Shown in pieces: positions 1 to 64,000 of a stretch of DNA of 64,000 bases. A program made the position numbers and the translations under genes. Source of the DNA: Phyllobates terribilis (taxonomy: Eukaryota). The notes under the pieces were generated by a model. The model was not told where the DNA came from. It did no database searches and worked only from the letters and a program-made list of their open reading frames with translations. Location of the stretch: positions 1,051,458,001 to 1,051,522,000 of the forward strand of contig NW_027362761.1 in the NCBI RefSeq assembly GCF_046119375.1, in the 5' to 3' direction. Position 1 is the first letter of the stretch; every line of letters starts with the position of its first letter.

Positions 1-330
1 CCTTGTTACTGTGGCCCTGCTCCGTGTGTCTTTAAATTCTTAGTGGGGTTTTTCCTAAAATTGGTCAGCCGTTGGACTCACTGCATACCCTATAACTGTA
101 TAGCAGACCCTCTCCTTTCTAATGGGACCATGTTGTACCTTGTTACTGTGGCCCTGCTCTATGTGTCTTTAAATTCTTAGTGGGATTTTTCCCAAATTTT
201 GGCAGCCCTTGCAGTCACAGCATGGGCATTACCACTATAGGAGACCCGCTCCTTTATAATGGGAACGTTTTTTTCACCGAGACCCTCCACTATGTCTCTT
301 CAAAGGGGTATTGGGTTGTATATGAATTTT
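1..330. repeat. ~138-bp tandem subterminal repeat of the hAT family
   Basis: CCTTGTTACTGTGGCCCTGCT recurs at 1 and 139; same unit in reverse orientation at 41400-42170. Confidence 0.75.
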
Positions 331-739
331 TGGCAGCCCTTGCAGTCACTGCATACGCAATAACAGTATAGGAGACCCACTTTTTAATAATGGGAACAAC
401 AAAGCATAGCCGGCTGATGGCTCACTAACAATAGCTAGGGCCGACTGCTGGCTTTTTAAGAATAGTAAGGGCCGCCTGATGGCCCTATAAAAATAGGCTT
501 TGTGGACTTTCAGAGTCAATCCATCATAAATGAAACAGGATGTGTCTGATGATATGTCACACACCACATGGCCAGATAAGGTTATAAAATGTTAAAATAA
601 CATTTCCCGGTGAATGCATTTGTCTTAAAAAATAACGTAAAAAAACCAACAGTAGGATCTTTCTTTAGTATAAAAAACAGAGTCGCCAATATAACCTCAA
701 TGTAATCGCATTATTCAGCTCCTGCACCTCCTCTTTCAT

Positions 740-965
740 CTCCCAAATGACCACATCACTCACAAGCTGAAAGCACTGCAGCACTGCCTTGGCCAAGCGG
801 CAACAGGCTGTGCTGAAGATAACATGCTTAATGTTAGGTGACAAACTGCCCAGCACTGCAGAGTTGTTGAAAGCTGTAACACAGCAGCTTGATCTGTGGC
901 TCTCACCTCTGAACATACAGCCAGGCATGGTCGTGTATGACAATGGGCGGAACCTCGTGACGGAG
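740..965 (+). pseudogene. hAT transposase fragment
   Basis: Translation AKRQQAVLKITCLMLGDK...QPGMVVYDNGRNLV matches the first-catalytic-core region of the hAT ORF at 44640-45035 (QPGMVVCDNGRNLV). Confidence 0.8.
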
Positions 966-1305
966 AAATGACAGCCAGGGTAGATACGATTTCCCTCTAT
1001 GCCAGTCCTTTCACCAAGCTTAAGAACATGGCTGTGATGAAATACAACTCCCACTGAGAAGCTGTTTCAGATTGAAAAACATTGTGCCCACCAGAGGATT
1101 TGATTCTGAGGGCTCACCTTTCTGCCCCGCTCAAGAGCCCCATAGCAGCTGCAAAGTTAGCGCTATCATGAACTCTCCTGATGTAGAAGCCAGGGCACAC
1201 CACAGGATTCTCTGGTGGGACCGTCGAACCCTGCCGAGAAGCAGTCCTGGCTAAGAAAAGTGTGTGGAAGGTTCCCGGACACTCTATGGCTGCTTTTTTA
1301 TTGAG

Positions 1306-1420
1306 GTGGAAACCCATGCAAGCACGGGGAGAACTTACAAAATCCTTGCAGATGTTGTCCTTGGTGGGATTTGAACCCAGGATCCCAGCGCTGCAAGGCT
1401 TCAGTGCTGACCACTGATCC
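1306..1420 (-). mobile_element. tRNA-derived SINE fragment (V-SINE-like)
   Basis: Reverse strand reads TCAGTGGTCAGCACTG...GGGTTCAAATCCCACCAAGGACAACATCTGCAAGG...TTCTCCCCGTGCTTGCATGGGTTTCC (partial A box, B box, V-domain-like core); homologous to 6394-6525. Confidence 0.75.
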
Positions 1421-2404
1421 AATTTGCTACCATTCACCCTCTGATATCTAACAGGCTAGAGAAACTTGCACCTACTCCCACTCTATCTTCAGCTCCTTTG
1501 TGAGAAACTAATGTATTTGGGCAGCCACTCAGTCTATCAAATAAAATTCCTGAGAAGGAAATTGGGGATGGCTTCTCTACTGGTACTGGGGGTATTGCTA
1601 ATACTATGGCGTCGTACCATAGTTTACTGGAAATATTCCAGGCTGGTAGGATGCAAGCAGATTCCCACAGAAAAGTACCAACACTAATGTTCAGAGATCC
1701 ACGCTTGTAGAAGGTGGAGACAACACCGGGAGAAATAGTGGCAGCTGGGGAACAAGTATACACACGAGGCATGAGGCATGAGGTTGTGAAAAGCTTCCGC
1801 CTCCACGAGTTTTAAGGCCACATTTCAAGTGCAAACAGCTGCCCAGAAATCTGGCAGTTTAGTTTTGCTGCCTGTGGGTAAGTGGGTGGGTGGGTGGCTG
1901 TCTGCATACTTGCACTTGCATTCCAAGTAACTGAAAACATGGCCTCACCTCAGCACTATGAACTCTCCTGAAGGAGAAGCCAGGGCCCACCAGAGGAGTC
2001 TCTGGTTTTCTAATGGGCCCGTCCAACAATGCCGAGAAGCAGCCCTGGCTAAGAAAAGTGTGAGGGAAGGTTCCCGGACACTCTATGGCTGCTTTATTAA
2101 TGTGCATCGGTTGTGCTTATGCATGTTATTTCTCAAACTGCATTGCAGATCAGGCCATTGCCCAACTCTGTGTTACGCTCGCGCCGGGACTGACTGGCGT
2201 GAGCGTGATTAGTGATCCCACTGTACCATGAACTGAGGAGTGCCTGGAGGGGCGTAACTAAGCATCAACCCGATCCGACCAAGGTCGCACGTCGGCTCAG
2301 TCGACTCCGTGAACCAAGGAGGAACCGAGCAGAGGGACCAGGTGCTACTCCAGGTCAGACCCCGGTCACAGCTGTTGACCCACAGCGGGGAATGCAGGAA
2401 CAGG

Positions 2405-2650
2405 CAGGTTAGGCTGGCATACAGACAGGTGGGTATTGGCAGGCACGGCTGGTATGCAGACAGATGGGTACTGATAAACACGGCTGGTATGCAGACAGGT
2501 GGCTACTGGCAAGCACGGCTGGTATGCAGACAGGTGGGTACTGGCAAGTACGGCTGGTATGCAGACAGGTGGGTACTGGCAATCACGGTGGGAGTGCAGA
2601 CAGGGAGATACTGGCAAGCACAGCTGGAGTGCAGACAGGGAGGTACTAGC
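2405..2650. repeat. 35-bp minisatellite inside the LTR
   Basis: GCACGGCTGGTATGCAGACAGGTGGGTACTGGCAA-like units start at 2443, 2478, 2513, etc. Confidence 0.9.
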
Positions 2651-2709
2651 CAGTTGGAGCGCAGGCTGGATAAGGTCCAGTACAGACTGGGAGACAGGAA
2701 CAGAGCCGC

Positions 2710-3360
2710 AGATGCGGTAGTCAAGCAGAGTAAAGTGAAACCGCCGAAGCGGAGGACAAGGCAGAGCAGAGCGGAACCGCCGGAGCGGTGGACAAGGCAG
2801 AGCAGAGCGAGACCGTCGGTGCGGTGAGTAAGCAGAGCAAAGCGAAACCGCAGGTGCGGTGGACAAGGCAGAGCAGAGCGAAACCGCCGGAGCGAAGGAC
2901 AAGGCAGAGCAGAGAGGAACCGCTGGTGCGGTAAGCAAGCAGAGCGGAGCGAAACCGCCGGAGCGGTGGACAAGGCATAGCAGAGCGAAACCGCAGGTGC
3001 GGTGAGCAAGCAGAGCGGAGCGAAACCGCCGGAGCAGTGGACAAGGCAGAGCGAAACCGCAGGTGCGGTGAGCAAGCAGAGCAGAGCGAAACTGCAGGTG
3101 CAATGGACAAGGCTGAGCAGAGCGAAACCGCTAGAGCGATGGACCAGGCAGAGCAGAGAGGAACCGCCGGAGCGGTGACCAAGACAGAACAGAGTGAAAC
3201 CGCAAGTGCGGTGAGCAAGCATAGCAGAGCGAAACCGCAGGTGCGGTGGACAAGGCTGAGCAGAGATGAGCCGCCGGAGTGGTGGGCAAGGCAGAGCAGA
3301 GAGAAACCGCTGGCGCGGTGAGCAAGCAGAGCAGAACAGGGCTGCAGGTGCAGGCAGAGA
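2710..3360. repeat. 35-36-bp minisatellite with two interspersed variants inside the LTR
   Basis: GCGGTGGACAAGGCAGAGCAGAGCGAAACCGCCGGA and GCGGTGAGCAAGCAGAGCAGAGCGAAACCGCAGGT variants, largely alternating; explains the low-complexity ORFs 2366-3468. Confidence 0.9.
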
Positions 3361-3649
3361 GGACAGGGCTCTGTTCACATGGAACAGACTGGAAAATACA
3401 GGAAGATGGCTAGAACACAGGAGGTAGATACGGAGGAAGGGAAAAGGGACAAGCAGAACCAAATACACACAAGGTACTTACAATGAAGTAGCGAGTGGAC
3501 ACAAAACTCACAAATAGAAGTACAGAGATAACGAGTTGGAGTTAGGTGCAGGTTCAGACACAGCAGGAAAAGGAAAGGTACGGACAAAGAGACAACTAGA
3601 TAACAGGCTAGGAGACAGTTCAGACAGGAACTGACACTGCAACGAGATA

Positions 3650-3810
3650 CAGGAACTAGCCTGTGTATACAGCCCCCAGAGGCGGAAACAGACTAGAAGT
3701 CACAGGTAACAGGCCTGGGTAAACAGCCCCCAGGGTGGCAGAAACAGACTAGAAGTCAGAGATAACAGGCCTGGGTATGCAGCCCCCAGGGTGGCAGAAA
3801 CAGACAAGAT
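3650..3810. repeat. ~55-bp tandem repeat (3 copies) inside the LTR
   Basis: CAGCCCCCAG...GAAACAGAC recurs near 3671, 3724 and 3780. Confidence 0.8.
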
Positions 3811-4234
3811 ACAGGACAAGACCTGGCAACTCAGAGGCAAGGAGCACACTGATAGATAGTGATGCTCAGGCCCCTCCTTCAGGGTGGAGGGGGTTTAAAT
3901 ATCCAGTGACTCACAGCAATAGGCTGGAGATGCATTAGGAGTGCGCCCACAGCAGCTATAAGAATCAGGAAGTAACCGGACCGCCGCCCTAAGCAGTCAG
4001 ACAAGAGACATGCACACAGCATGAACTGGAGCAAGGTTTGCAGGCTGGACGGGTAGGTAAGATTGCGGTCTTGCATAGTGGGAGGTGGTGCACTATGCAA
4101 GCATGCCACCAGGGATGTTACACTCTGTAGTCATGAAATTAAATGCGCAAAGAAAGATGTTTGTGTGTCAAAGCACCACCGTCAAGTGCGAGTTGATGTT
4201 GGACGGGCTGCCATTGCTTCTGCAACAAGCTGCA

Positions 4235-5340
4235 TTAGAGGACTTCCTGGGAGAAATGACACCCAGAGTAGATACGGTTTCCCTCTATGCCAGTCCTTTC
4301 ACTGAGCTAAAGAATATGGCTGTGGTGAAATACAACTCTCAGCAAAAAAAGCTGTGGACTGGCACCGTACCGTCCCTAGCCACATTCACCTGTCCATGTG
4401 TTTGTGGTTAGGTGGTCCTTCTCAGTAAGTGCACTTGGGAGGGCCCGGGTAATGTTGTGGGACCCATGCTTGTGGAAGGCGGAGACGATACCGGGAGAAC
4501 CAGTGGCAACTGGGGACCGAGTATGGACACCCGGCCACCGCCGGCATGAGGTTGTGAAAAGCTTCCGCCTCCACGAGCCTAATAGGCCACATTTCAAGTG
4601 ATAGTAGCTTTAGAGGACTTCTTGGGAGAAATGACAGCTGGATTAGACATGGTTTCCAAAGTCCTTTCACCAAGCTAAACAATATGGCTATGGTGAAATA
4701 CAACTCAGCAAAAAAAGCTGTGGACTGGCTCCGTACCGTCCCTGGCCACATTCACTTGACCACGTGTTTGTGGGTAGGCGGTCCTTCCCAGTAAGTGCAC
4801 TGGGGAGGGCATGGGTAATCTTGTGGGACCCGTGCTTGTGGAAGGCGGAGACGATACCGGGAGAAACAGTGGCGACTTGGGACCGAGTATGGACTCCCGG
4901 CCACCGCCGGCATGAGGTTGTGAAAAGCTTCCGCCTCCACGAGCCTAAAAGGTCACATTTCAAGTGAAAGCAGCTTTAGAGGACTTCCTGGGAGAAATGA
5001 CAGCAGGAGTAGATATGGTTTCCAAAGTCCTTTCACCAAGCTAAACAATATGGCTATGGTGAAATACAACTCAGAAAAAAAAGCTGTGGACTGGCTCCGT
5101 ACCGTCCCTGGCCACATTCACTTGACCATGTGTTTGTGGGTATGCGGTACTTCCCAGTAAGTGCACTGGGGAGGGCACGGGTAATGTTGTAGGACCCGTG
5201 CTTGTGGAAGGCGGAGACGATACCGGGAGAAACAATTGAGGCTGGGGACCGAGTATGGACACATGGCCACAGCAGGCATGAGGTTGTGAAAAGCTTCCGC
5301 CTCCATGAGCCTAAAAGGGCACAATTCAACTGCAAGCAGC
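4235..5340 (-). repeat. Three tandem ~366-375-bp units, each containing a hAT transposase fragment
   Basis: TTAGAGGACTT recurs at 4235, 4610 and 4976; minus-strand translations (EAEAFHNLM...SRHCFSRY...TNTWSSECGQGRY) match the hAT region preceding the first catalytic Asp (cf. 45032-45820). Confidence 0.85.
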
Positions 5341-6393
5341 TGTCAAAAATTTGGCAGTAAAGTATTGCAGCCTGTGGGTTGGTGGGTGGCTGGCTGCATA
5401 CTTGCGCTTGCATTCCAAGGAATGGGGTAGGGACAACTGAACGCTGCACTGGGACAAGGACATGGACGGTGATTGTTGCAAGTCTGCAACGACAGGTGCA
5501 TGGCAGGAGGCATCTTCGCACGCGCCAAGGATCACTTTTGATGGGCACACTTTTAGGCAGTGACCTGGGAGTCAGAAATGCTTCCAAAGTTCTTCCCCAT
5601 GCTGTTCTCATGTCTTTTCAGAACTGTATGCATGTGTCTGATGATGTGTCACACACCACGTGGCCAGATAAGGTTGTAAAGAATGCATTTGTCTTGGTTG
5701 AAAGCAATGCAAAAGTGCAAAAACGTATCAAAAATGCTACATGTGAATATAGCCCAAGGTGTGGAGGAGCATTTTTGTTTATGGTTATTTATTTTGCCTT
5801 ATATACAAGTCATTACCCTGGAAAGGATGTTCTTTAATATATTTCCCAGGAAAATCCATTTTGGATTCGTTTTTGTATGTTTTATTGTGAGTCTGTAAAA
5901 GTGGCGTAATTCCTCTGACAACATTGTTGACAGCAGTGACCTGGGAGTCAGAAATGCTTCCAGGGGTCTTCCCCATGCTGTTCCCATGTCATTTGAGCAC
6001 TGTTCCCATCAATTTGGGCAATTTTTAGTCCCTCTGCAGACCGCCGGGGGGAGTCGCCTGAAAAATACTCGAGTTTCCCTTAGACTTACATTGGGCTCGT
6101 TGCTCGGGTCGAGCACCCGAGTATTCCAATTTGCTCGACCCGAGCATCGAGCACCCGAGAATTTTAGTGCTCGCCCATCACTAGTCACCAACTGCTGCTG
6201 CCAATCACTGAGTACAATAGGTCTGCTGAGGTAGATGCCATGAGCTGCTGAACTCATTAATTGTCTGTGTGGTGATGTGCGCTGTCGACATGACACCATG
6301 GCTTTAGTCAGATTTCTGAGACACATGCAGCAGAGGGGAGCCAGAGCTTGACCTAGGAAGGGTGAATACTTACTCTGTTATTTTAGGTATATA

Positions 6394-6525
6394 CAGCAGC
6401 ACAGTGGCTCAGTGGTTAGCAATTGTGGCTTGCAGCGCTGAGTTCAAATCCCAACAAGATCAACATCTGCAAGGAGTTTGTATGTCCTCCCCGTGTTTTC
6501 ATGGGTTTTCTCTCGGTACCTCTGG
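6394..6525 (+). mobile_element. tRNA-derived SINE (V-SINE-like), truncated
   Basis: A box TGGCTCAGTGG (6405-6415), B box GAGTTCAAATCCC (6440-6452), then CATCTGCAAGGAGTTTGTATGTCCTCCCCGTG. Confidence 0.8.
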
Positions 6526-7160
6526 ATATACTGTATATAAGGAAAGCATAATAAATAATAATAAAGTATATAAGAGTATTTTGGTCATCTTTCCTTAAAG
6601 TAGAAAACACCTTTAAATTTCATACTGGCTGTATTGTTGAAAACTAGTGCATTGTGTGAACTTGGAAGTAAATTTCTTTCTACAACAGACACATTCTTTC
6701 TCATCTAATGTGTTTATTTGATATACTTTGTATAAAACACAATAAATGCAGCTTAACATATTTGCTAAACCACTGCTAAATGTCAAGTTGCATAAAGATA
6801 TAAAATATCTGGGTCAAGTTAATTCTTGTTACTTGAGTTTAAAGATATTTGTAAATAATAAACTGAAAAGTGCAAAAAAATTAAGATTCCAGAAACACAG
6901 CACATTTTGCACTATGTGTATAAACTAAACACAGACATGTTTGCATTTTTCATCTTGTTTGCATTAGAGGTTTCAAAGCTTTTAGATTAAAAAGTTTAGT
7001 TTCTTCTAAAACCCACAAATCAGTGCAAGCTTAGATAAATAAATACACGTGTCACCAGTTAAGCAGAGTTCAAAGTACACTTCTAGTTAAAAATAAGAAA
7101 CTTAGCTGCCTAATTTACTGTGAAGATAATTTTCTTGCAAATCTAATTCTCATGGATATT

Positions 7161-7222
7161 TTAAGCTGTGCAGAAGATTAGTCTGATGAGGTTTCGGTTG
7201 TCATTCCTGAATTTATACAGCT
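7161..7222 (-). CDS. Candidate terminal coding exon of an unidentified host gene
   Basis: Acceptor-like TACTGAATCTATTGATGTTTTAG, then a frame reading (E)LYKFRNDNRNLIRLIFCTA*, followed by unique AT-rich sequence with AATAAA signals on the minus strand. Reading frame not confirmed. Confidence 0.3.
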
Positions 7223-7284
7223 CTAAAACATCAATAGATTCAGTAACACATTTTCAAAATTATTCATTTTTTATGAAAATATTA

Positions 7285-7600
7285 AGATTTGAGAGTCCTC
7301 AGTGGTTGATACCTTTTAATGGCTAACTGAAAAGATAGTAACAAATTGCAAGATTTCGAGACTACTCAGGTCTCTTCGTCAGGCATAGTATAACATGAAA
7401 TCTGAAGAGTCACATATTTATACACAATAGGACACAGAACTAATGCAATAGATGAGACAAGTGACGTGAAGCAGAACTTTGCATATGGGAGAGGGATAAA
7501 CAAATGTGGCCTTAAATATTGGAACAGTTCATAGATAAGGAGTGTGAAAGTTTTATTGTTATGTGATTGAGGTTTTGTTGAGTTTTGTGATGACCCCACA
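7285..7600 (-). mobile_element. Penelope-type terminal-repeat/retrozyme remnant
   Basis: Contains a type I minimal hammerhead motif typical of Penelope-like terminal repeats; boundaries approximate. Confidence 0.55.
7343..7388 (-). ncRNA. Minimal type I hammerhead ribozyme motif
   Basis: Minus strand TGC-CTGACGA-A-GAGAC-CTGAGTA-GTCTC-GAAA-TCTT-GCA: canonical core, 5-bp stem II, 3-bp stem I; stem III palindrome (expected AAGCTT) reads AATCTT. Confidence 0.7.
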
Positions 7601-8571
7601 GGTACTCTCGCATACCAAAATCATTGAAAAACTTCCTTACCTTTGAACTAGATGATATTGCTGGACAAGCAAACCCTGCTCAACCCTATGCACTGTTGAA
7701 TGAAGCTACTGAAATGGGTAAACTAATCAATTTCAGATTTTTTATATTAAATATATTTCTTAGACCTGGTGAGGCAGGTGAAAGTACTTTAAAATTCCTG
7801 TCAGGATGTTCACATAATGCTGACATTTTAAAATGAGCATTTTTTTCATTATTTGACTTTATTTTGTTTATTTTATTTTTTTTACCTTGTTTATTTCTTT
7901 TTTTTTGTTTACTTTTTGGCTTTTTATTCTTGCACAATTTTAATGTATTAAAATTGCTTTTTCGTTGCTTTTTTAAGCTTAAATTTTATTTAGGTAGCAA
8001 AATAAGCAAGCAAAGGTGCAGATTTTAAACAATATTTAAAATGCTTAGCTATGTATGTATAGAAAACACTAAGTTCCCAAACTAAAAAAAATGGTTAAAA
8101 AATGCAAACATTTAAAATGCTGGATCATCAGTTATGCCTTTCCATTTTACCTTTTCCAACAGTAACATACCAGTTTGTTAACCTTTGTGTTTAAAACTAA
8201 AATAATAATTAATGACAAATGTACTAAAACAAGGATACCCATACATAATCAAATGTTCCATTAACAAGATCAAACTATGAAGCATCATGTCATCCTATTC
8301 TTTGTTGGTGCAAAAGTAGCCATATCCAACAGGATGGAAGAGTTTGGATCACTGAGCTCTTGTCTTTATTAAAATTTCCTCTTCACTGGGCAAATTCCGA
8401 TGGGAAATGTATATGTAATTAGGTGATAAAAAACAATTAAACATGAGCGGATGTTTTGAAATTCAAAATTGCCAAATTTTCCCCCAAAATTAGATTTGCT
8501 GCTAATACATTTATATGAACCTCAATGCTGTAAAACTTGAAATTGCTCTGAGGAAATAGAGAACTTAGCTG

Positions 8572-8740
8572 ACCATAAGAGTTTACGCTTTACAAGCAGG
8601 ACAGAAGGTGAGAGTCAACCCCACTTACCATAAGAGCTTACACTCTATACGATAGAGTACCCTGATGACCATAAAAGCTTACATTCTATAGGTGAAAGAA
8701 AGAGAGGACCCCGTTAACCATAAGAGCTTACACTCTGTAG
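8572..8740 (-). repeat. Four copies of an L2-tail-like motif
   Basis: ACCATAAGAGCTTACACTCT variants at 8572, 8627, 8668 and 8717; reverse strand resembles the L2 3' motif TAGATTGTAAGCTC. Confidence 0.4.
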
Positions 8741-10032
8741 GAGAGAAAGACTTACCCAGTGACTCTGGAGACAGAAAATGACTCTCCTGTACAAACTGTG
8801 TTCTGCTTGGAACCACTGATCTGTGATGGCCAAGGTGCTGACACCCAACCGTACAAGGTATGATAATCCATAAGATGTCATAGATGTAGGGCATAATAAG
8901 GAAACCCTCACAGCAATATAAAATGGCTTCAGCATTGTGGGAAATGGTGCCAGGCAAGATTGTTTTTTTCATTTGCAAAACACAAATCAAATTTCAAAAT
9001 GTTAAAATTCACATGAAACCACAAATTTCAGGAAATTCATCTTGAGCTCAACCCTCCTTGGATCGATCTACTCAACTCTATTGGCAATTATTTGATTAGT
9101 TCCATATTCAAATAATGGACAGCATAATACATATAAAGTATTTAACATACTGAATATAAGTTATATCAAATAGATGCAAATCAACTTAGAGTCAAATTTC
9201 ATGAAATTCGTAGGTCTCAGCAAATTCAAATAATAAGTAATCCAGTTTGCATGAATCTCCAAAAAATGCCCTGTGCAATTTTCCATATTGTCAAAAAATA
9301 CATAATCTAGAGAGGGCTTCCCAATACTGCCTTTCAATCAGATGAGATCATCATAGTCTGTATAAAAGCTAAGACAGGAAAAGCAGCAGCCATTTTAGGG
9401 TTTTACAGTCTAGAGTGAGGACCTCAGACAGCAAAACTCTGCATATTGGATAGGGAGAGAAAGAGCTAAAACAGATTGGACAACTACTGTAGTGCTATGA
9501 TGATAGAAAATGGAAATAATAGTAGTCTGTGAATAATACATAGAATCAATTGGTAGCCGGAGAGCGCAATAAGAGAGTTGATAGCAGCTGCAGGCTGTGT
9601 GTGAATTGATCAAACAGTGATATATTCAAGTAGAGCATGTTTTCCAGCTGCCTGTGAATTAAATGATAAATAGTTTTTTTTGATAACCCAGGAAAGCAGT
9701 TTACAGTCTCTCAATCCTATGTTTTCTACTGAAGAAAAAAAGTGAAATTAAAAAGTTTGATTGTTGGGTTATGTTAGAGCAATTCTAACTATTTTGATTT
9801 CCAAAACTCTCCCCAAAGAAAATATGAAGATCTCGTTATTGAAAGGATTTATTAATATAGTAGAATCATAAACGTAGGCATTTCTAAAATTATAGCAAAT
9901 AACAGGATATATAGCTACATAATAACTATATACTCCTTGTATCTGCCCAGCTATACCCCTCAACAAGTCTTTCAGTGTGTTCTTTCGATAATTATCACAG
10001 TGTATGAAATTTAGCAAAGCCAATGATATTAA

Positions 10033-13000
10033 CCGGTTCCCGACCGCCCACTGTACATAAACGTCCGCGCTGCCTGGGCTCTGTGCAGCGCGGACGTTTA
10101 AAAACGGTGGGTGGTCTCGCAGCGCTCAGGACCCCCAGGGTCCTGCAAGCGCTGCGATTCCAGTGCAGAGCGTTAGCTCTGACAGGGAACATCAGCAGGA
10201 CCTGATTGGATCAGGTCCCAGTGATGTTAACCCTTTGCTGTCTTCTATATGCTGCCATCTATAGTGATCGCGGCATATAGGAGACAGCAGGAGGAGAGGG
10301 GGTCGTCTTACCTCCGAAGACCTCCGATTCCTTCCAGGACCTGGGGTTGCTATGGCAGCTGGAGGTCACATGACCGCCTCCAGCTCTGCCATATATGGTG
10401 TCCTGTCTGGCTCAGCCTGCAAGCTGAGCCAGACAGGAGACTCTGACTGAAACAGGGAAGATCTCATGTAATGTAATGTAATATATGTCTATTACATTAC
10501 ATGAGATCAGTGATCAGAAAAATAAAAATTATTGTCCCATACAGGGACTAAGTAAAAATGTAAAAAAAAGTAAAAAAAAAAGTTTTTAAACTGTTAAAAA
10601 AAAATCACAAAATAAATAAAAATAAATAAATAAAATATTAAACCAATAAATCCGTATATTTTTACAAAACCAAAAAAAGAACACATATTTGGTATCGCCG
10701 TGTCCAAAACATCCCGAGCTATAAAACTGTCACACTAATTAACTCCTTCTGTGCACACCGTAATAAAAATAAATAAAAAACGGAGCAAAAAAATATGCTT
10801 TTTCGTCATATCGCCAAACAAAAAGTGGAAAAAAATGCGATCAAAAAGCAAAATAGAAATAAAAATGGTACCGCTGAAAACGTAATCTTGTTCCGCAAAA
10901 AACAAGCTGTCATACAGCTCCATCAGTCGAAAAATAAAAAAGTTATAGTGCTCAGAATAAAGCAATGCAAAAAAAATATTTTTTTCGATAAATTTGTTTT
11001 ATTGTGTAAAAGCGCCAAAACATAAAAAAAATACAGTAAGTGTAGTATCGCTGTAAACGTACTGACCCGAAGAATAACGCTGCCTGATCACTTTTACCAC
11101 ACGCAGAACGGCATAAAAAAAAACCTCAAAGAACAATTCCTGAATTGTTTTTTGTTAATTTTACCTCCCAAAAAACGGAATAGAAAGCGATCAAAAAATG
11201 TCATGTACCCAAAAATGGTGCCAATAAAAATGTCAACTCGTCCCGCAAAAAACAAGCCATCACATGACTGTCGGCCGAAATATGGAAAAATTATAGCTCT
11301 CAAAATATGGTGATGCAAAAGCTAGATTTTGCAAAAAAAAGCGTCTTTTAGTGTGTGACAGCTGTCAGTCATAAAAACCCGATATAAATCTGGTATCTCT
11401 GTAATCGCACCGACCCGAAGAATAAAGTGATCTCATCACTTATACCGCACGAGGAGCGGCGTAAAAAATAAATAAAACCAATTCTTCACCTGCTACTGAT
11501 TTGTTTATTATGTCTCCGAAAGATCGCAGTAAGGCTCTGCTCACATTTATCCTGCGCTCTGCGCTGAGCACTTACACCAGAGTTTCCGTGTAAATCTCTG
11601 AAATACGTGATTCAGCCAGAACCCATGACGGAAGATTCCCTGTAACGAGGCAGATATAGACCACTGTGGACGCCGTCTAGCCTGGGATCCCACGGTGTCA
11701 TTTGTTTTACGCGTGCATAAAAGTGCGGTTGGCCAGTTTTGTGCACTTCTGAAAAAAAGGACACCGCTAAACAGAGGCCAGACAGAGTCCAGAGTAACTC
11801 TGCTGCCTCATTACAGTGAATGGATCCCGCAGGGGTTTCATTTGAATTTCATCTTTAGGAAATTTAGATGGAAACCCCGATGTAAGTGCTCAGCCTAGAG
11901 CGCCAGATAAATGTTACATAAAATGTTCCCAATAAAAGCTTCAACTCAGTCCTCAAAAAAAGCTAGTCCCCACTCAGGTCTGTCATCTGTTAAAAATATA
12001 AGGGACTTCCAAGTTACTGGTAGCAGAAAGGCTCTGGAAAAGCGAAATGGCCCTTGCCCCCCAAAAGAAATTCAGAAAATTTTGTGCTCCCAAATCCAAA
12101 TGCCTATTCTACAATAATTTGTTCTCCAATTGTCAAATAGCACTCCGTCCCCCCCAGATCTCGCCATATGGCTGAGCGGTACGATACAGCCACATATGGG
12201 GTATTGTCACTTTTAGAAGAAATTGTGTGACACATTTCGGCACCATTTTTACCCATTGCCCTGTGTAAAAATGTAAAATCTGAGGGTAAAACATTTTTTT
12301 GTTGTAAAAATATAATTATGCTTTTATCACTGCCCAATGGTATAAATTTAAAAATTAAAAAATACTCACTACTTCCCTAGATGAATTCCTTGAGAGGTGT
12401 AGTCTACAAAATGGGGTCACTTGTGGGGGTTTCTGCTGTTTTGGCATGTCAGCGACTCTTCAAATGTGACATGGTGTCTGCCACCTATCCCAGCCAACAT
12501 AGCGCTCCTTCCCTTTCAAACCCTGCCGTGCGCCCAAACAGTGGTTTGCCTCCACATATGGGGTATCAGCGTGTTCAGGAGATTATTGCACAACAAATTT
12601 CATGGTGCAATTTTTCCTATTACCCTTATGAAAATGCAAAATTAAGGGATGAAAAACGTTTTTGTGGGAAAAATGTGAAAATTTTATTTTTACAGCTCAA
12701 TATTATAAACTTCTGTGAAGCACCTTGGGGTTCAAGGTGCTCTCCACACATCTAGATAAGTTCCCTAAGGGGTCTAGTTTCCAAAATGGTGTCTCTTGTG
12801 GGGGGTTTCCACTGTTTAGGCACATCAGGAGCTCTCCAAACACAACATGGCGTCTGCTAATTATTCAGACAAATTTTATATTCAAAAAGTCTAATGGCGC
12901 TCCTTCCCTTCCGAACCCTGCAGTGCGCCCAAACAGTGGTTTTCCCTCACATATGGGGTATCAGCACGCTCAAGAGAAATTGCACAAAAAAATTTTGGTC

Positions 13001-13682
13001 CATTTTTTCCTGTTACCCCTGTGAAAATAGAAAAAATTGGGTCTAAAGTAACATTTTTGTGAAAAAAGTTAAATGTTAATTTTTTTCTTCCACATTCCAA
13101 AAATTCCTGTGAAGCACCTGAAGGGTTAATAAAGTTCTTGAATGTGGTTTTGAGCACCTTGAGGGGTGCAGTTTTTAGAATGGTGTCACTTTTTGGTATT
13201 TTCTGTCATAAAGACCCCTCAAAGTGACTTCAAATATGATGTGGTCCCTAAAAAAATGTTTTTGTAAATTTTGTTGGAAAAATTAGAAATCGCTGGTCAA
13301 CTTTTAACCCTTATAGCTCCCTAACAAAAAAAAATTTGGGTTCCAAAATTGTGCTGATGTAAAGCAGACATGTGGGAAATGTTATTTATTAACTATTTTG
13401 TGTGACACATCTCTCTGATTTAAGGGCATGAAAATTCAAAGTTAGAAAATTGCAAAATTTTAAAATTTTTTGCCAAATTTCCAATTTTTTAACAAATAAA
13501 CGTAAGTTATATCGAAGAAATTTTACCAGTATCATGAAGTACAATATGTCACAAAAAACAATCTCAGAATCAGGGGAATATGTTGAAGCGTTCCAGAGTA
13601 ATTACTTCATAAAGTGACAGTGGTCAGAATTGAAAAAATTGGCCCGGTCACGAAGGCAAAAACAGGCTCTGGTGCGAAGTGG
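10033..13682 (+). mobile_element. Non-autonomous piggyBac-type element (3.65 kb)
   Basis: TTAA at 10029-10032 and 13683-13686; imperfect TIRs CCGGTTCCCGACC / CCACTTCGCACC; 12700-13650 is homologous to the 3' end of the large piggyBac (33560-34450); no transposase. Confidence 0.8.
11533..11914. mobile_element. Harbinger/Tourist-like MITE nested in the non-autonomous piggyBac, right tip missing
   Basis: TAA then GGCTCTGCTCACATTTATCCTGCGCTCTGCGCTGAGCACTTACA; inverted copy TGTAAGTGCTCAGCCTAGAGCGCCAGATAAATGT at 11881-11914. Confidence 0.5.
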
Positions 13683-14669
13683 TTAACAACTTCCTTACTC
13701 TAACACATGTGAAAATTACAAACAATAATCAAAGGGGTTTTTTTTTGCATTTATTGTGCATTCTTCTGTGTGAAAGGGGCATTTTTTTAAAAAAGTCAAA
13801 TTAAAAATTCCAGCATTGTAGACATTAAAATAAGACTGTCTTCCTAACATGATTAGTGTGTTTCAATTTTTTTCTTGTTGCTCATTTGTTGTAGTAGTTT
13901 AATGTACACCCATACTATGTGACAACCGCAAGTCTCACAACAATGCTGAATGCTGTTATCTCATTTTGCTATCTGGGTATGTACCCATCAAAGAAGCAAA
14001 ATAGCTAAACCCTTTTGTCACAGTGGGAGAAGAGAAAAAATTAAAATAGGAAAAAAAGGAAATAAAATACATGTTTTACTTGTTTATTTTTTTTATTAGT
14101 CCAATTTAGCAACTGTACACCCAACAACAATACTGCAGGTTGTTGCTGCATTTTTCTTTCCTAGCATGTATCTACCGACAAATGTAACATTTTTTATTAC
14201 AGACTTTTAATTGGGGGTAGGGCGAGAATAGCGGCATAACAAAAAATAAAAAAATAAAAAATCAAACATTTTACTTTTTGTATATTTGTCTTACGAGTCC
14301 AATTTGAAAAGTATATGCAAAACAATAATACTGCAAGTTGTTGACTTGCCGGATATGTTTTCCTGGCTGAGAAACCACCTGTACATCCTTTTTGGCAAAG
14401 GAGATTTAATTTGGTTGTCAAAAAATAAATAAATAAAAATTTAAGTAAATCTTCACATTTTACTGTGCAGGTCTTCACAGTCAAATTATTTCTTCTTTTT
14501 TAAAAAGCACACATGTTGCTGATTCTGAAATAATAGCAATAATTTTTGCATGGTTTGTTATGAAACCTGTTACTTTCAAAACCGCAAATCTGTTCCTGCA
14601 CCTAAAATAAAGGTATCATTTTTGCACGATTAGTTAAAAGCCACTGTTATGTCTTTTTGTAAACAGTAA

Positions 14670-15044
14670 GGGTATGTGCCCACAATGCAGATTTGATGCA
14701 GAGCATTTTTGCCTCTCCCTGGCAGAAAAAAACGCATGCTGATTTACATGAGTTTTTTTCTGCCAGGGAGAAGTGTTTTTTCAGCGTTTTTACATGCGTT
14801 TCCGCATGCGTTTTTTCAAGCGATTTTGAGCATCACTTGAAAAGTGCTTGACAAGTTGGTCACACAATATAAATCCATGTGGGTTTGCCGCGTTTCAATG
14901 TTCCTCAATGGCCGCAAATTTGCGGCATAATGGTGTGCACCATCCAAATTCACATTGCTTTGCATGGCAGATGGTTTTACAAGTGTTTTTGCGGCGTAAA
15001 AACCCAGCAAAAATGCTACAAGAACGCTACGTGGGCACATAGCC
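14670..15044. mobile_element. PIF/Harbinger (Tourist-like) MITE, 375 bp
   Basis: TIRs GGGTATGTGCCCAC / GTGGGCACATAGCC (13/14 match); TAA TSDs at 14667-14669 and 15045-15047; internal hairpin near 14718-14768. Confidence 0.85.
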
Positions 15045-15474
15045 TAAACCGAAATAGAAATGGCTCCTTATATATTCAAGAAACCTCTTGCTGCTCCACA
15101 AACAGGGAGAATTTTTGCACCGCCTCTTGTAAAAAAAAGCCACTGTTTATTCAGAATGCACCGCCTGTGTATATGCCCAAGCAACACAAGTATCTGTTCA
15201 TAAAGTGAATAATTTGGGAAACATTTTTACAATTGAAAAAGCCAAAAAAATATTTTAGTACAGTGTATTGTTTAACCCCTTAACAACATTTGCCGTACTA
15301 ATACGCGTCTGTGCCCTGGGACTTAAGAGCCAGACCCGTATTAGTACGTCATATCTTTAATGCGGCACCGCGACTTAAGTCGCGGTGACAGCATTAAAGT
15401 TACGGTGCCATCCTTCCTCCTGTTAGATGGCGTCATCATCCCGGGGGCTGTCGCCGCCCCCCGCACCAGCGATC

Positions 15475-15677
15475 GCTGTGATTGGCTGTTCAAATCTGAA
15501 CAGCCAATCACAGCATTTCTCACTGTTTCCGGCAATGTGATTGCCGGAAACAGTGATCTGCAGCCTAGGATCGGTGCTCCTATGAGCACCGATCCTAGGA
15601 TGTTGATAGGACACCCCAGCCCTGGCCCCGGACTGCTATGATCGGTGCGATCGCCAATCACATCGATCGCACCGATC
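15475..15677. repeat. Four consecutive perfect short hairpins
   Basis: Stems of 18 bp (15475-15514), 16 bp (15521-15555), 16 bp (15564-15599) and 14 bp (15640-15677). Confidence 0.9.
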
Positions 15678-15786
15678 GTAGCGCGACCGCGCGGTGACAG
15701 GGCGGTCATGGGGCGGTGACCGGCTTGTGACCTGCCTGTCACCGCCCCATGACCCCCTGTAATGTGATTCAAGCCCCCAGACTGCT

Positions 15787-16071
15787 CTGATTGGAGCGAT
15801 TGATGATGACATCGATCGCTCCAATCAGAGTACCTGAATACAGGTGACCGGCGGTCACAAGGAAGTGTCACCTCTCTGTGACCCCCTGTGGTGCGTGCTC
15901 TGCTCCAGCCATATCTGATTGGTGCAATCAGTGTCACCAATCAGATGGCTCGGGCACAACATGCACCACAGGGGGTCACAGAGGGGTGACACCTCCCTGT
16001 GACCGCCTGGTCACCTGTATTCAGGTACTCTGAATGGAGCGATCAATGTCATCAATGATTGCTCCAATCAG
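15787..16071. repeat. Long imperfect fold-back (~140-bp arms)
   Basis: CAGAGTACCTGAATACAGGTGACC...GTGACCCCCTGTGGTG on the left arm is mirrored by CACCACAGGGGGTCAC...GGTCACCTGTATTCAGGTACTCTG on the right; centre ~15925. Confidence 0.85.
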
Positions 16072-16375
16072 ATTACCTCCACCTGTCACCACCTCATCAT
16101 CACCCTGTGACCGCCCTGCAGACCCTCACATTTGGTGAGGATTTCTACAGAGCGATCACATCTGATGTGTCTGTGCTGGGCCTTGTAGTGCCACAGAATA
16201 TTCTGTGACACCACAAGACCATCTTCTCACTGTTCCAGTCGCTGCTGCTGCTGCTGCTCCTGGATCTTCTGTTCCAGCGTCCTGGATCTTGTGCTCCAGC
16301 TCCTGGATCTTCTGGTCCTGACCTGCTGTGGTTCCTGCTCCAGAGCCTGCTGCTGATCCTGCAGAGAAGACTTTG

Positions 16376-17897
16376 GTAAGTCTGTTCTCCCCTCATCCAC
16401 CCCAATCCCCCCTCCCCCCTCTTTTTACCCCCGTAACCTTTTTTTCTGCATCCTGCAGCGGTCTCCAGCTCTGGTCCGAGTCTCCAGCTCCACTCCTGGT
16501 CACCAGCGCCGGGCTCCTGGTCACCAGCGCCGGGCTCCCGGTCTCCTGCTCTGGGTCTTCTGTTCCAGTCCTGCTGACCCTTTGGTAAGTCCATCTCTGA
16601 TCTCCCCTCATCCACCCCAATCCCCCTCTTCCCACTCCCCTGTCTTTTTACCCCTCTTCCCACTCCCCTGTCTTTTTACCCCCCTTCCCACCCCAATCCG
16701 CCTCACCCCAGTGTCCCTGTTAAGTCTTTTGCTTCTGATCTCCAGCTCCAGTACCGGTCTCCTGCTCCGGGCTCCTGGTCTCCTGCACCGGGCTACTGGT
16801 CTCCTGCACCGGGTTCCTGGTCTCCTGCTCCGGGCTCCTGCTCTGGGTCTTCTGTTCCAGTCCTGCTGACCCTTTGGTAAGTCTATCTCTGTACTCCCCT
16901 CATCCACCCCAATCCCCCTCTTCCCACTCCCCTGTCTTTTTACCCCTCTTCCCACTCCCCTGTCTTTTTACCCCCCTTCCCACCCCAATCCGCCTCACCC
17001 CAGTGTCCCTGTTAATTCTTTTGCTTCTGATCTCCAGCTCCAGTACCGGTCTCCTGCTACCGGGCTCCTGCTCCGAGCTCCTGCGCCGGGCTCCCGGTCA
17101 CCAGCTTCGGGCTCCTGGTCACCAGCGCCGGGCTCCTGGTCTCCTGCACCGGGCTCCTGGTCTCCTACACCGGGCTCCCGGTCTCCTGCTCCGGGCTCCC
17201 GGTCTCCTGCTCTGGGTCTTCTGCTCCAGTCCCGCTGACCCTTTCGTAAGTCCATCTCTGATCTCTCCTCATCCACCCCAATCCCCCTCTTCCCACTCCC
17301 CTGTCTTTTTACCCCTCTTCCCACTCCCCTGTCTTTTTACCCCCCTTCCCACCCCAATCCGCCTCACACCAGTGTCCCTGTTAATTCTTTTGCTTCTGAT
17401 CTCCAGCTCCAGTACCGGTCTCCTGCTCCGGGTTCCCGGTCTCCTGCTCCGGGCCCCCAGTCTCCTGCTCCGGGCCCCCGGTCTCCTGCTCCGGGCCCCC
17501 GGTCTTCCTGCTCCGGGCTCCCGTCTTCCTGCTCCGGGCTCCCGGTCACCAGCGCCGGGCTCCCGGTCTCTTGCTCCGGGCTCCCGGTCACCAGCGCCAG
17601 TCTCCTGCTCCGGGCTCCCGTCTTCCTGCTCCGGGCTCCCGGTCACCAGCGCTGGGCTCCCGGTCACCAGCACCAGTCTCCTGCTCCGGGCTCCCGTCTT
17701 CCTGCTCCGGGCTCCTGGTCACCAGTGCCGGGCTCCCGGTCACCAGCGCCGGGCTCCAGGTCACCAGCGCCGGGCTCCTGCTCCAGGCTCCCGGTCCTGA
17801 AAGAAGAACAGAGGGGACTTTGGTAAGTAATCTGATCTCCCCTCATCCAACCCAATTCCCCTCTTCCCACTCCCCACACATTTGTGCGCACATCCAG
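16376..17897 (+). repeat. Tandemly duplicated modules with a 21-bp VNTR and GT-AG intron-like spacers
   Basis: GTAAGT at 16376, 16585, 16877, 17246 and 17823, each followed by a pyrimidine tract ending in CAG (16458, 16745, 17037, 17406, 17897); 21-bp CCGGGCTCCYGGTC(T/A)CC(T/A)GC(T/G) repeats between them. Confidence 0.8.
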
Positions 17898-18057
17898 CAG
17901 CCGCCGAGTATTGATCGGTGGCATAGTTCACCAATCCACACTCGTGCTCGCTGTTTGCACCACATACAGTATTTCCTTTTTCCACACACTCTAAATAAAG
18001 TACTGACACACACACTTTCAAAGTATTGACACACACGCACCACATACATAACAAACA

Positions 18058-19797
18058 ATGTCCGGCTCATTCCAAACTCAGTATTCAGCGGAGGAGGCAT
18101 ACGCTATTCTTGCCTCCGACACTGACAGTGAGGGTGAGGATCCCACATTTCTTTATTTTTCCGACTCCTTGTCGTCTTCCTCCTTCTCTTCTTCCTCCTT
18201 CTCTTCTTCCTCCTCTTCCTCAGGTTCTGCTAGCCCGCCCCGCCGTCGTCGCAGGACAGATGTTCTAGCGCCCCCCACTAGTGAGCCTATATGGACTTCG
18301 CCCCCCGAAAATTATGAGCCGCTGATTCCTGATTTCGTAGCGGAATCAGGAATCAAGTTTGACACCACCGGCCTCACAGAAATAGACTTTTTCAAAGTCT
18401 TTTTCTCTGAGGATTTTATAAACCTCATGGTGGGCCAAACTAATTTATACGCTCATCAATTTTTAGAACAAAACCCCTCTTCATCATTTTCTAACTGGTC
18501 TCCTGTAGACGCAGTAGAAATGATGAAGTTTTGGGGCTTGGTCCTTCTTATGGGGATCTTGAAGAAGCCCGAGCTTCGGCAATACTGGAGTGTTGACGTT
18601 TTGTATAACACTCCAGTGTTCCGAATGGTCATGCCCCGGACACGTTTTCAGGCCATCTACAAGTTCTTGCATTACCAAGATAATGCAAGGTGTCCTGCAC
18701 ACGATGACCCGAACTTTGATCGTCTTTTCAAAGTTCGGCCAGTCATCGAACACTTCAACAACAAGTTTGGTGAAGTGTACGTGCCCCAAAGGGACATCTG
18801 TGTGGATGAGTCCTTAATTTCTTTTAAGGGGCGGCTTGGATTCCGGCAGTACCTGCCCAGTAAGAGGGCAAGGTATGGGATCAAGCTGTATAAACTTTGA
18901 GAGAGTACCTCAGGATACACTCACAAGTTTAGAGTTTATGAAGGGAAGGACTCCCGGATTGAACCCCCTGAATGCCCCCCTGTTCTGGGAGTGAGTGGGA
19001 AAATTGTGTGGGACTTGGTGCACCCACTGCTTGATAAAGGTTATCACCTCTATGTGGATAACTTTTATACAAGTATCCCGCTCTTCCAGTCCCTCTCTGC
19101 GCGACGTACCGCAGCCTGCGGTACTGTCCGCAAAATTCAGAAAGGCCTCCCAAAGACGCTAATTGGGCAGCTGCTCAAAAGGGGTGAGAGCAGAGCCCAA
19201 TGTAGCGACCACCTGTTGATGGTCAAGTACAAGGACAAAAGGGATGTCCTTTCCTTGACCACCATACAAGGTGATGGCAGCACACTCAGCACTGTACGAG
19301 GTTCCACTACACAGGTCGTCAAACCAGACTGTGTAGTGGGGTACAACAAGTACATGGGGGGAGTTGATCTCTCTGATCAAGTCCTCCAGCCATACCGTGC
19401 TTTGAGAAAGGCCAGAGTGTGGTACAAGAAGCTGGCCGTGCACATTGTACAGATGGCAATGCACAACGCTTTCCTTCTGTCACGATGTGCTGGCCAGACT
19501 TCTGCGTCGTATCTTCAGTTTCAGGAAACAGTTATCAAGGCCCTGATATTTGGCAGTGGTGACAGAGCGGGCCCAAGTACTTCTGGAATTGAAGGACCAA
19601 GAATTGTACCAGGCCAGCATTTCCCAGGGCAGATCCCTCACAGCGGAATAAAAGGAAAGTCGCAAAAGAGGTGCCGAGTGTGTTACCGAAGGGAAATACG
19701 CAAGGACACCATTTACCAATGTGACACCTGCCCCGACAAACCTGGCCTGTGTATGAAACACTGCTTCAAAAGGTACCATACTTCGATGGACTATTGA
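18058..19797 (+). pseudogene. piggyBac transposase (PGBD4-like), 579 codons with one in-frame TGA at 18898-18900
   Basis: ORFs 18058-18900 and 18991-19797 share a frame and the intervening codons are open (KL*ESTSGYTHKFRVYEGK); DDD triad ICVDES / YVDNFYTS / MGGVDLSD; C-terminal Cys-rich domain CRVC...CDTC...LCMKHCFKRYH. Confidence 0.93.
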
Positions 19798-19805
19798 ATT
19801 AATTT

Positions 19806-19913
19806 CTGACGTATGACAACCTGACGAACACTGCACAGCTGACGTAGTGTTCGTCAGGTTGTCATACGTCAGTTGTGTAGTGTTCGTCAGATTGTCCTAC
19901 ACAACTGATGTAT
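19806..19913. repeat. Perfect 27-bp stem hairpin plus an overlapping 16/17-bp hairpin directly after the transposase stop
   Basis: CTGACGTATGACAACCTGACGAACACT (19806-19832) is exactly inverted at 19846-19872; second stem pairs 19864-19880 with 19897-19913. Confidence 0.9.
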
Positions 19914-20259
19914 AACACTACATTACAAAATTCAAAAATCAACTAACACTACCAAAAAGGGGGCACTTGTTAGGCATTTCACTGTTTAGGCACATCAAGG
20001 GCTCTGAGAACATGACATGAAGCCAGCAGACCATTCCATCAAAGTCTGCATTCAAAAGCGTCACTCCTTCCCTTCCGAGCCCTTACATGCGCCCAAACAG
20101 TAGTTTTTTTCCAACACATGGGGTATATGAGTACTCAGGAGAAATTGCACAACAACTTATGGGGTGCAATTTCTCCTGGTACCCTTGTGAAAATATTTTT
20201 TTTTGCATTTTTGTGAAAAAAATGTTTTTTTTTTATTTTCACAAGTCAACATTATGATT

Positions 20260-23200
20260 TTCTATAAGGCACCTGGGGGTTCAATGGGCTCACCACACAT
20301 CTATATAAGTTCCCTGGGGGATCTAGTTTCCAAAATGGGGTCACTTGTGGGGGAGCTCCAATGTTTGGGCACACAGGGACTCTTCAAATGCAACATGGTA
20401 TCCGCTAAAAAATTGTCGGCTCAAATTGTTAGCGGACACCATGTTGTGTTTGGAGAGCCCCTCTGTGCCCAAACTAGACCCCCAAGGCACCTATCTAGAT
20501 GCATAGTGAGCACTTGGAACCCCTAGGTGCTTCACAAATTGATTCGTAAAAATGGAAAAGTATTTTTTTTTCCACTTTTACATTTTTATGAATCAATTTG
20601 TGAAGCACCTGGGGGTTCCAAGTGCTCACTATGCATCTAGATAGGTGCCTTGGGGGGTCTAGTTTCCAAAATGGGGTCACTTGTGGGGGAGCTCCAATGT
20701 TTGGGCACACAGGGGCTCTCTAAACCCAACATGGTGTCCGCTAACAATTTGTTAGCGGATACCATGTTGCATTTGAAGAGACCCTGTGTGCCCAAACATT
20801 GGAGCTCCCCCACAAGTGACCACATTTTGGAAACTAGACCCCCCAAGGCACCTATCTAGATGCATAGTGAGCAGTTGCAACCCCCAGGTGCTTCACAAAT
20901 TTATTCGTAAAAATGAAAAGTGAAAAAAAAAACACTTTTTCATTGTTACGAATCAATTTGTGAAGCACCTGGGGGTTCCAACTCCTCATTATGCATCTAG
21001 ATAGGTGCCTTGGGGGGTCTAGTTTACAAAATGGGGTGACTTGTGGGGGAGTTCCAATGTTTGGGCACAAAGGGGCTCTCTAAATGCAACATGGTGTCCG
21101 CTAACAATTTGAGCCGATTTTCCATTCAATTTGTTAGCAGACACCATGTTGCATTTGGAGTGTCCCTGTGTGCCCAAACATTGGAGCTCCCCCACAAGTG
21201 ACCCCATTTTGGAAACTAGACACCCAAGGCACCTATCTAGATGCATATTGAGCAGTTGCAACCCCCAGGTGCTTCACAAATTGATTCGTAAAAATGAAAA
21301 AGTGAAAAAAAAAACACTTTTTCATTGTTACGAATCAATTTGTGAAGCACCTGGGGGTTCCAACTGCTCACTATGCATCTAGATAGGTGCCTTGGGCGGT
21401 CTAGTTTCCAAAATGGGGTCACTTGTGGGGGAGCTCCAATGTTTGGGCACAAACGGGCTCTTTAAATGCAACATGGTGTCCGCTAACAATTTGAGCCGAT
21501 TTTCCATTCAATTTGTTAGCAGACACCATGTTGCATTTGGAGTGTCCCTATGTGCCCAAACATTGGAGCTCCCCCACAAGTGACCCCATTTTGGAAACTA
21601 GACCCCCCAAGGCACCGATCTAGATGCATAGTGAGCAGTTGCAACCCCCAGGTGCTTCACAAATTGATTCGTAAAAATGAAAAAGTGAAAAAAAAAACAC
21701 TTTTTCATTGTTACGAATCAATTTGTGAAGCACCTGGGGGTTCCAACTGCTCACTATGCATCTAGATAGGTGCCTTGAGGGGTCTAGTTTCCAAAATGGG
21801 GTCACTTGTGGGGGAGCTCCAATGTTTGGGCACAAAGGGGCTCTCTAAATGAAACATGGTGTCCGCTAACAATTTGAGCAGATTTTCCATTCAATTTCTT
21901 AGCAGACACCATGTTGCATTTGGAGTGTCCCTTTGTGCCCAAACATTGGAGCTCCCCCACAAGTGACCCCATTTTGGAAACTAGACCCCCCAAGGCACTT
22001 ATCTAGATGCATAGTGAGCAGTTGGAACCCCCAGGTGCTTCACAAATTGATTCGTAACAATGAAAAAGTGTTTTTTTTTTCACTTTTTCATTTTTACGAA
22101 TCAATTTGTGAAGCACCTGGGGGTTGCAACTGCTCACTATGCATCTAGATAGGTGCCTTTGGGGGTCTAGTTTCCAAAATGGGGTCACTTGTGGGAGAGC
22201 TCCAATGTTTGGGCACAAAGGGGCTCTCTAAACCCAACATGGTGTCCGCTAACAATTTGAGCCGACAATTAGTTAGCGGATACCATGTTGCTTTTGAAGA
22301 GTCCCTGTGTGCCCAAACATTGGAGCTCCCCCACAATTGACCCCATTTTGGAAACTAGACCCCCCAAGGCACCTATCTAGATGCATAGTGAGCAGTTGCA
22401 ATCCCAAGGTGCTTCACAAATTGATTCGTAAAAATGAAAAAGTGAAAAAAAAAACACTTTTTCATTGTTACGAATCAATTTGTGAAGCACCTCCGGGTTC
22501 CAACTCCTCACTATGCATCTAGATATTTGCCTTGGGGGGTCTAGTTTCCAAAATGGGGTCACTTGTGGGGGAGCTCCAATGTTTGGGCACAAAGGGGCTC
22601 TCTAAATGCAACATGGTGTCCGCTAACAATTTGAGCCGATTTTCCATTCAATTTGTTAGCAGACACCATGTTGCATTTGGAGTGTCCCTGTGTGCCCAAA
22701 CATTGGAGCTCCCCACAAGTGACCCCATTTTGGAAACTAGACCCCCCAAGGCAACTATCTGGATGCATAGTGAGCAGTTGCAACCCCCAGGTGCTTCACA
22801 AATTGATTCGTAAAAATGAAAAAGTGAAAAAAAAACACTTTTTCATTGTTACGTATCAATTTGTGAAGCACCTGGGGGTTCCAACTGCTTACTATGCACC
22901 TAGATAGGTTCCTTGGGGGGTCTAGTTTCCAAAATGGGGTCACTTGTGGGGGAGCTCCAATGTTTGGGCACACAGGGGCTCTCTAAACCCAACATGGTGT
23001 CCGCTAACAATTTGAGCCGACAATTTGTTAGCGGATACCATGTTGCATTTGAAGAGTCCCTGTGTACCCAAACATTGGAGCTCCCCCACAAATGACCCCA
23101 TTTTGGAAACTAGACCCCCCAAGGCACCTATCTAGATGCATAGTGAGCAGTTGCAACCCCAAGGTGCTTCACAAATTGATTCGTAAAAATGAAAAAGTGA

Positions 23201-26200
23201 AAAAAAAAACACTTTTTCATTGTTACCAATCAATTTGTGAAGCACCTCCGGGTTCCAACTCCTCACTATGCATCTAGATAGGTGCCTTGGGGGGTCTAGT
23301 TTCCAAAATGGGGTCACTTGTGGGGGAGCTCCAATGTTTGGGCACAAAGGGGCTCTCTACATGCAACATGGTGTCCGCTAACAATTTGAGCCGATTTTCC
23401 ATTCAATTTGTTAGCAGACACCATGTTGCATTTGGAGTGTCCCTGTGTGCCCAAACATTGGAGCTCCCCCACAAGTGACCCCATTTTGGAAACTAGACCC
23501 CCCAAGGCACCTATCTAGATGCATAGTGAGCAGTTGCAACCCCCAGGTGCTTCACAAATTGATTCGTAAAATGAAAAAGTGAAAAAAAAAACACTTTTTC
23601 ATTGTTACAAATCAATTTGTGAAGCACCTGGGGGTTCCAACTGCTCACTATGCATCTAGATAGGTGCCTTGGGCAGTCTAGTTTCCAAAATGGGGTCACT
23701 TGTGGGGGAGTTCCAATGTTTGGGCACAAAGGGGCTCTGTAAATGCAACATGGTGTCCGCTTACAATTTGAGCCGATTTTCCATTCAATTTGTTAGCAGA
23801 CACCATGTTGCATTTGGAGTGTCCCTGTGTGCCCAAACATTGGAGCACCCCCACAAGTGACCCCATTTTGGAAACTAGACCCCCCAAGGCACCTATCTAG
23901 ATGCATAGTGAGCAGTTGCAACCCCCAGGTGCTTCACAAATTGATTCGTAAAAATGAAAAAGTGAAAAAAAAAACACTTTTTCATTGTTATGAATCAATT
24001 TGTGAAGCACATGGGGGTTCCAACTGCTCACTATGCATCTAGATAGGTGCCTTGGGGGGTCTAGTTTCCAAAATGGGGTCACTTGTGGGGGAGCTCCAAT
24101 GTTTGGGCACAAAGGGGCTCTCTAAATGCAACATGGTGTCCGCTAACAATTTGAGCCGATTTTCCATTCAATTTGTTAGCAGACACCATGCTGCATTTGG
24201 AGTGTCCCTGTGTGCCCAAACATTGGAGCTCCCCCACAAGTCACCCCATTTTAGAAACTAGACCACCAAAGGCACCTATCTAGATGCATAGTGAGCAGTT
24301 GCAACCCCCAGGTGCTTCACAAATTTATTCGTAAAAATGAAAAAGTGAAAAAAAAAACACTTTTTCATTGTTACGAATCAATTTGTGAAGCACCTGGGGG
24401 TTCCAACTGCTCACTATGCATCTAAATAGATGCCTTGGGGGGTCTAGTTTCCAAAATGGGGTCACTTGTGGGGAGCTCCAATGTTTGGGCACAAAGGGGC
24501 TCTCTAAATGCAACATGGTGTCCGCTAACAATTTGAGCCGATTTTCCATTCAATTTGTTAGCAGACACCATGTTGCATTTGGAGTGTCCCTGTGTGCCCA
24601 AACATTGGAGCTCCCCCACAAGTAACCCCATTTTGGAAACTAGACCCCCCAAGGCACTTATCTAGATGCATAGTGAGCAGTTGGAACCCCCAGGTGCTTC
24701 ACAAATTGATTCGTAACAATGAAAAAGTGTTTTTTTTTTCACTTTTTCATTTTTACGAATCAATTTGTGAAGCACCTGGGGGTTGCAACTGCTCACTATG
24801 CATCTAGATAGGTGCCTTTGGGGGTCTAGTTTCCAAAATGGGGTCACTTGTGGGGGAGCTCCAATGTTTGGGCACAAAGGGGCTCTCTAAACCCAACATG
24901 GTGTCCGCTAACAATTTGAGCGGACAATTAGTTAGCGGATACCATGTTGCATTTGAAGAGTCCCTGTGTGCCCAAACATTGGAGCTCCCCCACAATTGAC
25001 CCCATTTTGGAAACTAGACCCGCCAAGGCACCTATCTAGATGCATAGTGAGCAGTTGCAAGCCCAAGGTGCTTCACAAATTGATTCGTAAAAATGAAAAA
25101 GTGAAAAAAAAAACACTTTTTCATTGTTACGAATCAATTTGTGAAGCACCTCCGGGTTCCAACTCCTCACTATGCATCTAGATATTTGCCTTGGGGGGTC
25201 TAGTTTCCAAAATGTGGTCACTTGTGGGGGAGCTCCAATGTTTGGGCACAAAGGGGCTCTCTAAATGCAACATGGTGTCCGCTAACAATTTGAGCCGATT
25301 TTCCATTCAATTTGTTAGCAGACACCATGTTGCATTTGGAGTGTCCCTGTGTGCCCAAACATTGGAGCTCCCCCACAAGTGACCCCATTTTAGAAACTAG
25401 ACCCCCCAAGGCAACTATCTGGATGCATAGTGAGCAGTTGAAACCCCCAGGTGCTTCACAATTTGATTCGTAAAAATGAAAAAGTGAAAAAAAAACACTT
25501 TTTCATTGTTACGAATCAATTTGTGAAGCACCTGGGGGTTCCAACTGCTTACTATGCACCTATATAGGTGCCTTGGGGGGTCTAGTTTCCAAAATGGGGT
25601 CACTTGTGGGGAAGCTCCAATGTTTGGGCACACAGGGGCTCTCTAAACCCAACATGGTGTCCGCTACCAATTTGAGAAGACAATTTGTTAGCGGATACCA
25701 TGTTGCATTTGAAGAGTCCCTGTGTACCCAAACATTGGAGCTCCCCCACAAGTGACCCCATTTTGGAAACTAGACCCCCCAAGGCACCTATCTAGATGCA
25801 TATTGAGCAGTTGCAACCCCCAGGTGCTTCACAAATTGATTCGTAAAAATGAAAAAGTGAAAAAAAAAACACTTTTTCATTGTTACGAATCAATTTGTGA
25901 AGCACCTGGGGGTTCCAACTGCTCACTATGCATCTAGATAGGTGCCTTGGGCGGTCTAGTTTCCAAAATGGGGTCACTTGTGGGGGAGCTCCAATGTTTG
26001 GGCACAAAGGGGCTCTTTAAATGCAACATGGTGTCCGCTAACAATTTGAGCCGATTTTCCATTCAATTTGTTAGCAGACACCATGTTGCATTTGGAGTGT
26101 CCCTATGTGCCCAAACATTGGAGCTCCCCCACAAGTGACCCCATTTTGGAAACTAGACCCCCCAAGGCACCGATCTAGATGCATAGTGAGCAGTTGCAAC

Positions 26201-29200
26201 CCCCAGGTGCTTCACAAATTGATTCGTAAAAATGAAAAAGTGAAAAAAAAAACACTTTTTCATTGTTACGAATCAATTTGTGAAGCACCTGGGGGTTCCA
26301 AGTGCTTACTATGCACCTATATAGGTGCCTTGGGGGGTCTAGTTTCCAAAATGGGGTCACTTGTGGGGAAGCTCCAATGTTTGGGCACACAGGGGCTCTC
26401 TAAACCCAACATGGTGTCCGCTACCAATTTGAGAAGACAATTTGTTAGCGGATACCATGTTGCATTTGAAGAGTCCATGTGTACCCAAACATTGGAGCTC
26501 CCCCACAAGTGACCCCATTTTGGAAACTAGACCCCCCAAGGCACCTATCTAGATGCATATTGAGCAGTTGCAACCCCCAGGTGCTTCACAAATTGATTCG
26601 TAAAAATGAAAAAGTGAAAAAAAAAACACTTTTTCATTGTTACGAATCAATTTGTGAAGCACCTGGGGGTTCCAACTGCTCACTATGCATCTAGATAGGT
26701 GCCTTAGGCGGTCTAGTTTCCAAAATGGGGTCACTTGTGGGGGAGCTCCAATGTTTGGGCACAAAGGGGCTCTTTAAATGCAACATGGTGTCCGCTAACA
26801 ATTTGAGCCGATTTTCCATTCAATTTGTTAGCAGACACCATGTTGCATTTGGAGTGTCCCTATGTGCCCAAACATTGGAGCTCCCCCACAAGTGACCCCA
26901 TTTTGGAAACTAGACCCCCCAAGGCACCGATCTAGATGCATAGTGAGCAGTTGCAACCCCCAGGTGCTTCACAAATTGATTCGTAAAAATGAAAAAGTGA
27001 AAAAAAAAACACTTTTTCATTGTTACGAATCAATTTGTGAAGCACCTGGGGGTTCCAACTGCTCACTATGCATCTAGATAGGTGCCTTGAGGGGTCTAGT
27101 TTCCAAAATGGGGTCACTTGTGGGGGAGCTCCAATGTTTGGGCACAAAGGGGCTCTCTAAATGAAACATGGTGTCCGCTAACAATTTGAGCAGATTTTCC
27201 ATTCAATTTGTTAGCAGACACCATGTTGCATTTGGAGTGTCCCTGTGTGCCCAAACATTGGAGCTCCCCCACAAGTGACCCCATTTTGGAAACTAGACCC
27301 CCCAAGGCACTTATCTAGATGCATAGTGAGCAGTTGGAACCCCCAGGTGCTTCACAAATTGATTCGTAACAATGAAAAAGTGTTTTTTTTTTCACTTTTT
27401 CATTTTTACGAATCAATTTGTGAAGCACCTGGGGGTTGCAACTGCTCACTATGCATCTAGATAGGTGCCTTTGGGGGTCTAGTTTCCAAAATGGGGTCAC
27501 TTGTGGGAGAGCTCCAATGTTTGGGCACAAAGGGGCTCTCTAAACCCAACATGGTGTCCGCTAACAATTTGAGCCGACAATTAGTTAGCGGATACCATGT
27601 TGCATTTGAAGAGTCCCTGTGTGCCCAAACATTGGAGCTCCCCCACAATTGACCCCATTTTGGAAACTAGACCCCCCAAGGCACCTATCTAGATGCATAG
27701 TGAGCAGTTGCAATCCCAAGGTGCTTCACAAATTGATTCGTAAAAATGAAAAAGTGAAAAAAAAAACACTTTTTCATTGTTACGAATCAATTTGTGAAGC
27801 ACCTCCGGGTTCCAACTCCTCACTATGCATCTAGATATTTGCCTTGGGGGGTCTAGTTTCCAAAATGGGGTCACTTGTGGGGGAGCTCCAATTTTTGGGC
27901 ACAAAGGGGCTCTCTAAATGCAACATGGTGTCCGCTAACAATTTGAGCCGATTTTCCATTCAATTTGTTAGCAGACACCATGTTGCATTTGGAGTGTCCC
28001 TGTGTGCCCAAACATTGGAGCTCCCCCACAAGTGACCCCATTTTGGAAACTAGACCCCCCAAGGCAACTATCTGGATGCATAGTGAGCAGTTGCAACCCC
28101 CAGGTGCTTCACAAATTGATTCGTAAAAATGAAAAAGTGAAAAAAAAACACTTTTTCATTGTTACGAATCAATTTGTGAAGCACCTGGGGGTTCCAACTG
28201 CTTACTATGCACCTAGATAGGTTCCTTGGGGGGTCTAGTTTCCAAAATGGGGTCACTTGTGGGGGAGCTCCAATGTTTGGGCACACAGGGGCTCTCTAAA
28301 CCCAACATGGTGTCCGCTAACAATTTGAGCCGACAATTTGTTAGCGGATACCATGTTGCATTTGAAGAGTCCCTGTGTACCCAAACATTGGAGCTCCCCC
28401 ACAAATGACCCCATTTTGGAAACTAGACCCCCCAAGGCACCTATCTAGATGCATAGTGAGCAGTTGCAACCCCAAGGTGCTTCACAAATTGATTCGTAAA
28501 AATGAAAAAGTGAAAAAAAAAACACTTTTTCATTGTTACCAATCAATTTGTGAAGCACCTCCGGGTTCCAACTCCTCACTATGCATCTAAATAGGTGCCT
28601 TTGGGGGTCTAGTTTCCAAAATGGGGTCACTTGTGGGGGAGCTCCAATGTTTGGGCACAAAGGGGCTCTCTACATGCAACATGGTGTCCGCTAACAATTT
28701 GAGCCGATTTTCCATTCAATTTGTTAGCAGACACCATGTTGCATTTGGAGTGTCCCTGTGTGACCAAACATTGGAGCTCCCCCACAAGTGACCCCATTTT
28801 GGAAACTACACCCCCCAAGGCACCTATCTAGATGCATAGTGAGCAGTTGCAACCCCCAGGTGCTTCACAAATTGATTCGTAAAAATGAAAAAGTGAAAAA
28901 AAAAACACTTTTACATTCTTACGAATCAATTTGTGAAGCACCTGGGGGTTCCAACTGCTCACTATGCATCTAGATAGGTGCCTTGGGGGGTCTAGTTTCC
29001 AAAATGGGGTCACTTGTGGGGGAGCTCCAATGTTTGTGCACAAAGGGGCTCTCTAAATGCAACATGGTGTCCGCTAACAGTTTGAGCCGATTTTCCATTC
29101 AATTTGTTAGCAGACACCATGTTGCATTTGGAGTGTCCCTGTGTGCCCAAACATTGGAGCTCCCCCACAAGTGACCCCATTTTGGAAACTAGACCCCCCA

Positions 29201-32200
29201 AGGCACTTATCTAGATGCATAGTGAGCAGTTGCAACCCCCAGGTGCTTCACAAATTGATTCGTAAAAATGAAAAAGTGAAAAAAAAAACACTTTTTCATT
29301 GTTATGAATCAATTTGTGAAGCACATGGGGGTTCCAACTGCTCACTATGCATCTAGATAGGTGCCTTGGGGGGTCTAGTTTCCAAAATGGGGTCACTTGT
29401 GGGGGAGCTCCAATGTTTGGGCACAAAGGGGCTCTCTAAATGCAACATGGTGTCCGCTAACAATTTGAGCCGATTTTCCATTCAATTTGTTAGCAGACAC
29501 CATGCTGCATTTGGAGTGTCCCTGTGTGCCCAAACATTGGAGCTCCCCCACAAGTGACCCCATTTTAGAAACTAGACCACCAAAGGCACCTATCTAGATG
29601 CATAGTGAGCAGTTGCAACCCCCAGGTGCTTCACAAATTTATTCGTAAAAATGAAAAAGTGAAAAAAAAAACACTTTTTCATTGTTACGAATCAATTTGT
29701 GAAGCACCTGGGGGTTCCAACTGCTCACTATGCATCTAAATAGATGCCTTGGGGGGTCTAGTTTCCAAAATGGGGTCACTTGTGGGGAGCTCCAATGTTT
29801 GGGCACAAAGGGGCTCTCTAAATGCAACATGGTGTCCGCTAACAATTTGAGCCGATTTTCCATTCAATTTGTTAGCAGACACCATGTTGCATTTGGAGTG
29901 TCCCTGTGTGCCCAAACATTGGAGCTCCCCCACAAGTAACCCCATTTTGGAAACTAGACCCCCCAAGGCACTTATCTAGATGCATACTGAGCAGTTGGAA
30001 CCCCCAGGTGCTTCACAAATTGATTCGTAACAATGAAAAAGTGTTTTTTTTTTCACTTTTTCATTTTTACGAATCAATTTGTGAAGCACCTGGGGGTTCC
30101 AACTGCTCACTATGCATCTAGATAGGTGCCTTTGGGGGTCTAGTTTCCAAAATGGGGTCACTTGTGGGGGAGCTCCAATGTTTGGGCACAAAGGGGCTCT
30201 CTAAACCCAACATGGTGTCCGCTAACAATTTGAGCGGACAATTAGTTAGCGGATACCATGTTGCATTTGAAGAGTCCCTGTGTGCCCAAACATTGGAGCT
30301 CCCCCACAATTGACCCCATTTTGGAAACTAGACCCGCCAAGGCACCTATCTAGATGCATAGTGAGCAGTTGCAAGCCCAAGGTGCTTCACAAATTGATTC
30401 GTAAAAATGAAAAAGTGAAAAAAAAAACACTTTTTCATTGTTACGAATCAATTTGTGAAGCACCTCCGGGTTCCAACTCCTCACTATGCATCTAGATATT
30501 TGCCTTGGGGGGTCTAGTTTCCAAAATGTGGTCACTTGTGGGGGAGCTCCAATGTTTGGGCACAAAGGGGCTCTCTAAATGCAACATGGTGTCCGCTAAC
30601 AATTTGAGCCGATTTTCCATTCAATTTGTTAGCAGACACCATGTTGCATTTGGAGTGTCCCTGTGTGCCCAAACATTGGAGCTCCCCCACAAGTGACCCC
30701 ATTTTAGAAACTAGACCCCCCAAGGCAACTATCTGGATGCATAGTGAGCAGTTGAAACCCCCAGGTGCTTCACAAATTGATTCGTAAAAATGAAAAAGTG
30801 AAAAAAAAACACTTTTTCATTGTTACGAATCAATTTGTGAAGCACCTGGGGGTTCCAACTGCTTACTATGCACCTATATAGGTGCCTTGGGGGGTCTAGT
30901 TTCCAAAATGGGGTCACTTGTGGGGAAGCTCCAATGTTTGGGCACACAGGGGCTCTCTAAACCCAACATGGTGTCCGCTACCAATTTGAGAAGACAATTT
31001 GTTAGCGGATACCATGTTGCATTTGAAGAGTCCCTGTGTACCCAAACATTGGAGCTCCCCCACAAGTGACCCCATTTTGGAAACTAGACCCCCCAAGGCA
31101 CCTATCTAGATGCATAGTGAGCAGTTGCAACCCCAAGGTGCTTCACAAATTGATTCGTAAAAATGAAAAAGTGAAAAAAAAAACACTTTTTCATTGTTAA
31201 GAATCAATTTGTGAAGCACCTCCGGGTTCCAACTCCTCACTATGCATCTAAATAGGTGCCTTTGGGGGTCTAGTTTCCAAAATGGGGTCACTTGTGGGGG
31301 AGCTCCAATGTTTGGGCACAAAGGGGCTCTCTACATGCAACATGGTGTCCGCTAACAATTTGAGCCGATTTTCCATTCAATTTGTTAGCAGACACCATGT
31401 TGCATTTGGAGTGTCCCTGTGTGCCCAAACATTGGAGCTCCCCCACAAGTGACCCCATTTTGGAAACTAGACCCCCCAAGGCACCTATCTAGATGCATAG
31501 TGAGCAGTTGCAACCCCCAGGTGCTTCACAAATTGATTCGTAAAAATGAAAAAGTGAAAAAAAAAACACTTTTACATTCTTACGAATCAATTTGTGAAGC
31601 ACCTGGGGGTTCCAACTGCTCACTATGCATCTAGATAGGTGCCTTGGGGGGTCTAGTTTCCAAAATGGGGTCACTTGTGGGGGAGCTCCAATGTTTGTGC
31701 ACAAAGGGGCTCTCTAAATGCAACATGGTGTCCGCTAACAGTTTGAGCCGATTTTCCATTCAATTTGTTAGCAGACACCATGTTGCATTTGGAGTGTCCC
31801 TGTGTGCCCAAACATTGGAGCTCCCCCACAAGTGACCCCATTTTGGAAACTAGACCCCCCAAGGCACTTATCTAGATGCATAGTGAGCAGTTGCAACCCC
31901 CAGGTGCTTCACAAATTGATTCGTAAAAATGAAAAAGTGAAAAAAAAAACACTTTTTCATTGTTACGAATCAATTTGTGAAGCACCTGGGGGTTCCAACT
32001 GCTCACTATGCATCTAGATAGGTGCCTTGGGGGGTCTAGTTTCCAAAATGGGGTCACTTGTGGGGGAGCTCCAATGTTTGGGCACAAAGGGGCTCTCTAA
32101 ATGCAACATTGTGTCCGCTAACAATTTGAGCCGATTTTCCATTCAATTTGTTAGCAGACACCATGTTGCATTTGGAGTGTCCCTGTGTGTCCAAACATTG

Positions 32201-33650
32201 GAGCTCCCCCACAAGTGACCCCATTTTGGAAACTAGACCATCCAAGTCACCTATCTAGATGCATAGTGAGCAGTTGCAACCCCCAGGTGCTTCACAAATT
32301 GATTCGTAAAAATTAAAAGGTGAAAAAAAAAAACACTTTTTCAATGTTACGAATCAATTTGTGAAGCACCTGGGGGTTCCAACTGCTCACTATGCATCTA
32401 GATAGGTGCCGTGGGGGGTCTAGTTTCCAAAATGGGGTCACTTGTGGGGGAGCTCCAATGTTTGGGCACAAAGGGGCTCTCTAAATGCAACATGGTGTCC
32501 GCTAACAATTTGAGCCGATTTTCCATTCAATTTGTTAGCAGACACCATGTTGCATTTGGAGTGTCCCTGTGTGCCCAAACATTGGAGCTCCCCCACAAGT
32601 GACTCCATTTTGGAAACTATACCCCCCTAGGCACCTATCTGGATGCATAGTGAGCAGTTGCAACCCCCAGGTGCTTCACAAATTGATTCGTAAAAATGAA
32701 AAAGTGAAAACAAAAACACTTTTTCATTGTTACGAATCAATTTGTGAAGCACCTGGGGGTTCCAACTGCTCACTATGCATCTAGATAGGTGCCTTGGGGG
32801 GTCTAGTTTCCAAAATGGGGTCACTTGTGGGGGAGCTCCAATGTTTGGGCACAAAGGGGCTCTCTAAATGCAACATGGTGTCCGCTAACAATTTGAGCCG
32901 ATTTTCCATTCAATTTGATAGCAGACACCATGTTGCATTTGGAGTGTCCCTGTGTGCCCAAACATTGGAGCTCCCCCACAAGTGACCCCATTTTGGAAAC
33001 TAGACCCCCCAAGGCACCTATCTAGATGCATAGTGAGCAGTTGCAACCCCCAGGTGCTTCACAAATTGATTCGTAAAAATGAAAAAGTGAAAAAAAAACA
33101 CTTTTTCATTGTTACGAATAAATTTGTGAAGCACCTGGGGGTTCCAACTGCTCACTATGCATCTAGATAGGTGCCTTGGGTGGTCTAGTTTCCAAAATGG
33201 GGTCACTTGTGGGGGAGCTCCAATGTTTGGGCTTACAGGGACACTCCAAATGCAACATGGTGTCTGCTAACAAATTGAATGGAAAATCGGCTCAAATTGT
33301 TAGCGGACACCATGTTGCATTTAGAGAGCCCCTTTGTGCCCAAACATTGGTGCTCCCCCACAAGTGACCCCATTTTGGAAACTAGACCCCCCAAGGCACC
33401 TATCTAGATGCATAGTGAGCAGTTGGAACCCCCAGGTGCTTCACAAATTGATTCGTAACAATGAAAAAGTGTTTTTTTTTTCACTTTTTCATTTTTATGA
33501 ATCAATTTGTGAAGCACCTGGGGGTTGCAACTGCTCACTATGCATCTAGATAGGTGCCTTGGGGGGTCTAGTTTCCAAAATGGGGTCACTTGTGGGGGAG
33601 CTCCAATGTTTGGGCACACAGGGGCTCTCTAAACGCAACATGGTGTCCGC
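20260..33650. repeat. ~13.4-kb satellite of ~35 palindromic 374-383-bp units (~190-bp module in alternating orientation)
   Basis: The module ...GGGGTCTAGTTTCCAAAATGGGGTCACTTGTGGGGGAGCTCCAATGTTTGGGCAC... alternates with its reverse complement around two loop types; near-identical short ORFs appear on both strands throughout the ORF track. Confidence 0.97.
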
Positions 33651-34754
33651 TAATTATTCAAGCAAATTTCACAATCAAAAAGTCAAATGGCGCTCCTTCC
33701 CTTTCGAGCCCTATAGTGCGCCCAAACAGTATTTTTTCCCCAAATATTGGGTATCTGCGTGCCCAAGGGAAATTGCACAACAAATTTTGTGGTCCATTTT
33801 TTCTTGTTACCCCTGTGAAAATAAAAAAAATTGGGTCTAAAGTAACATTTTTGTGAAAAAAGTTAAATGTTCATTTTTTTCTTCCACATTCAAAAAATTC
33901 CTATGAAGCACCTGAAGGGTTAATAAAGTTCTTGAATGTGGTTTTGTGCACCTTGAGGGGTGCAGTTTTTAGAATGGTGTCACTTTTGGGTATTTTCTGT
34001 CATAAAGACCTCTCAAAGTGACTTCAAATGTGATGTGGCCCCTAAAAAAGTGGTTTTGTAAATTTTGTTGGAAAAATGAGAAATCGCTGGTCAACTTTTA
34101 ACCCTTATAGCTCCCTAACAAAAAAAAATTTTGGTTCCAAAATTGTGCTGATGTAAAGTAGACATGTGGGAAATGTTATTTATTAACTCTTTTGTGTGAC
34201 ATATCGCTCTGATTTCAGGGCTTAAAAATTCAAATTTTAAAAATTGCAAAATTTTCCAAATTTTCGCCAAATTTCCGTTTTTTTCACAAATAAACGCAAG
34301 TGATATCGAAGAAATTTTTCAACAATCATGAAGTACAATATGTCACGAAAAAACATTCTCAGAATCAGGGGGATCCGTTGAAGCGTTCCAGAGTAATTAC
34401 CTCATAAAATGACAGTGGTCAGAATTGTAAAAATTGGCCCGGTCATTAACGTGCAAACCACCCGCGGGGCTTAAGGGGTTAAAACAGGCTGTTGCTTACA
34501 ACCAGATGACATCCATTTACCCATGCCCAGATATTTTGCTGTCATTTTGACATTTTTAAGGCTGTGTTTGCATTAAGGAGATTGAAAGGGGATGTAAATA
34601 CAGTGCTAGACTTTTACACATCTTTTCTTGAACAATTAGAAGTTTAGCACCACTTGCAATTTGTGGCCAATCGATACGCTGCAAATCACATTTTGGGGAA
34701 AATTTTTATGAAGCTGGTGAATTTGCATTTCAATGGATTCAGTCCTCTCTAGTT

Positions 34755-36249
34755 CAACCTCTGGCAAAAATTATGGAATCACCGGGCTCGGAGGATGTTC
34801 ATTCAGTTATTTAATGTTGTTGAAAAAAAGCAGACCTCAGACATGGCACAAAACTAAAGTCATTTCAAATGGCAACTTTAGGGCTTTAAGAAACATTGAA
34901 AGAAATCAAGATTAGAAATGTGGTACTCAGTAAGGATAATTTTTTTCAGACGAAGCAGACCAAGCAGAGGGAAAAAATTATGGAATCACTCAATTCTGAG
35001 GAAAAAATTATGCACTCATGAAAAACAAACACACAAAATAATACTCCAATACATCACTAGTATTTTGTTGCACCAACTCTGGCTTTAATAACAGCTTGCA
35101 GTCTGAGTCATGGACTTAATGTGACAAACAGTACTCTTCATCAATCTGGCTCCAACTTTCTCTGATTGCTGTTGCCAGATCACCTTTGCAGGTTGGAGCC
35201 TTGTCATGGACAATTTTCTTCGACCAAAGATTTTCAATTGGATTGAGATCCGGACTATTTGCAGGCCATGACATTGACCTTATGTGTCTTCTTTCAAGGA
35301 ATGTTTTCACAGTTTTTGCTCTATGACAGGATGCATTATTATCTTGAAAAATGATGTCTTCATCCCCAAACATCCTTTCAATTGATGGGATAAGAAAACT
35401 GTCCAAAATATAAATGTAAACTTGGTCATTTATTGAAGATGTAATGACAGCCATCTCCCCAGTGCCTTAACCTGACATGCAGCCCCATATTATCAATGAC
35501 TGTGGAAATTTGCATGTTCTCTTCATGCAGTCATCTTTATAAATCTCATTGGAACCGCACCAAACAAAAGTTCCAGCATCATCACCTTGCCCAATGAAGG
35601 TTTCTTACAGGTCGGTTACAGACATTGACTCCAATTTCCTCCCATTCGTTCATTTGTTTTGTTGTGCATTTCCTGTTTTGGAGACATAATGCTTTAAGTA
35701 TCCGGTCTTGACGCTTTGATGTCTTCCTTGGTCTACCAGTATGTTTGCCTTCAACAACCTTCCCTTGTTGTTTAGTCCAGATTTTAGACACAGATGACTG
35801 TGAACAACCAACATCTTTTGCAACATTGCGTGATTATTTACCTTCTTTTAACAGTTTGATAATCCTCTCCTTTGTTTCAATTGACATCTCTCGTGTTGGA
35901 TTCATGTCAGTCCACTTGGTGCAGCAACTCTAACGAGCAGACAAACGAGCAGATCTAATTTGATGCAGGTGTTAGTTTTGGAAATGAAAATTTACAGGGT
36001 GATTCCATAATTTTTTCCCTCAGAATTGAGTGATTCCATAATTTTTTCCCTCTGCTTGGTCTGAAAAAAATTACCCTTACTGAGTACCACATTTTTAATC
36101 TTGATTTCTTTTAGTGTTTCTTAAAGTCCTAAAGTTGCCATTTGAAATTACTTTAGTTTTGTGCCATGTCTGTGACCTGCTCTGTGACATTAAACAACTG
36201 AATCAACATCCTCCGAGCCCGGTGATTCCATAATTTTTGCCAGGGGTTG
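34755..36249 (-). mobile_element. Tc1/mariner element (IR/DR type), internally deleted
   Basis: Termini CAACC(T/C)CTGGCAAAAATTATGGAATCACC at both ends, TA at 36250-36251; minus-strand remnants FQDNNASCH...SPDLNPIENLW; same family as 38236-39920. Confidence 0.88.
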
Positions 36250-36993
36250 TATATAAGTAATTATTAATTGTATTAATGAATCTTTAGAAAATGAACATTT
36301 TATATGAGCCTAGTAATGGCTACAACTGAGCGCAATAGTCAAGATTGATATATGGCAACAATTTAAGCATATATATATTTTGTGAAGTGTACCCTTATAT
36401 GAGAAGCTATTGCTTCATTGTTCTTGATAGCCTATTTATTAAGATCTTGTTTCAACTTCACTTCTGCATATAAAAATTACAATACAGGAAATGACACATA
36501 ATAGAGTACACCGAGTACAGCACATTTAAGTGATAATGATTCTGTTCTGTTGCTTGTCTTTCTTTATAGAAAAAAATACTGCAAACACATTTCATGCACA
36601 ATCACTTTCTATTGTAGCTTATTGTGAAAGAGGGAAAAATAAGGGTCCAGTGCACAGAAAAGCTCTTTTTTGATGTTATCTATCTAGTTTTCGCACATGT
36701 ACAGTAAGCAATAATATGAAGACTATATGAAACTTCAGAAATTAAAGGAATATTACATAAGTACTGACTATTCTTTTTCATCAGCTTTGTTTAGAGATAT
36801 CAACTGCTTTGTATTTCAACATTCATTTTTCATGTTTTATTAAAAAGCTTAAATCGGTGGCCAAAACACAACTTAATTTTTATCCTAAATCCCTATCTAT
36901 TAAATGCCATTATCTAAACTATTTTCTAATATACTTAAATTAAAACTTCCCTGCCTTCCCTGACTATACTATATTACATCTTTGCTTATTTTT

Positions 36994-37352
36994 TCAATTT
37001 TCATTTTGATGACAGTTCATTTGAGAAGCCCAGTACATGCTGGGATACTCAAAGGAAGCATCATTCAGGAGGCAAAGGCTGTGGTAATTGCCCCCTCCTT
37101 GTACTGAAGCATCATCAGTGTTAATCTTTTCAAGGCCTGGGCTAGTCCCTGCGTGCTGTGAACTGCGTGATTTGAACAAAGACAGTGCTCTCTCTTGCCG
37201 GCTCAGATCAGTAGTAACGAACTGGCACCAGAGTGCACTGTTAGTGTGTGTCATGAGATGAATACCTGGATATCAGAGACCAGTGCAGCCCCAGCAAGTG
37301 ATGTCAAATTTGACAAATACTCCAGGCAGTAATGTGTTGTACAACTTCAGGA
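36994..37352 (-). CDS. Candidate exon of an unidentified host gene
   Basis: Strong acceptor (long pyrimidine tract + CAG at 37353-37355), GC-richer than flanks; frame LKLYNTLLPGVFVKFDITCWGCTGL* continues after the TGA as YPGIHLMTHTNSALWCQF...HQNEN*. No family recognised. Confidence 0.25.
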
Positions 37353-37731
37353 CTGTTGAAAAGTAGAGTAAATTGAGAATTAATACAAAAATACAATTGA
37401 CAGGCAGAGACAGGGATATGGAGGGGCCAGTAGTAGTACCTGACTCTTTGAGATTGATCAGTGATATAGTATAGCTAGTATCAGTCTTAATGCATTTAAA
37501 TTATAATTACAGATTTTTTCACTAAAAAATGTGATAGAAAGCAGAAGTAAGACATCAATATAGTTTTTATAAAACAAAATCTGATATTCAAATAATGAGA
37601 AAGCAAGCAAAGATGTCTCCAGCGGGACCAGGGTTGTATATATCTTGTTAAAACTTCACTTTTAATTTCAAATTGTAAAAGCCAAGGATGAGTTACAGAA
37701 TGAGCAATATAGCGGCTCTTAGGTACAGCAC

Positions 37732-37768
37732 ATTCCAACGCGTTTCGGCTAAACCTTATTCATGGAAT
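37732..37768 (-). ncRNA. Minimal hammerhead-like motif with an A3-U8 core variant
   Basis: Minus strand ATTCC-ATGAATA-A-GG-TTTAG-CC-GAA-ACGCGT-T-GGAAT: 5-bp stem I, perfect ACGCGT palindromic stem III, GUU cleavage triplet. Confidence 0.5.
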
Positions 37769-38235
37769 AATCTGATATTAGTGTTAGATGGCGTGTTTGC
37801 TTCTCACAAGAAACTGTACAGAGTTTTTGCATTTTTGTAGGGGTAATAATTAAAAAAAAAAAAAAAATAGATAAGAAAATTCTCTAAAATCCAAACATTT
37901 ATTTGTGGCTGCCTAGCTCACAAAGTGTGCAAACATTGTTTTTTTGCAGATCTGTTTTACTTGTCAAACTTTACATCTGTATGCGACACACAAATACAGT
38001 GCCCTTTCGTAGATGTTTGCTTTTTGTTTGGTTAACAAACTACCTAACAAACTACCTTTTGTCATTTTTTTAAATGGGTTTAATTTTGGTGAAAAAATAG
38101 AAAAAAATGTAAAATAAACTACCGTAATTATTTAGCTGTGCACATTTGACAACTGTACACATCACACCTACACTGCAATCTGGTGCCACATTTTGCCTTC
38201 TATACGTGTTTCTACTTTCTTAGCATTCCTTATTA

Positions 38236-39920
38236 CAACCCCTGGCAAAAATTATGGAATCACCAGGCTCAGAGGATGTTCATTCAGTTGTTTAATGTTG
38301 TTTAAAAAAAGCAGATCACAGACATGGCACAAAACTAAAGTCATTTCAAATGGCAACATTAGGGCTTTAAGAAACACTAAAAGAAATCAAGATAAAAAAT
38401 GTGGTATTCAATAAGGGTAATTTTTTCCAGACCAAGCAGAGGGAAAAAAAATATGGAATCACTCAATTCTGAGGAAAAAATTTTGGAATCACCCTGTAAA
38501 TTTTCATTTCCAAAACTAACACCTGCATCAAATTAGATCTACTCGTTAGTATGCATCTAAAAAGGAGTGATCACACCTTGGAGAGCTGTTGCACCAAATG
38601 GACTGACATGAATCATGGATCCAACACAAGAGATGTCAATTGAAACAAAAGAGAGGATTATCAAACTCTTAAAAGAAGGTAAATAATCACGCAATGTTGC
38701 AAAAGATGTTGGTTGTTCACAATCAGCTGTGTCTAAAATCTGGACCAAATACAAACAACATGGGAAGGCAAACATACTGGTAGACCAAGGAAGACATCAA
38801 AGTGTCAAGGCCGGAAACTTAAAGCAATATGTCTCCAAAACAGGAAATGCACAACAAAACAAATGAGGAATGAATGGAAGGAAACTGGAGTCAACGTTTG
38901 TGACCGAACTGTAAGAAACCGCCTAAAGGAAATGGAATTTACATACAGAAAAGCTAAACAAAAGCCATCATTAACACCTAAACAGAAAAAAACAAGGTTA
39001 CAATGGGCTAAGGAAAAGCAATCGTGGACTGTGGACGACTGGATGAAAGTCATATTCAGTGATGAATTGCGAACCTGCATTGGGCAAGGTGATGATGCTG
39101 GAACTTTTGTTTGGTGCCGTTCCAATGAGATTTATAAAGATGACTGCATGAAGAGAACATGCAAATTTCCATAGTCATTGATGATATGGGGCTGCATGTC
39201 AGGTAAAGGCACTAGGGAGATGACAGTCATTACATCTTCAATAAATGACCAAGTTTACATTGATATTTTGGACAGTTTTCTTATCCCATCAATTGAAAGG
39301 ATGTTTGGGGATGATGACATAATTTTTCAAAATAATAATGCATCCTGCCATAGAGCAAAAACTGTGAAAACATTCCTTGAAAGACGACACATAAGGTTAA
39401 TGTCATGGCCTGCAAATAGTCCAGATCTCAATCCAATTGAAAATCTTTGGTGGAAGTTGAAGAAAATGGTCCATGACAATGCTCCAACCTGCAAAGCTGA
39501 TCTGTCAACAGCAATCAGAGAAAGTTGGAGCCAGATTGAAGAAGAGTACTGTTTGTCACTCATTAAGTTCATGCCTCAGAGACTGCAAGCTGTTATTAAA
39601 GCCAGAGGTGGTGCAACAAAATACTAGTTATGCATTGGAGTGTTCTTTTTTGCATTTGTTTTTCATGATTCCATAATTTTTTCCTCAGAATTGAGTGATT
39701 CCATTATTTGTTCCCTCTGCTTGGTCTGGAAAAAATTACCCTTACTGAGTACCACATTTTTAATCTTGATTTCTTTTAGTGTTTCTTAAAGCCCTAAAGC
39801 TGCCATTTGAAATGACTTTCATTTTGTGCCATGTCTGTAATCTGCTTTTTTTCAAAATCATTAAACAACTGAATGAACATCCTCCGAGCCCGGTGATTCC
39901 ATAATTTTTGCCAGGGGTTG
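38236..39920 (+). mobile_element. Tc1/mariner element (1685 bp) with degenerate transposase (~38615-39627)
   Basis: TA TSDs at 38234-38235 and 39921-39922; ~250-bp inverted termini with internal TATGGAATCA repeats; motifs FSDELR, FQNNNASCH, SPDLNPIENLW; TAG at 39172-39174 and frameshifts. Confidence 0.92.
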
Positions 39921-41399
39921 TACATTCTTTATGGCATCGGTTAAATAATTAGGGTAGAAAAAAATTGTCAAATTTAATTGTAGTGTTGTACAAAATGTAT
40001 GGTAAAATAAAAAATGATAGTGGCATACCATGTCTAGGAGTGTGGGAGCACCTAGCAGCAACAGCAGCAAGAAAACGATTGACACCAGTTGTCTAAGCAG
40101 TAATACTATCTAATCACAGGGCCCAATTGTCCTCCTTTGCCTCTGGCAAGCAGACTCGTGGGGAGGAAGTGTAGGGCGTTATGGAAAATAATGCAGAGCC
40201 CACACTTCAGCCACGACAGGATGATGATATCTCGAACAGTGATAACCATCAATTTGAGTATGTATTTTGCAAAGAACAGACTGCCTGATCACAGATGTTA
40301 AGATGGATGATTTCTGGACCCTTATTTAATTAAAAAAAGGTGAAAAGTTTAACAGTGCACTGTATTATCAAACAGGTTTGTTTGGTGACTTTGACACTAC
40401 TAATTATTAGTGATGAGCGAGCACTAAAATGCTCGGGTACTCGTTGCTCGGGTCGAGCAAATTGGAATGATCGGGTGCTCGACCCGAGCAATGAGCCCAA
40501 TGTAAGCCTACGGATAACTCGAGCCTTTTTCAGGCGGCTCCTCCCGGAGGTCTGCAGAGGGTCTAAAAATTGCCCAAATCAATGGGAACAGTGCTCAAAT
40601 GACAAGGGAACAGCATGGGGAAGACCCCTGGAAGCATTTCTGACTCCCAGGTCACTGCTGTCAATAACGTTGTCAGAGGTATTACGCCACTATTACGGAT
40701 TTACAATAAAACATACAAAAACGAAACCAAAATGGATTTTCCTGGGAAATATATTAAGGAACATCCTTTCCAGGGTAATGACTTGTATATAAGGCAAAAT
40801 AAATAACCAAAACCAAAAATACTCCTCCACACCTTGGGCTATGTTCACACGTAGCGTTTTTGATGCGTTTTTGCACTTTTGCATTGCTTTCAACAAAGAC
40901 AAATGCATTCACTGGTAAATGTCATTTTAACATTTTACAACCTTATCTGGCCATGTGGTGTGTGTGACACATCATCAGACACATGCGCACAGTGCTGAAA
41001 AGACATGGGAACAGCATGGGGAAGACCTCTGGAAGCATCTCTGACTCCCAAGTCACTGCCTAAAAGTGTTCCCATCATAAGTGATCCTTGGCGCATGCGA
41101 AGATGCCTCCTGCCATGCACCTTTCATTGCAGACTTGCAACAATCACCGTCCACGTCCTTGTCCCTGTGCAGCGTTCAGTTGTCCCTACCCCATTCCTTG
41201 GAATGCAAGCGCAAGTATGCAGCCAGCCACCCACCCACAGGCAGCAATAGTATACTGCCAAATTTTTGACAGCTGCTTGCACTTGAAATGTTGCCAGCAG
41301 TCGGCCCTCGCTATTGTTAGAGAGTCATCAGCCAGCTATGCTTTGTTGTTCCCATTATTAACAAGTGGGTCTCCTATACTGTTATTGCATATCCAGTGA

Positions 41400-42170
41400 C
41401 TGCAAGGGCTGCCAAAAATTTGGACGCAATCCAATACCCCTTTGAAGAGACATAGAGGAGGGTCTCAGTAAAAAATCGTTCCCATTATGAAGGAGCGGGT
41501 CTCCTATAGTGGTAATGCCCATGCTGTGACTGCAAGGGCTGCCAAAATTTGGGAAAAACTCCACTAAGAATTTAAAGACACAAAGAGCAGGGCCACAGTA
41601 ATGACAAATTCCATTTAGAAAGGAGAGAGTCTGCTATACCATTATAGGGTATGCAGCGAGTCCAACGGCTGACCAATTTGAGGAAAAACCCCACTAAGAA
41701 TTTAAAGACACACAGAGCAGGGCCACAGTAACAAGTACGACATGCTCCCATTAGAAAAGAGAGGGTCTGCTTTACAGTTATAGGGTATGCAGCGAGTCCA
41801 ACGGCTGACCAATTTTAGGTAAAAACCCAAAACAAATTAAAGACACACAGAGCAGGGCCACAGTAACAAGGTATGACAAGTTCCCATTAGAAATGAGGGA
41901 GTCTGCTATACAGTTATAGGGTATGCAGTGAGTCCAACGGTTGACCAATTTTAGGAAACACCCCACTAAGAATTTAAAGACACATAGAGCAGGGCCACAG
42001 TAGCGATAAATTCCCATTAGAAAGGAGAGAGTCTCCCATAGTGTTGGCCTATGCAGTGAATGCAAGGGCTGCCAAAAATTTGGAGGCACTTCAATGCCCC
42101 TTGAAAGAGACGTGGAGGAGGACCTCATAAAAAAATGTTCCCATTAGAAAGGAGCGGGCCTCCTATGCTT
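41400..42170. repeat. ~130-137-bp tandem subterminal repeats of the hAT element
   Basis: CCACTAAGAATTTAAAGACAC at 41561, 41691 and 41963, with a variant near 41826. Confidence 0.8.
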
Positions 42171-42458
42171 GTAATGCCCATGCACTAAGTGTATGGGCTG
42201 ACAAACATTTAGCCCTGGGTGGTAAACATGAACATACTGTTTAAAAAATTTTTTTTCACTGGCATCATAAACACCCTTTAAAAAAATTATGTGGGTGTTG
42301 CATCATGGACAACGGTCACCCTGGTGATATGGAGGTGGAGGGTGAGGAGAAGGAGGAGGACAAGAGCAAATAGACATAATCAGGAAGCATATACCCATGT
42401 GTGGGTGTGAAAAGGTGCATGGGAATACACCTCTCAAGAAAAGACACTGGATTTGAGT

Positions 42459-45400
42459 TTATTTTATGTTGCTATCATTCGGTGGTGTTGAAAAGTCTGG
42501 CCCAATCCAGCCCTTATTCATTTTTATAAGAGTCAACCTGTCAGCATTTTCAGTTGATAGGCTGATGTTATCAGTTATATTTCCATCAGCGGCACTAAAA
42601 ACCCGCTCTGATAAAATGCTGGTGGCAGAGCAGGCCAGGACCTCCAAGGCATAGAGACTGAGCCAGTTCATTCCACGTATGAATACCCAATAATTGGATA
42701 CCCAATAATTTTAAGGTACAGCGGAATCACGGAGGACATTGGTACGGTCGGCAAGGTACTCCCTCAGCATCTTACCAAACTTTGCACTCCTTGTGAGAGT
42801 ACCCCACGCCTCAGGGCCTGTGCGATGGGAGGGTGAGAGAAAACTCTCCCAGAACTTTGACAGTGTTCCCCTACCACTGCTGGATTGAAGTTGTGTCTCT
42901 CTCGCCTGTACTCCTTGGTTGTCCTACGAAGTGTGCCCTCTGCCGCCAGCGTTTTCAGATGGGATTTTTTTTAATAGTTCCGCAACAAGGACCTTCTGGT
43001 ACAGCCCCATTTTTGTAGACCTGTCCGCCTCAGGAATAAGACATATAAAGTTCTCCTTGCAGCTTGGGTCTAGAAGTGTCACCAAACAGTAATGACTGTT
43101 ACCCAAAATTTTGAGAACGCGAGGGTCATGGGAAAGGCAGCGTAACATAAAATCAGCTATGCATGCCAGACTACTAACAGGCAGGACTTCCGTGTCCTCA
43201 CCAAGAGGATGACTGACCATGATCTCCTCATCTTCCTCCTCCTCCTCCTCTCTGTCCTCTGGTTATCCATGCTGAACAGACGGTATGACAGCTGTGCAGG
43301 TAGTACCATCTATGGTGCATGAAACTAGCTCCTGTCCTTCCTCCTCTCCCTCCTCTTCCTCATTGTCACCCTATCCACGTTGGGATGAGATGAGGCATGG
43401 CTGTGTGTAATCACTAGAGATGAGCGGTGTTCGACTAGAACTGTTCGCCAATCTCAAATTCGAGCTGTTTTGGGCGGTGTTCGAGTCGTTCGACGAACGC
43501 GAACGATTTGCAAAAAATTCAGCTGTTCAAGGTTATGTTCGATAACTGTTAGTGCACCAAAAGAGTGTCCTGCATGTCTGGTGCTGTTTAGAGCACCAAT
43601 CATGCAGGGATTGTCTGCCACTCAATGTAATGCCACAGCCATGGTGGTTGTGGCATTACAGTGGTTGCCCAACTCGATGGGAACAGTGTTCACAGTGAAT
43701 TATGAAAAGCCGGCAATTCAGCAACGGCATACACCGGTACCCGACAATTTAGAACCGAAAGAATAGAGTATCACACATAGATTAGATAGATAGAAACATG
43801 GCAGTCACATATATAAGAAGTACTGTGACAGTGTTGGTTACTGTACTTGTCATTTAGTGTTAAAGGATTTTTTTTTAAAAATATTAGTGTTTTCATGCAC
43901 CGTCTCTTTAAAAAAGCCGGCCGGCAATTCAGCATCGGTACCCGACAATTTATAACAGAAAGAATAGAGCATCACACATAGATTAGATAGATAGAAACAT
44001 GTCAGTCACATATTCCTTCTTGTCTAAATTGTCGGGTATCTGTGTATGCCGCTGCTGAATTGCCGTCCGGCTTTTTTGAAGAGAGTGTCTTCTGAGCAGT
44101 TTGTCAGCTTTTGGACACCTTTGAAGGTGTTTTCTATGTGTTTCTATGTGTTTTTGTTTGCCTGCCATTGGTTTTAACGGTGTTCGACGGTGTTCGACGG
44201 TGTTCGACGAACAGTTCCACGAACATCCCGGTGTTCGACGAACCGAACTGAACCCGAACACTACGGGGGTGGCTCAACACTAGTAATCACCCTGTATGGT
44301 TCCTTGCTCCATCTCATCGTGCTCCTACAATGCATCCTCTTTTATTGTGATCAGAGAGCGTTTCAGAAGATAAAGAAGCGGGATGGTGATGCTAATTATG
44401 GCGTCATCACCGCTCACCATCTTGGTGGAGTCCTCAAAGTTTTGGAGTTTGGTACATATGTCTGACATCCATGTCCACTCCTGAGGTCTTATGTGTGATG
44501 TCTGAACTGAATACCGATGGCCTTGTTGATGCTGGTACTCAACAACTGCCCTCTTCTGCTCACAAATCCTTCCCAACATCTAAAGTGTAGAGTTCCAACG
44601 CATGGGGACATCAAACACCAGTCTGTGAGCTGTAAGCTGCTAACGCTGCTGAAAAACTGCAAGGGAGGCAGAAGCTGTAGCTGACTTTCTAAAATGGGCA
44701 CACAGGTGGCTTACTTTAAAAAGCAGATCCAGCAACTCTGGGTAGGATTTGAGAAACCGCTGAACCACGAGGTTAAGCACATTGTCCAGGCATGGTACGT
44801 GTGTGAGCTCGCCTCGCCTCTGAGCCGCCACCAGGTTCCGGCCATTGTCACACACGACCATGCCCGGCTGTAGGTTCAGCGGTGTGAGCCACTGATCTGC
44901 CTGCTCTTTCAGAGCTGTCCACAACTCTTCAACATTGTGCGGTTTGTCACCTAAGCAAATTAGTTTCAGCACAGCCTGTTGCCGCTTGGCCGAGGCAGTG
45001 CTGCAGTGCTTCCAGCTTGTGACTGATGTGGTCATATCGGAGATGGAGGCTGAAAAGGAGGAGGAGGCTGAGGAGGATGAGGTGCAGGAGCTGTAGACCG
45101 CGGGGCAACCCTGATTATCCTAGGGCCCGCAATCCTTGGTGTCGGGTGGACATGTTCCGTCCTAAGGTCCGACTGGGTCCCGGCTTCCACTATGTTAACC
45201 CAGTGTGCCATCAGCGAGATGTGCCATCCTTGTCCACAAGCACTTGTCCACTTGTCTGCGGTTAGGTGGGCCTTCCCAATAACAGCGTTGTTGAGGGCAC
45301 GGCTATTCTTTTGGGACACGTGCTTGTGTAATGCGGGTACGTCATGCCGGGAGAAATAGTGGAGGCTGGGGACCAAGTACCGAGGGACGGCTGCCGCCAT

Positions 45401-46257
45401 CAGGTTGCGGAATGCTTCCATCTCCCCTAGCCTAAAAGGCAACATTTCGAGCTCAAGCAGTCGTGAAATGTGAGAATTTAGTAGTGTGGCCTGTGGGGCG
45501 TTGGCTGCATATTTGCTCTTGTGTTCCAAGGACTGGGGTATGGACAACTGAACCCTGTGCTGGGACAAGGACATAGACATGCTTCCTGATGCTGCTACTT
45601 GAGAGTGCGCAATGACAGGTGCAGGGCAGGAGGCATCTTCGCATGCACCATGGACAGGGGATTGGCTTGCTTGCACAACAGCGGAAGAAGCAATGTTCTG
45701 GGACCCAAGGGTTCGGCCCACAAAGTCGGGTGCTTTGCTGCCATGTGCCTGATCATGCTGGTGGTGGTCAGGCAGGTTGTTTTGCCACCCGTGCTGATGC
45801 TTGCCTGGCAGGTGGTGCAAACTGCCGAGTCTTTAAAAAACAATCAGACTCTGGAAGACGTAAAAGTTGTACTGGCAACTTCCTTCGTGTTGGTGTTATG
45901 AGGAACAGTTGCCTGCCTTCTGTCTGCCGCCAACACTCTACTTCTTCCTGCCTGATGGTGTGCTCTGCCTCCCTGCTCCTGTGTGCTGCTGTCCTCACTC
46001 TTCATGTCCTTCTGCCAGGTTGGGTCAGTTACTATATCATCCACCACCACGCCTTCCACTTCCACACACTGGTCCTCCTCCTGACTTTCTGGCAATTGTG
46101 TCTCATCATCGTCCACCTCTTGTGACACTTTCCCACTGTCGCCTTCGTGTGACCATGGCTGCTCAAATATTTGGGCATTGCTGCACGCGATCTCCTCTTG
46201 CCCTGCTTCAAGTGGACCGGGCGAGAGGCTCGAATCTGTGGGTGTTTGTTGTGGCAC
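42459..46257 (-). pseudogene. hAT (ZBED-like) transposase, fragmented
   Basis: BED finger CTTC...RHMAAKH (45595-45843), HLTADKWTS, VVCDNG, C-terminal hATC SATSILSERVFSAA (42459-42671); multiple frameshifts and a nested insertion. Confidence 0.88.
43415..44282 (+). mobile_element. Non-autonomous hAT element (868 bp) inserted in the hAT transposase
   Basis: Termini TAGAGATGAGCG / GGCTCAACACTA; perfect 8-bp TSD GTAATCAC at 43407-43414 and 44283-44290; right ~200 bp equals the reverse complement of 57144-57342. Confidence 0.92.
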
Positions 46258-46410
46258 ACTTTCAGCGTGCCCACAGCCTTAACCTCGGCCTCTGCATGCA
46301 CCATTACCATCATGTCCAGTTCCCCGTCCCTTGCCACGTGCTTTGCCCATTTTAAATGGAGGACAGTATCTTCTACGCTCACTACAAATGACTGAGCTTG
46401 GAGCGAACTT

Positions 46411-46895
46411 ATATGTGATCCGTGTGATGGAGAAAACAGAATTTTAAATACCTGGCCTGTAGGTAAGTAGTTTGAACAGCAAACTGCTATGAATTTCTTC
46501 ACTGACACACTAAAGGAAATTTTTAATGGAGGCCAGAAATGGCAGTATTTTCTGACAATGTATATGTGATCCGTGTGACTGAGAAAAAACAGAGTTTTAA
46601 AAACCTGACCTGCAGGTAAGTATTTTGAACAGCAAACTGGTGTGAATTGCTTCACTGACACACTAAAGGAAATTTTTAATGGAGGCCAGAAATGGCAGTA
46701 TTTTCTGACAATGTATATGTGATCCGTGTGACAAAGAAAAAAGAGTTTTAAATACCTGGCCTGTAGGTAAGTAGTTTGAATAGCAAACTGCTGAGAATTG
46801 CTTCACTGACACACTAAAGGAAATTTTTAATGGAGGCAAGAAATGGCAGTATTTTCTGACAACGTATATGTGATCTGTTTGACGGAGAAAACACA
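46411..46895. repeat. ~151-153-bp tandem repeat (3+ copies) in the hAT 5' region
   Basis: ATATGTGATC starts at 46411, 46562, 46715 and 46866. Confidence 0.9.
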
Positions 46896-48753
46896 GTATT
46901 AAATAGATGGATATCTAGCGCTGTAATATGGAAAGGACCTGGCTGTGTTCTGCAGTGCCAACAAGCAAATGGCGCAGAAAAACGGTGTTCTCAGGATTGC
47001 TTTTTAAGCAAACAATGAGGATTAAGATCCAAAGAAAAGTATTCCTGGTCCCTGAGACCTGGGCCTTTGTATAGAAATATCTAACAGCAGCAAAAGGCAG
47101 AATTAGAATGGAGCCTCTTGTACTATATGCACTGCAGTCTGCTATATACCCTGCCTGCCTGCCTATATAGACTGCCTACCTGATATCTCTGCAGATGGAT
47201 TAGTTAGTCCTCAAAAGGACTGTTTGTTAAGATGGATATGTGTAATGTACGGTTTTTCTCCCTTCACTAACTAATACACAAGCAAATCTCTCCCTGACGC
47301 AGCAGCACCTATGGTACAATGTCTTATTCCGGAGTGACTGTAATGAATGAGGCGGCACCAGGACTGATATAGACCTGATGACACTGTGCGGCCAGCCAAT
47401 CACTGTAATGTCACAACCAACATGGCTACTGCATTACAGTGAGTAGCAGGCAATTCCTGCATGTTGATTGGTGCTCTAAAGAGCGCCAAACAAGCAGGGA
47501 GGGGACCCGAGCTCCCACCGAGCAACCCCGGAAATAGTCGGCGAGCACTGAGCATCTCGAGCAGTGAGATGCTTTGGTGAGCACCGAGCAGTAGCGAGCA
47601 TGCTCGCTCATCACTACTAATTTATGTTTGTATTAAAGAGAATGAAAGAGGTTGGACACGAGACAAGCCAAGGAGACCTCAGAGTGTTACACAAATTTTT
47701 TCAGGTTGATCAGAGTACCTGCGATTAACAGCAAATTTATTTGCCACAATTCCATTTTTTTAGGAAAAATTTGCTCAACCTGGTTAAATTAAATTTCAAA
47801 AGATTCGATCATCTTTGGTACAGGGTCAGACTAGTCCACCAGAGTAGTGGAAAATTCTCTGGTGAACCCAAGGACCTGCACTGTTAATTGTTGCAGGTAG
47901 AGCATGCAGCTAGCTCTTGCTATTGATCAGCTTCCCACCCTTCTCAGGGTTGAACAGACAACCTAGGAGAGCGGTGCACTCTTATTGCCACCACCTTCTG
48001 CTGCATCCTGTCGCTCACTCTGAGTGTTGACCAGAATGCTGTTGTTCAGATCAGCTGTCATCTTATCACTGCTTTTTCCCACTAGGTTGAATAACCTGCT
48101 GTTAAGATTAATGCTGATTAATACAGATCAAGCAAGGAGCGTTGCTGTGATTGGTGAAGTCCCTAGTGCGTTAACTATGAAGAATAGAGGAAAATGAATG
48201 GCTCCCTGCTGCTTCACTCACTGGGCCAATCTAAAGTAATATTTGTTTCACCAAGAGTTATTTTTGCTCTTAAGTGACTGAGGGCCCCCCTCATTCAAGG
48301 CTTTATTGGTAAAGCAAACAGAAGTATTCTCTGTGCAGTTCCACAATTCAAGGCTGGATACAGGAGTGAACCGCTGTTGAAAATCTGCACACTCTCTCTC
48401 AGAGGAACCAACCATATCCACAGTGTAAGTTTTATAGCAGAATTTACATTGAATAACACTCAGGAGAGGTAAGGGAGGATAGGGGTGGGAGTTGTCGGCA
48501 CTGCTTCATGACCCTGAGCACAAGTGCTAGGGAAGGAATGTGCCAGGAAGAAGGAACATGCTGCCTGCGAAGCAGCTATAGACTTTTAGCAGTGTGCAGA
48601 GAAGCCTGTTAAAGATACTAATAGTTCTGCTACAAATTTCAAACACCCCTCTGCTATGCACACATGCATTTACACCTCTTTTTCCAACAGATAGGATGTA
48701 ACAGTGTACATACTGTGGATCTATTTATCTATCTATTAAATAGAAAATGTGGG

Positions 48754-49437
48754 TGTCACCCAATTCCTAGGGACTGTGGGTGCTAATCAAGTCCCTTACA
48801 CTAGGGGCTTCTTGGTCTATATCTGTCACCTGGATTACTCTTGAAGGTGGAGACACCGGGTACACATGCCTTGCTAAGCTCCTAAATTAACTCTTATCTG
48901 TTCTCTCCCCTTCCAGGGAGGGTGGAAGCTGAAGTGTATAGGAATGCACTAATCAGACAAACAAGGGGAAGACGGACAGGAATAAATGAAAATAACAATC
49001 ATTCAAAAAAATTACCAAACAACAGAGTGGAACACAGGGGAGTTGAAGGAAGGAGAAACCAAACAGGAGAGGAATGGGAATGTACACACAAACAGAACTT
49101 CAAGCAACATTCTCCTGAGCAAATCTCCAAATGCCAACGCCAACCCCAGACAACAGCTCCAACTCCACACCAGGCATTAAGAACTAACACTGGCAATCCC
49201 TAAATGTCAGCGGCAAGCATATATAGCAAAGGGGAGTGGCCAACACTGAACAGCTGAGATAATTCAGATCGGAAAACTCCAGAAGCCTCAACTGAACAGA
49301 TAAACCCTTGCCCTGCTAGCAAGGAAAAAACCTGCATGATTTAATAAGATCGTGAAGTACTTCTAACCAGTGCAGGAGTTTGTGAAACCAGACGCCGCTA
49401 TCGTCTGGCCTTTCTCTGTCATGGTATCTCTGTGACA
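48754..49437 (-). mobile_element. Probable old solo LTR (684 bp)
   Basis: TGTCAC...GTGACA inverted termini; flanks GTGGG / GGGGG suggest a decayed TSD; strand is a guess. Confidence 0.45.
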
Positions 49438-50227
49438 GGGGGCAGCACCAGCAATGAATAAGTAGTAGGATGCAAAACCTTCCAGGCAAGACTTGTCTCG
49501 TCCTCCAATAAATAAAAAAAAGAGGCAGGACTCCAATATAGAAAAATAGAATAATTACTAGCCCATAGTGGCAGTGGTGACGTTTCAATCCAAATTAGGA
49601 CCTATATAAAGCAGCGTTAACTATACAGGGTGATGCTTTTCATGGTGCATCAATTGTGAAAATATTTAAATAATGTTAAGATTTTACATACATCATAATT
49701 ATTGTACTATAATCAGCAAAAAATGTCCTTATGTAGCACACTAAGCATTGCTGTGAATGCAGGCATAAATAAATCAGTTGGCTTGGTTTTTGTTATACAT
49801 TTTAACCAAGCGACCACAACAATCATAAAAATTATAAGTTCTTTATTTGCAAATCAACAATTAGGTAACATAAGAAAAAATAAACAATTAATAAACAGCC
49901 ACACACTGTGAGGGACATCAACAGTTAATCTGCTATAATATCATTATATAATCTGTCTAATCAGAATGATCTCTGAAAATGATATGCTGTGTAAGCTGAT
50001 AAACTACCTTGGTGCATGAAATTGTGTTACAAATACAGAGACTACCAGCTATCTATAGGGCATGGAATGACCAGCAGTCAGACAGAAGCTATTCCCAAAA
50101 TAAGGTGCATAATGCTAAAGCATGTGCTGTAAAAAAATAGAAAGTTTCAATGTGCAAATATATTTTTTACAACACCTTATATAGAGCTACCAGGGCGAAA
50201 ATGCACAGAGGAAAAGATGTCCCTCCA

Positions 50228-50264
50228 CCCCAATGTACGTTTCATGTATAACTTCCTCAGGGGG
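50228..50264 (-). ncRNA. Degenerate hammerhead motif in a probable Penelope terminal-repeat remnant
   Basis: Minus strand CCCC-CTGAGGA-AGTTATACAT-GAAA-CGTACATT-GGGG; canonical core but stems II and III are damaged. Confidence 0.4.
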
Positions 50265-50610
50265 CGTGCCTACAGAGGGGATGTCAGTACCTTATATATA
50301 CTAAACTGGTTAATGGAGTGTTTTGAAATCATCACGTGTTGGCAGTAGTGCATATGATATTACCGGCTCATGAAGCCCCAGCTCAGCATCCTATGTCAGG
50401 TGACTTCTGGTTTCCGGTCTGTGGAGTGCAAGCGTACCACGTCACCAGGGGAACGCTGTATGATGCAGCACACATGCAGTCCCTGTGGCCGGAATCCCCA
50501 AAGTTCTAGGTGCAGGTGTAAGGTGCATGGGCACTACTTGTGCAATAGGCTTGGAGGCGAGGGAGAGAGGAATTGTTGCTGCAGACATAATATTTACCGA
50601 CCTGCTAATA

Positions 50611-52051
50611 CACTGCTCAAAAAAATAAAGGTAACACTCAAATAACACATCCTAGATCTGAATGAATGAAATATTCTCATTGAATACTTTGTTCTGTACA
50701 AAGTTGAATGTGCTGACAACAAAATCACACAAAAATCATCAATGGAAATCAAATTTATTAACCAATGGAGGCCTGGATTTGGAGTCAACCCCAAAATGAA
50801 TTGGAAAAACACACTACAGGCTGATCCAACTTTGATGTAATGTCCTTAAAACAAGTCAAAATGAGGCTCAGTATTGTGTGTGGCCTCCACGTGCCTTTAG
50901 AACCTCCGTACAATGCTTGGGCATGCTCCTCATGAGCTTGCGGATAGTCTCCTGTGGGATCTCCTCCCAGACCTGGACTAAAGCATCCGCCAACTCCATC
51001 TTGCAGGAACTGCTGACACACTCCAGTCGCATGAGGTCTGTCATTGTCCTGCATTAGGAGGAACCCAGGGCCAACCGCACCAGCATATGATCTCATCTCG
51101 GTACCTAATGGCAGTCAGGCTACCTCTGGCGAGCACATGGAGGGCTGTGCGGCCCTCCAAAGAAATGCCACCCCACACCATTACTGACCCACTGCCAAAC
51201 CGGTCATGCTGAATGATGTTGCAGGCAGCAGATCGCTCTCCACAGCGTCTCCAGACTCTGTCACGTTGGTCACATGTGCTCAGTGTGAACCTGCTTTCAT
51301 CTGTGAAGAGCACAGGGCGCCTGTGGCGACTTTGCCAATCCTGGTGTTCTGTGGCAAATGCCAAGCGTCCTGCACGGTGTTGGGATGTGAGCACAACCCC
51401 CATCTGTGGACGTCGGGCCCTCATACCAGCCTCATGGAGTCGGATTCTAACCGTTTGTGCAGACACATGCACATTTGTGGCCTGCTGGAGGTCATTTTGC
51501 AGGGCTCTGGCAGTGCTCCTCCTGTTCCTCCTTGCACAAAGGCAGAGGCAGCGGTCCTGCTGCTGGGTTGTTGCCCTCCTACAGCCCCCTCAACGTCTCC
51601 TGGTGTACTGGCCTGTCTCCTGGTAGTGCCTCCAGCCTCTGGACACTACGTTGACAGACACAGCAAACCTACTTGCCACAGCTCACATTTATGTGCCATC
51701 CTGGATGAGCTGCACTACATGAGCAACTTCTGTGGGTTGTAGAGTCCGTCTCATGCTACCACGAGTGTGAAAGCACAACAAACATTCAAAAGTGACCAAA
51801 ACATCAGCCAGAAAGCATTGGCACTGAGATGTGGTCTGTGGTTCCCACCTGCAGAACCACTCCTTTATTGAGTGTGTCTTGATAATTGCCAATAATTTCC
51901 ATCTATTATCTATTCCATTTGCACAACAGCATGTGAAATTGATTGTCAATCAGTGTGGCTTCCTAAGTGGACAGTTTGATTTCAAAGAAGTTTGATTTAC
52001 TTGGAGTTATATTCTGTTGTTTAAGTGTTCCCTTTATTTTTTTGAGCAGTG
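50611..52051 (-). mobile_element. Tc1/mariner element (1441 bp), internally deleted
   Basis: TIRs CACTGCTCAAAAAAATAAAGG(G/T)AACAC; TA at 50609-50610 and 52052-52053; remnants [27 protein letters not shown]. Confidence 0.92.
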
Positions 52052-53703
52052 TATATATAAATATGATTGCAATAACATAGCTGGAGTAAGCTACTAGATA
52101 GTCATTTATTTTTAAGCTATGTTGAATGGTAATAGTTGGAACTGCCCAATATTTAAGGTGACAGTACCGTGAATAGATATGTTAAAAAAATAGACCATGC
52201 TTACTAAGAGTTATATAAAAAGATGCAAAAGTGTCCATTTATCAAATTATGACAGAATCAATCATTAGATATCAAAATACAAGTTTGCAAACTAAAAGAT
52301 GAGCTAAAGTGAGAGTGCATACAAATAAAGTGAAATATGCCAATTATTCAATATTTATTATTGAGGTTGTCATAGAAATATTAAGAATTTCTCTTACCCA
52401 GACCCTTCTTCACCCCCCTCCCCTATAGTATTTGTCAGAGGAGAACTGACACTCCACACAGCTGTCTCCATGCAAAATCAGCCCACACAGTAAAAGTAGC
52501 TTGTTAGCAAATGCTAGCACAAAAGGTGCTACTGCCCCAATTAAAATGCGAGTGTAGATTTCAGTGACACAGACCTGCGACAATTTACATCTAGCTGAGG
52601 AAGATTAATCCCCAGCTTCAAAAAAATTCAACAGAAATTTGCAGCTGTTCCGGTTACAACACAAAATATAGAATATCTGGAGTTCTATAATTCCGATAAT
52701 AATGGGGCCCATATTTTTAGTGGCAGGGTCAGCTAAGGAACAATATGCTTATTTTCCCGTAGTTGCAAGCACCTCCAGTGAGCTGGCGCAAAAGTGCCGG
52801 AATAATGGAATGCAGCCAGGTCATGTGTGGTCTCTAAGGAAAGGTAAATTCATAATGGAAAATATGGTATCACTTTCAGCTTCTGCGATCAACCAGCAAT
52901 AAGTTATCACAGAAGCCAGCTAATTTAATAAAAATGGGAAGGCTGGAGTCCAACCCACATGATGTCATCCCAGGGGGTGTGTGGGCAGGTCTCCCCCTTT
53001 GGCATAAAAGACTCCACTGAGGATGGGTCATTATTCATTGTCGGGGGGTATAGAGACTATAAGCAAAGGATCACGCTTGATAACGGTCAAATTGGGGCGC
53101 CCCCCCTTGCAGCTATACTGAGTCATCTCTGCGAACTTTATAGTAACAAACACTACTCCAAAAGCATAAATAATGCATACTGGCTAGAGAAAGAATATAT
53201 CATATCTCCCCATCTGATCATAATAGACAACAATATGCAGTGGGTCCCCAATCATGACACCTAAGCTTGGAAAAAATTCCAAATACCACTTGCAAATATA
53301 AAATACCAATTCTTTATTAACAAATAGTAAAATAGTGAAATAGTGATTAGAAAATCGTTCACAGATAATCACAAAAGTTTAAAAACATTTTCAAGAGGAA
53401 AAGGATGAAACAAAGAGTCGGTCAAAGAGGGACAGCATTAGTATCAGTTTTTTAGTAATAGTAAGTAGTGACAATACAATCTCCCATACTAACTAGTAGA
53501 GCTGGCCATATAGGAAAATCATACATTGAATGCCCTAACCGTGAATGTCCATAAATCGACCCACAAATATGGCTCACAAGAGTTTATTGGCCATTATGGA
53601 GAGAAAGGTAAAAATATATTTGCACTATTAATTACACCAATCCAAATCATAAAGCTTACCCATCAGGAGTGTAGCTGAGTTCTGTCCCGTGCCACCAGTA
53701 ATG

Positions 53704-53744
53704 CCCCGACGTGCGTTTCGCACACCCAGTGCTTTCTCAAGGGG
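53704..53744 (-). ncRNA. Minimal hammerhead motif with a U3-A8 core variant
   Basis: Minus strand CCCC-TTGAGAA-A-GCAC-TGGGT-GTGC-GAAAC-GCAC-GTC-GGGG; 4-bp stems I and II, GUC cleavage triplet. Confidence 0.6.
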
Positions 53745-54615
53745 AGTGTGATGTAAGAGTGTGTGCCTTACCGTATTTATATTCGGCCCCATCCGGTGTA
53801 CGCCAATAGATGTATCGCATGTCCGCACTGAACAGAGGATCCGGAAGTGCGGGGTCCAGCTCTCCTTTCCGGCACGCATTAGGGAAATCCCAATTTGACG
53901 TCGTATATGCATGCCGGAAATAACGGAGGCCTTAGCCCAACACTGGACCGGCTGTCACAGTGTGCATGCGCCTGCCGGCGCCATTTTCTAGGAGCCCCAT
54001 ATGTGTACACAAACACGGACAAAAAAAAATAAAGTGCCTACCCATGGAACCACTAACATACAATCAAAGGTATTATCCCCATACATATATATATGAGAGA
54101 AAGGAGAATATGCAGAGCCCCAAATGAAGGATCATAAATAAACGTATCACAGAGGAATTATCTCTTCACCATTATCCCCCAATATTTGAGATCATTAATC
54201 AATGCAGTATACATGATACGTGAAAGAACCGAGGATAAAGAGGCATGCTTATTAAAGTGCCTGACACAACATCAATAGTGGGTGAGTATACATCAATGGA
54301 GATAACATATAATGAAGCAATATAACGTCCATCTTTTATATAGATAAATACATCTCCAAAGGAGATATCCATTGGTGTAAAGGTAATGCTTCCATTCTCT
54401 TTTGTTCCTTATTAGGGCTTAAATGCATAGGAGTCCGAGGTAGTTGTCAGTCCAGCGCTGTTGAATTTATATATACTTCCAATTTATCAATGAATTCAAA
54501 TGATGGTAAACACAGATCATTCTTACTAAAATACAGAGGCATAAAAGAGAAAAGTTAAAACCACATCAAACCAAGAAAAAATAAAATCAGAATGTAATTA
54601 AAAAAACCATAAAGA

Positions 54616-57140
54616 TTACAGGAAAGGTGAGAAGCTGAGTTTCTCATTTAAACCAGTTTGTGACATAGTTCCCAAATTAACAATCCACTTAAGTTCAAGT
54701 TGGGCTAGTGCTTTTTTGATGTCACCACCCCTGGTTCCACAGTGGACTCGATCAATCCCCCTTATTTTAAAACGCCGAGGATCGGAGTTATGGTGGATCT
54801 TAAAATGTTTGGGGACAGTCTTCAAAGTCATTTGGTCCTCCACCTCCCTTGCCGCAATGATATCCCTGACATGTCCTCGAGTCCGAATACGTAACTCCCT
54901 GGATGTAAGTCCTACATAAATTTTCTCACATGGACACATCCCATAGTAAATCACATAGGATGTGCTGCAGGATATGTAGCTGGTGACCGCGAAGGTCCGA
55001 GTCCCATCTGCTGTATCAAAAGAGTTGGCTCTAATTATATTGCCCTTTGTACAGGCAAGGCAGTCGCCAAAGGGAAAACATCCCCATCTCTGTTTATTGG
55101 ACCCAAAATGATTTTTTACTTTTGCCACATAGTAGCTTTTAACTAGATGATCCCGGAGGTTTTTACTATGTCTCGCTGTCATTAATGGACCTCAGGGATC
55201 TCCTTCCTCAGGACCGGATCAGTCAATAAAATGGGCCAATGCTTAACAAGAATATTTTTCATTGAGTTCCATTGACACTCAAAGGTGGAAATAAATCGCG
55301 TTTTTGGGTTATCTGTTTATTTCTTTTTGGTGGTCATGAGGAGTTTCCCCCGTGGCACTGTCCTTGCCCTGTTAAATCCCTTCTTGATCATTCTGCGGAT
55401 ATAGCCCCTCTCCAGGAAGTGATCCCGCAGATCATGGGCCTGCTGTTCAAAGGTGGTGATTGTGGAGCATGTTCTTTTGGCTCTAAAAAATTGTCCAATA
55501 GGGATAGCCCTAATGGTTGAGGGTAAATGAGCAGATGACGCATGTAATACAGAGTTTACAGATGTAGTCTTGCGATGAATACTAGTCTGGATCAGGCCCA
55601 TCTGGCCAACCGACATTGCAATGTTCAAGAAATCGATCTCTTTTCTACTGAATTTATATGTAAGTTTAATATTATAATTATTCATGTTTAGTTGCTCAAA
55701 AAAGGTTTTTAACTCAAACACAGTTCCCTGCCAGATAATCAAAAGATCATCTGTATCTGAACCAGTGCTGCACATGGCCTATAGCACGTGCCCCATTGTC
55801 GTAAAACAACTCCCTCTCCCAAAGGTCGAGGAAGAGATTCGCGTACGATGGGGCGCATTCAGCGCCCATGGCAGTACAGTGTCTCTGTAAATAAAAACGA
55901 TCCTTAAAAGCCAAAAGATTGTGTTTGAGAATAAAGTCTAATAAATCCAGGATCAAATTGACCATGGGCCTGTCCAGACTGCTCATCTCCAAAAAAAACC
56001 GAGTGGCTCTAATTCCATCCCAATGGTCTATGCAGGTATACAGGGACTCCACATCCGCGGTCACCAGCCACATATCCTCATACAGGGAGATACCGTCCAA
56101 TTTCCCCAGGACGTCCGAAGAGTCCCTGACATAGGAGGGCAACGTCTCAACTAATGGTTTTAAATAGTAATCAATAAATTTACACACTGGTTCACATAAT
56201 CCTCCTATGCAAGAGACTATTGGACGCCCCGGGGGATCCACTGGGTCTTTGTGGACTTTAGCAAGCAGATATAGAGTGGGTAATTTGGGAAATTTGACTG
56301 TTAAACCTTCCAATATTTTTTTCGGAATTATTCCTGCCTCATGTGCCCTGATCAAAATTCTCTGAAGTTCACACCTAAATTGAGATGTTGGATTATTCTT
56401 AAGAATGGAATAGTTTTCCTTATTCCTGAGCTGTCTATACACTTCCCTCTCATATTGTTCAATCGGCCAGATCACGACATTTCCTCCCTTGTCGGCCGCC
56501 TTTATAACCACATCATCCATAGCCTTTAGCTCTTTAAGGGCTTTCCTCTGTAAAGGATGTAGGTTGTCTCTCCTGATCCCACTTGGGATTTTTTTAAAAT
56601 CCTCCATAACCATTTTAGCAAAGATTTCTATTGGCGAGCAGACCGACAAGCTGGGAAATGCGGTTGATCTCGGCATAATTGCACAGGGAAAATCAACACT
56701 CGTGCCTTGTTCTAGTAAGAGATCCTCTAATACACCCAGTGCCTCCAATTCCCTATCACTAGTGAGACCAGACTCATACTCGGGTCTATGATGTAACTTT
56801 TTCAAAGTTAACTTACAACAAAAGGGGTGGAGGTCCTTGACTGCCAAAAAATAATCGAATCCACTGGTTGGTGAGAAAGATAGGCCCAGTTTCAAGAGTT
56901 CACAGTGTGCCGGAGACAAATTATGTGTGGAGAGATAATTACCTCCATATTATTACTCCTGGTATTCTTGGTGTATTGTTATGGTGGGGTGATTTTTCGT
57001 TTGGAGTAGGATTTAGTAATGTTTCTTAAATCCCTTGTGTTCCCCACGATGACATTATTCTCAGATTGAGAGTCACTGGTAGTGGGATGAGCCCCATCCA
57101 TGGAGGTATAGGATGAGACCGAACCAGAACGGGACCTAAT
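54616..57140 (-). pseudogene. Penelope polyprotein (RT and GIY-YIG endonuclease), frameshifted
   Basis: ORF pieces 55747-56919 (RT), 55317-55775 (thumb region) and 54616-55182 (GIY-YIG). Confidence 0.9.
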
Positions 57141-57649
57141 CATTAGTGTTGAGCCACCCCCGTAGTGTTCGAGTTCGGTTCGGTTCGTCGAACACCCGTG
57201 TGCTCGCCGAACTGTTCGTCGAACTGTTCGTCGAACACCTTCGAACACCGTTAAAACCAATGGCAGGCAAACAAAAACACATAGAAACACATAGAAAACA
57301 CCTTCAAAGGTGTCCAAAAGCTGACAAACTGCTCAGAAGACACAACTAACACATGGAAAAGTGACAAGTACATATAGTCATGCGAAAAGAAAAGAGGTGG
57401 AGGAGTAAAAGGAGGGGGAGACACAGATATAGGCATGTCATGCCCTTCTAAAATCCAAAAAGTGAGAAGCCGACACGGCCAGTCCGCTCCTGCCCGTGCC
57501 ACCTTCGTGTCCCCGGGTTTGTGCCAGAGCCGCGGTGAACCCTGACGGCCAGCCCCCCTCTCCCAATACTGGTGCCTGTCCCCTGGTGGGTCGAGCGAGC
57601 CCCCCTGTGGTGGAGGCAGCTCTAAGCTTTTTAATTTAAATTGTCTCTC

Positions 57650-57951
57650 TAATTTGAATGAATACACTTTAAATCCATTTACAAGGATCTATTGGAGGGC
57701 AAGTCTCATGCCAGCAGCCGCGTAATTCCAGCTCCAGTAGCGTCCACTAAAGCTGCTGCAGTTAAAAAGCTTTTATAAGGATCGAGCTCGGCTGTCCACC
57801 GCAAGGCATCCTACTGCCAGTCCCAGCCCCTATGCCTTGGGGTGCCTCCTGATGCTCTTCACTGAGTATCCCGTGGTCCCGAAGCATTTCCTTTGAAAAA
57901 ATTAAGTGTCCAAACTACAGGTGGTGTAGCTTGCTTAACAGCCGGGATAAT
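57650..57951 (+). pseudogene. Degenerate 18S rRNA fragment (helix 18 to V4 region)
   Basis: CTATTGGAGGGCAAGTCTCATGCCAGCAGCCGCG-TAATTCCAGCTCCAGTAGCG...GCAGTTAAAAAGC and GAAGCATTTCCTTTGAAAAAATTA match universal 18S motifs with many substitutions; no flanking rDNA. Confidence 0.85.
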
Positions 57952-58025
57952 ACGCCGACTAGCAGACACTGCTACTAGGCACAAAGTATTTTGTGGGCTA
58001 GATGCAGTTAAAAATTTGTAATTAG

Positions 58026-59845
58026 ATACTCTCGTTGGATGCTGAGAAAGCATTCCATAGAGTCTCCTGGCACGCCATATATGATTCTCTTAAAAAGCTT
58101 GGGGTAGGGGTCTAGGGAACCCTTTTATAGCCAAAATCACGGCCCTGTATCGCAATACGTCACCTAGGCTGAAGATAAATGGAACTGTAGCACCCTGAGG
58201 GCTCGGTTGCTACAGAGGTATTGCACCTCACCCAGAGGTGTGATATCTCACTCTCAGGTAAGGATGGAGTGTGGATCAGGACCCGACACCTGCATGCATT
58301 ACACCACATTGCCGTGGGGCAGGGCGACCAATATGCCCCTGAGATGGGCACGACAGTCCCTGTCCCTGGCTGGAGTGGGGGGAGGGAACACTGAGGAAGG
58401 GGAACCCTGTAGTGCAGGAGCAGGGAGGAAGCAGTTCCTGGGTGCATTGAGAAGGGAGCATAAAAGGTGGGCACCATCTTAGTTCAGTGCAGAGAAGTCT
58501 GAGCAGAAGTGACAGGGAGCAGGGGCTCTGCATGAGCTCTGCTCCGGAGGCGGGTCTAGTAACAGAGGCCCAGGCCTGGAAGAGGGAGAAGGAAGGAAGA
58601 GGAGCGGAGAAGGCTCCAGGAACGAGGAACGAAGGGATCCCACGGGTGCGGACGGGCGAGTCGCCACTGCACGCCCGAATCCACCTGCGTGGAGGGGTCA
58701 GGCCAAAGGGGGAGACCGGTCCCCAAAACTAGTGGAGGCAGGAAACGACCCTCAGCTAGAAACCGGAGGTTGTGACATTTTATGTGGCGCAGCCCCTCGC
58801 TACACCCGCTAGAAAGGCACCACATAGGGTCAGGGAAACTGGCGCCAAGTTTACCAAGAGGAGGCCCGAGGCTGCCGGACAGAAGGGTTGGTAAGAAAGG
58901 CCAGACAAAGGACACACAAAGGGGGTTCTGTGAAGCGCTCCAAAGTTATCTGGGAGTTGTCTGAGCCCCTCACCTGGTGAGCACAGTACGACGTGGGCAG
59001 CCGTTACCTGCAGACGTGGTCTGGATAATAAGAACTGTGAGTAAAGGCCCTGGACTGCATCACTGACTCCGTGTCGTTACTGCTGCTGCCCTGCACCATC
59101 ACCCCCATCCTCCGCATACACTGCCCTGAGGCTATACCCCTCCCGTGGGGAGTTATGCTATGCTCTGCTGCACCCACAACACCAGCCTCAGCGGTCTGCT
59201 CTGCAGCGGCGGTTCACTCTGACCGAAATCCACGGGTGGCGTAGTCGGACATTTAAACATCAAAACCACATAAATAGTTCCACCATTGGTTTGACCGCCC
59301 TGAGCCACGGAACCGGGTCACCGCCACGGAGACTACAACCACCAGCATCCACCAAAAAGGGTACGGCTCCGGGTGTCCCAAGGCCCAGGGGGTGCATCAG
59401 AACATTTTCATCACCTTTCACAATCACCAATGGGACAAGGCAGGGATGTCCTCTGTCCCCTCTCTTATACATCCTAGTGATGGAGCACCTGCTCTCATCA
59501 ATTCGCCATAACCCCAATATTAGGTGGATTGAGGTGGGAGGCACCGAGTACAAGTGCTCTCTATTTGCTGATGATGTCCTAGTATATATCACTCAATCAC
59601 ATATATCCATCCATGCTGTTATGGCTGAAATAGATCACTTTGTTACATGGTCAAATTTTAAAATCAATGCAGCGAAGTCTGAGGCCCTCGATGTCTCCCT
59701 CCTCAAATCCATACAGGATTCCATCCAGTCCAACTTTCCCTTTGCCTGGCCCTCACAGGGTATCAAATACTTAGGAATTCCTCATAGTGACCTCTCCCAT
59801 CTATGTTATCTTAATTTTGGGCCCTTTATTGAACAACTCCATACA
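58026..59845 (+). pseudogene. L1/Tx1-type LINE reverse transcriptase fragment interrupted by a solo LTR
   Basis: LSLDAEKAFHRVSW (from 58026) rejoins across the LTR as KINGT|FSSPFTITNGTRQGCPLSPLL, then SLFADDV and KYLGI motifs. Confidence 0.88.
58186..59399 (+). mobile_element. Solo LTR (1214 bp), Gypsy-like
   Basis: Starts TGTAGCACCC, ends GGGTGCATCA; 4-bp TSD GAAC at 58182-58185 and 59400-59403; removal restores the L1 reading frame. Confidence 0.88.
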
Positions 59846-59918
59846 GACCACGGTTGGCAAGTTAGAACTGTAAGATTCACTACGTGAACCACTGATGTTT
59901 TGTGGAAAAGCACATGTA

Positions 59919-61285
59919 CACTGTGTTCCAAATTATTATGCAAAAAGTGTTTAGGAGTGATAAGGGAAGAATTTGTTTGTTTGTCAGTTAAACTCATTGA
60001 TGGTGATGTGTGTCAGGGCTCTTTATATCACTGTAAGCAATTGCAGACACCTGTGCTAATTAGTTTGGCAGGTGTGTCCAATGAAAGGCAAGACTACTTA
60101 AGAAGGCTGTCCCACATTATTAAGCAGCCTACATTTTCTGCCAAAATGGGAAAGAAAAAGGATGTGTCGGCTGCTGAGAAGCAACAAATTGTGGAGTGTT
60201 TAGGTCAAGGCATGACTACAATCAACATTGTGCGATGATCAGGATGAAGTGTCTTGGCAATCAAGAAGTATGTAGCTGATTCACAGTACACACATGTGCG
60301 TGCTGATAAGGGCAAATTGAGGACTCTTTCCTAGAGGCAATTACATCAGGTTAAAAGAGCAGCGGCAAAAAAGCCTTGCCACAGCAGCAGACAAGTTTTT
60401 GAAGCTGCTGGTGCCTCCAACGTCCCCCGAACAACAAGATGCAGGGTCCTTCAGAGGTTTGCAGCTGTGCATACGCCATCCTGTCGACCTCCTCTATCCA
60501 CTTCACACAAGCAGAAACGGCTCCAGTGGGCCAAACATTACATGAAGACTGATTTCAATACTGTTTTGTTCACGGATGAGTGCCGTGCAACGCTCGATGG
60601 TCCAGATGGATGGAGTGGAGGATGGCTGGTTGATGGACACCCCACGCAAACACGGCTACAGCGCCAACAAGGAGGAGGTGGAGTAATGTTTTGGGCTGGA
60701 ATCATGGGGAGAGAGATTGTCGGCCCCTTTAGGATCCCTGAAGGGGTAAAGATGAACTCTATAATGTATGTGGAGTTTCTCAAACAGCACTTCCTGCCAT
60801 GGTTCAAGAAGAAGAACCGTGTATCCCACAGCAAGATCATTTTTATGCATGATAATGCACCATCTCATGCTGCACATAAAACATCTGCATCTCTGGCTGA
60901 TATGGGCATAAAAGGGGACAAACTTATGGTGTGACCCCCATGCTCCCCTGACCTCTACCCCATTCAGAACCTCTGGAGCATCATCAAAAGGAGTGTCTAT
61001 GATGGCGGGAGGCAGTTCACATCTAAGCAACAGCTCTGGGAGGGTATTCTGTCCTCATGCAAAACAATTGAAGCAGAAACCATCCAAAACCTGACAAATT
61101 CAATGGACGAGAGAGTTCAGAAGCTCCTTTCGAACAAGGGGTCCTATGTGAAAATGTAACATCACCTAGAATAAAGTTTTGAGTTGAATACTGTTTGATT
61201 TCAGTTTCTATTAACCTGCTAATGCTTATAATTTCAAAAATGACCATTTTTTTGGTCTTTATTAAAATGAAAAGGTTGATCGAAA
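59919..61285 (+). mobile_element. Tc1/mariner element, right end deleted; degenerate transposase 60146-61159
   Basis: TA|CACTGTGTTCCAAATTATTATGCA left end; motifs LFTDECRAT, FMHDNAPSH, SPDLYPIQNLW; inserted at the TA of a duplicated hAT fragment (AAGCACATGTA). Confidence 0.85.
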
Positions 61286-61409
61286 AGTTTGGGGGATCTA
61301 AGAGTGTGGCAACCCAGTAGTCAGGATTACTTCGAATTCTGACAATATGAGGGTCATGTTGCAGGTAGTGCAGAAAGAAGACACTTATGTGTCTTGCGCA
61401 TCTCGGAGC

Positions 61410-61690
61410 CCCAAAATTATTTTCCGGGCTAGATGCAGCTAAAAATTATTATTAATTTTAAATCTGGTGAAGCTTAGTATAGATGGCCTAATAGAATCAG
61501 TGCTGCACACTGCTACAAAGCCCAAATTATTTTCCAGCCAAGGTACAGATAAACATGATTAGTAATTTTAAATCTTGTGGAGCTTAGTATAGATGGCCTA
61601 ATAGAATCAGTGCTGCACACTGCTACAAAGCCCAAATTAGTCTCCAGCCAAGATACAGATAAACATGATAAGTAATTTGAAAGCTTAAAA
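61410..61690. repeat. ~110-bp tandem repeat in the hAT 3' region
   Basis: AGCTTAGTATAGATGGCCTAATAGAATCAGTGCTGCACAC at 61471 and 61581. Confidence 0.85.
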
Positions 61691-61726
61691 TGGTTGGTGA
61701 GGTGATTTTAACCAATCATCAAGCTT

Positions 61727-64000
61727 TTACTCTCCCCAGGATGACACAGGGGTAGAAAAGTCATTTCGGATCCATGATTTGTTCATCTTTATCAACGTGA
61801 GTCTGTCTACATTATCAGTGGAGAGCCGCGTGCTCTTATCTGTCAGCACACCACCAGCAGCGCTGAACACACGTTCAGACAGAACGCTGGCTGCGGGGCA
61901 TGACAAGATCTCCAAGGCGTAAGTGGCTAGCTCCGGCCATTTATCCAGATTGGAAGCCCAAAAAGAGCAAGGGTCCAGTGACACAGTCATGGCTTCAATG
62001 TTTACTTGGAGATACTCCTGTACCATCGTCTCTAGGCGTTGACTATGTGTCAGACTTCTTGTCTCCTGTGGCCTTGCAAAGGATGGGCTAAAAAAGTGGT
62101 GAAATGATTCCGCAAAATTGATGTTACCAGCAGATACTGTGGTTCTGTTACGGTTTGAGTGCTGAACACTCGACGGTCCCACGGTTGGCAAGTTGGAACT
62201 GTGAGATTCACTACGTGCACCCCTGGTGTTTTGTGGAAAAGCACATGTAAGATTCTGCAACAGTCTCTGCTGATACTCCTGCATGCGTGCATCCCTTTCT
62301 ATGGCAGGAATAATTTCTGCAAATTTACTTTTGTACCGGGGATCTAACAGTGTGGCAACCCAGTAGTCAGGATTATTTCTAATTCTCACAATTCGAGGGT
62401 CATGTTGCAGGTAGTGCAGCAAGAAGGCACTCATGTGTGTTGCGCATCCAGGAGCACCAAGTCCCTGTTGTGTTGGTGGCGAGGTAACAATCCTGCTTCC
62501 TTCCTCTGTCCTCTCCCCCCAACCTCGCACAACAGGAATGTGATCAAGGTCTCCCTCATCTGATGAGTCTTCCATCAGTTCGTCCTCCACTTCTTCCTGG
62601 GCTCCTGCACCTTCCTCACTAGTTTGGCTGCTACCATGCGCCCTGGTAAAACCATCTCCCCCACCCTCACATGCCTGCCGCCTTGGTGCTGCCGACCGTC
62701 TGGACCTTGCAGATGTTAGCCCTTCCGCATACAACTCCTCCTCCTCTACTTCCTCCACCTCCTCTTGTGCCACCACCTGACTCCGAATTCTGTTTAACAT
62801 GTGCTCCAGCATGTAAATCACCAGAATAGTCATGCTGATAATGGCATCGTCAGCACTAAACATCTTCGTCGCCATTTCAAAACTGTGCAGAAGGGTGCAT
62901 AGGTCCCTGATCTGAGACCACTCCTCCAGCGTGATTTGCCCCACCTCTGGATCTCGTTGGCCCAGGCTATACGTCAGAACGTATTGCACCAGGGCTTGTC
63001 GGTGCTGCTACAGTCGCTGCAACATGTGCAGAGTTGAATTCCACCGGGTAGGCACATCACATTTTAGCCAGTGAAGTGGCAGGCCCAACGACTTCTGTAG
63101 AGATGTAAGTCGCTGAGCTGCGGGATGCGAATGGCAGAAGTGAGCACACAGCGACCGTGCCCTCTGCAGAAGGCCATTTAGTCCGGGATAGTGGGCTAAA
63201 AATTGCTGGACAACCAGGTTCAACACGTGAGCCATACAAGTCACCTGTGTGACATTGCCCCGGCGAAGGGCCGCACCCAGGTTTGCAGCATTGTCGCACA
63301 TGGCCTTCCCTGGTTTCAGGTCCAGTGGAGACAACCATTCATGAAATTGGTTCTCCAGAGCTGACCACAACTCCTCAGCTGTGTGACTCACATTTCCCAG
63401 ACATTTCAAAGTAAAAACCGCCTGATGACGTTGAGCCCTACTGACAGCATAGTAAGGAGGTGTGCAGGATCCCTTCTGCACAGTTAGAAAGCTTGTGGCA
63501 TGACCAAACAGGCTTTGGGTGCAGGTGGAGGACCGAGAGGAGGTTGAGGAGGCAGAAGCAGTGGAGGAACTTTGAGATAAAGGGGATTGACGCACAACTC
63601 GTGGGGACGGCAAGACTTGGACAGCAGCCCTTTGTCCTGCTGTCACCATAGTTACCCAGTGCCCAGTCAGCGACATGTAATGTCCCTGTCCATGCCTACT
63701 CGTCCAAGTGTCTGTGGTGAAATGCACGCTGTCACACACAGAGTTTCTCAAAGAAGCGGTGATGTTGTGTGCGACATGCTGGTGGAGCGCAGGCACATCT
63801 TTCTTTGAGAAGTAGTGCCGACTGGGCATCTAGTACTGGGGCACTGCGACGGACATAAGGTCTCGAAAATCCTCTGTGTCCACCAGGCGGAAAGGCAGCA
63901 TTTCTGTAGCCAAGAGCTTGCAGATGATGAAATTCAACCTCTTAGCTTTCTCATGGCTAGGAGGACATGGTCTTTTACTTGTCCACATCTGAGGGACCGA
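61727..64000 (-). pseudogene. hAT transposase, near-intact, two in-frame TAG stops; 5' end outside the window
   Basis: One reading frame from 64000 to 61727 with TAG at 63830-63832 and 63008-63010; HFTTDTWTS, MCDNAAN, CMAH, RWNS, and hATC WPELATYALEILSCPAASVLSERVFS. Confidence 0.9.

What the first reader, a model, noticed from the sequence alone, without database searches (positions are those of the whole stretch)
15276..34478. 19-kb piggyBac carrying a 13-kb alternating-inverted satellite: a mobile palindrome-array vehicle
One TTAA-flanked element with matching CCCCTTAA termini holds a nearly intact transposase plus ~70 copies of a ~190-bp module arranged head-to-head then tail-to-tail. Ordinary satellites are head-to-tail; long runs of near-perfect palindromes are normally unstable (cruciforms, breakage). 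The architecture resembles fold-back or rolling-hairpin concatemers (inference). The closest precedent I know is Xenopus Xstir repeats within TTAA-specific MITEs, which use a different, shorter unit. With both ends intact, the whole array could be mobilised in trans.
Basis: partly seen in the sequence, partly recalled or inferred. Interest (0 to 1): 0.8.

Follow-up and report, generated by a model that had tools for sequence, protein, structure and literature searches.

The report
Frog piggyBac carrying a palindromic-unit satellite
A 19-kb piggyBac transposon in a frog genome holds a 13-kb satellite that is an ordinary head-to-tail array of a hairpin-shaped 383-bp unit, so it shows transposon repeats growing into satellite DNA and not a new replication mechanism.

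Summary
TTAA|CCCCTTAA (15272-15283) and TTAAGGGG|TTAA (34471-34482) bracket a piggyBac transposase gene at 18058-19800. The gene has its catalytic motifs and zinc finger and one in-frame stop. Downstream lie 71 arms of about 179 nt in strict +/- alternation (20262-33660).

The rolling-hairpin or fold-back reading does not hold. The repeating unit is a 383-bp imperfect palindrome, present 34 times head to tail.
- Plus and minus arms carry fixed diagnostic differences.
- Neighbouring opposite arms are no more alike (92.5%) than distant ones (92.6%).
- Same-orientation arms are 95.4% alike, and 97-98% alike every 7 units. That is a classic higher-order repeat, made by unequal exchange.
- Loop flips are rare events. 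One is copied with the higher-order repeat, and the two edge units are the opposite isomer.

The arm derives from a ~370-bp direct repeat in the family's 3' subterminal region. A truncated relative at 12190-13686 carries the same repeat.

The family is high-copy in this species and in at least two related species, and the stop codon is private to this copy. That both ends belong to one element is likely, but no empty site was seen and the shared terminal repeat is only 8 bp. Mobilisation of the whole array is inference.

Two unchecked notes from this scan (s1-241560, s1-245151) describe similar features in other piggyBac copies of this genome.

The parts
15272..15275 (.). Left TTAA target-site copy
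   Evidence: Sequence read directly; pattern search.
15276..15283 (+). Left terminal inverted repeat, CCCCTTAA. Only 8 bp are shared with the right end.
15285..16100 (+). 5' subterminal region packed with short hairpin palindromes, many centred on ATTGG/CCAAT. It looks promoter-like, with CpG o/e 0.70.
   Evidence: 15 inverted pairs with stems of 12-27 nt; CpG ratio. Positions 15300-15699 are high-copy in three species, while 15700-16100 is high-copy only in organism A.
16230..17830 (+). GC-rich cassettes of 21-bp repeats. Each ends in a G|GTAAGT donor followed by a 161-nt spacer with a pyrimidine tract and CAG (exon/intron-like). The number of cassettes varies between family copies.
   Evidence: TRF; self-BLAST; splice-motif map, plus strand only; joint 16361->17797 in two runs.
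18058..19800 (+). piggyBac transposase gene, 580 codons, with one in-frame TGA at 18898-18900. The three aspartate motifs and the C-terminal zinc finger are present.
   Evidence: The stop is private to this copy (position 18900).
19952..20261 (+). Degenerate ancestral-type 3' subterminal repeat unit (arm plus non-arm half) just upstream of the array.
   Evidence: 71-73% identity to 33575-33823 and to 12781-13029; sequence.
20262..33660 (.). Satellite of 34 head-to-tail copies of a 383-bp (or 374-bp) imperfect-palindrome unit, 71 arms in all. It has a 7-unit (~2.66-kb) higher-order repeat. The first and last units are the opposite isomer.
33661..34470 (+). 3' subterminal tail shared with the family. 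It is 91% identical to 12808-13650.
34471..34478 (-). Right terminal inverted repeat, TTAAGGGG.
   Evidence: The relative's end, AAGTGG|TTAA, aligns at the same place.
34479..34482 (.). Right TTAA target-site copy
12190..13686 (+). 5'-truncated relative of the same family. It has two direct arms 375 bp apart, no inverted arms, the same 3' tail, and ends ...AAGTGG|TTAA.

Best explanation
This is one piggyBac-superfamily DNA transposon, about 19.2 kb long, inserted at a TTAA in the repeat-dense genome of a frog. The closest named transposase is from the poison frog Ranitomeya imitator. Its transposase gene is disabled by a single stop codon.

The family normally carries a few ~370-bp direct repeats between the transposase gene and the 3' end. 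In one lineage the 'arm' half of that repeat was duplicated once in inverted orientation. That produced a 383-bp imperfect palindrome with 179-nt arms and loops of 15 nt and 10 nt.

This dimer was then amplified head to tail like any satellite, by unequal exchange or replication slippage. A 7-dimer block formed first, and that block was then copied almost five times. Occasional recombination between inverted arms flipped a loop or a block.

Shown here: the anatomy, the unit of amplification, the higher-order repeat, the derivation from the family's subterminal repeat, and the family's high copy number. Inferred: the molecular mechanism of amplification, where it happened, and that the element could still be moved by transposase supplied from other copies.
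For: piggyBac identity:
- Pfam and PDB matches cover the protein end to end.
- The best named hit is the R. imitator PGBD-like protein at 79%.
- TTAA plus CCCC...GGGG ends.

The dimer is the unit of amplification:
- Direct 383-bp copies are 95-98% alike, against about 90-92% for the inverted match.
- Four fixed diagnostic sites separate plus arms from minus arms along the array.
- Adjacent opposite arms are 92.5% alike and non-adjacent ones 92.6%. Same-orientation arms are 95.4% alike.

Higher-order repeat:
- Dimer identity is 97.0%, 97.4% and 96.3% at lags 7, 14 and 21, against about 94.4% at other lags.
- The 374-bp variant with a 9-bp loop deletion recurs with that period.
- So does the flipped centre-2 loop.

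Edges: the first and last dimers are the opposite isomer, and the first is the more diverged of the two.

Origin:
- The arm matches the first half of the family's direct repeat, score 267 against a shuffle maximum of 25.
- The second half of that repeat is not the arm's reverse complement, score 21-26 against a shuffle maximum of 23-28.
- The truncated relative at 12190-13686 has only direct arms.

Family context:
- The 5' end and the transposase are multi-copy in organisms A, B and C.
- The arm is 10-50 times deeper than the transposase.
- 14 contigs in X1 carry a full-length 'flop' loop, of which this window has only one. Dimers therefore exist elsewhere in the genome.

Dimer 31-mers are held at 0.62-0.70 in runs from two studies and at least four samples of organism A.
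Against: - The shared terminal repeat is only 8 bp, and nothing else matches between the ends.
- No empty site, and no second full-length copy with both ends, could be inspected.
- The left flank is itself a repeat of similar k-mer depth in organism A, so that run could not confirm the left boundary.
- Array length rests on the assembly alone. Short-read contigs cannot span it.
- Whether the expansion happened at this locus or in the progenitor before insertion is unresolved.
Confidence: 0.7

Rival explanations
1. The array was already long in the progenitor element and arrived here by transposition as cargo.
For: - Higher-order-repeat copies differ by about 2.5-3%, which could be older than the insertion.
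- Other loci hold palindromic dimers (14 'flop' contigs; unchecked note s1-241560).
- piggyBac can move 100-200-kb cargo in engineered constructs (PMC6431247).
Against: - The only other in-genome example on record is about 1 kb (s1-241560, unchecked).
- The efficiency of DNA transposition drops above about 6 kb of cargo (PMC6431247).
- Diverged, opposite-isomer edge units with a homogeneous interior are the usual signature of local expansion.
- This copy's divergence from the family consensus could not be measured well enough to date the insertion.
Confidence: 0.2
2. The two termini belong to different elements. A piggyBac with its own 3' end lost lies next to a separate TTAA-type non-autonomous element of the 'tail' family that carries the satellite, so no single 19-kb mobile unit exists.
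For: - The terminal repeat is only 8 bp.
- The tail family is far more abundant than the transposase and occurs without a transposase at 12190-13686.
- No empty site was seen.
Against: - An exact 12-bp TTAACCCCTTAA in the correct inverse orientation, brackets a transposase read in the expected direction, and it occurs nowhere else in the 64 kb.
- There is no second pair of TTAA-flanked ends between the transposase stop and the array.
- The ancestral repeat unit at 19952-20261 follows the transposase directly, as a 3' UTR would.
- The 5' 400 bp and the transposase co-occur at high copy in three species.
Confidence: 0.12
3. The array is a rolling-hairpin or fold-back concatemer. Each inverted module would be made by hairpin-primed or strand-switch synthesis, leaving flip/flop junctions.
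For: - Strict alternation of orientation.
- Exact reverse-complement loop isomers do exist.
- Each dimer can fold into a very stable hairpin.
Against: - Arms flanking a junction are no more alike than distant opposite arms.
- Plus and minus arms have fixed differences.
- Centre-1 flips occur in 1 of 34 dimers.
- Centre-2 flips occur in 5 of 34, and four of those are copies of one event spaced 7 dimers apart.
- The 7-dimer higher-order repeat is a direct-repeat signature.
Confidence: 0.04
4. The array is an assembly artefact: a chimeric fold-back, or a mis-expanded or collapsed repeat.
For: Thirteen kilobases of 95%-similar units is hard to assemble, and no spanning read could be examined.
Against: - A fold-back chimera gives one large palindrome. 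It does not give 34 units with subtype-specific arms and a regular 7-unit variant pattern.
- The dimer's 31-mers are present in independent individuals and studies.
Confidence: 0.06

Closest known systems
Xstir tandem repeats inside the Xmix (T2-A1) MITE of Xenopus (Hikosaka et al. 2000, 2004, as summarised in PMC6004289)
   Same: An internal segment of a TTAA-targeting DNA transposon in a frog is amplified into a tandem-repeat family that rides between the element's ends.
   Different: - Xmix is a non-autonomous T2-MITE with a terminal AGGRR motif, now linked to Kolobok and not to piggyBac (PMC6004289).
- Here the host element carries a piggyBac transposase gene and CCCC...GGGG ends.
- Here the amplified unit is a 383-bp palindrome with a higher-order repeat.
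Tetris foldback transposon and its TIR-220 satellite in Drosophila virilis (PMC4079207)
   Same: Internal tandem repeats of a DNA transposon served as building blocks for kb-size satellite-like arrays.
   Different: - In Tetris the repeats sit in long terminal inverted repeats at both ends, and the units are direct.
- Here the two ends share only 8 bp, the array lies on one side only, and the inversion is inside each unit.
Satellites with intra-monomer dyad symmetry: Tribolium madens TmSat2 (704 bp, ~300-bp inverted segments), T. brevicornis (1061 bp, ~470-bp segments), Trichogramma brassicae (385 bp, 80-bp repeats) (PMC13081366)
   Same: The head-to-tail satellite has a monomer made of two long, inversely oriented subunits, so the array reads as alternating orientation and can form hairpins.
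   Different: Those are abundant (peri)centromeric insect satellites with no link to a transposon. This one is a vertebrate array confined between transposon ends. PMC13081366 itself calls long intra-monomer dyads 'not so common'.
Tandem arrays of coral piggyBac-related CMITEs (PMC2872659)
   Same: piggyBac-related TTAA elements whose sequences form tandem arrays, attributed there to replication slippage and not to transposition.
   Different: In the corals whole MITEs are arrayed. Here an internal subterminal module is arrayed inside one element.

Membership tests
piggyBac superfamily (PBLE) | Transposase with the DDE_Tnp_1_7 catalytic domain | tested here: met
   PF13843 at E 1.2e-45 (residues 109-280 of piece 1) and 2.3e-32 (piece 2), together covering profile positions 3-349. 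piggyBat transposase 9c0f aligns over residues 35-578.
piggyBac superfamily (PBLE) | Three catalytic aspartates (DDD) | tested here: met
   CVDESL, LYVDNFYTS and GGVDLSDQ in the translation align to LSLDEG, IYMDNYYNS and KGVDRADQ of piggyBat. That these are the catalytic residues is established knowledge and was not tested here.
piggyBac superfamily (PBLE) | C-terminal cysteine-rich domain | tested here: met
   PF13842 zf-Tnp_2 at E 2.5e-9, residues 221-263 of the second piece.
piggyBac superfamily (PBLE) | TTAA target-site duplication | tested here: met
   TTAA at 15272-15275 and 34479-34482. TTAA is the same at every piggyBac insertion, so on its own it cannot pair the two ends.
piggyBac superfamily (PBLE) | Terminal inverted repeats starting CCC... 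and ending ...GGG, with the hallmark CC[C/T]T (PMC2872659) | tested here: inconclusive
   The ends read CCCCTTAA and TTAAGGGG, so the CCC/GGG rule is met. The fourth base is C, not T, and the repeat is only 8 bp.
piggyBac superfamily (PBLE) | Evidence of mobility as a unit (empty site, insertion polymorphism) | tested here: inconclusive
   The single read-laying run covered only the left junction, and no informative loose end at 15275/15276 was among the rows shown. The right junction and the empty site were not examined.
Satellite DNA with higher-order repeat | Head-to-tail tandem copies of one unit, with a multi-unit periodicity in similarity | tested here: met
   34 units of 383 or 374 bp. 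Identity peaks at lags 7, 14 and 21 (96.3-97.4% against about 94.4%).
Satellite DNA with higher-order repeat | Long arrays at several genomic sites or high genomic abundance | tested here: inconclusive
   The arm is extremely abundant in three species, but mostly as the ancestral direct-repeat type (loose ends at 20689). Dimers at other loci are indicated only by 14 contigs and by an unchecked note.
Rolling-hairpin / fold-back concatemer | Arms on either side of a junction are copies of each other, so adjacent arms are the most alike | tested here: not met
   Adjacent arms are 92.5% and 92.4% alike, non-adjacent opposite arms 92.6%.
Rolling-hairpin / fold-back concatemer | Flip and flop loop isomers at comparable frequency and independent of position | tested here: not met
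   Centre 1 is flipped in 1 of 34 dimers. Centre 2 is flipped in 5 of 34, four of them at 7-dimer spacing.
Foldback (FB-type) transposon | Long terminal inverted repeats built of the tandem repeats at both ends | tested here: not met
   The 5' and 3' terminal 400 bp share nothing beyond 8 bp. The array is on the 3' side only.
T2-MITE / Kolobok (host of Xstir) | TTAA target plus a terminal AGGRR motif in the inverted repeat (PMC6004289) | tested here: not met
   The TTAA target is met. Reading inward from the 5' TTAA, however, the end is CCCCT and not AGGRR, and the encoded transposase is piggyBac.
Penelope-like / retrozyme palindromic arrays | Hammerhead ribozyme motifs or a reverse transcriptase associated with the inverted units | tested here: not met
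   No Rfam family reaches its gathering score in 12000-36000 on either strand. No RT-like ORF appears among the element's ORFs.

The most novel reading that the evidence does not exclude
The array sits directly downstream of the transposase stop codon, so read-through transcripts would carry dozens of 180-bp hairpins. Their arms are homologous to the 3' subterminal repeats of every family member. The expanded copy could therefore act as a built-in hairpin-RNA (small-RNA) trigger that silences its own piggyBac family, analogous to maize Mu killer. At the same time the family could disperse palindromic satellite seeds across the genome.
Probability: 0.1. Interest if true: 0.65.

Novelty: new variant of a known kind. 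Interest (0 to 1): 0.36.

Why it matters
This copy preserves successive steps of how a transposon's own subterminal repeats can turn into satellite DNA: direct repeat, single inverted duplication, dimer amplification, then higher-order repeat. The ancestral state survives both at the array's edges and in a relative 1.6 kb away.

Long intra-monomer dyads are uncommon in satellites and have mostly been described in beetles. A vertebrate example between transposon ends would allow two tests: how such hairpin-prone arrays persist, and whether transposons seed them at new sites in giant frog genomes.

It does not call for a new replication or transposition mechanism.

Tried and rejected
- **Rolling-hairpin or fold-back synthesis.** Rejected on arm subtype structure, the lack of any adjacency effect, and the rarity of flips.
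- **Ancestral unit already a degenerate palindrome.** Rejected. Its second half scores no better than shuffles against the arm's reverse complement.
- **Hammerhead, retrozyme or Penelope-type origin of the palindromic units.** This was prompted by other notes on this genome. No Rfam hit was found.
- **Other full-length copies for end-to-end comparison.**
  - The Ranitomeya contig that encodes P0001 could not be fetched.
  - The Logan contigs of P0002 are 1.4-1.8 kb, and P0002 is only 62% identical to the window's transposase piece.
  - Exact look-ups of the two window ORFs found nothing.
- Searches of earlier findings by sequence were blank.
- **In-window paralogue of the insertion site.** None was found, so no empty-site test was possible.
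- **Coding continuity across the insertion.** This could not be used. The immediate flanks hold no ORF of 90 aa or more with a recognisable domain, and the nearest transposase-like ORFs (Tc1/mariner type by eye) start about 270 bp downstream.
- **Pfam on two of the GC-rich cassette ORFs.** No family was found.
- **Read laying.** The call could not confirm the left boundary, because the flank is itself repetitive and only the best-supported loose ends are listed.
Full report
**What is there**

The window has no N. The 12-mer TTAACCCCTTAA occurs exactly twice, at 15272-15283 on the plus strand and 34471-34482 on the minus strand. About 0.42 hits are expected even with one mismatch allowed. Reading inward, the ends are TTAA|CCCCTTAAC... 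and ...CTTAAGGGG|TTAA. Beyond those 8 bp the two ends are unrelated: a local alignment of the terminal 400 bp scores 18, and the shuffle mean is 17.8.

Between the ends, 18058-19800 is one reading frame of 580 codons, interrupted once by TGA at 18898-18900.
- Pfam finds DDE_Tnp_1_7 on both pieces (E 1.2e-45 and 2.3e-32, jointly profile positions 3-349) and the zf-Tnp_2 cysteine-rich domain.
- The solved piggyBat transposase 9c0f aligns from residue 35 to its last residue, 578.
- The three aspartate motifs (CVDESL, LYVDNFYTS, GGVDLSDQ) lie opposite the piggyBat ones.
- The best named relative is a PGBD-like protein of the poison frog Ranitomeya imitator, 79% over the first piece and 83% over 124 residues of the second. 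Other anurans follow at 38-62%.

The host is therefore a frog, probably a dendrobatid or a near relative. The tools keep its name coded.

**The array**

TRF reports a 383-bp period, 33.9 copies, 92% matches, at 20745-33653. A 24-nt anchor motif maps 36 plus-oriented and 34 minus-oriented arms, strictly alternating from 20666 to 33575. Spacings are 163 (or 154) and 219-220 nt. The apparent plus-plus pair at the start (20330, 20666) hides a minus arm at 20416-20535 that lost the anchor through an internal deletion.

Each dimer has two arms of about 179 nt, a 15-nt loop at one centre (AGCCGATTTTCCATT) and an A10 loop at the other. As a single strand it folds into a 180-bp hairpin of -204 kcal/mol, z = -34.7.

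**What the repeating unit is**

Four results show that the dimer was amplified, not the single arm.
- Direct 383-bp copies match at 95-98%. The same stretch matched in reverse gives about 90-92%.
- Plus and minus arms differ at four fixed diagnostic positions, held almost all along the array.
- Opposite arms that touch at a junction are 92.5% (centre 1) and 92.4% (centre 2) alike. Opposite arms anywhere in the array are 92.6% alike. Same-orientation arms average 95.4%.
- Dimer identity peaks at lags of 7, 14 and 21 dimers (97.0%, 97.4% and 96.3%, against about 94.4% at other lags). Arm identity reaches 97.2% and 97.8% at lags of 14 and 28 arms.

The 374-bp variant, which has a 9-bp deletion in the centre-1 loop, recurs with the same ~2.66-kb period.

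This is a conventional head-to-tail satellite with a 7-unit higher-order repeat present nearly five times. Its monomer happens to be an imperfect palindrome. The palindrome was made once and is old (about 7.5% arm divergence). The later history is direct-repeat amplification, for which unequal exchange or replication slippage is the established mechanism. That last step is inference.

**Flip/flop**

Exact reverse-complement isomers of both loops exist, but they are rare and inherited.
- Centre 1 is flipped only in the last dimer, 33192/33355.
- Centre 2 is flipped at 21954, 24613, 27266 and 29927, that is once per higher-order repeat. That is one event copied four times. It is flipped again at the last junction, 33355/33575.
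- The nearest diagnostic site is swapped together with the loop. Recombination between inverted arms inverting the segment between them would do exactly that.
- The first and last dimers as a whole match the internal ones better in reverse (0.902 against 0.864, and 0.954 against 0.913). The first is the more diverged of the two.

Older, opposite-isomer edge units around a homogeneous interior fit expansion from within a short older array. A single large inversion of the interior would also fit. I cannot tell these two apart.

A rolling-hairpin or strand-switch process predicts near-identical adjacent arms and roughly equal isomers. Neither is seen.

**Where the unit came from**

The 3' tail 33602-34445 is 91% identical to 12808-13650, a 5'-truncated relative lying 1.6 kb upstream of the element. 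That relative ends ...AAGTGG|TTAA at the position aligned with ...AAGGGG|TTAA. It has two arms in direct orientation 375 bp apart and no inverted arm.

Inside the element, a degenerate unit of the same direct type precedes the array (19952-20261). Another follows it, because the last plus arm runs on into the non-arm half at 33661-33880.

The arm aligns to the first half of this ancestral unit with a score of 267 against a shuffle maximum of 25. The second half is not the arm's reverse complement: scores are 21-26 against shuffle maxima of 23-28. The palindromic dimer is therefore derived. An inverted copy of the arm replaced the non-arm half of a family-typical ~370-bp subterminal direct repeat.

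**Family context from public runs**

All runs are kept as short contigs, so they show presence and variants but not array length. Laying contigs of four runs on 14700-20699 gave tens of thousands of matches. Two runs were from organism A, in different studies. One each came from organisms B and C.
- The 5' 400 bp and the transposase are multi-copy in all three organisms.
- 15700-18100 is multi-copy only in A.
- The arm is 10-50 times deeper than the transposase everywhere. Loose ends at 20689 show that most of this depth comes from the ancestral direct-repeat type.
- At 18900, about 99% of the summed depth of organism A contigs carries a different letter, so the stop is private to this copy.
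- The Ranitomeya protein has a cysteine at that place.
- A joint 16361->17797 in both organism A runs shows copies with fewer GC-rich cassettes.
- Fourteen contigs in X1 carry a full-length 'flop' centre-1 loop next to position 20416. The window holds only one such loop, so palindromic dimers exist at other loci.

The 31-mers of two dimers are held at 0.62-0.70 in organism A runs from two studies and at least four samples. Other organisms hold them at 0.22-0.25. The dimer sequence as such is therefore species-specific, and it is not an artefact of one data set.

**Is it one element?**

Evidence for:
- The exact inverse 12-mer is unique in the window and brackets a transposase in the expected orientation.
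- There are no other candidate ends between the transposase and the array.
- The 3' boundary is confirmed by the relative.
- The 5' end and the transposase are co-amplified across species.

Evidence against or missing:
- The shared terminal repeat is only 8 bp.
- TTAA duplications are uninformative, because every insertion has the same one.
- The left flank is itself repetitive in organism A.
- No empty site or second full-length copy could be inspected.

I put a composite of two elements at about 0.12.

Whether the 13 kb grew here or was carried in is open. The efficiency of DNA transposition falls above about 6 kb of cargo, although 100-200 kb has been moved in engineered piggyBac constructs (PMC6431247). 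An unchecked note from this scan describes a palindrome array of only about 1 kb in another piggyBac copy (s1-241560). I favour in-situ growth from a short seed that the family carries.

**Comparison with what is known**
- Transposon-borne tandem repeats that grow into satellites are known. Xstir inside the Xmix T2-MITE of Xenopus is one case, a TTAA-targeting element now linked to Kolobok (PMC6004289).
- TIR-220 of the Tetris foldback element is another (PMC4079207).
- Coral piggyBac-related MITE arrays are a third (PMC2872659).
- Satellites whose monomer consists of two long inverted subunits are also known, but are called 'not so common'. Examples are Tribolium madens TmSat2, T. brevicornis and Trichogramma (PMC13081366).

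What is new here is the combination. The host is an autonomous-type piggyBac. The satellite unit is a long dyad. The intermediate steps are preserved side by side. I rate it a new variant of a known kind, of moderate interest.

**Not excluded**

The array lies in what would be the 3' untranslated region, so read-through transcripts would be rich in long hairpins homologous to the family's own subterminal repeats. These could feed small-RNA silencing, in the manner of Mu killer. No RNA evidence was available, and I give this about 0.1.

Noticed in passing
window 15285-16100: About a dozen different short hairpin palindromes with 12-27-nt stems, several of them perfect, sit in the element's 5' subterminal region. 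Many are centred on ATTGG/CCAAT. CpG o/e is 0.70. The region looks like a promoter built of palindromic CCAAT boxes. Positions 15700-16100 are multi-copy only in organism A.
   Followed up: partly
window 16230-17830: GC-rich 21-bp repeats are organised as exon-like blocks. Each ends in G|GTAAGT (donors at 16376, 16585, 16877, 17246, 17823). After the donors at 16585, 16877 and 17246 comes a 161-nt spacer with a pyrimidine tract and CAG. The motifs are on the plus strand only. Block lengths of 131, 208 and 416 nt are not multiples of three, so a repeat protein is unlikely. The cassette number varies between family copies (joint 16361->17797). This matches an unchecked note on another copy (s1-245151).
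   Followed up: partly
window 19806-19900: Nested hairpins (ctgacgtatgacaacctgacgaacac... and its complement) lie immediately after the transposase stop codon.
   Followed up: no
window 12190-13686: A 5'-truncated relative of the same family has only direct subterminal repeats and ends AAGTGG|TTAA, 1.6 kb upstream of the big element.
   Followed up: yes
window 34752-36261 and 38225-39925: Two copies that look like Tc1/mariner (transposase-like ORFs at 35116-35454 on the minus strand and 38863-39627 on the plus strand; family judged by eye, not scanned) lie in inverted orientation, 87-92% alike, just downstream of the element.
   Followed up: no
window 20262-33660 compared with the rest of the element: CpG o/e is 0.23 in the array, against 0.49-0.70 in the 5' region, cassettes, transposase and tail. 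The arm sequence is much more CpG-depleted than its carrier.
   Followed up: no
window 1-264, 2412-3335, 4227-5341, 41348-42166, 46410-46905, 61414-61686: Several unrelated tandem arrays are present: a 137-bp unit at both 1-264 and 41348-42166, 35/36-bp minisatellites, a 366-bp unit in three copies, a 151-bp unit and a 110-bp unit. The window as a whole is very repeat-dense.
   Followed up: no
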